A stretch of 64,000 nucleotides of DNA. It comes from Cyanophyceae cyanobacterium. Its GTDB lineage: Bacteria > Cyanobacteriota > Cyanobacteriia > Cyanobacteriales > JBHJGN01. Made by a program: the position numbers and the translations under genes. The notes below the pieces were generated by a model. That model saw only the letters and a program-made list of their open reading frames with translations. It had not been told where the DNA came from and ran no database searches. Shown in pieces: positions 1 to 64,000 of the stretch (its first letter is position 1; each line of letters opens with the position of its first letter). The stretch lies in NCBI GenBank assembly GCA_050331735.1, contig JBHJGN010000031.1, positions 96,001-160,000 on the forward strand, written 5' to 3'.

Positions 1-1
1 T

Positions 2-931
2 ACCATTCCGCTCATTTTTTTAACCGCTAAAGCCGATCGCCTGGATATTCGCCAAGGCATGGAGCTTGGAGCAGACGATTATATTACCAAGCCCTTTACT
101 CATAAAGATCTGCTGAAGGCGATCACCACTCGGTTAGAGAAACGGGCTACTATCGTCAAAAAGAATCAGCAGCAGCTCAGCGAGTTACGATTTAGCATCA
201 CTCATTCTCTTCCCCACGAACTCCGTACGCCGCTCAATGGAATTATGGGGTTCACAGAACTGCTGCTTTATGAGGACGAGCTAGAGCGCGAAGAGATTCA
301 GGAAATGGCGCAGTCGATTAAAGCTTCCGCCGCTCGCCTGTACAGACTGATTCAGAACTTTCTGCTGTACGCTAACCTAGAAATCATCGCTGCCGCTCCC
401 GAGCAACTAGCTCAGCTCCGTCAGGCCAGCACTAATTCTGTGCTCGAGCTCCTGAGCGAGCCAGCCTACCAACTGACTCAGGACCATCATCGAGAAGCCG
501 ATCTCCAGCTCGAGCTTCAGGATGCCGCTATTCAAATGAGTGCCGACCATCTCCAAAAAGTGATGCAAGAATTGCTCGATAACGCTATTAAATTTTCGCA
601 ACCAGGAACGCCGATTAGGGTTGCCAGCTACCTTGATACGCAATATACCCTCAGCATCAGCGATCACGGCAAGGGGATGCGGCCCGAGCAAATTGCTCAA
701 GTCGGAGCATATATGCAGTTCGAGCGGAAAATTTACGAGCAGCAAGGCTCTGGATTAGGCTTAGCGATCGCTCAGCGCCTAGTCGAACTCTACAAGGGTC
801 AATTGACCATCAACAGTACTCCCGACCAGGGAACAACGGTAGCAGTGACTCTCCCCCTCAAAAAGAATTGTTCCTCCGCAAGAGGAAAGGGACACCTGTC
901 CCTCCAGGACGGGAAAAGAACACAGGGTTAG
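2..931 (+). CDS. Hybrid response regulator / histidine kinase (REC-HisKA-HATPase), 5'-truncated by the window edge
   Basis: The frame is open from base 2 (TIPLIFLTAK...GADDYITKPF, end of a receiver domain). It has the H-box HELRTPLNGI, N-box ELLDNAIKFS and G-boxes DHGKGM / GSGLGLAI. The last ~20 codons run into a dispersed repeat. Confidence 0.92.
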   Translation, partial: TIPLIFLTAKADRLDIRQGMELGADDYITKPFTHKDLLKAITTRLEKRATIVKKNQQQLSELRFSITHSLPHELRTPLNGIMGFTELLLYEDELEREEIQEMAQSIKASAARLYRLIQNFLLYANLEIIAAAPEQLAQLRQASTNSVLELLSEPAYQLTQDHHREADLQLELQDAAIQMSADHLQKVMQELLDNAIKFSQPGTPIRVASYLDTQYTLSISDHGKGMRPEQIAQVGAYMQFERKIYEQQGSGLGLAIAQRLVELYKGQLTINSTPDQGTTVAVTLPLKKNCSSARGKGHLSLQDGKRTQG

Positions 932-1002
932 GGAATAAGCTAGTTCATTTTCCCCCTTTCCCTTTCCCCGCAGCTTCGCTGCCTTCCCCGCGCCTGCGGC
1001 AC
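872..1002 (-). repeat. Dispersed repeat family A (GCCGYAGGCGCGGG end plus GGGGAAA-type heptamer tracts)
   Basis: Shares the core GGACG..AAAGAACAYAGRGYTARGRAA..CTARTTYATT and CCCTTTC tracts with the copies at 27751-27890 and 37481-37647. Confidence 0.75.
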
Positions 1003-1008
1003 TGACTC

Positions 1009-1052
1009 TGTTACATTAGTTACATACACTCATCGGCTTTTCCCGTTACTCT
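1009..1052 (+). promoter_or_regulatory. NtcA-activated (class II) promoter
   Basis: TGTTACATTAGTTACA (GTT-N8-TAC, 1010-1023) is followed after 23 nt by the -10 element TACTCT (1047-1052). Confidence 0.7.
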
Positions 1053-1058
1053 TAGGAA

Positions 1059-1167
1059 CAGAATAGTAGCGACTTCCAGAACCGGAAGCTGGCAGAGATC
1101 CCTTGATCGTGCTGCTTAGTTACTATCCTCCGATTGCTGAATAGGTCGCCCAACTGGGCGGCTTTTC
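1059..1167 (+). ncRNA. nsiR4: NsiR4-like nitrogen-stress sRNA (long form)
   Basis: The NtcA promoter lies directly upstream and there is no ORF. The 5' domain is structured (ATAGTAGC/GTTACTAT closing stem with two internal hairpins). CCTCCGATTGCT followed by the terminator GGTCGCCC-AACT-GGGCGGCTTTT matches my recollection of the NsiR4 3' core. Confidence 0.65.
1144..1167 (+). terminator. Intrinsic terminator of the sRNA
   Basis: GGTCGCCC-AACT-GGGCGGCT hairpin followed by a U-tract. Confidence 0.75.
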
Positions 1168-1428
1168 GTGTTCGCAGTCTATCCCTACAGCAGAAGACAG
1201 AAGTTACCGGATTCCTGAGACCTTACCCTTGCCAACGGTTACCAAGGCAGCCGAAGACCAGAAGCTCCGGATTTCGGTCTCTTCAGTGCCAAGGTTTGCT
1301 GCTAGCCTAAAAAAGTGGCCGAAAGTACAGTTTGCTGTAAATAAACTGCTACAATAAAAGTGAGGTATATTTTATCTGGTTTCGTTTTTTCAGACTACCT
1401 CTCTATTGAGTTCATCGCTTAAATATTT

Positions 1429-1611
1429 ATGGAATCAAGTGCCCCGTCAGGCAATGCTGCTGAACCTCCGAGTCATAGATGGGCAAGCATACTGGGAACC
1501 ATCATTGCAGTAATGACGCTCACGTTGCCAATGCTAGCCATTGCAAATTACTCGGATAGCAACGTCGATTCTCTGCCGCGAACTCCATATTCTTTATCCA
1601 GGAGAAATTGA
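1429..1611 (+). CDS. Small single-pass membrane protein, hypothetical
   Basis: 60 aa with an ATG start and one TM segment (ILGTIIAVMTLTLPMLAIA). Confidence 0.7.
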   Translation: MESSAPSGNAAEPPSHRWASILGTIIAVMTLTLPMLAIANYSDSNVDSLPRTPYSLSRRN

Positions 1612-1883
1612 AGCACTCAAGCAGCATTCTGCCCAGTAATGGGGAAAAGAAACCGAGAACGGATACTTGAGCTGTTAGCTGTGCTCGAGCCTTGGCATCA
1701 CCATCTTGGTATTGCGAGTAGTCAGGGCTTTGAGCAAAAACACTTGACTCCTAGCCAAGATCGGCTAGATAGTAGTAAAGTCTGTTTGAGCTTGACGAAC
1801 GTCAGACTGCACGGTTGCAGAAACTACTTTCGGCACACCGCTCAGTAAGCTCAATCTCACTCAACTACTGATGGAGGAACTTC

Positions 1884-2396
1884 GTGGATTTATCGAGCAT
1901 TCCGGCTCAACCCAAGCCCGGTCTCGTCAACCTGCTGATCGAAATTCCAGCAGGCAGCAAAAACAAGTATGAGTTTGACAAAGACCTCAACGCCTTTGCC
2001 CTGGATCGGGTTCTCTATGCGTCTGTCAAATATCCGTATGATTATGGGTTTATTCCTAACACGTTAGCTGACGATGGCGATCCTTTAGACGGGATGGTAA
2101 TCATGGATCAGCCAACGTTCCCCGGATGCGTGATTACCGCACGACCCATCGGCATGCTCGAAATGATCGATGGTGGTGATCGCGATGAAAAGTTACTGTG
2201 TGTTCCCGACAAAGACCCCCGCTATGTGCAGGTTAAAACCCTAGAAGATGTTGCTCAACACAGACTAGACGAGATTGCCGAATTTTTCAGAACCTATAAA
2301 AATCTGGAAAAGAAGGTTACAGAAATCCTAGGCTGGAAAGACATTGATAGCGTTAATCCTCTCGTTGAGGAATGCATTGAAGCCTTTAACAAGTAA
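1884..2396 (+). CDS. ppa: Inorganic pyrophosphatase (family I)
   Basis: Motifs [27 protein letters not shown] and [16 protein letters not shown] before the GTG start. Confidence 0.97.
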
Positions 2397-2436
2397 ATAA
2401 TAGGCCAAGGATGCTTGGTTTCGATCGCGGCTAGTT

Positions 2437-2488
2437 GGTCAACCACAAGCCCTGTCTCACAACAGGGTAGTAGGTGACCTTTTTTTTT
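2437..2488 (+). terminator. Probable intrinsic terminator after ppa
   Basis: Stem GGTCA...CCCTGT-ctcaca-ACAGGG...TGACC followed by a T-run. Confidence 0.55.
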
Positions 2489-2557
2489 CGTCAGGTTAAG
2501 TGGGAAGGCTCAGCCAAGATAATGTCACAATAGAGGAGCGTTTATACTATCTAGACT

Positions 2558-2920
2558 ATGCTAGTTAAATCTACTACTCGTCATATTCGTCTTTACACCG
2601 CCGAGGTTAAAAATAACGAACTCGTCCCCAGCGACAACATTCTGACGTTGGATGTCGATCCCGACAATGAATTTAACTGGAGCGAAGAAGCCCTGCAAAA
2701 AGTTTACCGCCAGTTTGATGACTTAGTGGAATCCTACAGCGGTCAGGATTTGACAGACTATAACCTCCGCCGGATTGGCTCGGACTTAGAACACCTCATT
2801 CGGGGGCTATTGCAGAGCGGGCAAATTAGCTACAATCTTAGTGGTAGAGTCTTAAACTACAGCATGGGCCTACCGCGAGTTGAAAGCCCAGAGACCGAAG
2901 GAAAATACGAAATTAAGTAA
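2558..2920 (+). CDS. ndhM: NAD(P)H-quinone oxidoreductase (NDH-1) subunit M
   Basis: [38 protein letters not shown] and [12 protein letters not shown] are NdhM hallmarks. Confidence 0.95.
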
Positions 2921-2940
2921 ACCTTATTACCTGTTGAACC

Positions 2941-3171
2941 TTGCCACAGTCAAGTCCTTGGAGCTATAAACCCTGGTGGTGTCAGCCTTGGTCCATTTTG
3001 CTGACTGGCACGACTATCATTGGCGGTACTTGGATAGTGACCCAGACTCTATGGGCAACTATCCTCGTGGCTTTTCCAGTTTTAGCCTGGTGGAGCTACT
3101 TTTTAATTCTCTGGCCACGACAGTTCAAGGCGTTATCCCCGTTTCCTGAACCGTCTTCATCAGATTCATAG
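2941..3171 (+). CDS. Small membrane protein (DUF6737-like)
   Basis: W-rich motif PWSYKPWWCQPWSILLTG and two TM segments. Confidence 0.75.
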   Translation: MPQSSPWSYKPWWCQPWSILLTGTTIIGGTWIVTQTLWATILVAFPVLAWWSYFLILWPRQFKALSPFPEPSSSDS

Positions 3172-3297
3172 ATCAAGAGGCGTTGTGCTAAAACTAAACA
3201 ACATTGATGGGTCTTTATGGAGAGAAGTTAAGCAGTGCGCCCGACGTTTCGAGAAGAAATCGGCGACAACGCAGGGTCCGGTTGGAGTTAGGTTGGC

Positions 3298-5106
3298 ATG
3301 CAGAAAGCGGCAACAATTCAATGTTCAAATGTTCACTGTCAGGCTGCCAACCTCCTGAGTCACCAATTGTGCCATCGATGCAATACGCCGATTGTGAAAC
3401 GGTATTTATGGGCTATTGAGGTGGCGGAGGAAAAGCCTGTCGGAGAGCTGATTAGCGATCGCTATTTGCTCAAGCAGACTCAACTGGTTCTCGATACTAA
3501 ACCCGGTTTAACGCCTCAGCTCCCGTCTGAGATTCCAGAAAGCTTAGTCCCCTATCTACGGCTGTTTCCCTACCGTCTTCACGTTCCGACCGTTTACGGA
3601 GCGCTCGGTGCTGAAGCCAATTCTGGTTGGCTGTTAACCTATCGGTCTACCGTCACCGACTTAGACGAGCTGCTGCTGCCCCCCTTGGCTCAGGCATGGC
3701 CAGAAGCCGCAGCGCTTCGGCAGCTTAACTGGCTGTGGCAGATGGCAGCCCTGTGGCAGCCGCTTCACAGCGAAGGGGTAGCCTCCAGCTTATTAGCGCC
3801 TGCCTTAATCAGAGCCAATCGCGGCATTGTGCAGCTCCTTCAGCTTCGGCAAGATGAGCAGCCACCCACACTCAAGCAGCTTGGTCAACTTTGGTTAAAG
3901 TGGCTTGACGATACCGCCACTGCCCTGCAACCGTTTCTACAGAAGCTTTGCCAGCATCTCATCAGTAAAGCTATTCAGCAGCCGGAGCAACTGCTGGCGA
4001 CCTTAGAGCAGGGACTGCGGCAGGGCGATCGCCCTCAACGCACCTATTGTATTTTTACCGCAACAGAAACGGGACCAAGCCGCGACCACAACGAGGATGC
4101 CTGCTTTCCTCTCGCTGGTCAGACGATTCATCCGGCTCGTGAGGACGAGACTTTAACGATTGTGTGTGACGGACTGGGAGGACAAGAAGGCGGGGAAATA
4201 GCGGCTCAACTGGCCGTCGAGGATTTAGTTGAGCAGATAGCAATTAGTCCCGAGGATGACTCGAACAAGCTTATTGCCGCGATCGAACGCGCGATCGTCA
4301 GCGCCAACAACGTTATCGCTCAGCGCAATGACCGAGAACAGCGTCATGAGAGCCAGCGTATGGGCACAACCCTCACCCTGGCGATCGCCCATTCTCCGTA
4401 TTTATATTTTTCCCACGTTGGCGATTCGCGGATTTATTTTATCCATGCGGGGGGGTGTCATCAAGTGACGGTAGATGACGATGTGGCCTCTAGAGAAGTG
4501 AGGCGTGGCTACGCGATCTACCAAGACGCTGTGCAGTCTCTCAACGCCGGCGCTCTCTACCAGGCACTGGGAATTTACCCTTCAGATTTCCTCCAGCCGA
4601 TGGTCCAGCGCTTGGTGTTAGACGAAGACTGCGTGTTTCTGCTCTGTTCCGATGGCTTAAGCGACAACGAGCTTGTCGAGCAATACTGGGAGGAAATGCT
4701 TCCCATTGTGCAACAGCAGGCCTCGGTAGAGCAAGTCGGCGAGCGGCTTGTAAAAATTGCCAATCAGCTTAACGGTCACGATAATATTACCGTGGCTCTG
4801 CTCTATTGTCAGGTAGCTCCCGCTGCTGGACCAGCCACTCCCATTAAATTTTCTCTGGTTTCTCCGCCCCCTGCCGCTCAAGACTCAGCTTTACCTGAGC
4901 CAGCGACAGAAGCTGATAGCACGACTCTAGCCGCTTCTCTGCCTCCCCAACGGCCTTTCCGTTACTGGTTACTCTTAATGGTCGTTGCTGTCCTAGGACT
5001 AGGAGCCGTTGCTTACTGGTTGTTTTCAGAGCCACTGCGAGAACGGTTCGATCAGCGCCAAGAAAGGCTTTCTCAGTCAACAATCGCAACTCGTACAAAG
5101 GTTTGA
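3298..5106 (+). CDS. PP2C-family Ser/Thr protein phosphatase with N-terminal Zn-ribbon and C-terminal TM anchor
   Basis: N-terminal Cys pairs; PP2C motifs RDHNEDA, VCDGLGG, MGTT, HVGDSRIY, LLCSDGLSD and GHDNITV; TM helix near the C-terminus. Confidence 0.93.
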   Translation: MQKAATIQCSNVHCQAANLLSHQLCHRCNTPIVKRYLWAIEVAEEKPVGELISDRYLLKQTQLVLDTKPGLTPQLPSEIPESLVPYLRLFPYRLHVPTVYGALGAEANSGWLLTYRSTVTDLDELLLPPLAQAWPEAAALRQLNWLWQMAALWQPLHSEGVASSLLAPALIRANRGIVQLLQLRQDEQPPTLKQLGQLWLKWLDDTATALQPFLQKLCQHLISKAIQQPEQLLATLEQGLRQGDRPQRTYCIFTATETGPSRDHNEDACFPLAGQTIHPAREDETLTIVCDGLGGQEGGEIAAQLAVEDLVEQIAISPEDDSNKLIAAIERAIVSANNVIAQRNDREQRHESQRMGTTLTLAIAHSPYLYFSHVGDSRIYFIHAGGCHQVTVDDDVASREVRRGYAIYQDAVQSLNAGALYQALGIYPSDFLQPMVQRLVLDEDCVFLLCSDGLSDNELVEQYWEEMLPIVQQQASVEQVGERLVKIANQLNGHDNITVALLYCQVAPAAGPATPIKFSLVSPPPAAQDSALPEPATEADSTTLAASLPPQRPFRYWLLLMVVAVLGLGAVAYWLFSEPLRERFDQRQERLSQSTIATRTKV

Positions 5107-5286
5107 CGAATTCCGTTGATAGATTGTGGTAATAAAGCTTTCTTGATCTTGGCGCTCAAAAGCTAACCGTAGCCCCAAATCCATTAGAACAATGCCACTA
5201 GTTCGGTGCATCTAGATTAGTGCCCAGCGACGGGAGCGTAACCACACAGGCAGATGTACTGGAGTCATTGTTCATTTTTTACGGGT

Positions 5287-7038
5287 CTAAAGCAATCCCT
5301 CGGATTTAAGCTGATTGAGAGAAAAGCTGAGTTTCTTCTCGGTCTGCTGTAGGGGTAAACACTGACGGGCTGCTTCCTGTCGCTGGAGCAAATCACCCTC
5401 CGTTGGCTGAGTCTGACAACCACGCTGGACGAGGCGCTGATGAACTTTTTCTTGCCAGAGTCTCTCTCCATCCTTCATCGCTGCAATATCGGCGGTTGGC
5501 ACTTTTACCCGCAGCTTCAGCGGGATGCCTGCCTCCTGCTTATTCTGATAGCCCGGATTAATCAGAAGACACTGACCTGTCGGAAACTTGAGTAAATCTT
5601 CCGGCGCACACAGCTTACGGATCTTTTCCTGTTCGGCCATACTAGTGTTGCTTTTTCCGGCACTTCTGCCTTTGGTTTTCTGATGCGTCTGCAACTCTTC
5701 ATCTCCTAAAAAATCAGAAAATAGCTTTGCTGACTCGTATTCTTGGGGATTAAAAATGGCTTTGCTACCGCAGCCGCCTAAAATCGCACGAGCGATTTCT
5801 CTACCGTAGGTTTTTTCTAGCTGGTTAAGATTCTGAAACCCTAGAATACTGACTAAGCCATCTTCTCGATTTTCATTGAGCCACTGAACGAGGGCAGGCA
5901 GATACAGAGTCGGTAACTCATCAAGCGCTAGCACCAGCGGGTCTTGGCGCGGCTGGCTCACGTTGCGGTTAACGAGCATGTGCAGAATACTGGCGCACAG
6001 CGGACCAACTACATCCCGCCGCTGTCGGTCCATGCCTACAATGAGTAGCTGCTTGCCTGCTAAATCTAGGGGCAGGGTGGTCTCCCCACAAAAGGCTCCC
6101 AGAATGCTTGGCTTAGCGAAGCGGGTAAAGGCGTTGTTCGCCGTAGCAATGATGCTGGCAACGGTTTTTTCAGAATCGGCAACCGACAGCAGTTGACCAA
6201 AGCTAGCCAGCACCCAAGGATTTAGTTCGCCAAGCTTTTCTGCGTTGCGCAAGCGCGCTGTCAGACTATCTAAAGACAGCAGCGCCTGACACATTAAGAT
6301 ATCGGGGTAGGGAGTGCTTTTTGCCAACAGAAACACGGCTTCAGTAAGCTGATCTCCGGCCATTGTAAAGAACGGATCGTCACTGCCTTGGGTCATCAGC
6401 TTGAAATTTTGATTGAGCACTTCGGCAATCTGACGGGCCATCTCGGCATCGGTCGGACTGCGGAGAAAATCGAGTGGGTTGCAGACGGCAGATTCCGGAA
6501 AGCCAGGAGCAAAGATGTGCAGTTTGTATCCGGCTTTAAGGGCGTAAGCGGCTAAACGCGAAGTTTGGGTCGGGTATTTGAAGTCATAGAGAATAATCGG
6601 AAAGCCGCGATCGACAGCAGAACGCAGCACGGGATCGATGATGCTAAAGGTTTTACCAGACCCAGGACCACCGCAGACGGCTAAACCTCGCTGCAAATCC
6701 GGTAAATAAAGGGTTTGCTTTGATGGCGATGTCTGCGGACGGCCAACATAGAGAGAGACAGCGTTGCGGCGATTTTCCCGAATTTGAGCGCAAGCCAAAC
6801 GGCGAGCCGCCGCTGTTTCCGGCTTGCCGCCAAAATGAGCGTTGGCCTGCTTTTGGCGACGACGGCGATCGCCAAGGACAGAGAGACTCCCCAAACCAAT
6901 CAGACAGGCTAGCAGAATCAGACTATTGCTATTCAATAGCTCTTGGAAATTATCGGGGACTGGCAGCTCAACAGCTTGAGCTAAATGCCCACTGTTGGGC
7001 ATCTCTATTCTCGAGTTCTCCTCGACATTTCTAACCAT
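5287..7038 (-). CDS. virD4: Type IV coupling protein (VirD4/TraD-like ATPase)
   Basis: N-terminal TM, Walker A GGPGSGKT, YDFKYP, CNPLDFL, Walker B LALDELPTL and GFQNLNQLEKTYG. Confidence 0.9.
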   Translation of the reverse strand: MVRNVEENSRIEMPNSGHLAQAVELPVPDNFQELLNSNSLILLACLIGLGSLSVLGDRRRRQKQANAHFGGKPETAAARRLACAQIRENRRNAVSLYVGRPQTSPSKQTLYLPDLQRGLAVCGGPGSGKTFSIIDPVLRSAVDRGFPIILYDFKYPTQTSRLAAYALKAGYKLHIFAPGFPESAVCNPLDFLRSPTDAEMARQIAEVLNQNFKLMTQGSDDPFFTMAGDQLTEAVFLLAKSTPYPDILMCQALLSLDSLTARLRNAEKLGELNPWVLASFGQLLSVADSEKTVASIIATANNAFTRFAKPSILGAFCGETTLPLDLAGKQLLIVGMDRQRRDVVGPLCASILHMLVNRNVSQPRQDPLVLALDELPTLYLPALVQWLNENREDGLVSILGFQNLNQLEKTYGREIARAILGGCGSKAIFNPQEYESAKLFSDFLGDEELQTHQKTKGRSAGKSNTSMAEQEKIRKLCAPEDLLKFPTGQCLLINPGYQNKQEAGIPLKLRVKVPTADIAAMKDGERLWQEKVHQRLVQRGCQTQPTEGDLLQRQEAARQCLPLQQTEKKLSFSLNQLKSEGLL

Positions 7039-7547
7039 GCAATTATGCGATCGCTTTCAACAAAGAGTTGTTTCTGCAAGCAAGTAATACCAAGCTATCT
7101 AGTGCTTGATCTTATTAATCGTTGTTGAAGACTATTTGGCTCATCTTCATAGTAAGTTTACGTCTGGCAACAATCTTTACGTACTCTTCAAACTATTCAT
7201 CAAACAGTACAGTAAACATTATTTAGTGGCAATGCTCAACTTTTTTCTAACACAGCAAGCCAAAATTGCCAATTTACAATAACTTTAAAAAATTGCGGAA
7301 ACCACGGAAATCTATAGATTCAGCATGGTTAATCTGCCTTGTTTAAGTAAAAACCAGCAGAAAAGTGTATAGCTAGCTGGCAGAATCGTTTTTTATGGAT
7401 TAATATTGACCTGCAAATAAAAGTTGTCTGTCCTGCTCGACTCCTCAAAAATGTTGTATTAGACAACAAAACTAACAGATTTTTATTAACAGCAAGCTTG
7501 ATTTAATTCAAGCGGCAAAAACTGCCTAGCCGTTTATCAACAGAACA

Positions 7548-8147
7548 ATGAAAAAAATCTCAAATGCACTCAGTAAATTCAAACAGCTTCGACTGACCAA
7601 ATACCAGCTTTGGCTCTGTGCGGCTCTTGTCGCCTGTGTCTATCTGTTAATTAACCACGCTACTGCCTTTACCTATTTAGGAGTTCCGCTCGCGTTAGGA
7701 ATTTTGATGTGGAAAGACCTGTGGCGGCAGACCGCTAAAGCCGTTGGTCCGGGGGGTAAATATATCCCAGAAATCGTTGCAGCCGTTGCGGCGATCGCTC
7801 TAATTTGGGGAGTGGGGATCGCTGAACCAGTGGGAGCGCAATTTTACCAGGATGCTCAAAACTTCTTTTGTGAGGAGCTAGTGGCTGGTACAGGTTCAGA
7901 CACCGAGAACGTGAAACGAGGCATTTCTGTCACCTTCAATGCGCTACGAGCCTTCTTCCTGATTTACATTGCCGTCTCCCTGATTCGAGTTGTCAATGCG
8001 GTGCGAGAAGATGAAGATTGGCAGACGATGGCGAGAACGCCAATTCTGGCCACTCTCATTGTCACAGTCGGAGATTTGCTCACCAACTTCTTTATCTCTG
8101 GCGACCCCAGCGACGGTGCCTGTGACACGGGCGGTAGTGGAGGATAA
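7548..8147 (+). CDS. T4SS pilin-like membrane protein (VirB2-like, cyanobacterial type)
   Basis: Multi-TM; the C-terminal part FNALRAFFLIYIAVSLIRVVNAVREDEDWQTMARTP is typical of the first gene of cyanobacterial conjugation operons; lies upstream of virB3/virB4. Confidence 0.7.
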   Translation: MKKISNALSKFKQLRLTKYQLWLCAALVACVYLLINHATAFTYLGVPLALGILMWKDLWRQTAKAVGPGGKYIPEIVAAVAAIALIWGVGIAEPVGAQFYQDAQNFFCEELVAGTGSDTENVKRGISVTFNALRAFFLIYIAVSLIRVVNAVREDEDWQTMARTPILATLIVTVGDLLTNFFISGDPSDGACDTGGSGG

Positions 8148-8162
8148 GCTTTAGTCACTGCT

Positions 8163-8531
8163 ATGCCTTCAGAGCGCTCTCAACCGATTAAAGTTAACCG
8201 CATTCTTGGAACTCAACCTCGTCTCGGACCTCTCCCTGCCGATCAAGTTCTGCCTTGGTCTCTATTCACTCTATTTTCCTACTTCATCTGTCAGGGATAC
8301 TACGACTTCGGCTGGCTGCCCATGGTGTTGCTAGATGGATGGCTCATTTCCACCTGGTGGATTCTCACTGGAGAGAGAAGCTGGCGTTTCCTGTCTAAGA
8401 TCTATCCTCCGGTTCCTCGGTGGGAGCGAGGTTGCCCCAAATACCACAGTTTTTTAGAAGATCACCGCTCATGGCACAAACCAAGAAGAAACTCGGCAAA
8501 AAGAGGGTCGGTTTCAAGAAGAACAAAGTAA
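8163..8531 (+). CDS. VirB3-like inner-membrane protein
   Basis: VNRILGTQPRLGPLPADQVLPW, two TMs and TWWILTG..WRFLSK; overlaps the virB4 start. Confidence 0.7.
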   Translation: MPSERSQPIKVNRILGTQPRLGPLPADQVLPWSLFTLFSYFICQGYYDFGWLPMVLLDGWLISTWWILTGERSWRFLSKIYPPVPRWERGCPKYHSFLEDHRSWHKPRRNSAKRGSVSRRTK

Positions 8532-11278
8532 CCCTCTCCCCGTTTGAAGATTTTCTGCATCTTGCTGCTCTCGTTCGGATTGCTTTAAGAGGTCGCCGAG
8601 TCGGAGCCTATCTACTGACCAAGGGACAAGGCAAAAGCCTGCGCTTTGTCTTTGGGTTTGAGTGTCAGGGCATTCACGCCACGCCTCGCTCCTCAGAAAC
8701 CGTGGAGACTGTCTTTAGTAACTTAGAGTCTGGCTTAAAAGAACTGCCCGGCGGCGAACTCCTCACGATCCACATGGGGTCATTCCGCGAGGAACGTCAG
8801 CGACAGGCTGAACTCGCTTCTCTGGTCCGCCACGCGCCCAACCTGGAGTCAAAATTTTTGCTAACCGGAGAACGCGCGCGAGTCCAGGAATTGACTCGAC
8901 TCGGCGTTCGCAAAGAGAAGTTCATTCGCATCTATGTAACCTACACTATTGAAACGGGTAACGTCGGCGCTCAAGATGCGGTAGAGAAGATCCTGGCACA
9001 GATGCAGGGAGTGTGGCATCGGTACACGGGTCAAAGAGAAGAAATGAAACAACGCCAGCTTCAGGAAAGTTTCACCCTAGCTTTTACTGACGGCTTTTGC
9101 CGCTGGGAGCAGATTCTCACCAATAAAATGGGGCTACCGCTGCGCCCCCTCGACGAGCAAGAACTGTGGGATGGTCTTTGGTCGCGATTCAACAGCAGCG
9201 AACCGACGCCGATTCCGCAACTGATTACGCTTGATAGTCGGGGCATAGCAGAAGAAATCAGAACAAAAACTCATGCAACCACGCTACTGCTCAGAGATCA
9301 TCTGCCGCAGGCAAGCGAATCTTGGCTAAAAGTTAAAGATCGCTACGTCGGCGCACTGACGTTTTTAGAAAAGCCAAGCGGTTGGGCCAATCGGTTAGCT
9401 CAGCTTCGCTATGTCTGGAACGTCATGGCCCGCGAACAGGTGCAGGATACCGAAGTATTTTGTCAATTGGCTCCAGCCAATCCTAAATTAGTGCAAATTG
9501 CCGTACAGCGGCTCCTCAAGCAATCTATCGTCACGGCTGACCTTGCCGAAGAGAAACAGTCGGCGGATGTGGCAGCGAAAGTTAAAGCCGAGCGCTCCTA
9601 CGAAGCGCAAAAGCAGATGTACGAAGGGGCGACTCCTCTCTACACGGGCATGACTATTTTAGTTCACCGCGATCGCCTCAGCGACCTCGATGAAGCCTGT
9701 CGCTTTCTCGAATCCTGCTTTCAACGTCCGGCTTGGGTGACGCGCGAGCTGAACTACACCTGGAAGATTTGGCTCCAAACTTTACCGATAGTGTGGGAGC
9801 GCCTGCTGGCCGTTCCCTATGACCGTCGCCAGCTCTACCTCAGCGATGAAGCCCCCGCTTTCATGCCGTTGGTGACAACGCAATCGCTCGATAAGCAGGG
9901 CTTTCAGCTCATTGCCGATGAGGGAGGAGCACCTATTTATATTGACTTATTCACGCAGCACCGCAACCTGGCTCTGTTTGCCACTACTCGTGCCGGCAAA
10001 TCGGTGCTTGTTGCCGATATCCTCAAGCAAGCATTAGCTCACCAGATGCCCATCGTGGCCATCGACTTCCCAAAGCCAGACGGCAGCAGTACTTTTACCG
10101 ACTTTACCCACTTTATGGCTCACAACGGAGCCTACTTCGATATTTCCCGCGAGTTCAACAATCTCTTTGAGAAACCCGACTTGCGGGTTTTAGAGCCTGA
10201 CGAACAGGAGTCCCGCTTTCTCGACTACCGCGACTTCCTAGAAGGAGCGCTGATGACAATGGTAGGCGGGAATAGTCGAGACCCGTTACTGGGTCAAACA
10301 ATTCGGTCTTTACTCAATTTGGCCCTCAACGCCTTCTTTGCCGATTCCCACATTGACCAGCGATATCAAGCCGCTCTAGAAGCGGGAATCGGCTCACCCG
10401 CGTGGCACAATATTCCCACTCTTCGAGACTTCCTTGAATTCTGTTCTCCGCAGCATCTCAATTTAGAATCAATTTCCGGCAACGTCAACGAAGCTCTTCA
10501 GCAAATTATCCTGCGCCTTCAGTTTTGGCTCGGCAGTCGCGTCGGTCGAGCGATTTCGCGTCCTTCGAGCTTTCCGACTAATGCTCAACTGATCGTCTTT
10601 GCGCTAACGAATCTATCCAACGAAGAAGATGCGGCGATTTTAGCGCTGTCGGCGTACTCAGCCGCGTTGCGTCGCGCCCTTGCTGCCCCTGCGTCTATCT
10701 TTTTCATTGATGAAGCCCCCATTCTCTTTGAATTTGAGGAAATTGCTAGCTTGGTGGGGAGGCTGTGCGCAAACGGTGCTAAAGCCGGAGTTCGAGTCAT
10801 TCTCAGCGCTCAAGACCCCGATACCATTGCTAAATCGCAACATTCATCGAAGATCTTCCAAAACCTCAGCACCAGATTAATTGGTCGCATTCAACCAGCA
10901 GCGGTGGAGAGCTTCGAGCGCATTCTTAAGTATCCGCGCGAGATCGTTGCCAAAAATGCTGGCGAAAGCTTCTTTCCGTCTCGCTCAGGAATCTACAGTC
11001 AGTGGCTGCTTGATATTGATGGTCTTTACACCTACTGTCGCTTCTATCCCGCTTACGTCCTGCTGGCAGCAGTGGCGAACAACCCAGATGAGCAGATTGT
11101 GCGTCGCTGGTTCTTGCAGCACTACGAGGATAAGTTTATTGCGCTGACAGAGTTTGCCAAACATTTAGTCAACTCGATTCGCAACGGTCAACCCCTGCGT
11201 ATTCCTCAGCAAGCACCGCAACCTCTTCTTGACGTTTCATCTGAACTGAAAAGCTTGAACGGAGCTGGTTCTAAATAG
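8471..11278 (+). CDS. virB4: VirB4-like T4SS ATPase
   Basis: ~935 aa; Walker A ATTRAGKS, Walker B FFIDEAPIL and LCANGAKAGVRVILSAQD. ATG 8471 is preferred over GTG 8420. Confidence 0.9.
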   Translation: MAQTKKKLGKKRVGFKKNKVTLSPFEDFLHLAALVRIALRGRRVGAYLLTKGQGKSLRFVFGFECQGIHATPRSSETVETVFSNLESGLKELPGGELLTIHMGSFREERQRQAELASLVRHAPNLESKFLLTGERARVQELTRLGVRKEKFIRIYVTYTIETGNVGAQDAVEKILAQMQGVWHRYTGQREEMKQRQLQESFTLAFTDGFCRWEQILTNKMGLPLRPLDEQELWDGLWSRFNSSEPTPIPQLITLDSRGIAEEIRTKTHATTLLLRDHLPQASESWLKVKDRYVGALTFLEKPSGWANRLAQLRYVWNVMAREQVQDTEVFCQLAPANPKLVQIAVQRLLKQSIVTADLAEEKQSADVAAKVKAERSYEAQKQMYEGATPLYTGMTILVHRDRLSDLDEACRFLESCFQRPAWVTRELNYTWKIWLQTLPIVWERLLAVPYDRRQLYLSDEAPAFMPLVTTQSLDKQGFQLIADEGGAPIYIDLFTQHRNLALFATTRAGKSVLVADILKQALAHQMPIVAIDFPKPDGSSTFTDFTHFMAHNGAYFDISREFNNLFEKPDLRVLEPDEQESRFLDYRDFLEGALMTMVGGNSRDPLLGQTIRSLLNLALNAFFADSHIDQRYQAALEAGIGSPAWHNIPTLRDFLEFCSPQHLNLESISGNVNEALQQIILRLQFWLGSRVGRAISRPSSFPTNAQLIVFALTNLSNEEDAAILALSAYSAALRRALAAPASIFFIDEAPILFEFEEIASLVGRLCANGAKAGVRVILSAQDPDTIAKSQHSSKIFQNLSTRLIGRIQPAAVESFERILKYPREIVAKNAGESFFPSRSGIYSQWLLDIDGLYTYCRFYPAYVLLAAVANNPDEQIVRRWFLQHYEDKFIALTEFAKHLVNSIRNGQPLRIPQQAPQPLLDVSSELKSLNGAGSK

Positions 11279-11324
11279 GTAGGGATCGCCCGCTCAACAA
11301 GCTGGATAACTCAGGAGTATAGCG

Positions 11325-11777
11325 ATGTTTCAACAATTTAAAAGCCTACGCCGAATAGCCGTCGCCTTCCTCTTGCTGGCTGCTGCGACGGTAATTTTAG
11401 AGCGCCATTGGGCGATCGCTAATTCACCCTCAACCCTTCCACCACACGAGGAAACTATGTTTCGGTTTGAAAATTTCGATCGCGCCGGCAACGACCGAGA
11501 AATTGAGCAGGCAATCAAGAAACGGCTGCTTGACATGCATCCCATTGGTTCTGATCCTGATGAGCTAATCGAAAGTCTAGAAGCTGCTGAAGCTTACTGT
11601 CGCGATGAGTCATCCCAGGACCAAGAATTTTCTACGCATCTGTGTCGGTATCGATACCCTCTTGGCATTCCCGTCAGCAACCCTCGGTTTACGGCAGAAG
11701 CGTTTCGGTCAGTCACAATTTACTACGACGAAACTGGCATTGTTGATATTGAAGTGAGCGTTGCTCATACTGCATAG
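11325..11777 (+). CDS. Exported hypothetical protein; candidate periplasmic immunity protein
   Basis: Sec-type signal/TM (RRIAVAFLLLAAATVIL..AIA), 150 aa, two Cys, RBS AGGAG; lies directly upstream of the candidate effector. Confidence 0.6.
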   Translation: MFQQFKSLRRIAVAFLLLAAATVILERHWAIANSPSTLPPHEETMFRFENFDRAGNDREIEQAIKKRLLDMHPIGSDPDELIESLEAAEAYCRDESSQDQEFSTHLCRYRYPLGIPVSNPRFTAEAFRSVTIYYDETGIVDIEVSVAHTA

Positions 11778-11822
11778 CTTTCATAGCTAAGAACATCCAG
11801 GATTGGAATAGGAGTGCGCTAA

Positions 11823-12698
11823 ATGGGACATAAAATCGAGGTCAGATCCTACGAAATTGACCAGCTAGACGAAACAGAGAACAATAATTGGTTTAATCGC
11901 GCTGTTGATGCAAGTCATGCTTTTATTGTGTATGCAGATGACCAAGGCAATGAGCAAATTCTGCGAGGCGGACCGAATCCAGAGACGGGCAACATTTTAG
12001 CGAATTACGGAGAATACAGTCAAAACGGTGTAGATGGAACGAACCCCGTTAGTTGGAGAGGCGAACCGCTGCGAGAAACACCAAGAGAAATTCGCTCTGT
12101 TGTGGTTGCTGAGGGAGGAGCAGAACTCGCCGCCGTTTTTGCCGCGATGAAGGAGCAGGCAGACGCAATTAATAAGGCACGAATTCCCTACATTGCTTGG
12201 GGACACAACGTCCAAAACAGTAACTCGGTTGTCGCTACGGTACTAGAAGAAGTTGGACTAGAGCCGAATTTTCCTCCGGGTTGGCACCCTGGGAGGAACG
12301 TCAATCTACTGGAGGAACATTTTCGGCAAGGAAATTCCAAACCAAGCAGCGCTCCTGCCTCTAGCCCATCACCAAAGGGTGAATCTAAGCCCACTGCTCA
12401 GCTACCTGCTAATGCTTACGAACAGGTTGCTGCTTACGTGCGTAATGCTTTAGCTAGTCCCAATTTAGCTGGATTAGCACTGGACAACCGCATTGCCCAA
12501 GCACTGATCAATGGCGAGACTGATCAAGCTGCTGCCAAAATTTTGAGCCAAAGTCCTAACGCACAGCAGGCAATGCAAGCAGGAAAACAGCCGGAAGCCT
12601 TTAGCTACATTCAAGCCAGACTAGAGCAGGGAACACAGTTAAATAATCAAACAGCTCAGGTGCAGTCGAACCGCGAACCAGAAATGAGGCTAGAGTAG
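11823..12698 (+). CDS. Candidate T4SS effector: N-terminal hydrolase-like domain, P/S linker and helical C-terminal domain
   Basis: RBS AGGAG and no signal peptide. HAFIVY..G.E.ILRGGP and PY...QNSNSVVATVL resemble permuted papain-like (PPPDE/LRAT/DUF3750-type) motifs. Linker KPSSAPASSPSPK; C-terminal LDNRIAQ..KILSQSP..Y..Q-rich..EMRLE. Confidence 0.6.
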   Translation: MGHKIEVRSYEIDQLDETENNNWFNRAVDASHAFIVYADDQGNEQILRGGPNPETGNILANYGEYSQNGVDGTNPVSWRGEPLRETPREIRSVVVAEGGAELAAVFAAMKEQADAINKARIPYIAWGHNVQNSNSVVATVLEEVGLEPNFPPGWHPGRNVNLLEEHFRQGNSKPSSAPASSPSPKGESKPTAQLPANAYEQVAAYVRNALASPNLAGLALDNRIAQALINGETDQAAAKILSQSPNAQQAMQAGKQPEAFSYIQARLEQGTQLNNQTAQVQSNREPEMRLE

Positions 12699-12935
12699 GG
12701 CTTGCATCAAGCTTTTGAAGGGTTTTTGCTCTGAAAGACAAGGAAATTTCACAAAATCTATAACTAAGATAGATTAATTAAAGCTTTTATGAATATTGCT
12801 GCTATTGGCACCAATATTCTTTAACAAACAATATCAGAAAGCTATATTTGTAGACAAGAACCAGCGACATCAGCAGTTGTACGAGTTGACAATTGCTTTC
12901 ATATTTCCTCACTCAATTTCTTTAGGAGCCTGTAA

Positions 12936-13829
12936 ATGTCCAACCAACCAAAAGCTATCAGCATTAGGAGAACTCGTCGGGTGGCGATCGCTGGTAGCCT
13001 ATCGTTAATCTTACTAGCCTGGAGCGCTAAACCTGCTAAAGCCGGAATCTTTGGTGGTTTGTTTGGCTACTTTACTAACTATATTGAAAATTTTGTCAAC
13101 GAAGTCGCATCTTACTACATCGATTATGTAGACGATTTTATTGATTACGTCGAACTGGGTGCGGATGTTTTAATGGGCAAATTAGAAGAGCGTTTACCGA
13201 GCATGATTGCAACGACAGTATTAGGCGATGACAAATGGATCGATCCAGAAACCTACAGCCCAGGAGCACTGGGATTGCCTAGCCCCATTGAGTTGACAAC
13301 ACAGATTAAAAAAGATATCTACGAAGGCAATGCAGCTTCTTTAGGTCTCGAAACCACTGCTGGCGGACGAGCCGAAGAAGAAGCAAGACGCAGCGAACGA
13401 GCGTTATCTAAAGAGATTAGTGATGCTGTATATCTAAGTCAGGAAGCTCAGGAACAGCATCAGATTAATATTGAAGAGACTCAAGCTTTGGTAGAGAGAA
13501 CTAACGAAGTTTCTAAAGCCTCAGCAGGGCTATCGGAGAAGGCGGATGCTGCCAACTCTAGTCAAGAGGTGTTGAAGCTGTTATCGCAACAAATTGCCCT
13601 TGATTCTCGGCAAAATGCCGAACTAACCTCGCTTGTCGGCAGCTTGAAAACGCAGCATTTGATGGCAACGATGGTTGAGCAAAGTCAAGTGGCGGCAGTA
13701 ATCCAGCAGTCTGAGTATTTAGCTGGACTTTACAGAAGCGAGGGTCTGAAAAAACAGATTAGCGGTGCTAATACAATTAGAGCCGGAAAAAATCTTCAGG
13801 GCTACGCGACGTTTGTCGGAGGACTGTAG
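12936..13829 (+). CDS. VirB5/TrbJ-like secreted T4SS component
   Basis: Signal peptide ending PAKA, GLPSP motif, long coiled-coil with A.SSQEVLK; lies between virB4 and virB6. Confidence 0.6.
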   Translation: MSNQPKAISIRRTRRVAIAGSLSLILLAWSAKPAKAGIFGGLFGYFTNYIENFVNEVASYYIDYVDDFIDYVELGADVLMGKLEERLPSMIATTVLGDDKWIDPETYSPGALGLPSPIELTTQIKKDIYEGNAASLGLETTAGGRAEEEARRSERALSKEISDAVYLSQEAQEQHQINIEETQALVERTNEVSKASAGLSEKADAANSSQEVLKLLSQQIALDSRQNAELTSLVGSLKTQHLMATMVEQSQVAAVIQQSEYLAGLYRSEGLKKQISGANTIRAGKNLQGYATFVGGL

Positions 13830-13835
13830 GCGCTG

Positions 13836-13949
13836 GCGAATAAATTTGCGGCTACAAAAACCAAGTTTGTCTTCATAGATTCTAGACAATCAAGAGTTTA
13901 AGCAACCTGCGCGGCAGGTTCTGTTAGGGTGACAGCGGTTTTAGCCGCT
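13836..13949. repeat. Degenerate cyanobacterial palindromic REP/MITE-like element
   Basis: Nested hairpins GCGAAT-AA-ATTTGC(GGCTAC), AACCTGC-GCG-GCAGGTT and AGCGGTT-TT-AGCCGCT immediately after the virB5-like stop. Confidence 0.5.
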
Positions 13950-14065
13950 AATAACCTCAAAGTTAATGCAGATTTTCTGCCGTAGAAGCGTTAGTTTCTT
14001 GGCCAAGATGGGAACGATAAAAATGTAGCTGGTTCATAGTTGCTAGTGCCCTTGGACCATTGATA

Positions 14066-14785
14066 ATGATGAGATTTTTTTCTGTACGCCTAATCAGCAT
14101 AGCTGTTGTTCTGTTTCACCTTTCCCTACTAGGAGGAACGATGAGGCTGCCATCAGCACAGGCTCAATCTAACCCTCCTCTAAACTTTGACCCGACTGCC
14201 CCAACTCCTGCGCCAACTCCAACAACTTCCAATAACCAGGACTTCTTCTGCGGTCAGGGATGGGAATTTAATGGCTTTCCCTATGACTTGTTTGCCTGGG
14301 AGGAGATTCCTTGGGGTATGCCGGGAGATGAGTTTTTAAGAAGATACAAACAGCGAGTAGAGGAGTGTTCGTCAACAGTTTTTAGTGGTGAGCGAGGAAT
14401 AAATGCTACCCATTCATTTGAGAATAAGAGTCAGAAAGATCATACAACTGTATATTTTAGATTTCATGGAGAAAACAATACTCTTTCCGAAATTTATCTA
14501 AATCGTGTTCCCAGTTACATGAGAGATTATCTCTTGCAGCATTATGGAGTGCCTGCTCAAGCCAACTACACGCCAGTCAAAGTTCGTGTTGGTTGTGTTC
14601 GTGAAGGGATTGTCTGTCCTCCTGTCTTTGAATACCGAGGAGAGGAACTCTGGAGTGGAATCTGGCGGCTGTCAGAGACCTTCATTCAGTTAGGCACGCC
14701 CAATAGCATAACTATTAAACCCGTTGACTCTGACCTACAAAGTCGTCCTGTGTGCGATGAGTTTCTGATCTTCAAATTTTGTTAG
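14066..14785 (+). CDS. Secreted hypothetical protein within the T4SS cluster
   Basis: Signal peptide ending AQA, P/T-rich linker, IPWGM motif, six Cys. Confidence 0.7.
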   Translation: MMRFFSVRLISIAVVLFHLSLLGGTMRLPSAQAQSNPPLNFDPTAPTPAPTPTTSNNQDFFCGQGWEFNGFPYDLFAWEEIPWGMPGDEFLRRYKQRVEECSSTVFSGERGINATHSFENKSQKDHTTVYFRFHGENNTLSEIYLNRVPSYMRDYLLQHYGVPAQANYTPVKVRVGCVREGIVCPPVFEYRGEELWSGIWRLSETFIQLGTPNSITIKPVDSDLQSRPVCDEFLIFKFC

Positions 14786-14787
14786 CC

Positions 14788-16035
14788 ATGCTTCCAGGAG
14801 TAGTAAAGTTTACTCATTTATCATTCTGGCTGCTGGTGCAAGCTGGAGATACTTGTGATGGCGCTGGTAATTTTGACCTAGATCTCTCGGATCAGTTTGC
14901 TGAGGATGTCACGGTAGCAGAAAAAGTCAAGGAGAGTTTTGATGGACTGTGGGATGTGGCGCTATCTCCTACCAGTTTTGTTTATAGTTCTCTCTCTGAT
15001 ATTGGTCTACTGTTAGCAGTAGTTACCGTTACTGTGTTTATAGTACGTTGGGGGCGGGAGTTATTAGAGTCTGGAATTTCCAGTAAATCGTTTGGAGAAA
15101 TTATTTGGCCCTTAGTTGTAGCAGTTTTCTTAAGTAACAATGGACAAATTCTCGCTAGCACGACTCGCGCTATGCAGAACTACGTTCAAGAGCAGGAGGA
15201 AACAATTGTCAACGGAGCGTTTCTGGATGTGTTTATTGGAGAAACTCTTGAATCGGCTTTTCGGCAGTTAGTTGGTATCACGACAGTTCCTTTGGGCATT
15301 GGCTCGATTTTAGCTCAGTGTACTAGTCACGAAAATCCAGCGTTTTGCTTATCAGGACCACCAGTATATGAAGGAGAGGAAATTGAGAGATTTGAGTCTG
15401 GGGCGCTTCAACAGGCAATTTGTGCTTTGAATCCTTATGTAGAATCAGGAGAAAATCCTAAATTAGCTCAGCTCAGCAAAGAACTCGAAAAAGAACAAGA
15501 GAAGTTACATTCAATCCTTAAAAACGAAGTGCCAGGTTCTTCTGATGAAGAAGATACTTTCACTGTAGGCATTCCGCCTGAAATATACAAACTTATGTCT
15601 GCGAGTGAGGATTCTGGGTTGATGCAGTTCTTTATGGGGTCTGGAGCCGCATTTGTGTGGTTGACTGAACTCGCACTATTTATTACTGCCCTACTTGGAC
15701 CTCTCGCTCTTGGCTTGAGCCTGCTGCCTGTTGGCGGAAAAGCAGTCTTCGCTTGGCTGACAGGCTTCCTCTCTGTTGCTTTTGCAAAGCTGTTTTATTT
15801 CATTTTGACGGGGCTATCTTCGATTGTGGTGCTCGATGCTATTCAGGATGTGTCCCTAACAGACTTTGTGGACTCGATTCTGGTGGGAATCTTTGTCGGA
15901 GCACTGGCACCGCTGCTTTCCTTGGCAGTGTGCGTGAGCGGCGGTCGAGCGGTATTTCAAAGTTTAGTCGGCTACGTAGTTCCGGCGGTTGATTCGACGG
16001 TGCGGCGGCGGCAGATTTATCGAGCAGGAAAGTAA
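14788..16035 (+). CDS. VirB6/TrbL-like polytopic membrane protein
   Basis: N-terminal TMs with IIWPLVVAVFLSNNG, a Cys-containing loop, and C-terminal TMs ELALFITALLGPLALGLSLLP..K...AWLTGF. Confidence 0.8.
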   Translation: MLPGVVKFTHLSFWLLVQAGDTCDGAGNFDLDLSDQFAEDVTVAEKVKESFDGLWDVALSPTSFVYSSLSDIGLLLAVVTVTVFIVRWGRELLESGISSKSFGEIIWPLVVAVFLSNNGQILASTTRAMQNYVQEQEETIVNGAFLDVFIGETLESAFRQLVGITTVPLGIGSILAQCTSHENPAFCLSGPPVYEGEEIERFESGALQQAICALNPYVESGENPKLAQLSKELEKEQEKLHSILKNEVPGSSDEEDTFTVGIPPEIYKLMSASEDSGLMQFFMGSGAAFVWLTELALFITALLGPLALGLSLLPVGGKAVFAWLTGFLSVAFAKLFYFILTGLSSIVVLDAIQDVSLTDFVDSILVGIFVGALAPLLSLAVCVSGGRAVFQSLVGYVVPAVDSTVRRRQIYRAGK

Positions 16036-16068
16036 ACAGATAAGCATTTTTGTAAGGGATTGAGGGCT

Positions 16069-16818
16069 GTGGTGCAGATACTTCCAGAGAAAAAATCGAG
16101 AAACTACCTAGCGCTGTTTGTGCTGCTTACCGTGATTATGCAGGGGGCGAGTGTGCTGCTGCTGCTCTTTCAGGGGGCAATTATCAATCGCCTGAGCAAA
16201 AACCCGCCCACTCTGGTACAGCTTGTGGATGGAGAATCGATTCGCGTCGAGCCGATGGATTACCTAGAGCGTACGCCCCAAACAATCCGCGAGTTTGTTG
16301 AAGATACCATGACCATGCTAATGACCTGGTCGGGGGAACTTCCGGTCGAGTCGGCGCAGGATGAAAAGGTGCCGAGGCGCGACCCAGGAGTGACGATAGC
16401 GACGGAATCGGGTCGCTCTCAAAGGATTGCCACCTCTACCTGGCAAGCAGGATTTGCTCTTTCTGAAGACTTTCGGGTTGAGTTTTTGCAGGAACTGACT
16501 CGCCTCACTCCTCAGCGAATCTTTAGCAGAAATCAGGATACGCAGGTTGTTTTGGTGATACTCGATTTGTCTGAACCGAAGAAGATTGAAGAGGGTAAAT
16601 GGAAGCTGGCAATGGTCGCTAACTTACTGTTTTTTAGGGACGGTAGTTCCCTCGGAGAGGGAGTCCCGTTTAACAAAGAAGTTTATGTGCATACTGTCGT
16701 TGCGCCAGAAGTGCCTGATGATGCGACTCCTCTAGCTCGGAAAATTTATCAGGTGCGACAAGCTGGCTTGGAAATCTACGCCATGCGTGATTTAGAGGCG
16801 GAGGAAATTTTGGAGTAG
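16069..16818 (+). CDS. VirB8-like T4SS protein
   Basis: One TM, then PPTLVQLVDG, R.PQTIREFV..TM..LMTWSG, FALSEDFR.EFL and FNKEVYV; follows virB6. Confidence 0.75.
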   Translation: MVQILPEKKSRNYLALFVLLTVIMQGASVLLLLFQGAIINRLSKNPPTLVQLVDGESIRVEPMDYLERTPQTIREFVEDTMTMLMTWSGELPVESAQDEKVPRRDPGVTIATESGRSQRIATSTWQAGFALSEDFRVEFLQELTRLTPQRIFSRNQDTQVVLVILDLSEPKKIEEGKWKLAMVANLLFFRDGSSLGEGVPFNKEVYVHTVVAPEVPDDATPLARKIYQVRQAGLEIYAMRDLEAEEILE

Positions 16819-16911
16819 ATATACCTCTATAGAATGGGGGAAAAGAGTAAGGGAGAAAGGAAACTCAAAATTCGATAAAGTGGGGATACATAAAGTGACA
16901 GGGATCAAACT

Positions 16912-17478
16912 GTGACAACGCTGGTTAAGTGGACGGTTGAAGACTATCACCGGATGATTGAGGCAGGTATCCTCTCCGAACGACGCTGCGAGTTAATCGG
17001 AGGAAAAATCGTTGAGATGGCGCCGGAAGGACCGCTGCATCGGTTTATCAATGAAACGGTCGGTGACTATTTACGCCAGCAATTGGGAACTGCGGCTCTC
17101 GTTTCAGAAGCTCATCCCATTACTCTCGTAGATTCAGAACCAGAACCAGATATTGCCATTATTCAACCTCCTCGGAGTCGATACAGGAATCGCCATCCTG
17201 CCCCCCAGGATATTTACTGGCTAATCGAAGTTGCCGATACGACCCTTGCTGAAGATACAGGGGAAAAATTGACAGCGTATGCTAAAGCAGGTATCCCTGA
17301 GTATTGGGTCATCGACGTTCAGCGATCGCAAGTCAAAGTCTTTCGCCAGCCCCTCGAAGAGCAATACCGAAGCGAGACAACTGTGACGGCGGGAACAGTT
17401 TCGCCACTAGCCTTTGCTGATGTTGCCATTTCTGTAGAACGATTGTTGGGGGTAAGGAATAGCGAGACTCAGCTTTAG
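16912..17478 (+). CDS. Uma2-family (PD-(D/E)xK) endonuclease-like protein
   Basis: WTVEDYHRM, ELIGG.IVEM, SEPEPD, LIEVADTT and YAKAGIPEYWVID. Confidence 0.9.
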   Translation: MTTLVKWTVEDYHRMIEAGILSERRCELIGGKIVEMAPEGPLHRFINETVGDYLRQQLGTAALVSEAHPITLVDSEPEPDIAIIQPPRSRYRNRHPAPQDIYWLIEVADTTLAEDTGEKLTAYAKAGIPEYWVIDVQRSQVKVFRQPLEEQYRSETTVTAGTVSPLAFADVAISVERLLGVRNSETQL

Positions 17479-17573
17479 CCTTGGCGAGCGATCGCACCGA
17501 TGCCAAGTTGCCATTTGAGACAATCTTCTATTCACAATACTCACTAGACGAGTAGTTGTTTCATGGTTTCGAC

Positions 17574-18500
17574 TCAGCGCGGAACGTTTAACGCTCCGTT
17601 GTTTCTCAGCCAAAGTTTCTGGTCTTCAGTGAATCCTTCTGCGTTTGTAAAAGTCGCGCCTGCTACAGTACACTCCGTTAAATCAACGTCGTCCCATACT
17701 GTATCTTCCACATTAGCATCTCGCAAATCAGCGTTTCTTAAACTAACCTGCGTTAATATTGACCCTTCTAAGCTGGCGGAAAACAAGGAAGCTTGAGTAA
17801 GATCTGAGGACTTAATTTGAGTATTTTGTAAACTAGCACGATTTAAATCTGCCTGTCGCAGAATAACAGTTTCGATTTCTGCTGCTCTGAGGTTAACACC
17901 AATTAGATCAGCTCCCGTAAAATCGGCTCTGGTGATACAGGCGCGGCTCAAATTAGCTTTTTCCAGATTTGCCTGCTGCCAAATTGTTCCCTGAAGATTA
18001 GCCGCTTCTAACGAAGCTTGACGAAGATTGGCCCCGCTAAAATTGCTATTAAGAAAAGTAGCCGCTCCCAAATTTGCTGCCTCTAAATTTGCCCGACAAA
18101 AGTTAGTGTTTTCTCCTTTGGCTTCTCTAAAATCCACTCTCTTTAAAACTGCTGCATAAGCCTCAGCATTATGAAGAGTGGCTCCATAAAATTTGGCATT
18201 TTCGGCCTTGGCCTCTCTAAGGTTGGCTCGTTCCAGGGAGGCACTGTTGAGCATAGCGTAGGCAAGATTGGCCCGAATTAGTTCTGTGCCTGTTAAAGTA
18301 GCAAACATCAGCGTTGCTTCCGAAAAGTTTGTGTCTCGGCAAGATGCTGCGGAAAGATTAGCGCCACGAAGATACGCTGCGGTAAAGTCTCCTCCATCTA
18401 GCTTGGTTTGCTGTAGATCGATGTGGCTTAGCTCCGCTTCATAAAAAGATTGTCCCAGTCTCAGTCTCATTAAGACTTCATCGGGAGAAAATAGCGACAT
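17574..18500 (-). CDS. Pentapeptide repeat protein
   Basis: Continuous A(N/D)LxX pentapeptide repeats; RBS GGAGG before ATG 18500. Confidence 0.92.
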   Translation of the reverse strand: MSLFSPDEVLMRLRLGQSFYEAELSHIDLQQTKLDGGDFTAAYLRGANLSAASCRDTNFSEATLMFATLTGTELIRANLAYAMLNSASLERANLREAKAENAKFYGATLHNAEAYAAVLKRVDFREAKGENTNFCRANLEAANLGAATFLNSNFSGANLRQASLEAANLQGTIWQQANLEKANLSRACITRADFTGADLIGVNLRAAEIETVILRQADLNRASLQNTQIKSSDLTQASLFSASLEGSILTQVSLRNADLRDANVEDTVWDDVDLTECTVAGATFTNAEGFTEDQKLWLRNNGALNVPR

Positions 18501-18821
18501 CTGTAGGTTGAGCCTCCGTATAGATGAATTAATCAATTGGTTCGAGCGGCACTGCTAAGTGTAATTACGCAAACTGACCGTAAATTGCTCCAAAATTAAT
18601 CATTTTCTCACTCAGCAGTCTACACCATTTATAAGTCAAGCAGAAGGCTATTGAGTCATGCTCACCAACTAAAGAGCTGCCCTCAATTTAGTCTTGATCG
18701 GGTATAGTTGATTGCACTCTGGACGTTTTTATTTCCTGGGCTATCTTATAAGAATGAATGATGCAAAGCTCATTAGCCGGCTCAAACTAGGAAAGAATTC
18801 TGACACTATTTAAAGCCCCTC

Positions 18822-19754
18822 ATGTTTCAGCTCAAACACGGATTATTTAAATATAACGTTAGTGATTATTATGCTGTTCTCGGAATTCCTGTGGATGCAG
18901 ACGCTAAACAGATTCGACAGCGATATTTGAAAATTGCTCAAAAACTGCATCCAGATACCTGTAAAGCCAAAGATAAAGCTCAACTTCAGCAGGCTAGCCA
19001 GCTATTGTCAAAGTTAGTCAATCCGGCTTACGAACAGCTCAGCAAGGAACGCTCGCGCTCAGAGTACCGGTTAATCATTGCCCGCCTTGGGGAGCAGTTG
19101 GCCCGAGAACCAGCAACGGTAGAATCCGAGGCGGCTCAAGAGCTGTCGCAGTCTGGCGATCGCCTAGAGACAACCTACCACAAGCTGCTGCAATCTTTAG
19201 CAGACGACTGTTATCAAGATCTTAGCCGAGTCATACCTACTGTGGCTCAGCTCAGCGAGCTGAACTTAATCTACCTCAAGTTCAAACAAACACACAAGCA
19301 GCGACCGGTTCCTGCGATAGCGGTCGGGGCGAGTGCTGCCAAAGGAGCGAGCAGTTCCCCATCAGCTAAAACTACTGCGCTAGGAAACAAAGAGCCAGAA
19401 CTTTCTCCTGTTGAGCTTTACATCCGACGCGCCCAAGAGAATCTTAATCGCCGTCAGTATGACCGGGCCGTTTTAGACCTACGCGATGCTCTCAAACTGG
19501 AGCCAAAGAACAGCACCTGTCACGGCTTGATGGGAATAGCCTATCTGCGTCAGAAACAGCTAGGCATGGCCAAAGTTCACATCAATAAAGCCTGGGCAGC
19601 TAATTCCAAAGATCCGATTGTCATCCAAGGCAAGCAAGAACTGGACAAACTCAACTCCACATCAGGAGGAGCGAAATCTAATCGCTCAGCAGATGCTAAT
19701 TCTAAACAGGCAGGCGGTATTTTCGGCGGTCTATTTGGTGGTAAAAAGAAGTAA
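18822..19754 (+). CDS. DnaJ-domain protein with C-terminal TPR
   Basis: DYYAVLG..LHPD J-domain; TPR region near YDRAVLDLRDALKLEP. Confidence 0.9.
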   Translation: MFQLKHGLFKYNVSDYYAVLGIPVDADAKQIRQRYLKIAQKLHPDTCKAKDKAQLQQASQLLSKLVNPAYEQLSKERSRSEYRLIIARLGEQLAREPATVESEAAQELSQSGDRLETTYHKLLQSLADDCYQDLSRVIPTVAQLSELNLIYLKFKQTHKQRPVPAIAVGASAAKGASSSPSAKTTALGNKEPELSPVELYIRRAQENLNRRQYDRAVLDLRDALKLEPKNSTCHGLMGIAYLRQKQLGMAKVHINKAWAANSKDPIVIQGKQELDKLNSTSGGAKSNRSADANSKQAGGIFGGLFGGKKK

Positions 19755-19808
19755 GAGACAGGGGTTTTGAGGCCGCTGTTTTTGAGTTGCCCACCAAAAT
19801 AGTTTGTC

Positions 19809-21023
19809 ATGATTCATCAGCCACCAGCCGGTGCGAGAGATTTACTGCCCCTAGAAGTTGTTCAAAAGAGCTGGATTAACGATCGCCTCCAGCAGGTGTT
19901 TGCTCAGTGGGGATACCAGCGCATCGTCACGTCTACCTTAGAGTGGCTTGATACCCTGATGGCAGGAGGAGCGATCGAGCGCTCAACAGTAGTTCAGCTT
20001 CAAGATAATTCGGAGGGAACTTTAGGGCTGCGTCCAGAATTAACCGCTTCTATTGCGCGAGCAGCGGTGACGCGCATGGAAGCAAAAACCTACCCTCAGC
20101 GCCTCTGTTACCGCGCTAACGTATTTCGTCAACCCCCCGCCGGACATCACGGGCGGCAGATGGAATTTTATCAAGCTGGCGTAGAGCTGCTGTTTGCCGG
20201 GGGAGTGGTGGCAGATGCCGAAGTGTTGCTGCTGTTGGTGGACTGTTTGCATCAGCTTGGCTTGCAGCAGTGGCAGTTACTGTTAGGAGAAGTGGGCTTA
20301 ACGCGATCGCTGCTTTCCCCGTTTCCAGAGCCGTTGAAGCAGGAAATCCGACACTGCTTAGCTCATCTCGACCGCGTTGCCCTAGAAAACCTGGAACTGA
20401 CTTCAGAGCAGCAGGAGCGGGCGCTGTTGCTGTTTGACCTACGGGGACGACCAGAGGACGTGCTTCAGCAGGTGGCTCAGCTCGAACTTGACGAGACGGG
20501 ACAGCAAATTGTCCAAAACTTGAAAACGTTAGTCGAGTTACTCAACAGCAGTCGCCCCGAACCGCTGCCGCTGATTCTAGATTTGAGCCTACTGCAAACC
20601 TTTGATTACTACACAGGCATTGTGTTTGACGTCGTAAGCCGAGGCGATCGCTCTTCCCGTATCGTCGGGCAGGGAGGACGCTACGACAGGCTTTTAGGGC
20701 TGTATCATCCGCACAAGCAAGATTCTCCCGGCATTGGCTTTTCGTTCTATTTGGAAGATCTGTATACCTGTCTACTGGCTAGCAACGCGCTACCGACAGA
20801 AGCTCCTATGAGCCATTGGCTGGTGATTCCTGACTCTTCGCAAGCGGACGCGGCAGCTTTCGCCTATGCTCAAACCTTGAGAGCCGAGGGAGTCGTGCGA
20901 GTCGAGATGGAATTGAAGAGGCGATCGCCGGAGCAGATTCGAGAGTATGCGCGCCAGCGCCGCATTAAGTACTTGGCTTGGGTAAAGGGTGACGGGATTC
21001 CGAAAATTGAAGCAGTCAGCTAG
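19809..21023 (+). CDS. hisZ: ATP phosphoribosyltransferase regulatory subunit
   Basis: HQPPAGARDLLP, LRPELTASIAR, EFYQAGVEL, YYTGIVF and GGRYD. Confidence 0.95.
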   Translation: MIHQPPAGARDLLPLEVVQKSWINDRLQQVFAQWGYQRIVTSTLEWLDTLMAGGAIERSTVVQLQDNSEGTLGLRPELTASIARAAVTRMEAKTYPQRLCYRANVFRQPPAGHHGRQMEFYQAGVELLFAGGVVADAEVLLLLVDCLHQLGLQQWQLLLGEVGLTRSLLSPFPEPLKQEIRHCLAHLDRVALENLELTSEQQERALLLFDLRGRPEDVLQQVAQLELDETGQQIVQNLKTLVELLNSSRPEPLPLILDLSLLQTFDYYTGIVFDVVSRGDRSSRIVGQGGRYDRLLGLYHPHKQDSPGIGFSFYLEDLYTCLLASNALPTEAPMSHWLVIPDSSQADAAAFAYAQTLRAEGVVRVEMELKRRSPEQIREYARQRRIKYLAWVKGDGIPKIEAVS

Positions 21024-21080
21024 CGCCGTAGGCCCGGGAAAAAAGTTCCTACGGAACGGGGAAAAGGGGAAGGAGAAAAA
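21021..21080 (+). repeat. Dispersed repeat family A, short copy starting at the hisZ TAG
   Basis: TAGCGCCGTAGGCCCGGGAA...ACGGGGAAAAGGGGAAGG. Confidence 0.65.
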
Positions 21081-21081
21081 T

Positions 21082-21666
21082 ATGACGACTGTTACAATTC
21101 CCAAAGGATTTATAGTGACGCCGGGACAGTTTGATGAACTTGCTGATGCCAATACCGGCATTCGCCTGGAGTTAACCGCTCAAGGAGTATTGCTAGTTAT
21201 GTCGCCAACAGGGGGAACAGCAGGAAGAAGAAATTTTCGCCTTTGTCAGCAATTGGCCAATTGGGCAGAGCGAGATGAAACCGGAGTTGGCTTTGACTCA
21301 TCAACCATTTTTGTTCTGCCTAACGGCGCAAGACGTTCCCCCGATGCTGCCTGGATTCAGTTGAAACGCTGGAATACTCTCACTCAAGAAGAGCAAGACG
21401 GCTTTCCTCCGATTGCTCCTGATTTTGTGATTGAGTTAGTCAGTCCGAGCGATTTAGCAAACCAGCGCTATGAAGACTTACAGCAGAAAATGCCGGAATA
21501 TCTGGACAATGGAGTGCGCCTCGGTTGGCTCATCGAGCCGAAGACACAAACTGTTGAGATTTACCGTATGGGGCAGCCTGTTGAAGCTTTACAGAATCCG
21601 AAATCTCTTAGTGGTGAGGTGGTTTTGCCGGGATTGCTCCTCGATTTGGAGCCGATTTGGGGTTAA
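21082..21666 (+). CDS. Uma2-family endonuclease-like protein
   Basis: RLELTAQG.L.VMSPTG, FDSST.F.LPNGA.RSPDAAW, PDFVIELVSPSD and EYLDNGVRLGWLI. Confidence 0.92.
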   Translation: MTTVTIPKGFIVTPGQFDELADANTGIRLELTAQGVLLVMSPTGGTAGRRNFRLCQQLANWAERDETGVGFDSSTIFVLPNGARRSPDAAWIQLKRWNTLTQEEQDGFPPIAPDFVIELVSPSDLANQRYEDLQQKMPEYLDNGVRLGWLIEPKTQTVEIYRMGQPVEALQNPKSLSGEVVLPGLLLDLEPIWG

Positions 21667-21681
21667 ATCAGAGCTAGTGAG

Positions 21682-21801
21682 AAACTTAATGAGTTGGAAA
21701 AAGGGAAGGGGGAAAGGTCAGCACAGCAAGTTTTTCCCTTTGCACCCCCAACTCTTGGTTTGTTTGGAGAACTATCTAACTACTTTCGGTCAATGGTATT
21801 A
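21682..21801 (+). mobile_element. MITE-like element family B, left end degenerate
   Basis: Body and right end (GAACTATCTAACTACTTTCGGTCAATGGTATTA) are shared with 25430-25574 and 49550-49682. Confidence 0.7.
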
Positions 21802-22069
21802 GCCCTTGCGATCAACAACTAGTGACTGTTGACTCAATACGAGCCTAATCTATTTTTGGTCAGTCAGCAGTAATACTGAGGGCAATTGTGTTGGGAATTG
21901 TCAAACTAGGCTTATTCCACTGTCAAATCATCTTTAGTCTTTCTGCTTCTGAAACATTAAAAGCAAGCAGGAAAAATTAGGGACAGCTCATTTTATGGGT
22001 GGAAGTTTTAGCAATCTGCAATAAATATAAACGCTTAATATTTAAAATTGCGAAATTGAGGCGGTAGAG

Positions 22070-25000
22070 ATGAAAACAGACTTATCTTCCCTGAAACCTT
22101 CTAACCCTGTTGCCACCCTCGTTTTTATCGATGCTGGAGTTAAAAATTATCAACAGTTAGTTGATGGTGTTATTCCTAAAGCGGAAGTATTTGTCTTAGA
22201 TGCAGCGGCTGATGGTGTTGAGCAAATTAGCCATGTTTTACAGCAGCGGCAGAATGTCGGAGCTGTTCATATCGTTTCTCACGGTGCGCCAGGTGGCTTG
22301 TACTTGGGTAACACCCGATTAAGTCTTGATACTTTCAGGCACTATGCCACTCAGCTACAGAAGTGGAAGGTAGTCAATCTCTTTCTCTACGGCTGTAACG
22401 TGGCTGCTGGGGACGCAGGTGAAGAGTTTATCGAGAAGCTGCACCAGCAGACAGGAGCAAGTATAGCAGCGTCGCGTCGAGTAATCGGTGACGGGTACTG
22501 GTTCCTAGATGTTAACCCTACAGGGACGACAGCACAGACCCCATTTGATGAAGCAGTTCTAGAAAGCTGGACAGGACGACTAGCGCTAAACATCAGCAAT
22601 CTCAGTAACTCATCGTATACTGAGCAAGACCCCGCTATTATCCTAGACAGTGATATCAGCTTCTCAGGTGGGACAAACTACAGCAGCGGCTATCTTGAGT
22701 TTAGTTTAAGCACCGCTACTGCGTCTGATTTTTTAAGTTTAGTTGCTGATGACAACATTTCTACCGCTAACAACCAGATTTCTATTGTTGCTAATACAGT
22801 TTATCTCGGCGATGGCAGCGAGGCAGCAGTAGTCGGTACCGTAGATTCAACATTCGACGGTCAGAATGGAAAAAATCTACGGATTAACTTATCCACTAGT
22901 TTTCCAAACGGTAATTTCAACATTGGCTCGCCTGAAGACACAACCATCACGAGTTGGACAACGGTAAACCAGCAGGTCAAATTTGGAAACGATACAATTG
23001 CTAACTTAACTACGCCCACCGACAGCACCATTCCCTCAGACTCTAATGGGGACCAAAACACTCCTTCTAGCCCAGGGACGATGACGACAGTCCTTGATGC
23101 TACACAGAACGACGGAGGCGGAAATTCTCTTCGGCTCGCCTCTACAGGAATTACTACTGCCGAAGGATATGATATCGTTCGCGGTCCATACGTTTACAGT
23201 GATACGGCTATATCCTTGTCATCTGGCGACCAGGTGTCCTTTGAATGGCAAGCTCAAGGGGGGGGAGATGCCTATGATATTTATGGCTACATTGTTGATA
23301 TTAACAACAATCACATCGAAACTATTCTAGATGAAACAGGCAGTAGTGAATCTGCTGCTACTACTTGGGCAACGGAGACAATTACTGTTTCCCAAGCTGG
23401 TGAGTACAAATTTGTCTTTGTTGCCGGTACTTACGACTATTCTGGCGGTAAAGCTGCAGGAGCACAGCTCTACATTGACGATGTAACAGTTACTCAATCG
23501 GTCCCGTCCGCAGTTTTCGACGATACTCATGTATCTGCGCTCGCTCAGAGAGTGCAGTACAACAATACCTCAGATAGTCCTGAAACCTCAAAAACTCTCA
23601 CTGTCTCCGTTCAAAACAGCGCTGATGAGATAGTAAGCGATACGGCAACCATTGATATTACGTTAGTAAACGATGCCCCCACTGCGCTTAGCCTCAGCAG
23701 CACCAGTATTAATGAGAACAGTGCGGCGGGAAGTGCAATCGGTACTTTCAGCAGCACTGACCCTGACGCGAGCGAGACCTTCACCTATACTCTAGTGGCT
23801 GGCACTGGAGATACGGATAACAGTGCCTTTACCATTGACAGCGACCAGCTTAAAATCATCGACTCCCCCGACTACGAAGCTAAGGATAGCTATAGCATTC
23901 ACGTCCGCACCACAGATAGTGAGAACGAAATCTATGAAGAAGCGTTTACTATCAATGTCAACGATTTTAATAAAACACCCACTGCTATTGCTCTTGATAA
24001 CAACCGGGTTAACGAGAATCAAAATAGCCGCACTCTCGTCGGTACTCTTTCTACCATTGATGCCGATGACGGCGACACTCATATTTACCAGCTCGTGGGT
24101 GGGGAGGAAGATACAGATAACAGTGCCTTTACCATCGATGGTAATCAACTGAAAACTAACACTCGGCTTAACTACGAAGCTAAATCCAGCTACAGCATTC
24201 GTATCCAAACCACAGATAGCGAGAGCGAAACCTACGAAAAAACCTTTACTATCAGCGTCAACAATCTCAACGAAATCCCCAGACTCAGTTTAATCAACAC
24301 TAATACCTCCTTAGCTGAAGACATCGATACCAGCACTAGGATTAAGGTAGCAGACATCCGCATCTATGATGATGGTTTAGGAGCAGAAACCATTGCCCTG
24401 AGCGGCCCTAATGCCGACCTCTTCGAGCTGGATGGGAGAAAACTCTTTCTCAAAGCCGATACTCCTCTCAACCATGAAACCGAAGCTGAGTTAAACGTGC
24501 AGGTCTCGGTCAACGACTCCACCATCGGCTCCACACCAGACGATACTGAATCCTTGGCAATCGCCATCAGCGATGTCAATGAAGCCCCCAGCCTCAGCTT
24601 CACTAACTCTACCGCTTCATTAGCCGAAGACACCGACACCAGCACTAGGATTAAGGTAGCTGATATTGTCATTAGTGATGATGCCCTCGGCAACAACACC
24701 TTAAGCCTCAGCGGGGAAGATGCTGAGAGCTTTGAAATTGACGACAGCGCTCTGTTCCTCAAAGCCAATACCCCCCTCGACTTTGAAACCCATCCTGAGC
24801 TATCGGTCTCGCTTAGCATCGATGATGCTACCTTGGGAGATGGAGCGGAAGCAACAGAATCCTACACCCTGAATCTGATTGATATGCCAGATGACGGCCT
24901 TGAAGGGGATATTAGCTTATTCTGGTCTAACCGCGCCACCGGAGAGAACCAGCTCTGGCTCTTCACGGGACTCCAGAGGCAGTCTGTGGTATTGCCCCTT

Positions 25001-25330
25001 ACCGATACAGATTGGCAACTGCGAGACGTCGGAGACTTTAACGGAGATGACCAGTACGACCTGCTCTGGCGACACTCGGCTACCGGAGAAAACGCTGTTT
25101 GGCTGATGAACGGCACTGACTTTATTCAAAGAAGTAGTTTGCGCTCTGCTTCCAACCTCGATTGGTCCCTGGTGGGCGCGGCAGACTTCAACGGAGATGA
25201 CAAAGACGACCTACTCTGGCGACACGCGGCTACCGGGAAAAATGCTGTCTGGCTGATGGACGGCACGACTTTTATGAGCAGCAGTTCTCTGCCAGAATTC
25301 TCTGGGGCTGACTGGTCTGCGGTTGTTTAA
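22070..25330 (+). CDS. Large surface/adhesin protein: DUF4347, beta-sandwich domain, four cadherin-like repeats and FG-GAP/VCBS repeats
   Basis: DUF4347 motifs LVFIDAGV, HIVSHGAPG.LYLG and LYGCNVAAG; cadherin motifs VNDAPT, DYEAK.SYSI and DVNEAP; C-terminal GDFNGD..DLLWRH repeats. Confidence 0.88.
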   Translation: MKTDLSSLKPSNPVATLVFIDAGVKNYQQLVDGVIPKAEVFVLDAAADGVEQISHVLQQRQNVGAVHIVSHGAPGGLYLGNTRLSLDTFRHYATQLQKWKVVNLFLYGCNVAAGDAGEEFIEKLHQQTGASIAASRRVIGDGYWFLDVNPTGTTAQTPFDEAVLESWTGRLALNISNLSNSSYTEQDPAIILDSDISFSGGTNYSSGYLEFSLSTATASDFLSLVADDNISTANNQISIVANTVYLGDGSEAAVVGTVDSTFDGQNGKNLRINLSTSFPNGNFNIGSPEDTTITSWTTVNQQVKFGNDTIANLTTPTDSTIPSDSNGDQNTPSSPGTMTTVLDATQNDGGGNSLRLASTGITTAEGYDIVRGPYVYSDTAISLSSGDQVSFEWQAQGGGDAYDIYGYIVDINNNHIETILDETGSSESAATTWATETITVSQAGEYKFVFVAGTYDYSGGKAAGAQLYIDDVTVTQSVPSAVFDDTHVSALAQRVQYNNTSDSPETSKTLTVSVQNSADEIVSDTATIDITLVNDAPTALSLSSTSINENSAAGSAIGTFSSTDPDASETFTYTLVAGTGDTDNSAFTIDSDQLKIIDSPDYEAKDSYSIHVRTTDSENEIYEEAFTINVNDFNKTPTAIALDNNRVNENQNSRTLVGTLSTIDADDGDTHIYQLVGGEEDTDNSAFTIDGNQLKTNTRLNYEAKSSYSIRIQTTDSESETYEKTFTISVNNLNEIPRLSLINTNTSLAEDIDTSTRIKVADIRIYDDGLGAETIALSGPNADLFELDGRKLFLKADTPLNHETEAELNVQVSVNDSTIGSTPDDTESLAIAISDVNEAPSLSFTNSTASLAEDTDTSTRIKVADIVISDDALGNNTLSLSGEDAESFEIDDSALFLKANTPLDFETHPELSVSLSIDDATLGDGAEATESYTLNLIDMPDDGLEGDISLFWSNRATGENQLWLFTGLQRQSVVLPLTDTDWQLRDVGDFNGDDQYDLLWRHSATGENAVWLMNGTDFIQRSSLRSASNLDWSLVGAADFNGDDKDDLLWRHAATGKNAVWLMDGTTFMSSSSLPEFSGADWSAVV

Positions 25331-25429
25331 TCGGCTCCATCACGGAGCACCCATTGAATAGCGAGAAGAGGGAATTTTCCCTTTCCCCCAATCTATAAAT
25401 GAGTGCATCCACAACCAGGAACCGTCGTC

Positions 25430-25574
25430 TTATGCCAATTAGAAAAAGTCATCGGAGATGGGGGAAAGGGTCAGGGGGAAAGAGGAAAGGTAAGCACCGC
25501 AGCTCTTTCTCCTTGAACTTCCAATGCTTGGTTAGTTCGGGGAACTATCTGACTACTTTCGGTCAATGGTATTA
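25430..25574 (+). mobile_element. MITE-like element family B
   Basis: Imperfect terminal inverted repeats TTATGCCAATT...AATGGTATTA; its terminal TTA is the dapE stop codon on the minus strand. Confidence 0.72.
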
Positions 25575-26759
25575 GCTAAAAGAATCAAAAAACTTTTCAA
25601 TGATTCTTTCATAAACACAGCAAAGCTCATACACATGAGCAATAGGAATATGCTCCCCCACCTGATGCATCGTATTATCCAACGGGCCATATTCAACCGT
25701 AACGCAGTGGGGCACAAGAAAACGGGCATCGGTAATTCCGCCATCGGTACTGAGACGGGGGCGACGGCCAGAAACCTCTGCCACCGCATCCTGCACAAGG
25801 CTGACAAAAGGATCTTCAGGATTCGTCCGAAATGCTTCCCCACTGACGCGGAAGCGAACATCGTACTCAACGCCATAGGACCGAGCAAGGGGTTCAATCG
25901 TGTCCCGAATGAGCTGTTGTAACCCATTCCCCGTTTGCTCGTCGTTAAAGCGGATGTTGAAGCGCAGATTAACGGCGGCAGGAATGACGTTTTCCGCACA
26001 GGGAGCTGTTTCAAACTTAGTAAATTCTAGATTAGACGGTTCAAACCACTCATTACCCTCGTCGAGAGGTAAATTTTGCAGCGCTGCTGCCATTGCCACC
26101 GCCGCCGGAACTGGATTGAGCACATTGCGCTGGTAGGCGACGTGTCCCTGCTTGCCTTTGATGGTAATAAAGGTATTGATGCTGCCGCGACGACCAATAT
26201 GAACGCAGTCGCCCATCTCTAGCGGGTTCGTCGGTTCACCCACTACGCAGGCATCAATCTTCTCGCCTCGCTGCTGTAGCCATTCCATCACGGGTTTCGT
26301 GCCGTTAATCGCTTCGTGCTCCTCGTCGCCCGTGATAATGAAGCTGAAAGACCCCTGGAAATCCTTCCTCTTCGCAAGCCACGCCGATACAGCAGCAATA
26401 AAGCAGCCAATTCCGGCTTTCATATCCACCGTGCCCCGTCCCCAGAGAATGCCGTCGCGGATTTCAGCCTTGTAGGGGTCGATATCACCCCAGCGCAGGC
26501 GATCGCCTTCTGGCACCACATCGGTATGTCCGGCAAAGGCGAGGTTTGGTTCGGCTGTTCCCAATCGGGCATAGAGATTATCCACTTCGTAGCTGCCGGG
26601 TTCGTTGTAAAATTTGAGGCGCTGGCAGGTAAAGCCGAGTAATTCCAGATGACGCTGCACCACATCCAACCCCCCGTGTCGATCCGGCGTGACGCTCGGT
26701 CTGCGGATCAGTTCTTGGGTTAACTTAACAGGATCGAAAACAGGAACATTGACAAGCAT
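25572..26759 (-). CDS. dapE: Succinyl-diaminopimelate desuccinylase (M20)
   Basis: NLYARLG, FAGHTDVVP, GRGTVDMK, TGDEE, VGEPT, GRRGS, QGHVAY and TMHQVGE; RBS GAGGAG. Confidence 0.92.
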   Translation of the reverse strand: MLVNVPVFDPVKLTQELIRRPSVTPDRHGGLDVVQRHLELLGFTCQRLKFYNEPGSYEVDNLYARLGTAEPNLAFAGHTDVVPEGDRLRWGDIDPYKAEIRDGILWGRGTVDMKAGIGCFIAAVSAWLAKRKDFQGSFSFIITGDEEHEAINGTKPVMEWLQQRGEKIDACVVGEPTNPLEMGDCVHIGRRGSINTFITIKGKQGHVAYQRNVLNPVPAAVAMAAALQNLPLDEGNEWFEPSNLEFTKFETAPCAENVIPAAVNLRFNIRFNDEQTGNGLQQLIRDTIEPLARSYGVEYDVRFRVSGEAFRTNPEDPFVSLVQDAVAEVSGRRPRLSTDGGITDARFLVPHCVTVEYGPLDNTMHQVGEHIPIAHVYELCCVYERIIEKFFDSFS

Positions 26760-26774
26760 GGCATCTCCTCAGAT

Positions 26775-27677
26775 TTAGACTGTAGACGGAGCAGTAGTTT
26801 GCTCAGTTACAAATTGCTTGTAAGCATCAATTAAACGAGTGGTGACAGGACCGAAAGGTTCAAAACGATACTCGTCAATCTCACTTACCGACTCAATCTC
26901 GCAGGTAGTCCCAGTGAGAAAGACTTCCTGCGCTTGGGCGAGTTCTTCTAGCTTGATGTGGCGTTCAATAACAGAAATCTCTAATTTCTCCGCCAATTTC
27001 ATAATAGTTTGCCGGGTAATGCCATTCAAAAAGCAATCCGGTATCGGCGTTAGCAAACTCCCATCGCGTACCAGAAATACGTTGGATGTGGTCGATTCAG
27101 CAATCAGCCCTCGATAGTCTAACATGAGAGCATCATCAAAGCCTTGTTGGACGGCTTCATCTTTGCTCATGGTGCAGATGGGGTAGAGACAAGCTGCCTT
27201 GCTCACCGTTGGTGCGGTCGTCGGATCGGGCTTGCGCCAGGGTACGTGGCGAGTCAGCTTCAGTGGCTTCTTGGTGTCAATATCAAATAGCGTCGTCGGG
27301 AATGACCAGGCAGCAATGCCAACGCAGATTGAGGTATCGGGGGCATATACCCGCAATCTTTCACTGCCGCGCCAAGCAAAATGGCGGATGTAGCCCACTT
27401 TAATATTTTCTCGCTCCAGCAGATTATTAGTGGCTTCGACAAGAGCATCCAGCGCATAGGAAATGGTAAAACCAAGAATTTCAGCCGATTGATACAGGCG
27501 CTCCAGATGTTCAGCTAACAAAAACGGCTTGCCGTTATAGATGCGCACTCCTTCAAATACACTACTAGCGTAATGCAGTCCGTGGGTGAGCGGGTGAATC
27601 GTGGCTTCTTTCCAAACAACTATGTTGCCATTCAGCCACAAAAACCCTTCCTTTTGATCGAACGGAAACAGAGACAT
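26775..27677 (-). CDS. ilvE: Fold-type IV PLP aminotransferase (branched-chain aminotransferase-like)
   Basis: THGLHYASSVFEGVR.Y, GYIR, PLP lysine in KAACLY, ESTTSNVF, LNGITRQT and EVFLTGT. Confidence 0.85.
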   Translation of the reverse strand: MSLFPFDQKEGFLWLNGNIVVWKEATIHPLTHGLHYASSVFEGVRIYNGKPFLLAEHLERLYQSAEILGFTISYALDALVEATNNLLERENIKVGYIRHFAWRGSERLRVYAPDTSICVGIAAWSFPTTLFDIDTKKPLKLTRHVPWRKPDPTTAPTVSKAACLYPICTMSKDEAVQQGFDDALMLDYRGLIAESTTSNVFLVRDGSLLTPIPDCFLNGITRQTIMKLAEKLEISVIERHIKLEELAQAQEVFLTGTTCEIESVSEIDEYRFEPFGPVTTRLIDAYKQFVTEQTTAPSTV

Positions 27678-27750
27678 AGAGAATCTTCTTTGGAGTGAAT
27701 TGTTCGACGTGATCGCTATTAATAAACAGAGGGAACAGGAGTTTGCGTCG

Positions 27751-27890
27751 AACGGGGAAATTGTCCGGTGCGGGACGGGTAAGGGTTAAAGAACACAGAG
27801 TTAAGAAAACTAATTTATTCACCCTTTCCCCCTTCCCCTTTCCCCTTTCCCCGTCGCGGAGCGACTTCTTTCCCTGCGCCTGCGGCGCTA
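27751..27890 (-). repeat. Dispersed repeat family A, starting at the dapD stop
   Basis: The minus strand reads TAGCGCCGCAGGCGCAGGGAA, then GGGGAAA heptamers and the conserved core. Confidence 0.75.
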
Positions 27891-28742
27891 ATTCCGCAAC
27901 AGTTCGTTAATCGATGTTTTAGAACGGGTTTTGTCATCAACCGTTTTGACAATCACGTTGCAGTACAGGCTTGGACCCGGTGAGCCATCGGGAAGCGGTT
28001 TGCCGGGTAGGGTGCCGGGAACAACAACTGCATAGGGAGGAATTTCCCCGTAGAAAATCTTGCCAGTGGTGCGATCGACGATTTTAGTAGACTGACTGAG
28101 ATGAACGCCGATCCCCAAAACGGCTCCTTCGCGGACAATCACACCCTCAGCCACTTCGCTTTGACCGCCAACAAACACATTATCTTCGATAATTACTGGA
28201 TTGGCCTGAAGCGGTTCGAGAACGCCACCAATGACGACTCCAGAGGACAAATGGCATCCTTGGCCGATTTGGGCGCAGGAACCGACAGTGACGTAGCTAT
28301 CCACCATCGTTCCGGTATCAATATAGGCCCCGATGTTGACAAAGCTAGGCATTAGCACAACATCTCTCGCGACATAGGAACCGCGACGGACGACGCAATT
28401 GGGAACGGCTCGAAATCCAGCGCGAGTAAAGTCATCCTGAGTCCAGCCGGAAAACTTGGACGGCACTTTATCAAACCAGGGCGCTTCTTTGAGAGCCTGA
28501 GATTGCAGACCACTGGCGATGACGGCAGATTGATTCAAACGGAAAGACAGCAGCACAGCCTTTTTAAGCCACTGATTTACTACCCAGTCATTCCCGGATT
28601 TTTCAGCAACACGATATTGACCGCTATCTAATCCTGCTATGGCGTGTTCGACAGCCTCGCGTATTTCCCCTGACGTTTCTGCGTTAACGCTACTGCGGTT
28701 TTCCCAAGCCGTATCGATCGTTGTTGTCTGTGTTGTGTCCAT
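27888..28742 (-). CDS. dapD: Tetrahydrodipicolinate N-succinyltransferase (proteobacterial type)
   Basis: [61 protein letters not shown] and [12 protein letters not shown] 28742 is the likely start. Confidence 0.95.
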
Positions 28743-28837
28743 CTCGTCTTTACTTAAATCCACTACTGCTAATCTGAGAGTCAATTCTTCAAATGGTATC
28801 GCTAACGGGGAAAGGGGGGAAGGGGAGCGATCGCCGA

Positions 28838-30916
28838 TTACTGCTTCAGCGGTTGACCGTTGCTCCGTAACAGCTCTAACCCAGCGGCTACTACCGTTTC
28901 TGGCGCTATGTCTAAACACTCTAAACTGTAGGGACAGGTAAAGGCATAGCAGGGACTACAGACAGTCGGACGACGCAATAACTTTACGTCTGTTGCTCTC
29001 GGTTGCCACTGACACTCTAATTCAGTTCCGGCAAACAGAATCACGGCAGGGGTGCGTGTGGCATCGGCAATGTGCATGGTGGAGGTGTTATTAGTCAGCA
29101 CCAGACGCGCCTGAGCAATCAAAGCTGTGAGTTCGCTTAAAGTCGTTTTCCCAATTGAGTCAACGGCGCGATCGCCCAAAAATTCTAGCAGAGGACGAGA
29201 GCGATCGCGGTCTTTGGCTACGCCGGTGACGACCACTGGCCACCCTGTCTGTTCACTGAGTTGCCGTGCCGCTTCCGCAAAGCGCATCCCCTCATAGTTG
29301 CGAGACTGGCAGCTTGTCCAGGGGTTGAGCAAGATGTAGGAACCCGATACGCCGTTAGAGGTGGGGACATGCAGAGAGAGGTGGCGATCGCAAACCCTAA
29401 ACCCGACAGACTCGATCAGGCGAAGGTTGCGCTCAACTTGATGGGTGCAATCGGGGGCTGATGCCACCTCATGAGTGAGAATTCCCAAACCCCGCTCCTT
29501 TGATTCTCCTAGGCGAAGAGGAATTCCGGCCAGATAACAAATTAAGGCAGGCGGATGAGGACTCTGACTGAAGCTAGTGAAGATAATTGCCGCATCAAAT
29601 TGACGAGCAGCTAATGTATCAATCAGTTGCCATTCTCGTTCCGGGTCAAAATCTAATCGTCCTAAGTCTTGCCAGAGAACGCGCCAGGGCAGCACCTCAT
29701 CTACCCAAGGTAGGAGAGAAGCCGTGAGCGCACCGCCGGGACTCGCCATTAACGTTAGCTGAGCGTGAGGCAAATTTTCTTGAATCGCCCGCAAAGCTGG
29801 ACTAGTCATAATCACATCTCCAATGTTGTCCAGCCGCATCACCAGGATGTTACGAGCACTAGACCACTCTGAGAGCAACGATTGAGGAGGAAACTCTCTC
29901 TGACTCTCTACCCCCTGACGACTAACCACTAATCCCGTCCCTCTCAACACCCTCTCCGCCTCAGCCACGACTGCTTGAGGAGACACCGCTTCGGTGCAGG
30001 TCTCCCACTCAAAGGGACAAACCCCACTGTACCAGCAGGACTGTTGCGTAAAATTGCTAATGATGCGTTCCGGACATTCGGGATATCCCTGCAAATTAAT
30101 GTGAGGGGTGGGGTGCCCGTAGCGTTCGTGCCAGGAGGGACCAAACAGAGTAATCGTCGGTACATCAAGGGCGACGGCAATTCTCACCGGTCCTGTATCA
30201 GCGCCAATCACTAAATCGGCGTTGGCCATCGCTGCCGCTAGCTTTCGCAGGGTTCCTCGCGGCCAGACGTAGGCATCACCTCCAATGGCAGAGGCAATCG
30301 CTTGGGCTTGTTTATCTTCGCTTTCCACCACAAAGATGGTGCCGCCCTGCTGCTGAAGTGCTTTGCCGAGGGCAACAAACTTATCTGGGGACCAGCGCTT
30401 AATTGACATTCCGGCATCGGGAATGAGGAAAATGAGGGGACGGTATGCTGCTCCCAAAGCTTGTTCTGCCTGCGCCTTTTCTGTCCGAGAGAGTTCGATC
30501 AGCGGATGTTGGTTTTGAACACTATCGGGGGTAATTAACCCCTCTTCAAGCAGAATTTGGAGAAAGCGATCACCCACTCGCTGGTGCGCAGGAGGATTAC
30601 GCCAGAGATTGGTAACGGTTCTCTTGGCTGCCTTTGCAACAACGTCAGCAATGCCTTCGTAGTTGGTATCAGAAACAATTAAATCAAACCCTTGCTGAAC
30701 CAGTTCCTCAACGGCTTGACGAGCTTGGCCTTTTTGAGCAACGACAATTTGAGCGATTAGACTATTTTTCTGCAATAAGTCCGCAGCGGGGGAGAAAGTC
30801 AGCACCGTGAGGCGAGCTTGAGGATGACTGAGGGCCAAGGCTTTGATAGCAGGAAGGGCAATGAGTCCGTCTCCAATTCCGCCCAATAACTCTATAAATA
30901 GAATCTTCTGGATCAA
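28838..30916 (-). CDS. Glycosyltransferase family 9 (heptosyltransferase-like), two fused GT9 units
   Basis: Unit 1: ELLGGIGD...[20 protein letters not shown]. Unit 2: [11 protein letters not shown]...[19 protein letters not shown]. Each unit ends in a Cys cluster. Confidence 0.88.
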
Positions 30917-30919
30917 GCT

Positions 30920-31201
30920 TTAATTCCGACTGACTAACTTACAGAAACGACTTTCTTCACCGCTTTTCAGCTTCTCTTGATAGAGAAAAGCGAGTTTGCT
31001 CTCTTCAAATTTTTCAAAGAACTCTTCCCATTCAATTCTCTCCAAGGAGTCTTGCCCACTGTAGCCCGGAAAATCGATGCGCAGCAGCCCCGGTCCATTT
31101 TCTTTGGTCCTTTTTACCGTTGCGGGGTAACCGCCTCGCTCTTCAACCCAGCGCTTGATCTCGTCGCGATCTGTCGTTTTTTTAGATTCTGCTTCAGACA
31201 T
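30920..31201 (-). CDS. Conserved small acidic stress-associated protein
   Basis: TTDRDEIKRWVEERGGYPATV..GLLRIDFPG..I.WEEFFEKFE...LAFLYQ; its stop is 3 nt from the GT9 start, implying an operon. Confidence 0.8.
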   Translation of the reverse strand: MSEAESKKTTDRDEIKRWVEERGGYPATVKRTKENGPGLLRIDFPGYSGQDSLERIEWEEFFEKFEESKLAFLYQEKLKSGEESRFCKLVSRN

Positions 31202-31616
31202 AAATAATTTCTCAACGCTGCTATCGAAGAGCATATATCGCTGAAGATAACAGTTCCCAATTGAGCGCTGCTTCTGCCTTTAGAATGAAGATAGCCTTCC
31301 TCCTATTTAGCTAAGCTTCAAGTCCACCATTCTGTTTGGAACTGTGTGCTATCGCTGAGCACACCTAGCTTTTCTTCCCGCTCATAAAAGCCCATTCTCA
31401 GCAACAACTGCGCTTAGCTAGTTCTTGATTATGCTCTTGGCTCTTTAGATTTCACTCCGCTGATAGAGACAAAATCTAGTGTTTTACTTTTAGATAAAGT
31501 ATAAGACTAAACAGACATACATGCATAAATATGCATTTCAACCGCCGTTGAGCTGAACTAGTTTCGGTTGCTGTCTTAGCGAGAGTTAGCTTTTAGAACA
31601 AAGGAATACGATTACT

Positions 31617-32459
31617 ATGGTTAAAAGTCACAACAATAGTTTGACAAAACAAACAGCAGTCCGTATGGGAGCGATCGCCCTTGGGATGGCGGCCCTCCTG
31701 CTTCCTGGCTGCAACAACCCCCAAGAAATTGCGGAAGAAGAAACAAACGTCACAACTGAAGACGTTGCCGAAGATCCAGTAGAAGCTGATGATGCCAACG
31801 CTAGCGGATTGGTGACGGTTCGGGGCGAAGTGTCGCAAGAACTTGATGAGCAAGGCTTTGAGCTTCAGTCTGAGGGCGAATCAATTTTAGTCATCAATGC
31901 CTCTGGAACACCTTTAACTCTCCCCACAGATGACGTGCCAGTGCAGGTAACAGGAGACTCGGTACAGTTTGTGACTGCCGACGTTGAGAGCGAGTACGGT
32001 TTGGAGTTAGATCCAGAGCTATACGTCGATTATGAAGAACAGCCTGCGATTATTGCCGAGTCGATTGCGCTTGCGCCCACGGCTGAACAGCTTGCAGAAG
32101 ATCCATCACCCTACTATGACCAGGTTATTGCTCTCCAAGGAGAAGCCAGACGAGTTTACTCTCCCAGTGCGCTATCTGTGTTTGAAGACGGCTGGGTGGA
32201 TGATGTCGGCTTAATGGTTGTCGGAGTCGATCAGGTTCTTCAAACTGAAGGAGAAGGCGGTGAAGTTCAGCAAGGAGAGATGGTCGTCGTGACTGGTAGA
32301 GTAGAGCCATTCGATCTCGCTCAGCTTGAGCAGGAGTACGAGCTTGGTTTAGAACCCGATGTCGTAGAAGAGTTTGAAGCAAGCTACACTGAAGAACCCT
32401 TCCCAAATCGACCCGTGATCGTTGCTGATGATATTTATCCGTCAGCGGTAGAAGAATAG
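31617..32459 (+). CDS. Acidic lipoprotein with two internal repeats (OB-fold-like)
   Basis: Lipobox LPGC; duplicated motif V.VTG....F....E.EY.L.L.P. Confidence 0.8.
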   Translation: MVKSHNNSLTKQTAVRMGAIALGMAALLLPGCNNPQEIAEEETNVTTEDVAEDPVEADDANASGLVTVRGEVSQELDEQGFELQSEGESILVINASGTPLTLPTDDVPVQVTGDSVQFVTADVESEYGLELDPELYVDYEEQPAIIAESIALAPTAEQLAEDPSPYYDQVIALQGEARRVYSPSALSVFEDGWVDDVGLMVVGVDQVLQTEGEGGEVQQGEMVVVTGRVEPFDLAQLEQEYELGLEPDVVEEFEASYTEEPFPNRPVIVADDIYPSAVEE

Positions 32460-32667
32460 AGAGCTTTGTGTACCTTTAGGCGGGAATAGCGCTAATCAGC
32501 GCCATTTTCCGCTGTTTTGCCCGTATAAATATTAGCTAATTGCCTAATTTAACCAATTAGATAGATGTAGTGTTATCCCTTCAGAGAGATGAGATCTGCC
32601 CGTTGTCTAAGAGAAAAAAGAGGTGATTGATTACTAAGCACACGTAACACTTTACTAAGGAAAAAAA

Positions 32668-33438
32668 ATGGTTAGAGACAGAGATGTAGTTAGAGACAGA
32701 GATGTAGTTGGAGCTGATATGGATTCCGCTCACTACAAGCGTGCCGTTGGTGTTTTTGAAAGAAAGGAAGATACCGAAGGGGCACTGCGCGCTCTTAAAG
32801 AGAACGGTTTCAATATGGATAACGTTTCTTTGCTAGCGCGGGATCTTGATAACGTGAGCGGTGCTGAAGAAGTAACTGAGAAGGAAGGTAACAACGCACC
32901 TGAAGGTGCGGGTGCGGGTGCTACGACTGGCGCAGTTCTAGGAGGGATTGGTGGTTTCTTGGTTGGCGCTGGTGTCCTTGCGATTCCTGGTATCGGGCCT
33001 GTGCTGGCTGCTGGAGCTGGAATTTCAGAAATTGCCGCTACTCTAGCCGGTGCTGGTATTGGTGCAGCGACAGGTGGCATTATCGGTGCGTTAGTTGGCT
33101 TAGGCATTCCTGAAGAGAAAGCGAAGGTCTATGAAGATCGCGTCAAGGCTGGTGAATATTTAATGATGGTTGTTGGCACAGAAGATGAGGTAAAACGGGC
33201 TGAATCTCTTCTGCGCGATCGCCACATTCAAGAATTTGAAATTTTCGACGCTCCAGATTATCAAGGCGGAGTCACCCCAGCAGCTAGTGAGGTAGAAACG
33301 GGACGCGAACCGGTAGCAGGAAGAGTGGTTGAAAGCCGCGATTTAGACCGAGATGGCAACCCAGAAGTAATCATTGTTGATAAGCGCGATGGCGTTGTCG
33401 ATAAAGGTGACAACGTTGTTGAGAGAGACGTTCTCTAG
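32668..33438 (+). CDS. General stress protein (Gly/Ala-rich membrane hairpin family)
   Basis: RAVGVF..AL..L...GF, GAGAGATTGAVLGG..LAIPGIGPVLAAG and LVGLGIPEEKAKVY; an 18-bp tandem duplication at 32671-32706 encodes VRDRDV twice. Confidence 0.85.
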   Translation: MVRDRDVVRDRDVVGADMDSAHYKRAVGVFERKEDTEGALRALKENGFNMDNVSLLARDLDNVSGAEEVTEKEGNNAPEGAGAGATTGAVLGGIGGFLVGAGVLAIPGIGPVLAAGAGISEIAATLAGAGIGAATGGIIGALVGLGIPEEKAKVYEDRVKAGEYLMMVVGTEDEVKRAESLLRDRHIQEFEIFDAPDYQGGVTPAASEVETGREPVAGRVVESRDLDRDGNPEVIIVDKRDGVVDKGDNVVERDVL

Positions 33439-33573
33439 GATCTCAGGATAGATGCCGGTACCCAATTGGACACCAAAAAGGTAAATTTTACCCAAAAATA
33501 TACGAACCAGATTTGGCTACTGTTAACTTGAGCACAACTGATTAACTCTATCCCCATCTTGATGGGGATTTTT

Positions 33574-33920
33574 TATGAAATTGCTAGAGAGTTCGATGAG
33601 TCCGGCAGACAAACAAGCTCGTAGCAGATGAGGAGGTAGCCCAGTTCTATGCCGATGACATAGCGGAAGGATTTCGGCAAGGCGTTCGAGGTCCGGCTGA
33701 TGACGCAATTCTTTTGTATCGGGAATGGGGGTTTAGCGTTGAGGAGATAGAGATAGAAGTACACCTGTTTCACGGAGAAGAAGACAGGTTTGCGCCCTAT
33801 AGCTATGCAGTGTATTTCGACGAGAAAATTCCACAAGCCAAGCTGCATGGGTATCCAAAAGAAGGACACTTATTTATAGTACGGCTGTTTGCCGAGGTAT
33901 TTAAGCAAGTTTCACAGTGA
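33574..33920 (+). pseudogene. Alpha/beta-hydrolase C-terminal remnant, frameshifted
   Basis: MKLLESSMSPADKQ is followed, after a frame change, by ADEEVAQFYADDIAEGFRQG..WGF..EEI..EVHLFHGEEDRFAP..EGHL. The nucleophile-containing N-terminal half is absent. Confidence 0.7.
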
Positions 33921-34073
33921 AGACGGAACAGAAGCTAACGGGTCAGAGAAACCCCACCACGTTCGTCACGAGTGCCTAAACTTGGTTTAGGCAACGTGGG
34001 AAGTTTTGCTCAACTGTTGCCAGAGAACTCGCTAGATAACAGCTCAGTTTGACGAGCGCGTTCAACAGATGTT

Positions 34074-34460
34074 CTATTTTCTAAGCCAAATCAACAGAGC
34101 AAAAATTCCTAGTACCAGAGCTTCAGCGATCAATAACCCATTGATAGTTTGCGCAGCTTCGGGATGGAGGACAAACTGCGATCGCCAAAGCGTATAGGGG
34201 ACAAACTGAAGAAGCGCGATTCCTCCAAAGACGAGCCACACAGACCAGAAAACCCCTCGCCACAGGCTAATAGCAGTCACTACATCAAAGCACAACAGCG
34301 CTATATCCATCCCTCTCCATAAGAGCGGCGTAGACAACCAGGGTGTCCCAGTTAGGCCTGCCATATTACCAATATGAACAGTAGCTCCATAGAAGAGGAC
34401 AATCGCTAGCAGTTTGGCGTAGGCAGCAGTCCAGGGATGTTGCAGGGCATCTCGGTTCAT
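34074..34460 (-). CDS. Four-TM hypothetical membrane protein
   Basis: Four hydrophobic segments; ATG 34460. Confidence 0.75.
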   Translation of the reverse strand: MNRDALQHPWTAAYAKLLAIVLFYGATVHIGNMAGLTGTPWLSTPLLWRGMDIALLCFDVVTAISLWRGVFWSVWLVFGGIALLQFVPYTLWRSQFVLHPEAAQTINGLLIAEALVLGIFALLIWLRK

Positions 34461-34621
34461 TTTGGTTAAACCCCATTCATCGTGCAAAAAGCAAAAGCTC
34501 AAAATTAGCCAGGAGCGTAGTACGGTGACTGTATGCTACGTTCTTATCTGAGAGGTATCCCCTCGCAATAGGGGCATCGACTCTCATCAAGCCTGTTTAC
34601 TTCTAATGCCCGCTCTCAAAC

Positions 34622-34909
34622 TTACAGAGATGCCTGCGTTCTAGCCTGCTTCACCATGTCAATGAGAGTATGGTGAGCATCTTCAGAGTCTTTGAGAACG
34701 TGGTCAAACTCGATGCGGACGGGGCGTTCTCCCCCATCAGTCTGGACCAACAAATTCATGCCGTGGGGATCGATGGCGATCATTTCAGCGGCTTGAGTAT
34801 CGGCAACGTTACCGAAAACTTGAGCATAAAGGGCGATCTCCTCGCTGTGGTCGTCGTTCATATGCTGGCAGATGCGATCGCTAACGGTTGCGGTGAGCGG
34901 ATCGGGCAT
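34622..34909 (-). CDS. DUF2470 (HugZ-related heme-binding) domain protein
   Basis: SDRICQHMNDDH, M.AID..GM.L and F...L...EDAHHTLIDM; RBS AGGAGG. Confidence 0.9.
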   Translation of the reverse strand: MPDPLTATVSDRICQHMNDDHSEEIALYAQVFGNVADTQAAEMIAIDPHGMNLLVQTDGGERPVRIEFDHVLKDSEDAHHTLIDMVKQARTQASL

Positions 34910-34930
34910 AGTTTTACCTCCTGAATCTCT

Positions 34931-35695
34931 TTACCTAGAATAAACGGTTTGGCAAAACTCTAGCACCTCCATCACCTGGTCAGTTTGCTGAGGATAAAAC
35001 ATTTTGGGTCGGGCAATCACCACCAGAGGAATGCCAAGCTGCTGAGCAACAGCCCGCTTGACGTCTTCTCCCCCAGCTTGCCCCGATGCTTTTGTCACCA
35101 CTAGGGAAATTTGCCACTGTTGCCACAGGGCGGTTTCTAGCTCAGCACTGATGGGAGGACGCAGGGCAATGAGGCGATCCGAGGTAAATCCAGCCTGAGA
35201 GGCAGCGGCGAGAGAGCTTTCTGTTGGCAACACGCGAGCAAAGAGAGTAGCGCGCTGCTGCCAGGGGGCAAATAGCGGAAGGGCTTTGCAGCCAACGGTG
35301 AGCAAAACTCTTTGAGCGAGGAGATAACTGCCGCAGAGCAGCTCGTCAAAGTTTAGCTCTCTGCTTAAATCGTTTTCTGCCAAAGTCGGACGTTCGTAGC
35401 GCAGGTACGGAATTTGGCAATAGGAGGCAGCGGCGATCGCCGTTTGAGAAATAGCTACTGCGTAGGGATGCGACGCATCAACAATCGCTCCAATCTGCTC
35501 TTGTTTCAAAAAGTCCTCTAGTCCACTCTCTAGCTTGCCTACCCTCACTTTCAGCCAGCGGCACTGCGGGTAGAGAGTTTGGGCGGCAGCGGTGGTAACG
35601 GTAATCGTGCAGGGTAGATGCTGTTCAGCAAGCAGTCGAGCGATCTCTGCACTATCGCTCGTTCCGCCGATAAGCCAAATCCGTGCCTTCACCAA
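34931..35695 (-). CDS. cobK: Cobalt-precorrin-6A / precorrin-6x reductase
   Basis: IWLIGGTSDS, VDASHPYA, PYLRYERP, RVLLTVG, VVTKASG.AGGE..K and VIARP. Confidence 0.93.
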   Translation of the reverse strand: MVKARIWLIGGTSDSAEIARLLAEQHLPCTITVTTAAAQTLYPQCRWLKVRVGKLESGLEDFLKQEQIGAIVDASHPYAVAISQTAIAAASYCQIPYLRYERPTLAENDLSRELNFDELLCGSYLLAQRVLLTVGCKALPLFAPWQQRATLFARVLPTESSLAAASQAGFTSDRLIALRPPISAELETALWQQWQISLVVTKASGQAGGEDVKRAVAQQLGIPLVVIARPKMFYPQQTDQVMEVLEFCQTVYSR

Positions 35696-35703
35696 TCAGC
35701 GTC

Positions 35704-35892
35704 TTAGCCTTTGAGGGCTTTTTGAAAGTTTCTGCGATAGGTTTTATTAGCGATTAGAGCAGGCCACAGCAAGGCTAAAACCACACGGTTGCTTAAACTG
35801 GGACTATAGTTAGTTCGTTTAAATCCTTTCCAGAATTTCCAAACCCCCCCACCATAGACGATGAGCAAAACAATCAAGATTAACTGGCCCAT
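35704..35892 (-). CDS. Conserved small membrane protein
   Basis: 62 aa; YGGGVWKFWKGF.RTNY and LLWP....NK.YR.NFQKALKG. Confidence 0.8.
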   Translation of the reverse strand: MGQLILIVLLIVYGGGVWKFWKGFKRTNYSPSLSNRVVLALLWPALIANKTYRRNFQKALKG

Positions 35893-36108
35893 AGAACAAT
35901 CCCTTTGTGTTTGATGTTGAGCTTGCTCAAAGCGGCTGGGGCGTGGTTCTAAGTTCCCTCAGAACGTAAGCCGGCCCCGAAGCCGGAATCTTTTCCGGCG
36001 GAACTTTGAGTGTCAAACTTTACCGATCAGTCTGTAGATAATATTGTAGGCATTTTTTCCTCCGTCGCGTAGTCGCTTCGTTGTCCCTCGCTGCTCCAAG
36101 TGCTACTT

Positions 36109-37434
36109 TTACGTGTAACGAAAAACGTTATCCCAAACGTAGTCAACCAAACGTTTAGCATCATCAAGCGGCAAAACATGACAGTGGCCCTGAGCATCTT
36201 TCTTGAGAAGGGCCACTTCGCTTGTGGAGTTCTTATCTCCATTTTCAATCGCCTTACCCCGTATTTCTTGTAAATTCCGAACGGGGCCATTAATATCAAA
36301 GTCTATTTTAGTTTCAAACTTTTTGTCCATCCAGTTTTCAATTTTGTCGTCTAACTGAGAAGGCGTTAGCGCAGCTTTACTAATTAGCAAATGATAATAA
36401 ACCAAAATGATTTCTTTGCACTCCTCCTCTTCCGCAGCATCAATTAAACTATGAAAGACGCTGGCATTATTGGCAAGGTTTTTAAAAAAGAGCGTATCTG
36501 TTACTTTCTTTCTAAACTCAATAACTTTGCTTTTATATTTACTGTATTGCTTAAAAGCAAACCCTCCTAGCACGACAATCAGCGATAAGCTTGCCGTGAG
36601 CACAGGCATAAAATCGCGCACATTTTCTTCGCTAATCCTCAAACCAAAAATTTGCGTAGTCCCAAAAACCAGAAAAGAAATTGCTCCAACAAGGAGAGTT
36701 AACTTAGGCAAAGTCCTTAGAATAACCGGAATAGCTGCACCAACAGCAGGAACTCCTAACAGGAGGCGATCCTTCCAGGTCATGCTAATCTTTATGTTGG
36801 GAAACAGCAGCTCTAAATCAAATTTAGGAACATTTCTGTAGAAGTAAACGTACATTTTCCCAGGAGCAAACTTAAGTAAGCCACCCTTGGTATTCTGGTT
36901 TTCAAAATGCTCTTGCTCTTTAAACTTAATCAGTAAAACAACCCGATCGAAAACATCGATCTTTTTTTTAATCTTTCTAAAAAATTTTCTAACTTCAATG
37001 GTTTGATAGAAATCGCCCCGCCGATAACACACTAATTCATCAAAATCGTTCAGATCAACTTTAGTTTGTAGTTCAATTAGCGATCGCTCTTTGAAAGCTT
37101 GCTTTAAAGCGGCGGAGGAAATCGGCGCATAGTTGGCTCGCTCCAAAACGGTTTTAAAGTCTTCAACGAGTGTAGCTTCCATTTTTGCCAACCGTTCTGA
37201 AGTAGGCGGTTCTCTATACTTTCTCTGCCCATCCGGATTAAACGGAGCATAGTTATCCTTCAACCGTTCCAAGTAAGCCTGAAACTTAAAGTGGTAAAAA
37301 GCGCAGAGGAGCGAGCAAAATTCTCGAAACTGCTGCGCCTCTGCATCGGTGAGCTGACCATCTTCCAGGCAAAGTTCAATCAGGTCTGTTCGACGATAGG
37401 GAATATACGTCTCTCGATCTTGGTACGATGCCAT
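36109..37434 (-). CDS. DUF3754 / TMEM143-family membrane protein
   Basis: RETYIPYRR.DLI, LK.NYAPFNPD, DLELLFPN and LIDAAEEEECKE.IL.Y; two TMs. Confidence 0.85.
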   Translation of the reverse strand: MASYQDRETYIPYRRTDLIELCLEDGQLTDAEAQQFREFCSLLCAFYHFKFQAYLERLKDNYAPFNPDGQRKYREPPTSERLAKMEATLVEDFKTVLERANYAPISSAALKQAFKERSLIELQTKVDLNDFDELVCYRRGDFYQTIEVRKFFRKIKKKIDVFDRVVLLIKFKEQEHFENQNTKGGLLKFAPGKMYVYFYRNVPKFDLELLFPNIKISMTWKDRLLLGVPAVGAAIPVILRTLPKLTLLVGAISFLVFGTTQIFGLRISEENVRDFMPVLTASLSLIVVLGGFAFKQYSKYKSKVIEFRKKVTDTLFFKNLANNASVFHSLIDAAEEEECKEIILVYYHLLISKAALTPSQLDDKIENWMDKKFETKIDFDINGPVRNLQEIRGKAIENGDKNSTSEVALLKKDAQGHCHVLPLDDAKRLVDYVWDNVFRYT

Positions 37435-37480
37435 CAGTTTCTCTTCTAGGCAGAAATTGTAAAGTACGACTTGATTTGTA

Positions 37481-37647
37481 TGGGGAAAAGGGGAAATAGT
37501 TGCTCCGCAACGGGGAAGGGGGAAAGGGATAACTATCCAGTGCGGGACGTCAAAAGAACATAGGGCTAAGAAACAAACTAGTTCATTCCCCTTTCCCCCT
37601 TACCCTTTCCCCTTTACCCGTGCCTACGGCACCTGCCCTCTTCCCTG
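37481..37647 (-). repeat. Dispersed repeat family A overlapping the 3' end of the YyaL-like gene
   Basis: Conserved core plus heptamer tracts on both sides; encodes the tail GAVGTGKGERVRGKGE and the TGA stop. Confidence 0.75.
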
Positions 37648-39670
37648 ACTCATATAATTGCGCTAACATTTGGTCTGAAGTTTGAGCGGGTTCTAGGCAA
37701 GTTAGCCCCTGGCAGACAAGGGCAACGGCCTGATCGGGTAAGTCGTCTTCTGCACGATAGACAGCGGTGGGAAAGTATTGAGGAATGATGCCTGCTAGCT
37801 GCTCCTTGGTCGTTCGCACCAGAGTAGAGTGATGATACCAATCTAGAGCGACAAACAAAGTCGGACAAGCCACCGGAGACTGCTGCATGATGCTGCTGAA
37901 AGCCTGGAGAGTTTTTTCTGCGCGGTCGAGGTAATTTAGATCTTCGGTGAGAAGGGCTAAACGAACGAGGTTAGCAACTGCGACTCCGTTTGGAGAGGGA
38001 GTCGCGTTATCAACATAGCTGCGCTCGCGCACTAACAGCTCATCGCTGTTTTCCACTGCGTTGTTGTAGTATCCTCCCTCGCTCGCCCAGAAGAACTCGT
38101 CAAACTCTCGCTGGATAGCCACTGCCTGCTCAAGCCACTGAGACTCTTGAGGCTGACAAGCATACAAATCGAGCAGGGCTTTGATCAAGAACGCATAGTC
38201 TTCTGATTGAGCGAGAACCTGAGGTTGACCGTCGTAATTGAGACGATGCAGCCGTTCATCCTGCCACTGATGCTTCAGGATAAACTGAGCGGCACGAGTG
38301 GCTAATTTTAGATAGTGTGCCTGACCAAAAACACCAGAGGCTCTTGCTAACCCAGAAATCATCAAGCTGTTCCAAGCCACGATCATTTTGGTGTCCGTTA
38401 CGGGAGGAATGCGTCCCGGCCAGTTGCCGGATTTTGCTTCCTGGTTGTTCTGTGCTGGCGCAAAGGTTTCGACCTCTTGGCTACCGTATCGGGCTGCAAA
38501 CAGCTTCGCTAACGTTTGCTCTAGCTGTTCTGATAAATGTCCTCCCTGGCGGCGCTGGAGCACGTTGCTGCCTTCAAAATTTCCGTTGGGCGTGACGGTA
38601 AATTGCTCTACAAGTTCCGATAACTCTTCGGAAGTAAGCCGTTTCTGGAGTTCTGAGTAGCTCCATACGTAAAAAGCTCCTTCTTCCGGTTCGGCCTCGT
38701 CTGGAACGGTGAAACTATCGGCATCTTGGGCGGCGTAGAAGTAGCCTGCGGTGGCGGTCATTTCTCGCTGAAGCCACTGTACCGTTTCTTCAATAGCCCG
38801 CTCAAAGGCCGGTTCTTGATGGCCCATACTCCAGAGATTTGCTAAATACTCCACGATTTGTCCGTTATCGTAGAGCATTTTTTCAAAGTGAGGCACGGTC
38901 CAGGTTGAGTCTACCGTGTAGCGGTGGAAGCCTCCGGCCACGTGATCGTATATGCCGCCGAGAGCTAAATCTTGCCCACGCTGAAGCCAAGGGTGCTCAG
39001 CGCTGTAGCGATGTTCAAAGCGGCTGCCCTGAAGCGCAATTTGAGCATAGGGAATCATTGGAAAACACGGACGACCCAAGTCGTTGGCGCTAATCACTCC
39101 GGTATTGGCTTCTACTCCCTCTACCAGAAGTGCTTTGCTTGGGGCCGCCTCTCCCGGAGTGAGCGTGGTGGTTTGCTCAAGAGTGGAGACGATTTCTTGC
39201 TTAAAGTTCTGGAGTTTCTCTGCTTCTTGGTCGTAGAAGCGGCGCACAGACTGCAATACCTGCATAAAACCCGGGCGACCGTAGCGCGGCTCCACCGGAA
39301 AATAAGTCCCGCCGTAGAAGGGGACGCGATCGCCGGGCGTGAGAAATAGATTCAGAGGCCAGCCGCCTTGCCCTACCATCATCTGAAGGGCCTGCATGTA
39401 GATACTGTCGATGTCTGGTCGTTCTTCGCGATCGACTTTAATAGGCAGAAAGTTCGCGTTCATATACGCGGCAATTTCAGGATCGGAAAAGGCTTCTCCT
39501 TCCATCACCGTACACCAGTGACAGCTAGAGTAACCGATCGACAAAAAGATCGGTTTATTTTCGGCCTCAGCGGTGTGAAGCGCCTCTTCACTCCAAGACC
39601 ACCAATCGATGGGATTATCGGCGTGTTTGCGGAGGTATAAGCTTTGAGCGTGGGCCAGGCGATTTGGCAT
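37583..39670 (-). CDS. Thioredoxin-domain / six-hairpin glycosidase-like protein (YyaL/SSP411 family)
   Basis: NRLA...SLYLRKHA.NPIDW, IGYSSCHWC.VM, KVDREERPD.D, GGWPL, VPHFEKMLYDN and DNATPS.N. Confidence 0.93.
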   Translation of the reverse strand: MPNRLAHAQSLYLRKHADNPIDWWSWSEEALHTAEAENKPIFLSIGYSSCHWCTVMEGEAFSDPEIAAYMNANFLPIKVDREERPDIDSIYMQALQMMVGQGGWPLNLFLTPGDRVPFYGGTYFPVEPRYGRPGFMQVLQSVRRFYDQEAEKLQNFKQEIVSTLEQTTTLTPGEAAPSKALLVEGVEANTGVISANDLGRPCFPMIPYAQIALQGSRFEHRYSAEHPWLQRGQDLALGGIYDHVAGGFHRYTVDSTWTVPHFEKMLYDNGQIVEYLANLWSMGHQEPAFERAIEETVQWLQREMTATAGYFYAAQDADSFTVPDEAEPEEGAFYVWSYSELQKRLTSEELSELVEQFTVTPNGNFEGSNVLQRRQGGHLSEQLEQTLAKLFAARYGSQEVETFAPAQNNQEAKSGNWPGRIPPVTDTKMIVAWNSLMISGLARASGVFGQAHYLKLATRAAQFILKHQWQDERLHRLNYDGQPQVLAQSEDYAFLIKALLDLYACQPQESQWLEQAVAIQREFDEFFWASEGGYYNNAVENSDELLVRERSYVDNATPSPNGVAVANLVRLALLTEDLNYLDRAEKTLQAFSSIMQQSPVACPTLFVALDWYHHSTLVRTTKEQLAGIIPQYFPTAVYRAEDDLPDQAVALVCQGLTCLEPAQTSDQMLAQLYESGKRAGAVGTGKGERVRGKGE

Positions 39671-39721
39671 GGGATAACTGAAGTGCTTCTCCTGTTAGTC
39701 TACCGCGCCTCTACAGGAGCG

Positions 39722-39931
39722 CTAAGGATCTGTATTGATCATCTTTTCATAGGCTTGTCTTGCTTCCGGGGTAGCTGCGGCAAGACACTCGGCATGAATC
39801 CGCTCTAAGCGATCGATATATTCCTGATTTTGAACCAGGACGGAATTGGCTTTGGTCGAAGCAATCATCGTCAACTGCGCTCTTAGGGGTAAGTGACGAA
39901 AGGCATCGAGCCGTTGTTCTAATGAGGACAT
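39722..39931 (-). CDS. Small hypothetical protein
   Basis: 69-aa helical ORF with ATG, co-oriented with and 51 nt upstream of the YyaL-like gene. Confidence 0.65.
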   Translation of the reverse strand: MSSLEQRLDAFRHLPLRAQLTMIASTKANSVLVQNQEYIDRLERIHAECLAAATPEARQAYEKMINTDP

Positions 39932-40025
39932 CAGTACTAAATATAAGCGTTGATAAAAATGTTAACGCGAGTTGACAGAAGGATTTAAGTCGGTTACTCG
40001 GTCTCAGCCGAAAACAGTAGCATTG

Positions 40026-40181
40026 ATGCAGAAGATTGATGCCAACGTGGTCGGTATTGTTACGGCTGTTAAAGAAACGAACGCTTGGGTCAAGAAACTG
40101 GCGGCTATCGACGCAAAGTTGCCCCAGTTGGTTCGCGCACCGCTCAAGTGTCCCCTCTTTACGAAAGGTGAAGAGGGCTGA
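40026..40181 (+). CDS. Possible small protein (51 aa)
   Basis: MQKIDANVVGIVTAVKETNAWVKKLAAIDAKLPQ looks amphipathic, but no family was recognised and it overlaps a candidate RNA structure. Confidence 0.3.
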   Translation: MQKIDANVVGIVTAVKETNAWVKKLAAIDAKLPQLVRAPLKCPLFTKGEEG

Positions 40182-40324
40182 ATTCCCGTAGAGGGAACCA
40201 ACCCTTCTGGGTTTCTTAGTTGTAGGCAAAGGCGAGTTCAATCAAATTGAGAAAATTTGAGCAGTCACTTTAAAAGCGATCGGCCACAGCCAACACAGCA
40301 CCCAATCCTTTGAGCAAAATATGT

Positions 40325-40378
40325 CCATTCGGCTAATCCAGATGGAGGAAGTCGTCTAGGAGTGGCTTCGGCTACGGT
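40325..40378 (+). promoter_or_regulatory. Shared activator-type promoter motif upstream of the response regulator
   Basis: CCAGATGGAGGAAG (40338-40351), 21 nt, then TACGGT; the same architecture recurs at 57112, 57699, 59985 and 59848(-). Confidence 0.55.
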
Positions 40379-40573
40379 GCTGGAGTTCGGGTTCAGTCTC
40401 CGTTAGATCCGATTTGGATCGACTACGCCATCAACGATGAAGGCGATTCTGAAATCGAATTTGGGATTGGAGAAAAGTTTTAAAGAAAGCTCAATTTCTA
40501 GGCTGAGACCGGAGTTAATTTGTTAGGATACTCGAATCTTTTGCTTTGTAGATTTTCAGTGAAGAGAGGCAGC

Positions 40574-41251
40574 ATGTTAGGCGATATCGCATCCTCCAGC
40601 ATCGAACTTCCATCCCACGCTCCACTGCAAATCGTCATTGTAGAAGACGATCCGGTGATGCAGCTAGGACTAGAGCAGTTTCTGGAGGATTGTGAAAACT
40701 TTCAGGTTCTCGGTCGAGCCGAAGATGGCTATTCGGGCATTGCCGTGACGCTTGAGTTAAAGCCGGATGTGGTGGTGATGGATATTGGCTTACCTCAGCT
40801 CGATGGCATTGCCGCTACCCAACAGATTAAGCAAAAACTGCCAGACGTACGAGTAGTCATGCTTACTTCCCATACCGCAGACATGGAGATGGTCGCGGCG
40901 TTAGCTAGCGGTGCTGATGCCTACTGTATTAAGGGAATTGGCCTAGAACAGCTCAAAATTGCGATTAACTGCGCTCATACCGGAGCTGCTTATCTAGATC
41001 CACAAATTGCCCGTCGCGTCATCAATCATCTGCAATATACTCGCCCGAGCGCTCCAACGATTGAGCTATCGAAGCGGGAACTGGATGTATTAAGACTGGT
41101 TGTTGAAGGCAAAAGCAACCCGGAAATTGCGGCTGAACTGTTTCTTAGTATCAGCACGGTCAAGACTCACCTCCGCAGCGTGATGAATAAGCTGTCGGTG
41201 GACGATCGCGTTCAAGCGGCGGTCGCCGCGTTAAGAACCGGACTCGTTTGA
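40574..41251 (+). CDS. NarL/LuxR-family response regulator
   Basis: IVIVEDD, DVVVMDIGLP.LDG, LSKRELDVL, SNPEIA..LFLS.STVKTH and DRVQAAV. Confidence 0.95.
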   Translation: MLGDIASSSIELPSHAPLQIVIVEDDPVMQLGLEQFLEDCENFQVLGRAEDGYSGIAVTLELKPDVVVMDIGLPQLDGIAATQQIKQKLPDVRVVMLTSHTADMEMVAALASGADAYCIKGIGLEQLKIAINCAHTGAAYLDPQIARRVINHLQYTRPSAPTIELSKRELDVLRLVVEGKSNPEIAAELFLSISTVKTHLRSVMNKLSVDDRVQAAVAALRTGLV

Positions 41252-41371
41252 TTTGATTGAACTGTTCACAGCCCTCACCGCTGTTTTAACGGATGAATTC
41301 TTAACCAGTTCAAACAGCAGGCTAGTCTTGGAAGAGTGGAAGAAATCGAGTACGAGGGCGAGCAAAATATC

Positions 41372-42664
41372 ATGACGTGCAGACGATATCGAATCTGGTT
41401 TTCTAGCCTCATCCTGACTGTATTAGTCAGTCTCGTCCTGGGGATATGGCCTAGGGCAGTTTCTCTCTCATCGACTCAGACTGAGCTGTTTGATGCGGTT
41501 TGGGAAACCATTGATGAGAATTTTTTCGACCCCAACTTCAACGGCATAGACTGGGAAGCAGTGGGAGACCAATACCGACCGCAGGTCGCCCAAGCCTCGT
41601 CGCGTACAGAACAGGCAGCTCTCATTAACGAGATGCTCGGCGAGCTGCAAACCTCCCACACCCATCTTTATACCCCCGCTGAACCGGCCTACTATCAGGT
41701 GCTTGGCATCTTCTATCCGCGTATCCGGGAACTGCGGACTCAGCTTCAAGACACCTTTCCAAACGGCAAATTGGAGTATGCAGGCATTGGCGTTGTCACT
41801 CAAGAAATAGACGGCAAAACCTTTGTTAGAGCCATCTTTGATGGTAGTCCAGCCGCAGCGTCAGGGCTACAGGTAGGCGACCAAATTCTCAGCGTCGCTG
41901 GTCAGCCCTTTGAACCAATTCAGTCTTTTGCCGGACAGGTAGACCAATCTATTAACCTCCTCGTGCAACGATCGCTCGCTCCTGACAGTCAGGAAGAAAT
42001 AACGGTGAACCCTCAACTATTCGACGGGATCGCCATGTTCCTTGATGCCATGACAGACAGCGTCCAGGTCGTTGAAAGAGCGGATCAGCAGATTGGCTAT
42101 ATTCATATTTGGTCCTATGCGGGGGACCAGTATCAGCAAAAGCTGGAAGAAGAACTGATCTACGGTCGTTTAAAAGATGCCGATGCCCTAGTGCTCGATC
42201 TCCGGGAAGGATGGGGAGGCGCACCGCCAACGGCCCTTCATCCCTTCACGGCCCGAGGTCCGAGCGTAACGAGTATTGGACGAGATGGGCAAGCTTCGAC
42301 CTACCAGAGCCAGTGGAATAAGCCAGTGGTGATGCTGGTCAACGAAGGCAGCCGCAGCGCTAAAGAAATTTTAGCCTATGGTTTTCAGCAGTACGAGATT
42401 GGACCCGTCGTTGGTAGCAAAACTCCCGGCGCAGTAGTAGCCGGACGACCTTTCCTGATGCCCGACGAGAGCTTACTGTACGTGGCGGTGGCGGATGTCT
42501 ATGTTGATGATACGGTTCGTTTAGAAGGTGTCGGAGTCACTCCTGATGTGGTGGTTCCTTTCCCCATTGAGTACGCCCAGGGAAATGACCCGCAAAAGGA
42601 ACGAGCGATCGCCCTCGCAGTAGAAATCCTTAATCAATCGAAAGGGACTCATCGCGGTAGTTAA
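41372..42664 (+). CDS. S41-family peptidase with PDZ domain, exported
   Basis: Signal peptide, GSPAA.SGL.VGD.I (PDZ), LVLDLR.GWGG, GSRSAKE and LEG.GV.PDV. Confidence 0.9.
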   Translation: MTCRRYRIWFSSLILTVLVSLVLGIWPRAVSLSSTQTELFDAVWETIDENFFDPNFNGIDWEAVGDQYRPQVAQASSRTEQAALINEMLGELQTSHTHLYTPAEPAYYQVLGIFYPRIRELRTQLQDTFPNGKLEYAGIGVVTQEIDGKTFVRAIFDGSPAAASGLQVGDQILSVAGQPFEPIQSFAGQVDQSINLLVQRSLAPDSQEEITVNPQLFDGIAMFLDAMTDSVQVVERADQQIGYIHIWSYAGDQYQQKLEEELIYGRLKDADALVLDLREGWGGAPPTALHPFTARGPSVTSIGRDGQASTYQSQWNKPVVMLVNEGSRSAKEILAYGFQQYEIGPVVGSKTPGAVVAGRPFLMPDESLLYVAVADVYVDDTVRLEGVGVTPDVVVPFPIEYAQGNDPQKERAIALAVEILNQSKGTHRGS

Positions 42665-42853
42665 GTTATCTGTACATAGCGGTTCTCGGCATGAGATACA
42701 CCTAACACCTGCCTCCTGCCTCAAAACTAAAAATTCTGTTCCTCACGCTTTTTGAGAACTGCTATATCTTCCAGGAGAAAAAACAATTAGCCATCAACAA
42801 TCAACAACAAAGCCGCCTAGTAATCTACCCCTCATTAACTGGAGAACTGCCCT

Positions 42854-43645
42854 GTGAACCATCTCGAAGTTGCACAGTTTTGGAATCGGAACGCGCCAGC
42901 CTGGACTGCTTTATCTAGGCAGGGATATGATGTTTATCGGGATTTAGTTAATACCCCCGCTTTTCTGGAGCTACTGCCCAATATTGCTGGTTTGAAAGGA
43001 CTCGACATTGGCTGTGGCGAGGGAACAAATACGCGCCAGCTTGCTCAACTAGGGGCTAGCATGGTGGCTATTGATGTGGCGCCATCTTTTCTTGAGTATG
43101 CCCAGGCTCAAGAGCAGCAAGATCCTCACGGAATCCTTTTTCAAACCGCTAGTGCCCTAGATTTGCCGTTTGGTGAGGCGACGTTTGATTTCGTTACGGC
43201 TTTTATGAGCCTGATGGATATGCCCGACAATCAAAAGGCGATTCAGGAAGCCTACCGCGTACTCAAGCCAGGGGGGTTTTTGCAATTTTCTATCACCCAT
43301 CCCTGTTTCGATCCGCCCTATCGTCGCAGCCTGAAAGATCCAGCAGGACAAGAGTATGCGATCGCCGTCGGACGCTACTTTGAGCGCGAAGATGGACGTA
43401 TCGATGAATGGATATTTAGCAACGTTCCTGATGAGCTGCGGCAGCGCTGGTCTAAATTTCGCATTCCCCGCTTTCATCGCACCCTCAGTGAATGGCTCAA
43501 TATGCTGATTGCTGCCGGATTTGTGATTAAAGCGCTGGCAGAACCGCGAGCGAGTGAAGCGATCGCGCGCACGTGCCCCACCGTTGCCGATACCCGAATC
43601 GTCGCTTACTTTTTGCTCGTCCGCTGCTGTAAACCTTCCCCTTGA
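42854..43645 (+). CDS. Class I SAM-dependent methyltransferase
   Basis: LDIGCGEG, LPF..ATFDFV and RVLKPGG. Confidence 0.92.
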   Translation: MNHLEVAQFWNRNAPAWTALSRQGYDVYRDLVNTPAFLELLPNIAGLKGLDIGCGEGTNTRQLAQLGASMVAIDVAPSFLEYAQAQEQQDPHGILFQTASALDLPFGEATFDFVTAFMSLMDMPDNQKAIQEAYRVLKPGGFLQFSITHPCFDPPYRRSLKDPAGQEYAIAVGRYFEREDGRIDEWIFSNVPDELRQRWSKFRIPRFHRTLSEWLNMLIAAGFVIKALAEPRASEAIARTCPTVADTRIVAYFLLVRCCKPSP

Positions 43646-43646
43646 G

Positions 43647-44768
43647 ATGCAGAACGCTCCATCCGCACGATTAACCTTTATGGATAACCTGCGAGTCGCA
43701 CTCACGATTCTCGTTGTCGCTCACCATGCTGCTCAGCCCTACGGACCTACAGGAGGCGAATGGCCGATTTTTAATCCCGAACGAGCTATGCTGCTAGGCT
43801 CCTTTTTTGCCGTCAATGCCGCCTTTTTCATGGGGCTGTTCTTCTTTATTGCGGGATACTTTACTCCAGTAGCTTGCGATCGCAAAGGAGTTCGGCAGTT
43901 TCTCCAAGAGCGGCTGCAGCGATTAGGGATACCGCTTTTGTTCTTTACTCTCTTCGTCTTTCCACCCGTCCTTTATAGTCTAGCTGCCCCACCCGTTTCT
44001 TTTTTCGCCTTTTTTATTCAGGTGTACATTCATCAGTGGGATATCGAAGTCGCTCACCTGTGGTTCCTGATGCATCTCCTGGTTTATACGGTTTGCTATG
44101 TTCTCTGGCAGCATCGCTTTGATCTCCCCACCCATACTCAGATACCGAGCCATCAGACCATTCTTGTTTACTTACTTAGCCTCACCGTTGTCACGTTTAT
44201 AGTTCGCATTCAGTATCCAATTGACCAATGGGTGAATCTGTTTGGGATTTTGCCGACTGAGGTGGCTCATCTTCCTCAATACGTTAGCTTATTTATGCTC
44301 GGCATCGTCGCTTACCGTCGTCGCTGGCTTGAGGGAATGGCAAGGTGGCGAGGATACATCTGGCTAGGAATTGGGCTGAGTGCTGCACTGCTGCGCTATG
44401 GCTATAGCCTGAATCAGGAAAGACTGGCGCTTCCCATGATCTTTGCCGGAGGTGGATTAAACTGGCGTAACCTAGTCTGGAGTGGTTGGGAAGCAACAAT
44501 TTGCGTAGGGCTTTGTATTGGATTGTTAATTTTGTTCCGCGAAAAGCTTAATAGTCAAGGAAGGCTACTGCGAATGCTATCTGCTAACGCCTACGGAGTA
44601 TACTTAATTCACCTTTTGCTTGTTCTCTACCTGCAATTCCAGTTTGCCGATTTATCTCTTGGTCCGCTCACCAAATTTTTGCTCGTCTTTACCACTGGAA
44701 CTCCTCTATGCTTTGCTCTTAGTGCACTTCTGCGGCAACTTCCGTTAACCAAATTAGTTGTCCCCTAG
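43647..44768 (+). CDS. Acyltransferase-3 (OpgC/MdoC-like) membrane protein
   Basis: R..FMDNLR..L..LVV.HH, FFMGLFFFIAGYF, RLQRLGIP, HLWFL and AYGVYLIH. Confidence 0.9.
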   Translation: MQNAPSARLTFMDNLRVALTILVVAHHAAQPYGPTGGEWPIFNPERAMLLGSFFAVNAAFFMGLFFFIAGYFTPVACDRKGVRQFLQERLQRLGIPLLFFTLFVFPPVLYSLAAPPVSFFAFFIQVYIHQWDIEVAHLWFLMHLLVYTVCYVLWQHRFDLPTHTQIPSHQTILVYLLSLTVVTFIVRIQYPIDQWVNLFGILPTEVAHLPQYVSLFMLGIVAYRRRWLEGMARWRGYIWLGIGLSAALLRYGYSLNQERLALPMIFAGGGLNWRNLVWSGWEATICVGLCIGLLILFREKLNSQGRLLRMLSANAYGVYLIHLLLVLYLQFQFADLSLGPLTKFLLVFTTGTPLCFALSALLRQLPLTKLVVP

Positions 44769-44771
44769 TCA

Positions 44772-45212
44772 ATGAGAACCATGAATATTTCTTCACCCGC
44801 CGATATCGTCTTTGTCGAAAACGGAAGAGTTGATGTTGAGCAGCTCAACGCTCTTTATCAAACGATTGGCTGGAATTCAAACGGACAGCGAACTTTAGAG
44901 AAAACAACAGAAATGCTGCAAGTCAGTCACTACTATATCGCCGCCTATGCCACTGACAGTCTTCTGGTGGGCTTTGCTAGGGTATGCGGCGATCCCTACA
45001 TTGTTCAGGTGCTAGACGTCATTACCCATCCCGCCTATCGCCGCCGGGGTATCGCTACACGCTGTATGCAAGAGGTCATTAATCATCTTCAGCGCTCTCA
45101 GTATATTTCCGTTACCCTCACTGACGGTAGCGGGATTACAGATTTCTACCAGCGTTTTGGGTTCAGAGTCATTCATGGTGATGCTGTTGCGCGAGTTTGG
45201 CGACGAGGGTGA
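44772..45212 (+). CDS. GNAT N-acetyltransferase
   Basis: LVGFARV, DVITHPAYRRRGIA and FYQRFGF. Confidence 0.9.
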   Translation: MRTMNISSPADIVFVENGRVDVEQLNALYQTIGWNSNGQRTLEKTTEMLQVSHYYIAAYATDSLLVGFARVCGDPYIVQVLDVITHPAYRRRGIATRCMQEVINHLQRSQYISVTLTDGSGITDFYQRFGFRVIHGDAVARVWRRG

Positions 45213-45217
45213 GCAAT

Positions 45218-46711
45218 TTAGCCGCGATTAATCTCCTGCCGTCCCGTGGTGGCAAGAGGCAAGGTAAACCAAAAAATCGTTAACGAATTGGGTTCGCTCA
45301 CGACTCCAATTTGCCCCCCGTGGGCCGTAACAATCTGTTGGCACAGATAAAGCCCTAACCCCAATCCGGGCATATAGCGAGCACGGTTGCCGCGAGTATA
45401 CAGCTCAAAAAGACGGTGGCACTGCTCGCGGGGAATCCCGATCCCGTTATCCTGGACGGAACAAAGTAGCATGGGCATCTTTGCTTGGTTCGACGGTGGT
45501 AGAGATACTCCGTTAGCGTGCCTCACAAAATTGAAACCATTCTTAACCACTTCGGCCTTCAAAATCAGCTTAATCCCTGGTGGATTGTGCTTGAGGGTAT
45601 TATCCACTAGGTTACTAAACACTCGCCACAGATGAGTAGGATCGGCATTGACGAGAGGAAGCGCTGCATTGATAGTATTGTGTAGCTCCACCTGATTTTG
45701 TCTCAGTCTGGGTTCAACATCCGCGAGCACTGTGTCAACGACTTTACTAAGCTGTAGAGGCTGGCAGTGCAGCGTGATGCCTTTGCCATCGGCATGATAG
45801 GCTTCGACGAGAGCGTTAATCAGTGCAAGCTGGCGATCGCTTCCTTGAGCCAGGCGTTCTAAGACCGAAATGCCGACCTTGACGTATTCATCATCGGCTT
45901 GATTAAGTAATCGTCGTGTCACCATTGCCGTTCCCATCACCGGACTCCGCAGATCGTGAGAAATAGCGTGGAGAAAGATTTTTAGCTCTCGCCGGGATTC
46001 AAACTCAGAGCGCCGCAGCCGTTCATAAACATAAACGCCGACGTTACAGATGAGACACACCCAGGCAATTTTAATAAACGTGCCTAAGCTATAGATACTG
46101 TCGAAAATAGAGAGATTTCCCACTTCAGTAATACCAAGCAGAGGCAGGACCACCGTGTAGTAGGTAATTGGGAGGAGCTGAGAGAGCAAATGTAGCGGCC
46201 AGCGTAGCGGTAAAAGGACGGCAAAGGCTAAAAAAACAGTTGTGCTGGGTTGAGCAGGAATATCATAAAAGGTGGCAATGAGTTGAGTAACAAAGCCGTT
46301 AACGGAGCCTGCAAAAATTAGAAATATCGTGGCTGGATAGCATTTTCCCCACCTGCTTCGATGCATCAGTAGGCAGCCGATAATCAGCCCGACGATTAGA
46401 AAAAAACCGATAATGGTAATGTCACGTAAATGGTCGGCTAGCCAAGGTTCTCCGTAGAATTTATCAAAATCTGACCGTAACTGCTCGATTTCAATGACAT
46501 AAATGTAAAGTCCGTGACTGGATGAGATTAGAAAGCAAATTAGCCCAATCCAAAGCCCGAATCCGAGCCGCTTGTACAAAAACTGATGTCGCCAGTTGCG
46601 GTAATCAGCGGATTCTGTCGGAAGCAGAGTGCCTTTTATCTGAAACCAGCATTGCTGCCACTGTAGTTTAACGCCACCGAGAGACAGACTCGCCTTGCTA
46701 CGACTATTCAT
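45218..46711 (-). CDS. Membrane sensor histidine kinase (paralog of 58258-59769)
   Basis: Multi-TM N-terminus; ISHDLRSP, NLVDNTLKHNP, VQDNGIGI and GLGLGLYLC. Confidence 0.92.
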   Translation of the reverse strand: MNSRSKASLSLGGVKLQWQQCWFQIKGTLLPTESADYRNWRHQFLYKRLGFGLWIGLICFLISSSHGLYIYVIEIEQLRSDFDKFYGEPWLADHLRDITIIGFFLIVGLIIGCLLMHRSRWGKCYPATIFLIFAGSVNGFVTQLIATFYDIPAQPSTTVFLAFAVLLPLRWPLHLLSQLLPITYYTVVLPLLGITEVGNLSIFDSIYSLGTFIKIAWVCLICNVGVYVYERLRRSEFESRRELKIFLHAISHDLRSPVMGTAMVTRRLLNQADDEYVKVGISVLERLAQGSDRQLALINALVEAYHADGKGITLHCQPLQLSKVVDTVLADVEPRLRQNQVELHNTINAALPLVNADPTHLWRVFSNLVDNTLKHNPPGIKLILKAEVVKNGFNFVRHANGVSLPPSNQAKMPMLLCSVQDNGIGIPREQCHRLFELYTRGNRARYMPGLGLGLYLCQQIVTAHGGQIGVVSEPNSLTIFWFTLPLATTGRQEINRG

Positions 46712-46892
46712 AGAAACAGCTTCAGTTGTTGAAACGAGAGTACGGGTAATCGCAACTTACATGGGTCGGGGCGATCGCACATCATGCAGAGCGCGGGGCT
46801 GCCGCGCCTAGCTCAAAATTTCTTTGATTGCAGGTTTGAGGTCTGTTTGCTGGTTCTTACACCTATCTACAACTGTAGTGCTTAATTGCTGT

Positions 46893-47534
46893 CTAAGTTC
46901 CGATTGGCAAATAACTTTGCAAATATCTCAACGTCAATCGTTTAGTTTCTACTACGAGACGTTGCCGAAAGTTTTTCTCTTGACTAAGAGACAGCCATAG
47001 TAAGGTTCCGATCGCTTTCACCAGCACAAAGGCGATCGCCTCATAATCGGCGGATTCTAAATCTGGATAGCGTTGGGACAAAGACGCTACCAAATCTTGA
47101 ATAAGTTGAGCATCAGCGGCATTTTCGATTTCTTCTAGTTCTGGCATTGTCCCTTGCACCTGCATGAAAATGGCGTGATAGCCGGGGTATTCAGTAAAAA
47201 ATTGAGCGGTTGTATCGATAAGCCGATCTATGTAGACAGGCAGAGACAGCATGTTGATCTCGTCAGTATTCAACTGAGCAAAACGTTGGTGGAGTAGATC
47301 CGTATAGCGCATTGTTAAGGCTTGCAGAATTGCCGCCTTATCGGGAAAAAACTGATAGAGCGACCCAATTGGGACTTTGGCACGAGCGGCGATCGCATTC
47401 GTCGTGGTGGCATGGTATCCATCCGTAATAAAGAGCTGTTCAGCCACATCCAAAATCCGGTTGACTCGCTTCTGGCTCCGGGCTTGTTGCGGTTGACGAC
47501 GCATGCCCTGCGGTTTTGATAAATTTGAAGCCAT
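46893..47534 (-). CDS. TetR/AcrR-family transcriptional regulator
   Basis: RRQPQQARS..RV..IL..A..LF...GY.ATTTNAIA..A.V.IGSLYQFFPDK. Confidence 0.95.
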   Translation of the reverse strand: MASNLSKPQGMRRQPQQARSQKRVNRILDVAEQLFITDGYHATTTNAIAARAKVPIGSLYQFFPDKAAILQALTMRYTDLLHQRFAQLNTDEINMLSLPVYIDRLIDTTAQFFTEYPGYHAIFMQVQGTMPELEEIENAADAQLIQDLVASLSQRYPDLESADYEAIAFVLVKAIGTLLWLSLSQEKNFRQRLVVETKRLTLRYLQSYLPIGT

Positions 47535-47563
47535 TCGATTTCTCTCTGTCTCCTGAAATTACT

Positions 47564-47634
47564 TGAGCAAAACTCACATTTTTCTTGACAAAAAACGAGT
47601 AAGCCTCATATTATTTATAAGTGAGCTTTACTCA
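47564..47634. promoter_or_regulatory. Three TetR-type operators overlapping the P450 sigma70 promoter
   Basis: TGAG-caaaa-CTCA (47564-47576), CGAG-taagc-CTCA (47596-47608) and TGAG-cttta-CTCA (47622-47634); -35 TTGACA at 47585 and -10 TATTAT at 47609. Confidence 0.75.
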
Positions 47635-47668
47635 TATTTTAAGTTAAGTTGATCAGGGAGACCCTTCT

Positions 47669-49060
47669 ATGAGTCAAAATTTGCTTGCATTACCCAGTCC
47701 GAAAGCTAGCTCTGCCCTAGCAGAATATAGTCAAGACCCGTTAGGCTTCATGACCCGCTGTGCCCGCGAGTTTGGAGAGATAATTCCGTTACGGTTTGAA
47801 GGCAAGCTATACTGCTTACTCTCCAATCCAGAGCATATCACCGAAGTTTTGAAAGATCGGTTGTTCGTCAAAGCGGAGGATTTACGGATTTTGCGGGGCT
47901 TGCTAGGCAACGGCTTACTTACCAGCGAGGGGGATTTTTGGCAACGGCAGCGACGGCTGATCCAACCGGTGTTTCATCAGCATCGCATCAATAGTTATGC
48001 CGCCGTTATGGTAAGCTACACCGAACGACTGTTGCAGTCGTGGCGCGAAGGGGAAGTGCGCGACGTGCATGATGAGATGATGCGCCTCACGCTCAATATT
48101 GTGATGAAGACTATCTTTGACCAGGACGTGACAGATGATGAAGCTAGCCGCGTCGCTCGTGCCTTAGATGAGGCAATGACCTGGTTTGATCGGCAAACGG
48201 CGGTTGAACCGACCGCAAGCGAGTTGTGCGCTCGCCGCATCAACTTTGTGGTTCAACTGCTCCAGCATATCGGATTGAAGCACAGCAGTACTGCCAGTGA
48301 CAGCGATCGCCGCTACCAAAAAGCGATCGCCCTGCTGGACGAAACGATTTATGCTATGATTCAACATCGTCGTTCGAGCGGGATTGAAAGCGAGGATCTG
48401 TTGGGCATGTTAATGCAGGTGCAGGATGCTGACGACGGTAGCCGCATGAGTGACAAGCAACTGCGCGATGAAGTGGCAACGCTAATGCTAGCAGGACACG
48501 AAACCACCGCCAACACGCTGTCTTGGACGTGGATGCTCCTCGCAAAGCACCCCCGCGTTCAGACAAAACTCACCGCCGAGTTTGAGACCGTTTTGCAGGG
48601 ACGCCCCCCCACAATCGCCGACCTGCCGCAGTTGCCATACGCGCACATGGTCATCAAAGAGGCGATGCGACTTTACCCACCTATTACCGATGTGAGCCGA
48701 GAAGCCGCGAGGGATTGCGAAATTGGCGGCTATTTTATCCCCAAGGGAACCACGCTGATTGCTAGCCAATGGGTAATGCACCGCGATCCGCGCTACTTCA
48801 CTGAGCCAGAGATGTTTAACCCGGAACGCTGGGCAGACGATCTGGAAAAGCGCTTACCAAGAGGTGTTTACTTTCCCTTCGGCGATGGTCCGCGCGTCTG
48901 CATCGGCAAAAATTTTGCCCTGATGGAAGCGGTGTTGATCTTGGCAACAATCGCTCAACGGTTTCAACTAGAACTGGTAGAGAGTCGAGCGATTGAGCTT
49001 CAGCCTTCGATTACCTTACGTCCTCAACACGGTATCAAAGTGGTGCTGAAAAAAGCCTAG
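47669..49060 (+). CDS. Cytochrome P450
   Basis: AGHETT (I helix), EAMR (ExxR), FNPERW and heme motif FGDGPRVCIG. Confidence 0.97.
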   Translation: MSQNLLALPSPKASSALAEYSQDPLGFMTRCAREFGEIIPLRFEGKLYCLLSNPEHITEVLKDRLFVKAEDLRILRGLLGNGLLTSEGDFWQRQRRLIQPVFHQHRINSYAAVMVSYTERLLQSWREGEVRDVHDEMMRLTLNIVMKTIFDQDVTDDEASRVARALDEAMTWFDRQTAVEPTASELCARRINFVVQLLQHIGLKHSSTASDSDRRYQKAIALLDETIYAMIQHRRSSGIESEDLLGMLMQVQDADDGSRMSDKQLRDEVATLMLAGHETTANTLSWTWMLLAKHPRVQTKLTAEFETVLQGRPPTIADLPQLPYAHMVIKEAMRLYPPITDVSREAARDCEIGGYFIPKGTTLIASQWVMHRDPRYFTEPEMFNPERWADDLEKRLPRGVYFPFGDGPRVCIGKNFALMEAVLILATIAQRFQLELVESRAIELQPSITLRPQHGIKVVLKKA

Positions 49061-49549
49061 ACCCCTCACAACTTTGAACGCTCGATAAAACCCCTGTTTT
49101 TATATCGAGCGTTTGAAATCCCTGTACAATAATTTATCCCTCGTGGAGTCAACGATGAGATGTTCGCGTTTCCTTTACTTCGGCTACATTGGGTTTCGCT
49201 TTCTGCGTTATCGATTTTCTCCCTGGATCGCACTGGTGAAGGCGCTACTTGATTTGCTTTTTGCAGCGGGCGTTAACCGCGCCACTGCGAAAATCCGCTA
49301 CCTGAGAGCGATCGGCAAAATTAATTTTGCTGGTGTCTACGAAGTTATCAATGATTTGTTGTGGTGAGGTCAATCACAATGTGCTCCGCTTTACAGCCAC
49401 TCAACTTTCGCTGGCTTTGGTTGGGACAAACTTTCCTTCTCTGTGCCTCTCAGTTCTGGTTTGTGGCCTTGACCTGGCTAGTGTTGCCAAAAACGGGCTC
49501 AGGATTCGCCGTTGGCATAGTGTTGACGGCAGCCGCCTGAAATCGTATC

Positions 49550-49682
49550 TAATACCAATTAGAAAAATTAATAGGAGACTTGATGAGTTGGGGGAAAGGG
49601 AAGCACAGCAGCTCTTTGCCCTTGAACCTCCAATTGTTGGTTAGTTTGGGAACTATCTGACTACTTTCGGTAAATGGTATAA
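49550..49682 (+). mobile_element. MITE-like element family B
   Basis: Ends TAATACCAATT...AAATGGTATAA; the body matches 25430-25574. Confidence 0.72.
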
Positions 49683-49791
49683 TAATTGCCTCTGATGAGT
49701 TTTGGGTTGGGTAAGAGGGAACGGACGATAGCAACTGGAACAAGATTCTTTATCGGCATCACTCGTAGAAGAGGTTCCCGGTCCTTCACGC

Positions 49792-50424
49792 TCACAAATG
49801 CTCTTTAGCCCAAAGGACGGCAGAGATGCGATCGCGCAGTCCAAGCTGGCTGAGAATGCGAGTCACGTAGTTTTTCACTGTCCCTTCTGTGATGTAAAGT
49901 GCCCGAGCAATCTCTTGATTGTTTTTGCCTTGAGCAATAAGTTGAAGCACTTCCAGTTCTCGTCTGCTCAGGTGGCTTTGAGGCTGTACGGTTGATGCCG
50001 AGGGTTTCGGAGAGAGATAGGCAAATACTTTTGGGGCAATCGTGGGTCCGAGTTGACTGTAGCCTGAGTGTGCCGAACGAATGGCCGTGACAATCTGTTC
50101 AGCCGGAGTGCGCTTGAGCAAATACCCAATCGCCCCAGCCTGCAAAGACTGTCCAATATATTCGTCATCGTCGAACACCGTGAGGACAACAATGCGAATC
50201 CAAGGATAGCGCTGGTGAATGTTGCGGGTGGCTTCGACCCCATCGCATACAGGCATTCGCACATCCATCAAAATCACGTCGGGCTGTAATTTAGCGGTTA
50301 GGGCGATCGCCGCTTCCCCATTATTAGCTTGTCCAACGACTTCAATCCCTTCTCTAATCGAGAGTAGTTCCCCCAACCCTTCTCGGAAAACTTCTTGGTC
50401 GTCAACAAGCAATAGTCGAATCAT
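49792..50424 (-). CDS. NarL/LuxR-family response regulator
   Basis: LLLVDDQ, DVILMDVRMP, LSRRELEVL and EGTVKNYV. Confidence 0.95.
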   Translation of the reverse strand: MIRLLLVDDQEVFREGLGELLSIREGIEVVGQANNGEAAIALTAKLQPDVILMDVRMPVCDGVEATRNIHQRYPWIRIVVLTVFDDDEYIGQSLQAGAIGYLLKRTPAEQIVTAIRSAHSGYSQLGPTIAPKVFAYLSPKPSASTVQPQSHLSRRELEVLQLIAQGKNNQEIARALYITEGTVKNYVTRILSQLGLRDRISAVLWAKEHL

Positions 50425-50490
50425 AAGCCCGAAAAATGATTACTATGATAAGATTCTGTCTACTCAGCTTATTCCTAATTTTCTCCTCAA

Positions 50491-51711
50491 TCAATTTTCC
50501 CTTTTTAGGGGAAGAACCACCTGTATTTGAGTGCCTGCCCCTGGGGCGCTGCAAATCCTTAAGTCGCCGTTCAAGAGCTGTACCCGTTCTTTCATGCTCT
50601 GTAGCCCAAAGCCAGAATAGGACTGGGCTGGATCGAACCCTTGACCATTATCTTCTAATCTCGCAGTCACGCCATCAGACGTTGCTTGACAACCCAGATA
50701 GAGTTGAGAAGCATTGCTGTGCTTTTGAAGATTGGTTAGTCCTTCTTTGATAATGCAGTACAGATGATGGCTGACCTGAAAGGGCAACGGTGGCAAGTTG
50801 ATTTCTGCATACACTTTCAGCCCTTGATTATGCTTGAGTTGTTCGAGTAAGCTCTGTAAGGCTTGAGTGAGATTAAAATCATTTTGGTGCATCGCTTGTA
50901 GTGTCAGACTCATATCCTCAACGCACTGATCGGCCAAGAACTTAGCTAAATCAATCGCTCTAAAAGCGCGGTCGGGTTTGTGTTGGCGAAATTCCTGAGC
51001 GAGTGCCAGTTGAACTTGGAGGTTTGTTAGCGTGTGTCCAAAAGAATCGTGGATGTCGCGGGCAATGCGAACCCGCTCCAATTGAGCCGCTAGTCCCTCA
51101 ACTTGTTGTGTTAATTCTTCAGCTCTTTGGCGGCTTTTTTGTTCTGCCAGCAGGGTAGAGCTAAATAGAATGACGAAACTGCTCGACATCACATAGTGAG
51201 CTGTGCTGTTCGCAATCAGATGCCGGATAACGGTCGGCTCTCGAGGATTGTAGTTAGTTGGATTTTGAGGAAATGCCTCGACAGCTCTAGGGAAAGACCA
51301 AACAAAAATTCCCACATACAAAATTCCCACTACAGCAGAGAGCATCACTGTCCGTTTGCGCCTGAGCATAAAACAGCTTTTAGCGATATATAGATAGATA
51401 AATAATTCCAGATGAATACCACTTAGATACCCAAGGGTTAAGACCAGCAAAATTTCTAGAGAAATATAGGCGTACTTGCTCCACAGCGAGCGATGAAGGG
51501 GAAATATCATACTCCAGGCCGCAATCGTGACAAAGAAAGCACTCAATTGCCAAAACCGTTCTGCTGTCAGGTTTAAGGTGTCATTTGCCGCTAGGGAGAA
51601 ATAGTAGACAACGTGTACAGCGATCAATGTCCATTCCACATAACGGAACATCTTTTGAACGGATACGGAAGGGCTGATGGCTGTCATCTTAACTGTTGCA
51701 GTGAGAAACAT
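50491..51711 (-). CDS. Membrane sensor histidine kinase (HisKA_3 type)
   Basis: Multi-TM; ERVRIARDIHDSFGH, EGLTNLQKHS, DNGQGF and GFGLQSMKER. The start is uncertain (51711 or 51687). Confidence 0.92.
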   Translation of the reverse strand: MFLTATVKMTAISPSVSVQKMFRYVEWTLIAVHVVYYFSLAANDTLNLTAERFWQLSAFFVTIAAWSMIFPLHRSLWSKYAYISLEILLVLTLGYLSGIHLELFIYLYIAKSCFMLRRKRTVMLSAVVGILYVGIFVWSFPRAVEAFPQNPTNYNPREPTVIRHLIANSTAHYVMSSSFVILFSSTLLAEQKSRQRAEELTQQVEGLAAQLERVRIARDIHDSFGHTLTNLQVQLALAQEFRQHKPDRAFRAIDLAKFLADQCVEDMSLTLQAMHQNDFNLTQALQSLLEQLKHNQGLKVYAEINLPPLPFQVSHHLYCIIKEGLTNLQKHSNASQLYLGCQATSDGVTARLEDNGQGFDPAQSYSGFGLQSMKERVQLLNGDLRICSAPGAGTQIQVVLPLKREN

Positions 51712-51743
51712 ATCAAGGCTAAAGTGATTTTTTCCAACTGACA

Positions 51744-51761
51744 ATATGACCCACGTCATAT
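51744..51761. promoter_or_regulatory. Palindromic operator between the divergent kinase and DUF3352 genes
   Basis: Perfect palindrome ATATGAC-CCAC-GTCATAT with a weaker ATGAAATTCAT next to it; typical of NarL-family boxes. Confidence 0.55.
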
Positions 51762-52012
51762 ATTTCCATGAAATTCATATGATTCTGGGTAGTAGCGTCT
51801 CGCCTCAATTTCTCCTACCTTGAAATAGACACAAATCGCTCTGAATATTGAGCCTTTTCTCTAGATAAATTTAACGCAAGAGTCCACTAAACAAGACTCG
51901 CTATAAATTTATGTTGTTCCAAAGGCCATTCTTAAATCGCTAACATGAAAGTTGTCAAAAACCCAATTAGCGATAAAAAATGTGTTGTTAAAATTTACTG
52001 GTAAATACTCAA

Positions 52013-52627
52013 ATGGCCAAGCAAAAAATCAGAATCGGTTGTCTTTGCCTTACTCTAATCAGTAGTACCATTATTGTGACAGATTTTCATTCTCGGATTC
52101 TTTTAGCAAATGAATTAACGCCTCTAGAAGGCGCTCGACTAATTCCAAAAGAAGCTTTGGGATCTTTATACATTTCTACCAGTTCCCAGGATTGGCAAAA
52201 AATTCAACAATCAGCCCCCCCTGAAGCGCAAAGTTTATTCAAACATGAACTGAATGCTTTTAGTCAAACAGCAGCTTTACAGAAAATTGATTATCAGCAA
52301 GATATTCGTCCTTGGCTTGGCAATATCGTGTTGGTCTTTTTGCCAAAAGATAATTTTCCTGAGCGCAGTCGCGAAAATTATGTAGCAATCATTGGTGTCA
52401 AAAATAAACTTGGCTTGTTGAAATTGGCTAGCCATCTTAGAAATCAGAACGATCTCCAAATTGAGAGCAGCAACTACCAAAATGTTCCTATCGTTAAAGT
52501 TACTGATAGTAACCGCAACATTATGTGGTTAGCGGTTTTTAAAGGCCAGTTGCTTATGTCTTCTAGCTCAAAAGGTTTAGAGTTAGCCATCGATGTTTAT
52601 CAAGCTGAAGCTTATCTTGGAAAATGA
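52013..52627 (+). CDS. DUF3352-like exported protein (short, possibly truncated)
   Basis: Signal peptide; GARLIP..A...YIS, DYQQDIRPWLG and Y..V.I; only 204 aa. Confidence 0.65.
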   Translation: MAKQKIRIGCLCLTLISSTIIVTDFHSRILLANELTPLEGARLIPKEALGSLYISTSSQDWQKIQQSAPPEAQSLFKHELNAFSQTAALQKIDYQQDIRPWLGNIVLVFLPKDNFPERSRENYVAIIGVKNKLGLLKLASHLRNQNDLQIESSNYQNVPIVKVTDSNRNIMWLAVFKGQLLMSSSSKGLELAIDVYQAEAYLGK

Positions 52628-54165
52628 ATGTCATTTCTATTATTATCGATAAAAAATTATTCCCGATTAAATTTTTACTTTTTGCTACGGTTTTCAGTTT
52701 TGCTTATACACAGGAACCTATCTATAACCTGCCCGAAAATGCTGATGGAAATCAAACCACTAAATTTCTTGACGGCTTGGCTAGAGCAGGGCATGGTTTT
52801 CTCGACCGAGACTGGACAGCTAACACGATAGATCCTCTGCCCGCCTTTACGTCATTAGTTGAACTTACCTATAGATATATTCATCATGAATATGCTTTTT
52901 ATATTTACTATGGGTTAATTATGGGGCTATATGTTTGTAGTCTATTTGGAATTGCCAATTATGTGTATCACATCAAGAAAAGTTTGGTAGGAACTTTCCT
53001 CTATTTTGCGCTTTTTGTCGGCATTCATACCGTTCATTTGAAATTGGGACTCTTTGACAGTGCTTGGCATCTTCACAGCGGAGTAGCAGGACAGTATATT
53101 TTAGGCCCTGTTCTTCAGCCCTGTACGTTTGGCGTTTTTATCCTGCTGTCGGTTTGGCTAGCCCTATATAAAAAGTATTATTGGGCAGTTTTAGCTAGTG
53201 CGATCGCCGCTACTTTCCACCCTGCCTATATTTTTAGTGCGGCAGTGTTTGCCTTGTCTTACGTTCTCTTCATTTTTCCAAAACAGCCTAAAAAAGCGAT
53301 CGCTATTGGTTTTCTGTCGGGGCTGCTGTTACTGCCAATTGTTAGCTATATGTACTTGAGTTTTCCGGCAACGACTGGGGCCATCAAAAAGCAAGCAATG
53401 GAGATTATTGTCAATTTTAGAATCTCTCATCACTCGGTTCCAGAAGTTTGGTTAGCATTAGGCACATCTCATCTACAATCTGTAGTAGCAATCATCGGTT
53501 TATATCTAGTTAGATACACCCCACTATTCAAGATTCTACTGATTCCTTTTCTAACGGCTTTTTATCTAACCATTCTGCAAGTATCGTTAGATAGCAATTT
53601 AATCGGGTTTGTTGCTCCTTGGCGCTTATCTGTCTTTCTAGTCCCCCTATCAACTGCCGTTATTATTGCTGCGATCGCGTCGTATATTGCTGAGTTAGTA
53701 AAGAGAAGATCTGGGATCGAGCGCGGGGTAGTTGGCATTAGCTTGGTAATTATTTCTGCTCTAACCTTTCAGGGGTTAGACCAGCAAATTGCTCTCTTTC
53801 ACTATCAAGGAGAAAGTACTCCCATGCTGAATTTTGTTAAAGCAAACAAACAAGCGGGAGATACTTATTTAGTTCCTCCTAATTCTCACCCCCTTCAAAA
53901 ATTTAGATTGTATACGGGAGCGCCAATTTTTGTGAATAAGAAATCTCATCCATATAAAGATACTGAGGTAATTGAATGGTATCGCAGAGTGATGAGAGCT
54001 AACCAAGTGTATGGACAAGAGGGCGATCGCTGTCAATTACTGCAACAGCTAGAGACAAATTACGCTCTCACTCATGTGGTTGCTGAAAGGGAAAATCAAT
54101 TCTCGTGCCGTTTTTTAACAACTTTATATCAAGACCGCAAGTATACAGTTTATCAAATTCACTAA
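52624..54165 (+). CDS. Polytopic membrane protein (DUF6798 / GT-C-like)
   Basis: GFL..DW.ANT.DP.P.F, GVAGQY.LG..LQP..FGV, FHPAY and FRLYTGAPIFV..KSHPY.D.EV.EW; ATGA overlap with the upstream gene. Confidence 0.75.
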   Translation: MNVISIIIDKKLFPIKFLLFATVFSFAYTQEPIYNLPENADGNQTTKFLDGLARAGHGFLDRDWTANTIDPLPAFTSLVELTYRYIHHEYAFYIYYGLIMGLYVCSLFGIANYVYHIKKSLVGTFLYFALFVGIHTVHLKLGLFDSAWHLHSGVAGQYILGPVLQPCTFGVFILLSVWLALYKKYYWAVLASAIAATFHPAYIFSAAVFALSYVLFIFPKQPKKAIAIGFLSGLLLLPIVSYMYLSFPATTGAIKKQAMEIIVNFRISHHSVPEVWLALGTSHLQSVVAIIGLYLVRYTPLFKILLIPFLTAFYLTILQVSLDSNLIGFVAPWRLSVFLVPLSTAVIIAAIASYIAELVKRRSGIERGVVGISLVIISALTFQGLDQQIALFHYQGESTPMLNFVKANKQAGDTYLVPPNSHPLQKFRLYTGAPIFVNKKSHPYKDTEVIEWYRRVMRANQVYGQEGDRCQLLQQLETNYALTHVVAERENQFSCRFLTTLYQDRKYTVYQIH

Positions 54166-54752
54166 AGGGGATAATGCTGACGTACTTTAGACATCATTGC
54201 TATTGGCTCCATTGCCGATGGCAGTTCCTCTTGCTTTGGTCCGGTCTATCACGCGGGAAAGATTGCCTTACACTACTACTGGTCGGGAGTTGGACCAATC
54301 GTTTACCATGCCAGCGACGGTCTTGTTCGTCTGCGATTGTACCGTCCTGGTGCAATTCAAGGTTCCTTAGCCTGGGCACCAGTTAATCGCCTTAAGACAA
54401 GAGCCTATAAAATCCGCGCTAACCGGGTTAATGCTGCTCCGACTGCGGATGTGGTGGCAACTAGAATAGCCAATTGGATTGAAAACAGTAACCAATGGGT
54501 AGGAACCGACGACGAGCCTTAGAGCTTCAAAACATTCAAATATCTCTTCGCTTTGTTTCCCAACTTTTTTTATCGTCTTCAGCTTTACGGCTGGCCCAGA
54601 GGCAGCAAGTTCTCAAATTCTTCTGATTAATATCCACTACCCTTTTGTCTCAAGGATACCAAAGACATTGACTCGATATTGCTGCACACTTCAACACGGT
54701 GTCTTCTTTGACCGCTCCTATTGCGTCCTAACTTGCATTATTAACTAAGTAA

Positions 54753-56330
54753 ATGTTTGAAACACTATCTGCTAAATATCGGTTCAAACGATTTTTCACC
54801 CATGACTTCGCCATCCCAGGCTATTTCGCCTTCGGAAAACTACTGCTCCATTTTCTCACCAATAGTCAATATGGTTTTTTTGGCGATGAGCTTTACTTTA
54901 TGGCAGCAGGAGAGCATCTAAGTTGGGGATTTGCTGATTTTCCCCCCCTGACCCCTGTTATTGCTAACATCAGTCGTTGGTTGCTAGGAGATTCCCTATT
55001 TGCGATTCGCCTATTTCCAGCGATCGCCGGAGCGTTGACGGTTTTTTTAACGGGAGTCATGGTTCGCGAACTGGGAGGAGGAAGTTTAGCTCAGGGCCTC
55101 GCTACGCTCTCCGTTATCATTGCGCCTGGGTATTTGTTTATCCATACCATTCTCACCATGAATGCATTTGAGCCAATGCTTTGGATGCTTTGCGCTTACC
55201 TGGCAATTTTAATTCTAAAGTACGAAGCCCCTAAGCTTTGGCTTATAGCCGGATTGATTGTCGGGATTGGGTTAATGAACAAGTTTTCAATTGCCTTCTT
55301 TGCCATCAGCTTTCTCGTTGGCTTGCTCGTCACTCCAGCTCGCAGGCTTCTTGTCAATCAGTGGTTTTGGCTTGGTTGCCTGATAGCCTCAGTCATTTGC
55401 TCGCCGACAGTTTTTTGGCAAATTCAGCATCACTGGCCGTTTCTAGAGCATCAAAGGGAAGCAAACTTATACGATAAAAAACCGTTTCTTTCGTCTACTG
55501 TTGACCTGGTTCTACAACAAATCGTTTTGGTTAACCCTGTAGCATTTCCCGTTTGGTTAACAGGAATTTACTATTATTTATTCGCCAGAGATGGCCAGAA
55601 ATATCGCGGGCTTGGCTGGACATTTATTGTTATTCTAGCTTTCTTTTTATTCTTTGAGGCTCGATATTACTATTTGCTTCCTATTTATCCCGTATTTCTG
55701 GCTGCCGGAGCGATAGTGTTTGAGCAACTCATCCATTATTATAAAAATTCTCTAAAATATTTTCTCCTCTGCGTTCTACTCGCGGGCGGCATCGTGATGG
55801 CACCAATCGGTCTGCCCCTCTTGCCAATGGAGAAACTAATTAGTTACTCAAACTTCATTTATCGACCTCCCGCATTATCGAGGTTTTCTCCTAATCAGTC
55901 AGCAGAGGCTCCCTGGCATTTTAGACTGATGCTCGGTTGGGAAGATACTACGTCTACCGTAGCAACTACCTACCATAACCTTAGTTCTAGCGAACAGTCT
56001 AAGTGTGCAATTTTAGCTTGGAGCTATAATTATGCTGGAGCAATAGATTTTTTTCGTCGAGACTACAATCTTCCTCAAGCGATCAGCGGGCATATGGGCT
56101 ATTACTTTTGGGGAACCAGAAATTATTCGGGCGAAATTGTCCTCAGCGTCGGTGGTAATTTAAGTTTCCTAAAACAAAAATTTATCCCCGTGGAAAAGGT
56201 GGCGACTGTCACGAACGATCGAATTGTCGGCGTTACAAAGAATATCCCAATCTACCTCTGTAAGGATATCAAAAAACCTTTAAAAGAGATCTGGTCAGAT
56301 TTTAAATTTTATTTTAATATGCCAATTTAG
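54753..56330 (+). CDS. Glycosyltransferase family 39 / ArnT-PMT-like (GT-C)
   Basis: YGFFGDELYF, W.F.DFPPL, IRLFPA, GLMNKFS and P...WQ..H.WP; many TMs. Confidence 0.88.
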   Translation: MFETLSAKYRFKRFFTHDFAIPGYFAFGKLLLHFLTNSQYGFFGDELYFMAAGEHLSWGFADFPPLTPVIANISRWLLGDSLFAIRLFPAIAGALTVFLTGVMVRELGGGSLAQGLATLSVIIAPGYLFIHTILTMNAFEPMLWMLCAYLAILILKYEAPKLWLIAGLIVGIGLMNKFSIAFFAISFLVGLLVTPARRLLVNQWFWLGCLIASVICSPTVFWQIQHHWPFLEHQREANLYDKKPFLSSTVDLVLQQIVLVNPVAFPVWLTGIYYYLFARDGQKYRGLGWTFIVILAFFLFFEARYYYLLPIYPVFLAAGAIVFEQLIHYYKNSLKYFLLCVLLAGGIVMAPIGLPLLPMEKLISYSNFIYRPPALSRFSPNQSAEAPWHFRLMLGWEDTTSTVATTYHNLSSSEQSKCAILAWSYNYAGAIDFFRRDYNLPQAISGHMGYYFWGTRNYSGEIVLSVGGNLSFLKQKFIPVEKVATVTNDRIVGVTKNIPIYLCKDIKKPLKEIWSDFKFYFNMPI

Positions 56331-57097
56331 CAAGTTTTTTCATTATTGGAAGCTCTTATGTCTCACAAATAAATCTATTTTTTTACAATGAGTATTACTC
56401 TACTAACACTTAAAACTCGATTAAAGATAGGCTTAGACTCTATCTTCAAAAACACTCCGAAGAGCCTTGCAGTTTAGCCTTTAATCACTTCGAGTATCTC
56501 TTGGCCTTAGCTAAAGAATATTAAAAGCTAAGCATTAAGCTCCCCATACTTAAATCAAGAATTCTTCTTATCCTTGTTTTTGATTGGGTAGTGCTAAACA
56601 AGTAATGGCGCATTGTAACAAGGTATTTCAAGTTAACTTATTCAAAACATAAGGATAGTATTCTGTATGTAGTGAAAGACCAAAAATCAAGGGAAATACT
56701 GTTGAAAAGCCTGGGGCAAAAGCATCGCGGCTTTCTAACAGTATTTAGTTCGTGTTATTGTCCTAGACAAAACTACTTGTTAGCACCTTGAGCTTGCACC
56801 CGTGAATAGCAACGGAATCGTATCTTCCGCTAAGCCAGATTTTCGCTTTTGAAAACAGCTTAAACAGTTACGGACAACTCACGTTCTGAAGAAAAGCTCC
56901 AGAACCGTATCCTCATCAGTTCGTAAAACGATATGTGGCAGTAGAAATTCTCCGCACTCCCAGAGCCAAGCGAGTTTTGGATTGGAAAGCTTGTAAATCT
57001 AGAACGCGCTCAAGTCTACTAACTTGGTAAACCGTCATTAACTGCGGATAGCTCCAGGGTGAATGGTCCTTTATGCCTAGTAGCTCATTAACTGTGT

Positions 57098-57152
57098 CCA
57101 GTTGGAGGTATCCAGTTGGACGATGTCAAACTCGCTTTGCTCTTTCAATAAT
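57098..57152 (+). promoter_or_regulatory. Shared promoter motif, tandem copy
   Basis: CCAGTTGGAGGTAT-CCAGTTGGACGATG, 21 nt, then AATAAT. Confidence 0.55.
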
Positions 57153-57267
57153 AAATAGAGATAAAGACTAGCTTTCCTAATCTGTTTAGGCAAATCTGTG
57201 CTTGATTCTTCGCAACTGGCTAGTCAATTAGTGACAGAACGATCTTGTTAACTAAGTGTTTAAGGCA

Positions 57268-57639
57268 ATGTTGCAGGTTCAGTGTTTAAAAATACCGATT
57301 CTACCCGATAAGGTTAACCAGTTGCGTCACTGGCTAACACAGCTTTCTAATCGACACGCCGAAGTTCTCGAAGCACTCAGAACCGAGGGCTTTGCTGATG
57401 GAGCACTTTTCTTATCAACGGAAGGCGCCACCGATTTTTTATATATCTATTCCCGCGCCCAGGATCTATCCGCTGCTACTGCTGAGTTTCAAGATTCGTT
57501 GCTGCCGCTTGACATCGAGTTCAAGTGTATGATGAGCGATTGCCTCGATCTGCGAGGGATTATTCCGCTCAACGTCAAGTTTGCTGCCGATCTCAAAGAT
57601 TTTGCGGCTGAACAAGCGCAATCCTCCCATTATTGCTAG
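57268..57639 (+). CDS. DUF6176-like protein
   Basis: CLKIPI.P.K...LR.W...L..R..EV.E.L..EG....LFL......DFLY.Y and S.LP.D.EFK. Confidence 0.7.
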   Translation: MLQVQCLKIPILPDKVNQLRHWLTQLSNRHAEVLEALRTEGFADGALFLSTEGATDFLYIYSRAQDLSAATAEFQDSLLPLDIEFKCMMSDCLDLRGIIPLNVKFAADLKDFAAEQAQSSHYC

Positions 57640-57685
57640 CAGCACATCACAACTTTGGGAAGTAACAATGCCTTCCAGTATCGAG

Positions 57686-57739
57686 CCACTAGGGTGAACC
57701 AGTTGGAGGAAGACGGCTAAAGGAACCCCGTATTATCTT
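57686..57739 (+). promoter_or_regulatory. Shared promoter motif
   Basis: CCAGTTGGAGGAAG (57699-57712), 21 nt, then TATCTT. Confidence 0.55.
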
Positions 57740-57813
57740 AATTCTCAGAACCTAAAGCAGTTGTTCAAAGATGATGACCTGCGCTTGTCCAATTATTTTA
57801 GTGGGTTAACCCT

Positions 57814-58161
57814 ATGGCTTCTATACATGAGCTAATTCAAGAAGCGATCGCAGCGGGCGATTTAGATCCCGAAACCGAAGCTCAACTACGAAAGATCGTT
57901 AAAAGTTGGTCTGACGACGAGGATATGCAAGCTTTTGTCAATTTACAACCCGCCGAACCTTTTTGTCAGAGGTTTCCTGATTTTGAAGAACAGAACCGGT
58001 GCGAACAGACAATTCAGACGAATTTCGACCGTGCTTACCAAATTACTGCCGCGATCGCCGCTGCTGCTCTCATCGCTCTGAGCACTTCAGGAAAACTCGA
58101 AACGGCAGATTTAGCTGAAGGGGTTGGGACAACAGCATTACCATCAAATATACACAAGTAG
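57814..58161 (+). CDS. Hypothetical protein
   Basis: ATG ORF; N-terminal I.ELIQEAI..G.L..E.E.QLR helical motif and an Ala-rich hydrophobic segment. Confidence 0.65.
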   Translation: MASIHELIQEAIAAGDLDPETEAQLRKIVKSWSDDEDMQAFVNLQPAEPFCQRFPDFEEQNRCEQTIQTNFDRAYQITAAIAAAALIALSTSGKLETADLAEGVGTTALPSNIHK

Positions 58162-58257
58162 GGAGGGAAAATTAATGCACCGTCTCACGCCTGCTGTAGC
58201 AGTCGGCATCGCTATTCTCCATAGATATCCCTAATTCTGGTGACTGCGACTGAATTT

Positions 58258-59769
58258 CTAGTTTGCGGAGCAGGAAGACAGCTTACTGGTGGTCGTCAGG
58301 GGCAGAGTGAACCAAAAGATGGTAAAAGAGTTGGAATCGCTGATTACCCCAATTTCTCCCCCGTGAGCCGTAACAATTTGTTGACACAGATAAAGCCCTA
58401 ACCCCAATCCAGGCATATAGCGAGCGCGTTGACCGCGAGTATACAGCTCGAAGAGTCGCTGACGCTGCTCGCGGGGAATTCCGATGCCGTTATCTTGGAC
58501 GCGGCAGAGCAGCATCGGCATCATGAGGCTAGAAGTAGTCGGTAAGGTTGGTAACACCGTTTGGGGTCGGTTTGCTCGTAGCAAAGACATGCTGCTGGGC
58601 TGGCAAGCCAAACTGTGTGCATCCTTTAGCACTTCGGCCTCTAAAATCAATCGAATGCCGGGAGGGTTGTGCTTGAGGGCATTATCCACCAGGTTACTGA
58701 ATACCCGCCAGAGGTGAGTGGGATCGGCTTGAACGGGCGGCAGGGCAGGACTAATGGCGTTGTGTAGCTCTACCTTATTTTGCGTGAGTCTCGGTTCAAC
58801 ATCCGCGAGCACTGCGTCAACGACAGCGCTGAGCTGAAGAGGCTGACAGCGAAGCGTAATGCCCTGGCTATCGGCATGATAGGCTTCGACGAGAGCATTG
58901 ATCAGTGCTAGCTGGCGATCGCTTCCCTGGACGAGGCGCTCTAGCACCGGAACATCAATTTTGACGGAGCCATTATCGGCTTGATTGAGTAAATGTTTGG
59001 TCACCAGTGCCGTTCCCATGACAGGATTACGAAGGTCGTGGGAGAGCGCATGTAACAAGATCTTCAGCTCTCGCCGGGATTCAAACTCAGAGCGGCGCAA
59101 TCGTTCATAAACACAAATGCTGACGTTACAAATCAGGCACACCCAAACGATTTCAACAAAAGCTCCCAGATTGTACACATCTTCAATAATAGAGAGGTTT
59201 ACGTTTTTAGTAAATCTGAGAAGAGGTGAGACCACCGTGAAGTAGGTGATTGGTAATAGCTGAGAGAGTAGATGCAGGGGCCAGCGCAGCGGTAAAAGCA
59301 CGGCGAAGACCAGAAAAACAATGGTGCTTGGTTTAACGGGAATTCCATAGAACGTGGAGGTAATCTGAGTAACCAACCCATTAAGAGAGCTAGCAAAAAT
59401 GAGAAAGACAATTGCTGGATAGCGTTTTCCCCAGCGGCTTCGCTGCATCAGTATACAGACAACAATGAGCGCTGTTGTTACGAAGAAGCTGATCAAGGTG
59501 ATATCGCGTAAATCTTCGGCCCGCCAAGGTTGACCGTAAAGTGTGTCTAGGTCTGAGCGGATCTGCTCGAGTTTAAAGATGTACTTATAAAGGAGGTGAC
59601 TCGTTGCTATCAGGAAGCAAATCAGCCCGATCCACAGCCCAAAGCTGAGCTGCTGATGTAAAAACTCATGTCGCCATCGGAGATAATCGGCTGATTCGGC
59701 AGGAAAAAGAGTGCGTTTTACCTGAGACCAGCACTGATGAGTTTGTTGTCGCAGGTCGCGAAGATTCAT
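58258..59769 (-). CDS. Membrane sensor histidine kinase (paralog of 45218-46711)
   Basis: LSHDLRNP, NLVDNALKHNP, VQDNGIGI and GLGLGLYLC; colinear with the paralog along its whole length. Confidence 0.92.
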   Translation of the reverse strand: MNLRDLRQQTHQCWSQVKRTLFPAESADYLRWRHEFLHQQLSFGLWIGLICFLIATSHLLYKYIFKLEQIRSDLDTLYGQPWRAEDLRDITLISFFVTTALIVVCILMQRSRWGKRYPAIVFLIFASSLNGLVTQITSTFYGIPVKPSTIVFLVFAVLLPLRWPLHLLSQLLPITYFTVVSPLLRFTKNVNLSIIEDVYNLGAFVEIVWVCLICNVSICVYERLRRSEFESRRELKILLHALSHDLRNPVMGTALVTKHLLNQADNGSVKIDVPVLERLVQGSDRQLALINALVEAYHADSQGITLRCQPLQLSAVVDAVLADVEPRLTQNKVELHNAISPALPPVQADPTHLWRVFSNLVDNALKHNPPGIRLILEAEVLKDAHSLACQPSSMSLLRANRPQTVLPTLPTTSSLMMPMLLCRVQDNGIGIPREQRQRLFELYTRGQRARYMPGLGLGLYLCQQIVTAHGGEIGVISDSNSFTIFWFTLPLTTTSKLSSCSAN

Positions 59770-59808
59770 AGAAACAGCGTTGGTGGGCCAGAGTGCATCG
59801 GTAATGGC

Positions 59809-59848
59809 ACCTTACCTTAGCGGGGGCGATCGCACATCGTCCACTCAG
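59809..59848 (-). promoter_or_regulatory. Shared promoter motif upstream of the kinase
   Basis: Minus strand CTGAGTGGACGATG, 20 nt, then TAAGGT. Confidence 0.45.
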
Positions 59849-59984
59849 TCATTTTTGAGAGCATTCTAGGCTTCTCTTTGTGGGACAACGCAGGAGAAAA
59901 CTATGTTATACCTCTTAGAGCAGCATTTCCCCTCAACAAAGTTTCAGAACGACAACAATACGCACAGAACAGTATCCTGTTTGA

Positions 59985-60026
59985 CCAGTCGGACGATGTG
60001 GCATTCTCTCTTAACATGAATAATAT
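59985..60026 (+). promoter_or_regulatory. Shared promoter motif upstream of the GNAT gene
   Basis: CCAGTCGGACGATG, 22 nt, then TAATAT. Confidence 0.55.
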
Positions 60027-60120
60027 TCCTTGTCCTCAAAAGACACTTAACTTTGCCAATAGACGATTCTGTAAACTAAACCAGTGTTTGTCAGCTACAA
60101 AAGATTTTTAATTGCAATTA

Positions 60121-60627
60121 ATGGTTATTTTAAAAACAAATCGCCTGCTCCTGCGCCTCTTTAGAGAGGAAGATTTCGAGGAGTATGCCGCTTTATTTTC
60201 TCAGCCAGAAGTGGTTCAATATCTGGGCAACGGAGCACCGCTATCACGGGTCGTCGCTTGGCAGAGTCTTGCGTCACAACTGGGTCACTGGCAGCTCAGA
60301 GGCTATGGGATGTGGGCGGTTGAGGAGCGTGATAGTCAAGCGTTTGTCGGACGAATTGGCTTTTTCGATGCCGAAGGCTGGCCTGGCTTTGAATTAGGAT
60401 GGGTACTAAAGCCTGCTTACTGGGGGCGGGGTTACGCTACAGAGGGAGCAAAAATAGCGCTGAACTATGCTTTTGATTATCTAGACCAAAAGCGCGTGCT
60501 CAGCCTGATTCATCCCGACAATATCCGCTCAATTCGAGTTGCTGAGAGGTTAGGAGCGAAACCTGCGGGAGAGACGGAAACCTTTGGTAAAAGAGTACTG
60601 GTCTACGCCATTGAGCGACGAGAATAA
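60121..60627 (+). CDS. RimJ/RimL-type GNAT acetyltransferase
   Basis: L.T.RLLLR, ELGW.L...YWGRGYATEGA and IHPDN.RS.RVAERLG. Confidence 0.92.
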   Translation: MVILKTNRLLLRLFREEDFEEYAALFSQPEVVQYLGNGAPLSRVVAWQSLASQLGHWQLRGYGMWAVEERDSQAFVGRIGFFDAEGWPGFELGWVLKPAYWGRGYATEGAKIALNYAFDYLDQKRVLSLIHPDNIRSIRVAERLGAKPAGETETFGKRVLVYAIERRE

Positions 60628-61013
60628 AGAATCGGGTTTATAACCTCGTCAACTTTAGTTCCAGGTCAACGGAAAGAATTGTTCTGTTCTGTATTAACTA
60701 AAAGACGATTGAGGCAGTTGAGTGTTAGCTATTAGTCCCTGCTCGTCGCTGCTTTGAGCAAGCTCGCTCTTCTGTTTAACCTCCTTTAAAGATTGAGCCT
60801 CTGTGTTGAAAGCGATCGCATCTGAAGCCTAAACAGTGGAAATATTGGGGTTACTGTAGCTCAATTAGCGTGACTTCAGCAGTTTAGTCGCTTTTAATAC
60901 ATCCCTCTAGACCAGATTGAAGGAAACTGCGAGTAACGAAGATAACAAATACGGGGAAACGGGGAAGGGGGAAAGGGTAAAGGCAATTTCTTCATGGCCC
61001 AGAATTTAGAACT

Positions 61014-62369
61014 ATGGAAAAGCTCTCTCCCGAACTACAGACCTTACACGCAACTTTAGTAGAACAGGGCGTTAAGTATGCGCTAGCTAGCTACGTTGAT
61101 GTTCACGGCATCTGCAAGGCCAAAGCAGTTCCCCTGGCACACTTTGCTCAGATGATGCAGGGAGCGGAGTTGTTTACCGGAGCCGCCCTGGATGGCGTTC
61201 CCCAAGCTGTCAATGATGAGGAAGTGTCGGCAAGACCTGACCCCGATACCGCTACAGTCCTTCCCTGGAACCCAGAAATTGTCTGGTTCGCTAGCGATCT
61301 GTATTTGCAGGGGAAGCCGTTTAGCGCCTGCTGCCGAACGATCTTAAAAAAAGTCCTCAATCAGGCCGCTCAAATGGGTTTAGGCTTTAATTTGGGGATT
61401 GAAACGGAATTTTTTATCCTCAAAGACGCTAACGGTCAGGCTGTCCCGGTGAGCGATCGCGATACGCTAGCTAAACCCTGTTACGACCTCACCGGATTGC
61501 TCGATAACTACCCGTGGGTGAGCGAAATTGTCGAGACCATGAATCAACTGGGATGGGATGTCTACTCCTTCGACCATGAAGATGCTAACGGTCAGTTTGA
61601 AACGGATTTTGCCTACTGCGATGCCCTGAAAATGGCGGACCGTTTAACATTTTTTCGGTTGATGGTTAAGGAAATTGCCCGCAGACACGGCCATTTTGCC
61701 AGCTTTATGCCCAAGCCCTTTGGCGATCGCACGGGCAGCGGCGCTCACTATAATATGTCTCTCTACGATATTAATACGGGTGAGAACTTATTTACTAGCA
61801 GTGACGATCCCCGTGGCTGTGGACTATCAAAGCTCGGCTATCAGTTTATCGCTGGAGTGCTGAAACATGCAGCGGCGGTATGTGCCGTGATTGCGCCCAC
61901 CGTAAACAGCTACAAACGATTGATCCCGAGAGGCAGTATGTCGGGGTTTACCTGGGCTCCTGTCTATATTTGCTACGGCAACAACAACCGCACCAATATG
62001 CTGAGGATTCCCCTAGGCGGGGGGCGAGTTGAGTGCAGAGCTGCCGATATTTCCAATAATCTATATTTAGGAGCTGCCATGATTTTAGCAGCAGGTTTAG
62101 AAGGAATCAGAGAAGATCTAGCTCCAGGGGAACTCCATACCGAAAATATGTATGAATATTCTCCAGAAGAACTCAAGATGAAGGGCATTGATACCTTACC
62201 CCGTACCCTTGGCGAGGCCATTGAAGCCTTTGCCGCCGATCCTCTCAGTCAGTTAGTGATGGGAGACTTGATGTATCAGACCTACGTAGATTTCAAATCC
62301 CAGGAGTGGCAGGAGTACCATAACCACATTTCTGATTGGGAACGAGAGCGGTATTTGAAGTTTTTTTAG
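61014..62369 (+). CDS. glnT: Type III glutamate-ammonia ligase (GlnT / gamma-glutamylmethylamide synthetase-like)
   Basis: YVDVHG..KAKAVP, FTGAALDG, LGIETEFF, DHEDANGQFE, FMPKPF..RTGSGAH, PTVNSYKRL, TWAP..I.YG.NNRTNMLR and WE.ERYL. Confidence 0.88.
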   Translation: MEKLSPELQTLHATLVEQGVKYALASYVDVHGICKAKAVPLAHFAQMMQGAELFTGAALDGVPQAVNDEEVSARPDPDTATVLPWNPEIVWFASDLYLQGKPFSACCRTILKKVLNQAAQMGLGFNLGIETEFFILKDANGQAVPVSDRDTLAKPCYDLTGLLDNYPWVSEIVETMNQLGWDVYSFDHEDANGQFETDFAYCDALKMADRLTFFRLMVKEIARRHGHFASFMPKPFGDRTGSGAHYNMSLYDINTGENLFTSSDDPRGCGLSKLGYQFIAGVLKHAAAVCAVIAPTVNSYKRLIPRGSMSGFTWAPVYICYGNNNRTNMLRIPLGGGRVECRAADISNNLYLGAAMILAAGLEGIREDLAPGELHTENMYEYSPEELKMKGIDTLPRTLGEAIEAFAADPLSQLVMGDLMYQTYVDFKSQEWQEYHNHISDWERERYLKFF

Positions 62370-62513
62370 CAAGTAGCTCTTAGCTGTTAGTTTTTAGCTG
62401 TCCTACTACAACCTTGGATGAGAAGGACGCTTATTAAGTAGTCAGGAGACCATGAACCATCAACAATTAACAAAAAACTAGAATGTTAAGACTGATCAGA
62501 TTAGGAGGAAAAA

Positions 62514-63467
62514 ATGACAACAACGTTAACAATTCCGGTCATTGATTTTGCGGCTTTTATCAACGGGAATGAGGCTCAGCAGCAGCGAGTTGCTCAAGAG
62601 ATTTACGAAGCTTGCCACCGCATCGGGTTTATGTACCTCAAAGATCTAGGAATCTCTCAAGAGTTAATCCATCGCGTTTTTGCCCAGTCTCAACATTTCT
62701 TTTCTCTGCCAACCGAGGTCAAAAATCAGGTCGCTTGGTCCGATGCAGTCAGTAATCGTGGCTATGTGGGCATCGAACGAGAACGCCTAGACGAAACCAA
62801 GCCAGGAGATCTTAAAGAAGCGTTCAACGTTGGCAAAGAAGTTGGTGCGAATGAATTAGAAACCAATCCCGCTTTAACCCGCAACCAGTGGCTAGCAGAG
62901 GAGCCAGATTTTAAAGAAACCGTTTTAGAGTTCTACAAAGCCAGCGCGGCAGCGGCTGACCGCGTTTGCCAAGCCTTTGCACTTGCCCTCAACACGTCCG
63001 CCTCTTTCTTTGCCGATAAGCACTCTCAGCACGACTATACCCTGCGACTGCTGCACTATCCTCCGGTTCCACAGGCTCCTAAACCGGATCAGGTGAGGGC
63101 AGGAGCCCATTCTGACTACGGAAGCCTGACGCTGCTCTTTCAAGATGCAGTGGGCGGTTTAGAAGTGCGAACAGCGCAAGGAGAATGGATTAACGCTCCC
63201 TCCATTCCCGGTACGGTGGTGGTCAATACAGGAGATTTAATGCAGCGGTGGACAAACCACGTTTTCTGTTCAACCAAGCATCGGGTGCGGATTCCCACCG
63301 ACGAACGAGTGAAGCGATCGCGCTACTCGATTGCCCTGTTTTGCCATCCCAACTACGATACCGAAATTGCCTGTCTCGAAAGCTGCCAGGGAAGCGAGCG
63401 CCCTCCCCTATATCCCCCAATTAAGGCAGGAGACTATTTAATGAGTCGTCTGCAAGCTACTTACTAG
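62514..63467 (+). CDS. 2-oxoglutarate/Fe(II) dioxygenase, isopenicillin N synthase-like family
   Basis: IPVIDF, NRGY, DLKEAF, LRLLHYP, HSD...H facial triad (GAHSDYG, STKHRV) and RYS; RBS AGGAGG. Confidence 0.93.
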   Translation: MTTTLTIPVIDFAAFINGNEAQQQRVAQEIYEACHRIGFMYLKDLGISQELIHRVFAQSQHFFSLPTEVKNQVAWSDAVSNRGYVGIERERLDETKPGDLKEAFNVGKEVGANELETNPALTRNQWLAEEPDFKETVLEFYKASAAAADRVCQAFALALNTSASFFADKHSQHDYTLRLLHYPPVPQAPKPDQVRAGAHSDYGSLTLLFQDAVGGLEVRTAQGEWINAPSIPGTVVVNTGDLMQRWTNHVFCSTKHRVRIPTDERVKRSRYSIALFCHPNYDTEIACLESCQGSERPPLYPPIKAGDYLMSRLQATY

Positions 63468-63558
63468 CGCCGCAGGCGCGGGAAAACTGTCGCGTTTACG
63501 AAGTTCTTCCGGAGGAAGCACACGACGGGGAAAGGGGAAAGGGAAAGGGGGAAAGGGA
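63465..63558 (+). repeat. Dispersed repeat family A, starting at the dioxygenase TAG
   Basis: TAGCGCCGCAGGCGCGGGAA...ACGGGGAAAGGGGAAAGGGAAAGGGGGAAAGGG. Confidence 0.72.
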
Positions 63559-63593
63559 GTTTAGCTGCTCCTTTTTTAGGGAGGCTTTGGTCG

Positions 63594-63636
63594 TGTAGCA
63601 AATAATACAAATAAGTTAGCTTCTGTTTGCCAAGCT
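63594..63636 (+). promoter_or_regulatory. NtcA box and class II promoter
   Basis: TGTAGCAAATAATACA (perfect GTA-N8-TAC, 63595-63608), 22 nt, then CAAGCT. Confidence 0.75.
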
Positions 63637-63701
63637 AAGTCAGAGGAAGCTTCTATGCTTTGATAAACAAATTGCTTTAAATTTCATGAACTAACAAGCG
63701 T

Positions 63702-64000
63702 ATGCTGCAAAAATCTCCCCTTTTCCCCTTCCCCCTTCCCCCTTCCCCGACTTCTGCAAGAAGTCTCCTCGGCTGTGTTGTCCTGCTAATATCGCTCGTT
63801 CTAGGCGGCTGTGGTGGTTCAAATACCGAGCAAACCACTGAACCGACGGAAACAGAGGCCGCTACCGAAACCACTGCGGAGGACGAACCGAGTTTGGCGA
63901 TCGTGCTTGGGGGTCCGGCTAACGATGACTCGTGGAATGAAGCGGCTTACGATGCGGCTCAGGCATTAGAAGCAGAAGGCGTAGAGGTGGCGATTTCAGA
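63702..64000 (+). CDS. BMP-family ABC transporter substrate-binding lipoprotein, 3'-truncated by the window edge
   Basis: Not in the ORF track. It reads MLQKSPLFPFPLPPSPTSARSLLGCVVLLISLVLGGC (lipobox), then a T/E linker, then LAIVLGGPANDDSWNEAAYDAAQALEAEGVEVAIS, the D.SWN motif of BMP/PnrA proteins. Confidence 0.85.
   Translation, partial: MLQKSPLFPFPLPPSPTSARSLLGCVVLLISLVLGGCGGSNTEQTTEPTETEAATETTAEDEPSLAIVLGGPANDDSWNEAAYDAAQALEAEGVEVAIS

Follow-up and report, generated by a model that had tools for sequence, protein, structure and literature searches.

Within an operon for a type IV secretion system (T4SS) of the cyanobacterial MPF_C class, the window, a stretch of 64,000 nucleotides, contains two adjacent accessory genes, ORF A and ORF B. 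We propose, with a probability of about one half, that ORF B is an antibacterial effector delivered by the T4SS and that ORF A is the corresponding periplasmic immunity protein. The first-pass annotation of this DNA had suggested such a pair, and its overall interpretation is partly supported, with the effector half agreeing with all of the computational tests run. A wider reading, which is tentative, is that the MPF_C T4SS of this lineage no longer serves conjugation and has been turned into a weapon against other bacteria that acts on contact. Two or more effectors would be delivered by means of a new C-terminal recognition domain that is not an XVIPCD, and one of them would be the first functional example of a family of permuted NlpC/P60 toxins with a serine nucleophile that also occurs on Rhs and RTX proteins of diverse bacteria.

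ORF A (11325..11777, 150 residues) and ORF B (11823..12698, 291 residues) lie on the plus strand between virB4 and the gene in the VirB5 position. Each is preceded by its own AGGAG ribosome-binding site read from the sequence, at 11313..11317 for ORF A (7 nt before the ATG) and at 11810..11814 for ORF B (8 nt before the ATG), which confirms the gene arrangement described earlier. The spacers between virB4 and ORF A and between ORF A and ORF B are 45–46 nt long, and no terminator-like site was found between the three genes. Scans for promoters and terminators gave numbers of hits at the level of chance (13 versus 11.3 expected and 10 versus 10.9 expected, respectively).

The T4SS context is real. 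The VirD4-type coupling protein of 583 residues, the presumed substrate receptor, is encoded on the minus strand (5287..7038; Pfam TrwB_AAD_bind 2.1e-27, T4SS-DNA_transf 4.9e-24, TraG-D_C 6.3e-22), and the ATPase VirB4, a member of the cyanobacterial (MPF_C) class, on the plus strand (8420..11278; TIGR00929 1.3e-9). The true start of VirB4 is probably located 3' of 8420, because its relatives align from residue ~19–21. These relatives are 31–63% identical to the VirB4 of the window and were matched in 56 of 401 cyanobacterial genomes. The remaining T4SS genes of the window are also on the plus strand. A VirB10-like (TrbI) gene, a VirB9-position gene and a third gene are located on a separate contig of the same genome (G000:C8:51370-54843).

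The gene content of the operon was compared with that of 20 other VirB4 loci, which were chosen by hand from 72 VirB4 matches and span 31–63% identity; a phmmer match at E ≤ 1e-3 was counted as a relative. The pilin-position gene 5' of VirB3/VirB4, which encodes an MPF_C membrane protein (7548..8147), has relatives in 18 of the 20 loci, with its order kept, and the small MPF_C gene at the VirB3 position (8163..8531) has relatives in 17, immediately 5' of VirB4. The polytopic membrane protein in the VirB6 position (14779..16035) and the bitopic protein in the VirB8 position (16060..16818), which is the final T4SS gene of the window, each recur in 18 loci. The order VirB4, exported gene, VirB6-like gene, VirB8-like gene is kept in 18 of 20 loci, where the gap that holds the exported gene measures 673–2424 bp, compared to 3.5 kb in the window. 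Neither ORF A nor ORF B has a relative in any of the 20 loci. Therefore, the two genes are accessory and are not conserved structural components of MPF_C, in line with their earlier description as non-structural. The name virB5-like given earlier to the gene 3' of ORF B (12936..13829), which encodes a signal-peptide protein, stands only as a statement of position, since a poorly conserved exported protein with a signal-peptide-like start fills this slot in MPF_C loci. A second locus-specific insertion, a 241-residue exported-looking ORF containing cysteine (g14060; 14060..14785, plus strand), has relatives in none of the 20 loci and no Pfam match.

None of five Pfam relaxase families was detected in the genome, which is 99.98% complete, and the same models match four of five other MPF_C genomes. 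Because no relaxase is detectable, the T4SS has no obvious role in DNA transfer. The genome is a 99-contig assembly from an uncultured source, so that incorrect binning could account for the lack of a relaxase or have placed contigs C8 and C83 in this genome, although GC content, HIP1 density and tetranucleotides agree.

ORF B has no signal peptide: its N-terminus is not hydrophobic, and its most hydrophobic 15-mer (Kyte-Doolittle score 1.64) is internal. The motifs HAFIVY, LRGGP and QNSNS noted by the first-pass annotation are all present. The N-domain (residues 1–170; 11823..12332) was predicted by AF2 with pLDDT >90 over most of its length, and we confidently assign the model to the permuted papain-like/NlpC-P60 fold. 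No curated family matched the whole of ORF B (Pfam and NCBIfam, E ≤ 0.1) or the N-domain (Pfam, E ≤ 1). The best structural match is the type VI secretion (T6SS) effector TseH (6v98; Z 8.9, rmsd 3.3, 122 aligned residues, Foldseek E 4.4e-3), followed by PPPDE/DeSI-2 (Z 7.1), CLN5 (Z 7.0), 3kw0 (Z 6.6), Aichivirus 2A (Z 6.4), YiiX (Z 5.8) and PLAAT4 (Z 5.8); these seven best matches are all permuted papain-like proteins. A search of the PDB with the profile of the whole family returned only matches to RTX repeats, due to RTX-bearing rows of the alignment. In the model, His32 lies in the strand 30–38 and the helix 133–143 begins with Ser133, which is the permuted order. ORF B contains no cysteine, and Ser133 stands where permuted NlpC/P60 relatives carry the catalytic cysteine. 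His32 (codon 11916-11918), Asp71 (12033-12035) and Ser133 (12219-12221) are the candidate catalytic residues of a putative Ser-His-Asp hydrolase. Among 149 divergent relatives, H32 is conserved in 95%, D71 in 95%, Y123 in 100%, N132 in 99%, S133 in 95% and N134 in 98%, a pattern suggestive of selection on a catalytic center. The model, the structural matches and the conservation of Ser133 bear out the earlier proposal of a permuted papain-like fold with serine at the nucleophile position.

The N-domain resembles TseH from Vibrio cholerae and Tox-Act1 in its permuted order, with the histidine before the nucleophile, in its candidate role as an interbacterial toxin domain, and in the neighboring candidate immunity gene (PMC12994826). 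It differs from TseH by having serine instead of cysteine as the putative nucleophile, by an identity of only 14% in the structural alignment, and by its proposed delivery through a T4SS and not a T6SS. The TseH model of Pfam, if the library holds one, did not match the N-domain at E ≤ 1. DUF3750 (PF12570) and DUF2145 (PF09916), which are among the ESM Atlas look-alikes of the N-domain, also carry a conserved serine in place of the cysteine beside other active-site residues (PMC10318531). However, ORF B matches neither of the two Pfam models, although one of 22 N-domain relatives matched DUF3750 (E 0.0047), and neither family has been linked to a function or to a secretion context. Phospholipids are described as substrates of permuted NlpC/P60 enzymes, TseH among them (PMC12994826), and lipid is therefore at least as likely a target of ORF B as peptide or peptidoglycan. 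Of the envelope-acting papain-like hydrolase suggested earlier, the hydrolase fold stands, and the range of substrates has to be widened.

The N-domain belongs to a large family, since an exhaustive profile search identified 492 relatives (~490 clusters). Its place in 149 of these is N-terminal (92), C-terminal (25), internal (7) or stand-alone (25). Domains were scanned in 40 of 150 listed matches, selected manually according to length and score. The N-domain is located at or near the C-end of RHS-repeat proteins in four of the 40 (P0084, P0109, P0116 and P0153) and is part of RTX proteins in 15, with N-end placement in 13 of these; it also adjoins PT-HINT. The LRR protein P0042, with six short matches, was rejected as a relative since it looks like a repeat artefact. 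The mobility of the N-domain is thus of the toxin type, involving Rhs C-ends and RTX proteins. In classical polymorphic toxins, the trafficking module is N-terminal and the toxin domain C-terminal. ORF B has the reverse order, with the putative toxin domain N-terminal and the candidate trafficking module C-terminal, whereas the recombination of the N-domain onto Rhs C-termini, beside PT-HINT, and onto RTX proteins is like that of polymorphic toxin systems, in which Rhs- or RTX-borne toxin domains come with immunity genes (PMC3482391). Small ORFs for exported or membrane proteins adjoin the N-domain gene in four of six further loci, as judged by eye. A search of genome contigs for related loci with the alignment of the ORF B family found nothing.

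The replacement of the nucleophilic cysteine by serine leads to another reading, in which ORF B is a dead or non-toxic papain-fold protein, such as an adaptor or binding protein, and ORF A is an unrelated periplasmic protein or a lineage-specific accessory part of the T4SS. A papain fold with serine in place of cysteine could be poorly active or even a pseudoenzyme, and in its passages on the serine-based families DUF3750 and DUF2145 a survey from 2023 in JBC treats their activity as speculative and unproven (PMC10318531). The model of ORF A is also weakly, and non-significantly, similar to VirB8-type folds (CagV E 0.37, TraH E 0.26). The 95–100% conservation of His32, Asp71, Tyr123 and the Asn-Ser-Asn motif and the occurrence of the N-domain in toxin positions of Rhs and RTX proteins argue against this reading, which we consider very unlikely.

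A linker rich in proline and serine (residues ~166–197, 12318..12413; 13 P+S in 32 residues, pLDDT <50 over 174–194) connects the N-domain to the C-domain (residues 186–291; 12378..12698). The C-domain contains 15 glutamines in 106 residues, eight of them in the last 40, and is predicted to be helical, in agreement with the earlier description of a separate helical domain with a Q-rich tail. It is a candidate secretion or targeting domain. Its family comprises five proteins in all databases searched: ORF B, two ORF B-like proteins, P0031 and P0085. P0031 is an AHH nuclease (AHH 8.5e-13) that ends in the C-domain. P0085 is encoded in the same genome as ORF B (G000:C83:17036-19252) and combines SLT, M23, PG_binding_1 and the C-domain without a signal peptide; its end is 38–39% identical to the C-domain of ORF B. 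The P0085 gene is directly preceded by a 247-residue exported-looking ORF with a lipobox-like LLSSC start, and no full-length relative of P0085 was found in 40 related genomes. The C-domain is thus shared by a papain-like, a wall-hydrolase (SLT+M23+PG_binding_1) and a nuclease head, two of which occur in this genome, and the predicted architecture of a toxin domain followed by a shared C-terminal module is borne out.

The model of the C-domain is all-helical, with a low-confidence pLDDT of 40–70, and its structural matches are generic helical proteins (Z ≤ 5.3). When PDB sequences were searched with the C-domain profile, the best match had E 0.039, and a search of metagenome contigs for related loci with the C-domain alignment found nothing. 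The XVIPCD fold consists of two helices and a three-stranded sheet (PMC8740702). In the Pfam hits listed for the five C-domain sequences (E ≤ 10), no XVIPCD family appears. The Pfam library presumably includes an XVIPCD model. The C-domain appears not to be an XVIPCD by sequence or by predicted fold, where the comparison of folds is weak at pLDDT 40–70. Because there is no Pfam match and the prediction is all-helical, the C-domain should be considered analogous, and not homologous, to XVIPCD.

Among the 401 cyanobacterial genomes, strong matches to the C-domain were found only in that of the window, compared to 56 genomes with this type of VirB4; weak matches occur in G305, G104 and G006 (E 1.7e-3 to 7.1e-3). 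Since strong matches are limited to one genome, no co-occurrence statistic can tie the C-domain to the T4SS. This distribution is consistent with ORFs A and B forming a toxin-immunity cassette that merely landed in the T4SS operon and uses another export route, such as type I secretion via the C-domain, lysis or vesicles. Type I secretion signals are as a rule C-terminal and uncleaved, the N-domain occurs most often on type I secreted RTX proteins (15 of 40 scanned), and the only further carriers of the N-domain found in cyanobacteria have it joined to VWA/RTX-type proteins. However, ORF B, P0085 and P0031 lack RTX repeats, the shared strand, short spacers and lack of a terminator-like site after virB4 connect ORFs A and B to the operon, and the T4SS without a detectable relaxase has no evident task in DNA transfer. 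We consider another export route unlikely.

The domain composition of P0085 would also fit a different role, in which ORF B and P0085 are service enzymes of the T4SS that remodel the envelope in a VirB1-like manner, the C-domain docks them to the machine, ORF A is a periplasmic regulator, and nothing is injected. In other MPF_C loci, a gene 3' of the VirB9-like gene codes for a protein that carries an M23 peptidase at its C-terminus (L010:11494-13200, M23 1.7e-30). The copy of this gene on contig C8 (423 residues) has no M23 match, P0085 would supply SLT and M23, and ORF B is located inside the operon. Because an M23 hydrolase is part of the machine in other MPF_C loci, a service role has to be allowed for in the case of P0085 and, by extension, ORF B. 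Nevertheless, a third gene without M23 occurs elsewhere: the 399-residue version in L021 matched only the C8 gene, whereas the 569-residue L010 protein matched the C8 gene and other ORFs of the genome. The C-domain also ends the AHH nuclease P0031, which has no plausible role in assembly, and the N-domain occupies toxin positions of Rhs proteins. ORF B has neither the locus conservation (relatives in 0 of 20 MPF_C loci) nor the access to the periplasm of a VirB1-like wall hydrolase, since both it and P0085 lack a Sec signal and a membrane anchor. These observations make the service role quite unlikely.

ORF A starts with positively charged residues (K6, R9 and R10), followed by its most hydrophobic 15-mer (residues 11–25, mean Kyte-Doolittle 2.91) and the sequence AIA-NS. 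The signal-peptide-like region (residues 1–33) was called by eye, and agrees with the previous description of a small signal-peptide protein. The mature domain is acidic (pI 4.6), of predicted α+β structure, and contains two invariant cysteines (C92 and C107). ORF A has no Pfam or NCBIfam match, and only two relatives were found. One of them (52% identical) comes from the same source as a relative of ORF B (78% identical), and the two are probably neighbors on one 1786-nt contig. The model of ORF A, built from an alignment of three sequences (mean pLDDT 72.8), had no significant structural match (best Z 6.1, 2pww; Foldseek best E 0.075). It resembles NTF2/cystatin-like folds, including the VirB8-type proteins mentioned above, at non-significant scores. 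The T6SS immunity protein BtiO (Z 5.3), BamE, OsmE and BLIP-like folds were rejected as candidates below the level of noise. No sequence similarity was detected among ORF A, g14060, the ORF upstream of P0085 and the small ORFs that adjoin the N-domain gene in other loci. Prediction of a complex of ORF A (residues 34–150) with the N-domain of ORF B, run without controls, gave a score of 0.00 in both runs. We infer that ORF A is an immunity protein from three features only, which are the gene order, the predicted export and the conserved pairing with ORF B.

Based on these observations, a mechanism can be proposed in which ORFs A and B are the cargo genes of a relaxase-less chromosomal MPF_C T4SS. 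ORF B, which lacks a Sec signal, would be recognized through its C-terminal helical Q-rich domain of ~105 residues by VirD4 or another part of the T4SS. P0085 in the same genome and the AHH nuclease elsewhere may use the same C-module. In the target envelope, the N-domain, a predicted permuted NlpC/P60 (TseH/PPPDE/LRAT-like) acyl-hydrolase with Ser133 as the nucleophile, His32 and probably Asp71, would most likely cut an ester or amide bond, by analogy to TseH and Tox-Act1 primarily in phospholipids and secondarily in peptidoglycan peptides. ORF A would be exported to the periplasm and block ORF B that arrives in sister cells or leaks.

Bacteria-killing T4SSs have to date been reported from Xanthomonadales, Burkholderiales and Neisseriales (PMC8740702). 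In the Xanthomonadales type (X-T4SS), the effectors are termed X-Tfe and the immunity proteins X-Tfi (PMC8740702, PMC6536674, PMC6759196). ORF B resembles X-Tfe effectors in its N-terminal putative enzyme, linker and C-module of ~100–120 residues with a Q-rich tail, and in lacking a Sec signal. An exported-looking gene is located directly 5' of the candidate effector gene, for P0085 as well as ORF B. The C-module is common to unrelated enzymes, including a peptidoglycan-binding wall hydrolase like the X-Tfe XAC2609, and the T4SS is without a detectable relaxase. In contrast, the machine of the window is MPF_C, found in Cyanobacteria, whereas the X-T4SS is of the proteobacterial VirB/D4 type, and the C-module described here has no Pfam match, has two carriers in this genome, and is known from genes and models.

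Papers of 2012 and 2014 reported no experimental data on the cyanobacterial MPF_C T4SS, and a literature search yielded no publication that assigns MPF_C a part in protein secretion or killing. If the proposed mechanism is correct, ORF B and P0085 are the first proposed protein substrates of MPF_C, and the logic of T4SS effectors arose independently on a deep-branching cyanobacterial class with an unrelated recognition domain. The pair would then be the first indication that the cyanobacterial machine serves to attack neighboring bacteria. The C-domain could be a transferable secretion tag for use in cyanobacteria, and the system would give access to the study of interbacterial antagonism in dense communities of phototrophs. 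Apart from the T4SS, the N-domain defines an unannotated family of ~490 clusters in toxin positions, and its invariant Ser/His/Asp set makes the activity of serine-based papain-fold proteins directly testable.

The region of ORFs A and B is not a compositional island (GC 0.47–0.50). Among sequencing runs, a single DNA dataset containing the sequence was listed, which is labelled a stromatolite metagenome and may be the source of this DNA, and no RNA dataset was listed. A paper on T4SS and HIP1 in cyanobacteria (PMC13756078) offered nothing relevant to the locus. Both the composition and the HIP1 content of the region are native.

The locus of a type IV secretion system (T4SS) occupies about 5.3–16.8 kb of the window, which belongs to contig C31 (positions 96001–160000) of a cyanobacterial assembly (5.57 Mb, 99 contigs) and contains 0.83 HIP1 octamers per kb. 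The locus comprises genes for VirD4 (5287–7038, reverse strand; TrwB_AAD_bind, 2.1e-27), two small conserved membrane proteins (7548–8147 and 8163–8531), VirB4 (8420–11278; TIGR00929, 1.3e-9), ORF A (11325–11777), ORF B (11823–12698), an exported protein (12936–13829), an exported-looking 241-residue protein (14060–14785, forward strand), a polytopic protein (14779–16035), and a bitopic protein (16060–16818). The spacers between virB4 and A and between A and B measure 46 and 45 nt, and AGGAG boxes lie 7 nt (A) and 8 nt (B) 5' of the ATG. This gene arrangement, including the ribosome-binding sites and the position within the T4SS locus, agrees with the first-pass annotation as written. A terminator scan, which performed at chance level overall, placed no terminator-like site between virB4, A, and B. 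As listed, the VirB4 ORF begins with GTG and shares 112 nt with the gene before it (8420–8531). Relatives align from residue ~19–21 only, so translation probably begins at Met 18 instead.

Of the 401 cyanobacterial genomes sampled, 56 contain relatives of VirB4. The window's proteins were searched against the ORFs of twenty of these loci, hand-picked to cover 31–63% identity in VirB4. The two genes upstream of virB4 and those at the VirB6 and VirB8 positions recur in 17–18 of the 20 loci with their order kept, whereas relatives of A, B, and the 14060–14785 ORF occur in none, and the 12936 gene has a single, weak match (E 5e-4). Where VirB4 and the VirB6-like gene are both present (18 loci), the gap between them measures 673–2424 bp and contains one exported-looking protein of 235–394 residues (N-termini judged by eye); a few loci, L019 and L025 among them, have additional small ORFs there. 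In the window the gap extends over 3.5 kb. Because none of the 20 loci carries their relatives and the gap is larger, A, B, and the 14060–14785 ORF are, by gene content, cargo inserted into a conserved operon rather than components of MPF_C, the T4SS class of Cyanobacteria. The earlier proposal that A and B are non-structural thus withstood comparison with other MPF_C operons. That B, encoded inside the operon, is nevertheless a hydrolase serving the secretion machine is unlikely. The 14060–14785 ORF, a third locus-specific insertion located between the VirB5-position and VirB6-position genes, has a signal-peptide-like start, several cysteines, and no Pfam match; it may be a further accessory or immunity-type protein. 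In many other cyanobacteria (G092, G077, G065, G136, G068, G394, G242, G291, G307, G020, and G284), the chromosomal MPF_C virB4 contains one or two in-frame stop codons, which may reflect decay of several loci, or sequencing or recoding issues.

Neither A nor B matches Pfam or NCBIfam, and each family is single-copy in the genome. In word-indexed searches, B had two relatives (at 78% and 37% identity) out of 3260 candidates, and A likewise had two (83% and 52%) out of 110. The 78% relative of B and the 52% relative of A are probably neighbours, because each comes from one 1786-nt contig of the same source.

The N-terminal domain of B is more widespread. When 1.84 billion cluster representatives were searched exhaustively with a profile, 492 matched at E<=1e-3; 48 reached E<=1e-10 and 3 reached E<=1e-30. 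Among the 150 matches listed, all but two cover profile positions ~30–160, which correspond to the N-domain. An HMM of the N-domain matches 149 of 154 proteins taken from the searches. The domain lies N-terminally in 92 of these, C-terminally in 25, and internally in 7, and in the other 25 it makes up essentially the whole protein. Forty relatives, hand-picked among the matches listed for high score or large size, were scanned against Pfam. Four are RHS-repeat proteins with the N-domain at or near the C-end (P0084, in which PT-HINT follows it, P0109, P0116, and P0153), and fifteen are RTX-repeat proteins, 13 of them listed with the N-domain at the N-end. Hint or pretoxin-Hint modules occur in three, VWA domains in two, and no family in 13; a single LRR protein resembles a repeat artefact.

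The AlphaFold2 model of B, calculated from 89 sequences, has pLDDT >90 across most of residues 1–170. The best structural matches of the N-domain are all permuted papain-like proteins: the T6SS effector TseH (6v98; rmsd 3.3 over 122 aligned residues, Foldseek E 4.4e-3, probability 1.00), whose Z of 8.9 is barely over the search's stated noise band, DeSI-2/PPPDE (2wp7, Z 7.1), CLN5 (6r99, 7.0), cysteine peptidase 3kw0 (6.6), Aichivirus 2A (6.4), YiiX (5.8), and PLAAT4 (5.8). In the model, His32 is on a strand and Ser133 is the first residue of a helix, a predicted papain arrangement in permuted order. The fold assignment carries weight because the match list is coherent and because of this placement. 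Conservation among the 149 relatives is 95% for H32, 88–94% for RGGP 48–51, 95% for D71, 100% for Y123, 99% for N132, 95% for S133, and 98% for N134; B contains no cysteine. Model, structural matches, and conservation together support the initial suggestion that the N-domain is a permuted papain-like hydrolase whose nucleophile position holds Ser. ESM Atlas look-alikes, which serve as leads only, include unnamed clusters, DUF3750, TseH, DUF2145, Lnb_N, and Rhs- and eCIS-associated clusters, and one of 22 N-domain relatives matches DUF3750 (E 0.0047). A 2023 survey describes DUF3750 and DUF2145 as papain-like families in which a conserved Ser replaces Cys, with activity given there as unproven (PMC10318531). 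A non-enzymatic role of B, which such a replacement might suggest, is very unlikely, and B is likely to be a secreted toxin-type enzyme. Permuted NlpC/P60 toxins are reported to be active on phospholipids, namely Tox-Act1 and, in one assay, TseH (2026, PMC12994826); by analogy, the substrate of B may well be a lipid rather than a peptide.

The C-terminal domain of B has few carriers, five proteins among 7999 scored candidates, and a dedicated search for longer ones added none from this set. Among relatives' genomes searched with B, the window's own genome gave a second match: residues 187–281 of B are 38% identical to the end of P0085, a 738-residue protein (C83:17036–19252) that lacks a signal peptide and contains SLT, M23, and PG_binding_1 domains. 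The exhaustive profile search also found P0031 (402 residues), in which the C-domain follows an AHH nuclease domain (8.5e-13). A single C-terminal module thus caps three toxin-type enzymatic heads that are unrelated to one another; two of the three occur in this genome, which has exactly two carriers. It is also the only one of 401 cyanobacterial genomes with strong matches; three matches are weak (E 1.7e-3 to 7.1e-3). In 40 related genomes nothing matches P0085 over its full length; matches there are confined to the PG-binding or M23 parts. A 247-residue ORF with a lipobox-like LLSSC start precedes P0085, and the two form a second candidate immunity/effector pair (C83:16181–19252; L031:5181–8249). 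Just upstream (C83:12613–15949; L031:1613–4946) lie genes for a Zn_protease-like aspartyl protease, an inactive-transglutaminase/7TM protein (PF14400+PF14402), and a 'sugar-transfer associated' ATP-grasp protein (PF14397), which look like a peptide-modification module.

Both carriers, B and P0085, follow an exported-looking gene. An upstream gene of this kind and a C-terminal module common to unrelated heads also characterize X-Tfe, the effectors of Xanthomonadales-type bacteria-killing T4SSs. The X-Tfe logic proposed in the first-pass annotation holds to this extent, but the C-domain of B is not XVIPCD, the C-terminal domain of X-Tfe. XVIPCD is described as having a Q-rich tail and two helices that pack against a sheet of three strands (PMC8740702), whereas the C-domain of B has no Pfam match at E<=10 and an all-helical model with pLDDT of only 40–70. 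The Q-rich tail is shared, with eight Q in the last 40 residues of B. The C-domain is slightly favoured to be an export or recognition module with the T4SS as the route.

The mature part of ORF A is acidic (pI 4.6) and has two invariant cysteines. Its model from three sequences (mean pLDDT 72.8), two helices on a four-stranded sheet, gave no significant structural match. Small membrane or exported ORFs, identified by eye, adjoin the N-domain gene in four of six further public-genome loci. Two of the four are homologues of one another, and one comes from genome G034; none resembles A. A polytopic membrane ORF of ~100 residues directly adjoins the N-domain gene in a Synechococcus MAG (L036:3584–3895, reverse strand) and a Rickettsiales MAG (L037:220–528, forward strand), and in the latter a 141-residue lipoprotein-like ORF also follows. 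It is possible that these are membrane-embedded immunity proteins of the N-domain toxin family. That A is the immunity protein of B is slightly favoured, on the basis of its position and predicted export, the conserved pairing, and analogy.

Further T4SS genes, for a VirB10-like protein (TrbI, 7.9e-10), the VirB9 position, and a third protein, are located on another contig of the genome (C8:51370–54843; L030) among housekeeping genes; in other loci these three follow the VirB8-position gene. The two contigs agree in GC, HIP1 density, and tetranucleotide profile. The third protein has 423 residues and lacks the C-terminal M23 peptidase of its 569-residue counterpart in L010. Relaxase families PF03432, PF08751, PF03389, PF01076, and PF07514 have no match in the genome (99.98% complete), whereas PF03432 or PF08751 matches four of five control genomes with the same VirB4 type. 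A relaxase-less T4SS fits protein secretion, but an assembly gap or a divergent relaxase may account for the absence. Export of B by another route is unlikely. We give a probability of roughly 0.5 to the complete reading, in which B would be an effector secreted through the T4SS and A its immunity protein. It would extend the scheme of antibacterial T4SS effectors and their immunity proteins to another class of T4SS, with a recognition domain that is unrelated and a permuted NlpC/P60 head that is Ser-based. Among the matches listed, literature on bacteria-killing T4SSs and immunity proteins concerned Xanthomonadales-type or other proteobacterial systems, none joined XVIPCD with cyanobacteria, and that on MPF_C or cyanobacterial VirB4 contained nothing on cyanobacterial effectors; passages of papers from 2012 and 2014 state that nothing was known experimentally of MPF_C (PMC3548315, PMC4027160). 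The end of the T4SS cluster is abutted by a Uma2-family endonuclease-like gene (16912–17478, forward strand; PF05685, 3.4e-35) and by a gene (17574–18536, reverse strand) whose translation resembles pentapeptide repeats by eye.

Follow-up and report, generated by a model that had tools for sequence, protein, structure and literature searches.

A gene triad for a probable succinylase route to diaminopimelate, with a fold-type IV aminotransferase as candidate for the DapC step, in cyanobacteria without detected DapL

Here we describe a gene triad, dapD–AT4–dapE, in a 64,000-nucleotide stretch of cyanobacterial DNA (the window), which is very probably a succinylase branch of diaminopimelate (DAP) synthesis that its host gained by lateral transfer and that has replaced the DapL route there. 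The middle gene, AT4, encodes a fold-type IV aminotransferase of the branched-chain aminotransferase (BCAT) family. From its sequence and genomic setting, we propose that AT4 is a re-tooled BCAT that carries out the DapC step, a candidate role that is plausible and, on balance, slightly favoured.

As a preliminary description of the window had stated, dapD, the class-IV aminotransferase gene and dapE are intact and co-oriented, forming three minus-strand open reading frames, of which AT4 and dapE are separated by a short gap (Table 1). The peptide strings quoted in that description, as well as GGITDARF, were found in the translations. The dapD frame stays open up to a GTG at 28919 (27888–28919), and the protein that starts at the ATG is close in length to its orthologues (about 285 aa). 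An Rfam search of positions 25000–29500 revealed no lysine riboswitch and gave a single chance-level match, to mir-150 (E 0.38). A scan for promoters and terminators yielded one promoter-like and six terminator-like sites, not exceeding the level of shuffled sequence (3.5 and 4.3 expected, respectively), and gave no operon boundaries; we infer that the triad is expressed as an operon.

Table 1 Features of the triad locus, with positions in the window.
Feature	Position	Strand	Remark
dapD upstream region, 95 nt	28743–28837	minus	HIP1 at 28827, host repeat copy at 28807
dapD, tetrahydrodipicolinate N-succinyltransferase	27888–28742	minus	284 aa from ATG at 28742
dapD–AT4 spacer, 210 nt	27678–27887	minus	purine-rich host repeat at 27822–27852
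AT4, fold-type IV (BCAT-family) aminotransferase, 300 aa	26775–27677	minus	candidate N-succinyl-LL-diaminopimelate aminotransferase
AT4–dapE spacer, 15 nt	26760–26774	minus	GAGGAG before dapE ATG
dapE, N-succinyl-LL-diaminopimelate desuccinylase, 395 aa	25572–26759	minus	loop V = GGITDARF

The genome that bears this triad is a draft of 99 contigs (5.57 Mb, 99.98% complete) with 4851 HIP1 sites, or 0.87 per kb, in cyanobacterial style. The triad could in principle be an assembly chimera or a proteobacterial contaminant binned with a cyanobacterium, as the draft is fragmented and contigs of run X1 end at repeats on either side of AT4–dapE; at the one in the dapD–AT4 spacer, depth reaches 294. 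We consider this highly improbable, however, because the triad sits in the middle of a 175,746-base contig, one HIP1 site lies within dapE (26499) and another just upstream of dapD, and the spacers carry a host repeat whose 10-mer, CCCTTTCCCC, and its complement occur in 821 copies genome-wide. In addition, read depth is even (46–50) over the triad and its flanks, and one X1 contig (27852–29023) links dapD with the 3′ end of the adjoining glycosyltransferase gene; the assembly may have been built from X1, which is therefore not independent evidence. Moreover, the same arrangement is present in 16 other cyanobacterial assemblies, whose source names include isolate genomes with 7–8 Mb contigs. 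Thus, the triad lies in genuine cyanobacterial DNA and is conserved elsewhere, in line with the preliminary description.

Both outer genes encode bona fide members of their families. DapD scored above the equivalog cut-off of TIGR00965 (383.5 versus 375.4 bits) and the cut-off of NF008808 (352.2 versus 204 bits), and comprises a THDPS_N_2 domain (PF14805, 91.2 bits) followed by the hexapeptide repeats of a left-handed beta-helix (PF00132, PF14602). Its best solved relative, DapD 3eg4, aligned end to end (E 6.7e-116). The acetyl-type model TIGR03532 reached only 94.6 bits against a cut-off of 231.75, a low score that favours succinyl-CoA over acetyl-CoA as the probable donor. DapE exceeded the cut-offs of PRK13009 (443.2 versus 284 bits) and TIGR01246 (389 versus 361.8 bits), contains the M20 catalytic (PF01546) and dimerisation (PF07687) domains and has solved DapE relatives at E values down to 2e-83. 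In the alignment with one of these, 8f8o, the stretches HTD, DMK, DEE, GEP and MHQ are identical, and we take the metal ligands and catalytic residues (His, Asp, Glu-Glu, Glu and His) to lie in them.

All three genes are of foreign origin. The preliminary description had noted their proteobacterial look, and their nearest relatives outside the cyanobacteria indeed all lie in Alphaproteobacteria. DapD shares 78–87% identity with its cyanobacterial orthologues and 66–72% with alphaproteobacterial-labelled ones, DapE shares 48–54% with alphaproteobacterial relatives, and AT4 shares 52–58% with alphaproteobacterial-type IlvE (Rhodospirillales, R. rubrum-labelled proteins). Scaled to distances within the alphaproteobacterial set, the patristic distance that separates this set from the cyanobacterial clade is 1.84 for AT4, 1.10 for dapD and 1.27 for dapE. 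The 80 AT4 homologues nearest outside the cyanobacteria (46–55% identity) lie on metagenome contigs, 27 of them with full 5-kb flanks on both sides and 51 with 1.2 kb or more on each side. Neither dapD nor dapE was found in this flanking DNA, and therefore the dapD–AT4 linkage is without donor-side support. A divergent dapD (42–48% identity) occurs in 24 other genomes of the phylum (families f52, f57 and f58), and AT4 adjoins it at none of 25 loci.

Acquisition of the triad goes together with loss of DapL. No DapL was detected in the host genome: the best of seven matches to TIGR03542 reached 140.5 bits against a cut-off of 364.7, and the best match to TIGR03540 stayed below its cut-off (504.3 versus 593.25 bits). 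The host retains dapF, a divergent sucC/sucD-like pair, ArgD (TIGR00707, 531.9 bits) and two class-I paralogues related to the DapL2/DapC families, one matching PRK05942 (815.9 bits) and the other, C29, matching PRK07366, a model named LL-diaminopimelate aminotransferase (715.8 bits, cut-off 486). Among 40 relatives of the host's own order, dapD is absent from all and DapL is present in 34; cyanobacterial-type DapL paralogues are present in all 40 relatives listed. The pattern is also visible in the order of a second carrier, G044, in which 15 of 121 genomes have dapD, 103 of the remaining 106 have DapL, three have neither and none has both. Altogether, DapL was found in none of 18 dapD-bearing cyanobacterial genomes (the host, 0 of 5 and 0 of 12), the kin among which are not independent events. 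The pathway was therefore replaced rather than added to.

The same data bear on a reading in which the triad, instead of making LL-DAP, acts in the synthesis or breakdown of a related N-acyl diamino- or amino-oxo-dicarboxylate, with DAP supplied after the loss of DapL by a DapL-like class-I paralogue of the PRK07366 family. Paralogue C29, which clears the cut-off of that model, is compatible with this reading, as are clade-fixed substrate-facing changes in AT4 and DapE. In DapE, the replacement of GGTSDARF by GGITDARF in loop V, pointed out in the preliminary description, proved to be real and clade-specific: all 10 cyanobacterial clusters read GGITDARF or GGITDARY, and 107 of the 109 clusters of alphaproteobacterial type read GGTSDARF. 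The change puts Ile in place of the loop V threonine, at the position of H. influenzae T325, and Thr in place of the adjoining Ser; T325 lies over the metal site, and T325A and T325S lower kcat 25–50 fold and T325C is inactive (PMC4012986). Nevertheless, DapD and DapE both exceed equivalog cut-offs, and the mutual exclusion of dapD and DapL is predicted by route replacement, not by an unrelated add-on pathway. Furthermore, PRK07366- and PRK05942-type paralogues (rows of roughly 120 and 140 bits) co-occur with true DapL in relatives and are therefore not DapL substitutes there. We thus regard a different product as improbable.

The chief rival to AT4 for the DapC step is ArgD. In this alternative, the succinylase branch replaced DapL all the same, and transamination falls to a resident fold-type I enzyme, either ArgD or a DapL2/DapC-like class-I paralogue, both of which the host encodes; AT4 would then have come along with dapD as a further aminotransferase, acting on branched-chain or a broad range of substrates, and been retained for another reason. 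ArgD is the accepted DapC stand-in of E. coli and has been proposed for the step in Azospirillum and Phaeobacter (Alphaproteobacteria) (PMC5764234), and review passages on N-succinyl-DAP aminotransferase activity name ArgD alone (PMC9309667). The genomic behaviour of AT4, however, is not that expected of a passenger. In all 17 genomes in which both genes were found (14 of G044's order, the host, G041 and G042), AT4 is the next gene downstream of dapD, despite changing flanks and a moving dapE, which in G043 and G045 is found elsewhere in the genome with dapD and AT4 still adjoining. Likewise, in G044's order, AT4-clade genes are present in 14 of 15 dapD-positive and in none of 106 dapD-negative genomes; in the remaining dapD-positive genome, dapD lies 311 nt from a contig end. 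A search of genome contigs with AT4 returned five cyanobacterial loci. AT4 is also under purifying selection: between the host and locus L027, dN/dS is 0.057, compared with 0.038 for dapD and 0.048 for dapE, at saturated dS. In one of the 17 AT4 copies, that of G497, the codon that aligns with E260 is an in-frame TAG stop, which speaks for the ArgD alternative. Flanking synteny gave no sign of a mobile element: the flanks of the triad differ among the host, L027 and L028, and it has no further gene that moves with it.

The complement of branched-chain aminotransferases can be read both ways. The preliminary description had asked about a separate ilvE, and the host does have a native one (PRK06606, 356.7 bits versus a cut-off of 279), as do four of five other genomes checked, so AT4 is not required as the sole BCAT; its retention in five of the six genomes checked also speaks against the ArgD alternative. 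By contrast, no ilvE-type gene besides AT4 was found in G042, and AT4 may therefore still use branched-chain substrates.

To place AT4, we compared it with known families and structures. Its Pfam result (matches at E up to 0.001) is PF01063 (Aminotran_4) alone, at 173.8 bits, with no match to the fold-type I domains PF00155, PF00202 and PF00266; AT4 therefore falls outside all known DapC families and would be a functional analogue at most. Its best family match, PRK07544, stays under the cut-off (372.7 versus 396 bits), as does PRK06606 (266.5 versus 279 bits), and TIGR01122 is barely exceeded (247.2 versus 245.55 bits), the last score being in keeping with a branched-chain role. Solved BCATs match it at E 5.6e-50 to 4.5e-47. 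A D-amino-acid transaminase acting as a DapF bypass was rejected, because the respective models gave 132–135 bits versus 373 for BCAT and dapF is present. All BCAT catalytic residues are retained, with K159, E193, Y164, R59, R40, Y95, R97, Y31 and F36 (E. coli numbering) and also I220, T221 and T257 among the PLP-binding and catalytic positions, as the ArgD alternative would equally allow.

The differences are enriched in active-site elements. Relative to 70 alphaproteobacterial-type IlvE proteins, AT4 has 26 clade-fixed differences, nine within 46 active-site-element positions and 17 within 240 others (Fisher p = 0.012), a modest enrichment (p = 0.04 when limited to conserved columns) for which the elements were taken from the E. 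coli BCAT lists in Table 2 of PMC8320979, not from an AT4 structure. The canonical specificity elements, as listed for E. coli BCAT, are the beta-turn GTAA, the interdomain-loop residues W126 and Y129 and an uncharged O-pocket loop (PMC8320979). AT4 departs from this set throughout, its clade-fixed changes including GTAA to GTTC in the beta-turn, W126F and Y129T between the domains, and M107L, A108R, S110Y and Q112P in the O-pocket loop, which here carries charge (R109). R107 is present in 74% and K136 in 98% of clade members. Of 50 cyanobacterial clusters, 41 carry in full a 13-residue signature that lies mostly in substrate-pocket loops, and each of the 50 has at least 10 of these residues. 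Outside the clade, no more than two of the 13 residues were found in the 70 closest alphaproteobacterial-type relatives and no more than four in the best 150 representatives of a library of 1.84 billion proteins. Placement of the signature follows the published E. coli elements. The fixation of 13 residues in pocket elements, unseen in other sampled relatives, would be surprising in a passenger. Linkage to dapD, co-occurrence with it, the low dN/dS and the signature around the pocket together favour AT4 as the enzyme of the DapC step; transamination by ArgD or a class-I paralogue is the less probable alternative.

These observations allow us to propose how the branch may operate in its carriers, the present host and a group of marine cyanobacteria resembling Leptolyngbya, in which it would have displaced the one-step DapL route. 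Tetrahydrodipicolinate would be succinylated by DapD, with succinyl-CoA coming from the divergent SucCD-like pair. AT4 would then convert N-succinyl-2-amino-6-oxopimelate and glutamate into N-succinyl-LL-DAP, keeping the PLP and glutamate chemistry of BCATs in a side-chain pocket that may be wider and more positively charged. DapE would take off the succinyl group, and resident DapF would yield meso-DAP. It is about as likely as not that the triad amounts to more, namely a self-sufficient portable cassette that took the place of DapL in at least two cyanobacterial lineages and whose dedicated fold-type IV N-succinyl-LL-DAP aminotransferase, a new answer to the DapC step with no structural kinship to the known ones, arose from an alphaproteobacterial-type IlvE by re-shaping of the pocket.

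The triad shares with the proteobacterial succinylase branch (DapD, DapC/ArgD, DapE) the same DapD and DapE families, the same reaction logic and an embedded aminotransferase gene; its closest operon analogue is presumably the dapC–dapD–dapE locus of Bordetella pertussis. It differs in its oxygenic cyanobacterial host, in the loop V of DapE (GGITD, not GGTSD) and in the aminotransferase, which is fold-type I (classes I, III and V) in proteobacteria and fold-type IV (PF01063) here. All known N-succinyl-DAP aminotransferases, that is DapC (TIGR03537/03538/03539), ArgD and SerC, are fold-type I, and we know of no fold-type IV enzyme that uses N-succinyl-DAP intermediates. AT4 resembles alphaproteobacterial-type IlvE (PRK07544) in fold, length and PLP and catalytic residues, and is set apart from it by its sub-threshold score, its clade-fixed differences and its linkage to dapD. 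Like the triad, the DapL route of cyanobacteria, plants and Chlamydia starts from tetrahydrodipicolinate and ends in LL-DAP, which feeds DapF; it takes one step instead of three. A literature search, with most subscription journals outside its scope, found neither a succinylase route in oxygenic cyanobacteria nor a class-IV DapC.

DapL is viewed as a lineage-specific target for drugs or algicides and as the route by which cyanobacteria, plants and chlamydiae make DAP and lysine. By exchanging it for a proteobacterial route, a clade of oxygenic cyanobacteria offers a clear example from nature of non-orthologous pathway displacement. If the missing aminotransferase is AT4, the fold-type IV family, much used in biocatalysis, would gain an activity, and there would be a dedicated gene for a step that in many genomes is mostly left unassigned or given to moonlighting ArgD. 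Metabolic reconstructions of the carrier cyanobacteria would need correction.

The dapD-AT4-dapE cassette, in which AT4 is a 300-aa fold-type IV (BCAT-like) aminotransferase gene, represents the known succinylase branch. Both DapD and DapE fall within their families, with NCBIfam scores above the cut-offs of TIGR00965 for dapD (383.5 versus 375.4 bits) and of TIGR01246 (389 versus 361.8 bits) and PRK13009 (443.2 versus 284 bits) for dapE. AT4 belongs to the fold-type IV superfamily: the class-IV domain was its only Pfam match (173.8 bits), its top NCBIfam model, PRK07544 (alphaproteobacterial-type BCAT), reached 372.7 bits, under the cut-off of 396, TIGR01122 was barely exceeded (247.2 versus 245.55 bits) and D-amino-acid transaminase models scored about 133 bits. 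AT4 and dapE are separated by 15 nt, with GAGGAG ahead of the dapE ATG, and dapD and AT4 by 210 nt; orthologues of dapD are about 285 aa long, versus the longer GTG ORF that extends to 28919. Around the triad genes, an Rfam search found no family and a promoter/terminator scan gave no pattern above chance.

Features of the cassette and its surroundings (window positions)
Feature	Position	Strand	Remark
dapD	27888-28742	-	from ATG; intact ORF; longer GTG ORF up to 28919
AT4, aminotransferase, 300 aa	26775-27677	-	intact ORF
dapE	25572-26759	-	intact ORF
692-aa protein, two glycosyltransferase family 9 (heptosyltransferase-like) halves	28838-30916	-	directly upstream of dapD
1086-aa protein: N-terminal DUF4347, cadherin repeats, C-terminal FG-GAP-like repeats	22070-25330	+	convergent with dapE
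TraG/VirD4-type type IV coupling protein (TrwB_AAD_bind, T4SS-DNA_transf, TraG-D_C)	5287-7038	-
Eight co-oriented ORFs, 150-952 aa, after coupling protein	7548-16818	+	no Pfam match at E <= 1e-8
CCCTTTCCCC repeat, intergenic	27822-27852, 28807, 25379, 25461, 37519-37603, 63527-63548 and others		both orientations counted

The triad DNA is cyanobacterial and not a chimera, in line with the preliminary description, which had deemed an assembly chimera less likely. The window takes up the central part of a contig 175,746 bases long, from a genome (G000) with a completeness rating of 99.98%. That genome has 4851 HIP1 sites (0.87 per kb), 53 of them in the window, among these one at 26499 inside dapE and one at 28827 upstream of dapD, and a purine-rich/pyrimidine-rich short repeat, CCCTTTCCCC, together with its complement, has 821 copies in the 5.57-Mb genome, versus about 10 by chance, and is present in the spacers either side of dapD. 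Contigs of a sequencing run (X1), which is possibly the source of the assembly and not independent of it, span 21000–32500 at an even depth of 46–50 with breaks at repeats only, CCCTTTCCCC among them, and a single contig links dapD to the adjoining glycosyltransferase gene. The neighbouring genes (Uma2 nucleases, a pentapeptide-repeat protein, CobK and a HisS-like gene) are ordinary for cyanobacteria. The glycosyltransferase family 9 gene is not kept beside the triad in other genomes. At 25224–25607, between the cadherin-like gene and dapE, a summed contig depth of 1049, versus about 49 around it, indicates a highly repeated element, for which the sole Rfam match was at chance level. The coupling protein and the eight-ORF run, about 9 kb from the triad, may be the remnant of a conjugative or integrative element.

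DapL, the usual cyanobacterial one-step LL-DAP enzyme, was absent from G000 by its family model (best TIGR03542 match 140.5 bits versus a cut-off of 364.7). The two best class-I paralogues of G000 belong to families PRK05942 and PRK07366, types that accompany true DapL in relatives (matches of about 140 and 120 bits). Among 40 relatives from the same order, 34 carry DapL and none carries dapD; those without DapL are G002, G018, G023 (whose 302-bit match is truncated), G024, G026 and G029, and several are incomplete genomes. G024, with neither DapL above the cut-off nor dapD, is rated 99% complete, and the best DapL-model match in G018, G024 and G026 is a paralogue of about 190 bits. In five other cyanobacterial genomes bearing triad genes (G041–G045, loci L027–L031), dapD was present, dapE was found in 5/5 and DapL in 0/5 at E <= 1e-60. 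When 121 genomes were sampled evenly from the order of G044, 15 had dapD, all of them lacking DapL, and 106 had no dapD; of the latter, 103 have DapL and three (G502, G530 and G539) do not. DapL was found in none of the 18 dapD-bearing genomes, which are kin and not 18 independent events. Because 6/40 and 3/121 genomes lack both DapL and dapD, absence of DapL alone is not proof of replacement. Together, these data give good support to the view that a foreign succinylase cassette replaced DapL, which we consider highly probable. G000 also encodes dapF (321 bits versus a cut-off of 114.65) and an adjacent sucC/sucD-like pair (162 and 212 bits, under cut-offs), presumably a divergent cyanobacterial succinyl-CoA synthetase.

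The gene arrangement singled out in the preliminary description recurs elsewhere. In the order of G044, AT4-clade genes occur in 14 of the 15 dapD-positive and 0 of the 106 dapD-negative genomes, always on the same strand and directly downstream of dapD (spacers of about 17–430 nt between match ends); in the fifteenth, G485, 311 nt separate dapD from the end of its contig, which is 6854 bases long. With G000, G041 and G042 added, the dapD-AT4 linkage is 17/17. The dapE gene adjoins the pair in G000, G041, G042, G044 and G497 and is located elsewhere in G043 and G045 (loci L035 and L036), with a Cys/Met-metabolism PLP enzyme on one side and an aldo-keto reductase on the other; the cassette flanks are unrelated among G000, L027 and L028. 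The separate ilvE at issue in that description exists: in G000, a native cyanobacterial ilvE lies on a different contig from the triad (PRK06606, 356.7 versus 279 bits), G041, G043, G044 and G045 have a native copy as well, and the G042 search found AT4 only. Between G000 and L027, where dS is saturated, dN/dS was 0.057 (AT4), 0.038 (dapD) and 0.048 (dapE). The AT4 copy of G497 is interrupted by an in-frame TAG where E260 aligns, which may reflect either an error or genuine loss. A third, short class-IV-fold ORF of 199–234 aa lies outside the window (locus L010, G000:C31:167377-168081; Aminotran_4, 67.6 bits summed) and had no NCBIfam match at E <= 1e-40.

AT4 was aligned with E. coli IlvE (from L144), using the numbering of the solved structure. 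Residues K159, E193, Y164, R59, I220, T221, T257, F36, G38, R40, Y95, R97, Y31, H27 and H30 are kept, and the machinery for PLP, the alpha-carboxylate and glutamate/2-oxoglutarate is, as judged from this alignment, intact. Compared with 70 alphaproteobacterial-type IlvE relatives, 26 positions are fixed to another residue, by thresholds of 90% or more for 50 cyanobacterial clusters and 80% or more for the relatives. Nine of these fall among 46 aligned positions in the active-site elements that Table 2 of PMC8320979 lists for E. coli BCAT and 17 among 240 others, a modest enrichment (one-sided Fisher p = 0.012; 0.04 counting only columns conserved in the relatives). The nine are M107L, A108R, S110Y and Q112P in the O-pocket loop, W126F, Y129T and F130L in the interdomain loop, and A258T and A259C in the beta-turn that binds the alpha-carboxylate. 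P98H (next to R97), G162C, M165P, T262E and P263S are additional changes touching active-site elements; extra positive charge comes from R107, present in 74% of clade members, and K136, in 98%. The side-chain pocket for the other substrate would thereby have lost two bulky aromatics and gained arginine and lysine. A 13-residue signature is complete in 41/50 cyanobacterial clusters and matches at least 10/13 in all 50, versus at most 2/13 in the 70 relatives and at most 4/13 in the best 150 library representatives. The ratio of cyanobacterial-clade-to-alphaproteobacterial distance to within-set spread, a rough measure given that the comparison sets differ, was 1.84 for AT4, 1.10 for DapD and 1.27 for DapE.

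A widened, more positive pocket would fit a long side chain that has two carboxylates at its end, such as that of N-succinyl-2-amino-6-oxopimelate, and the L-amino acid output of a BCAT-type enzyme would match the requirement for an LL product. AT4 does not match canonical BCATs in their specificity elements and, since the known DapC families are all fold-type I, cannot belong to any of them. The nearest known operon analogue is reportedly the Bordetella dapC-dapD-dapE locus. In the literature within reach of our search, which took in few subscription journals, nothing described a DapC of class IV, or oxygenic cyanobacteria that use the succinylase route. The main rival, that ArgD or a class-I paralogue carries out the DapC step, is less likely. 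ArgD is present in G000 and appears in PMC5764234 and PMC9309667 as an established or proposed DapC stand-in, and the G497 stop codon, the lack of a second ilvE hit in G042, the modest enrichment statistic and the lack of a triad-bearing donor among 80 metagenome loci speak against AT4 in this role. That AT4 is the DapC-step enzyme is, on residue and linkage patterns, the best single explanation, and we lean slightly towards it.

The GGITDARF motif of DapE, remarked on earlier, is real and clade-specific: all 10 cyanobacterial clusters have GGITDAR[FY], versus GGTSDARF in 107/109 relatives. Its counterpart at the altered position in H. influenzae DapE is T325, in loop V over the metal site, where according to PMC4012986 T325A and T325S cut kcat 25–50 fold and T325C abolishes activity. 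The adjacent Thr that replaces Ser in the cyanobacterial enzymes may compensate, and the change leaves a small door open to an altered substrate.

All three triad genes look alphaproteobacterial in origin, because their next relatives carry alphaproteobacterial labels and each FastTree tree contains a single cyanobacterial clade (support 1.0); the proteobacterial look first noted for the proteins is thereby borne out. For AT4, about 50 cyanobacterial clusters at 72–83% are followed by relatives at 52–58% with Rhodospirillales and R. rubrum labels; for DapD, 38 clusters at 78–87% by alphaproteobacterial labels at 66–72%; and for DapE, 10 clusters at 78–88% by such labels at 48–54%. Clusters were assigned to cyanobacteria by source names where given, among them Leptolyngbya sp. 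PCC 7375, Leptothoe, Adonisia turfae and many marine MAGs. A donor with the same gene order was not found: within the sequence available, dapD or dapE lay beside 0 of the 80 nearest non-cyanobacterial AT4 homologues in metagenome loci, 27 of which offered the full 5 kb to either side, and among the 150 best representatives in a 1.84-billion-protein library identity to AT4 did not exceed 51%. A divergent dapD (258–303 bits, 42–48% identical to that of the window) occurs in 24 genomes of 2–7 Mb from phylum families f52, f57 and f58 (loci L039–L063), with an M20 gene beside it in some and AT4 in none.

Last, G041–G045 show, on two housekeeping proteins, that they are not close kin of G000, making G000 a separate case. 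Native IlvE of G000 is 64–72% identical to theirs (none found in G042) versus 73–83% to same-order relatives, and the HisS-like protein 53–57% versus 52–74%; the triad proteins are 77–88% identical between G000 and G041–G045. The 121 sampled genomes of the order of G044 include none listed for the order of G000, and in the AT4 tree G000 falls in a subclade with unnamed sequences and others that, where labelled, come from MAGs; the sister subclade is that of Leptothoe, Adonisia and PCC 7375. On the two markers, the simplest reading is that the cassette moved among cyanobacterial lineages and that each move was accompanied by loss of DapL.
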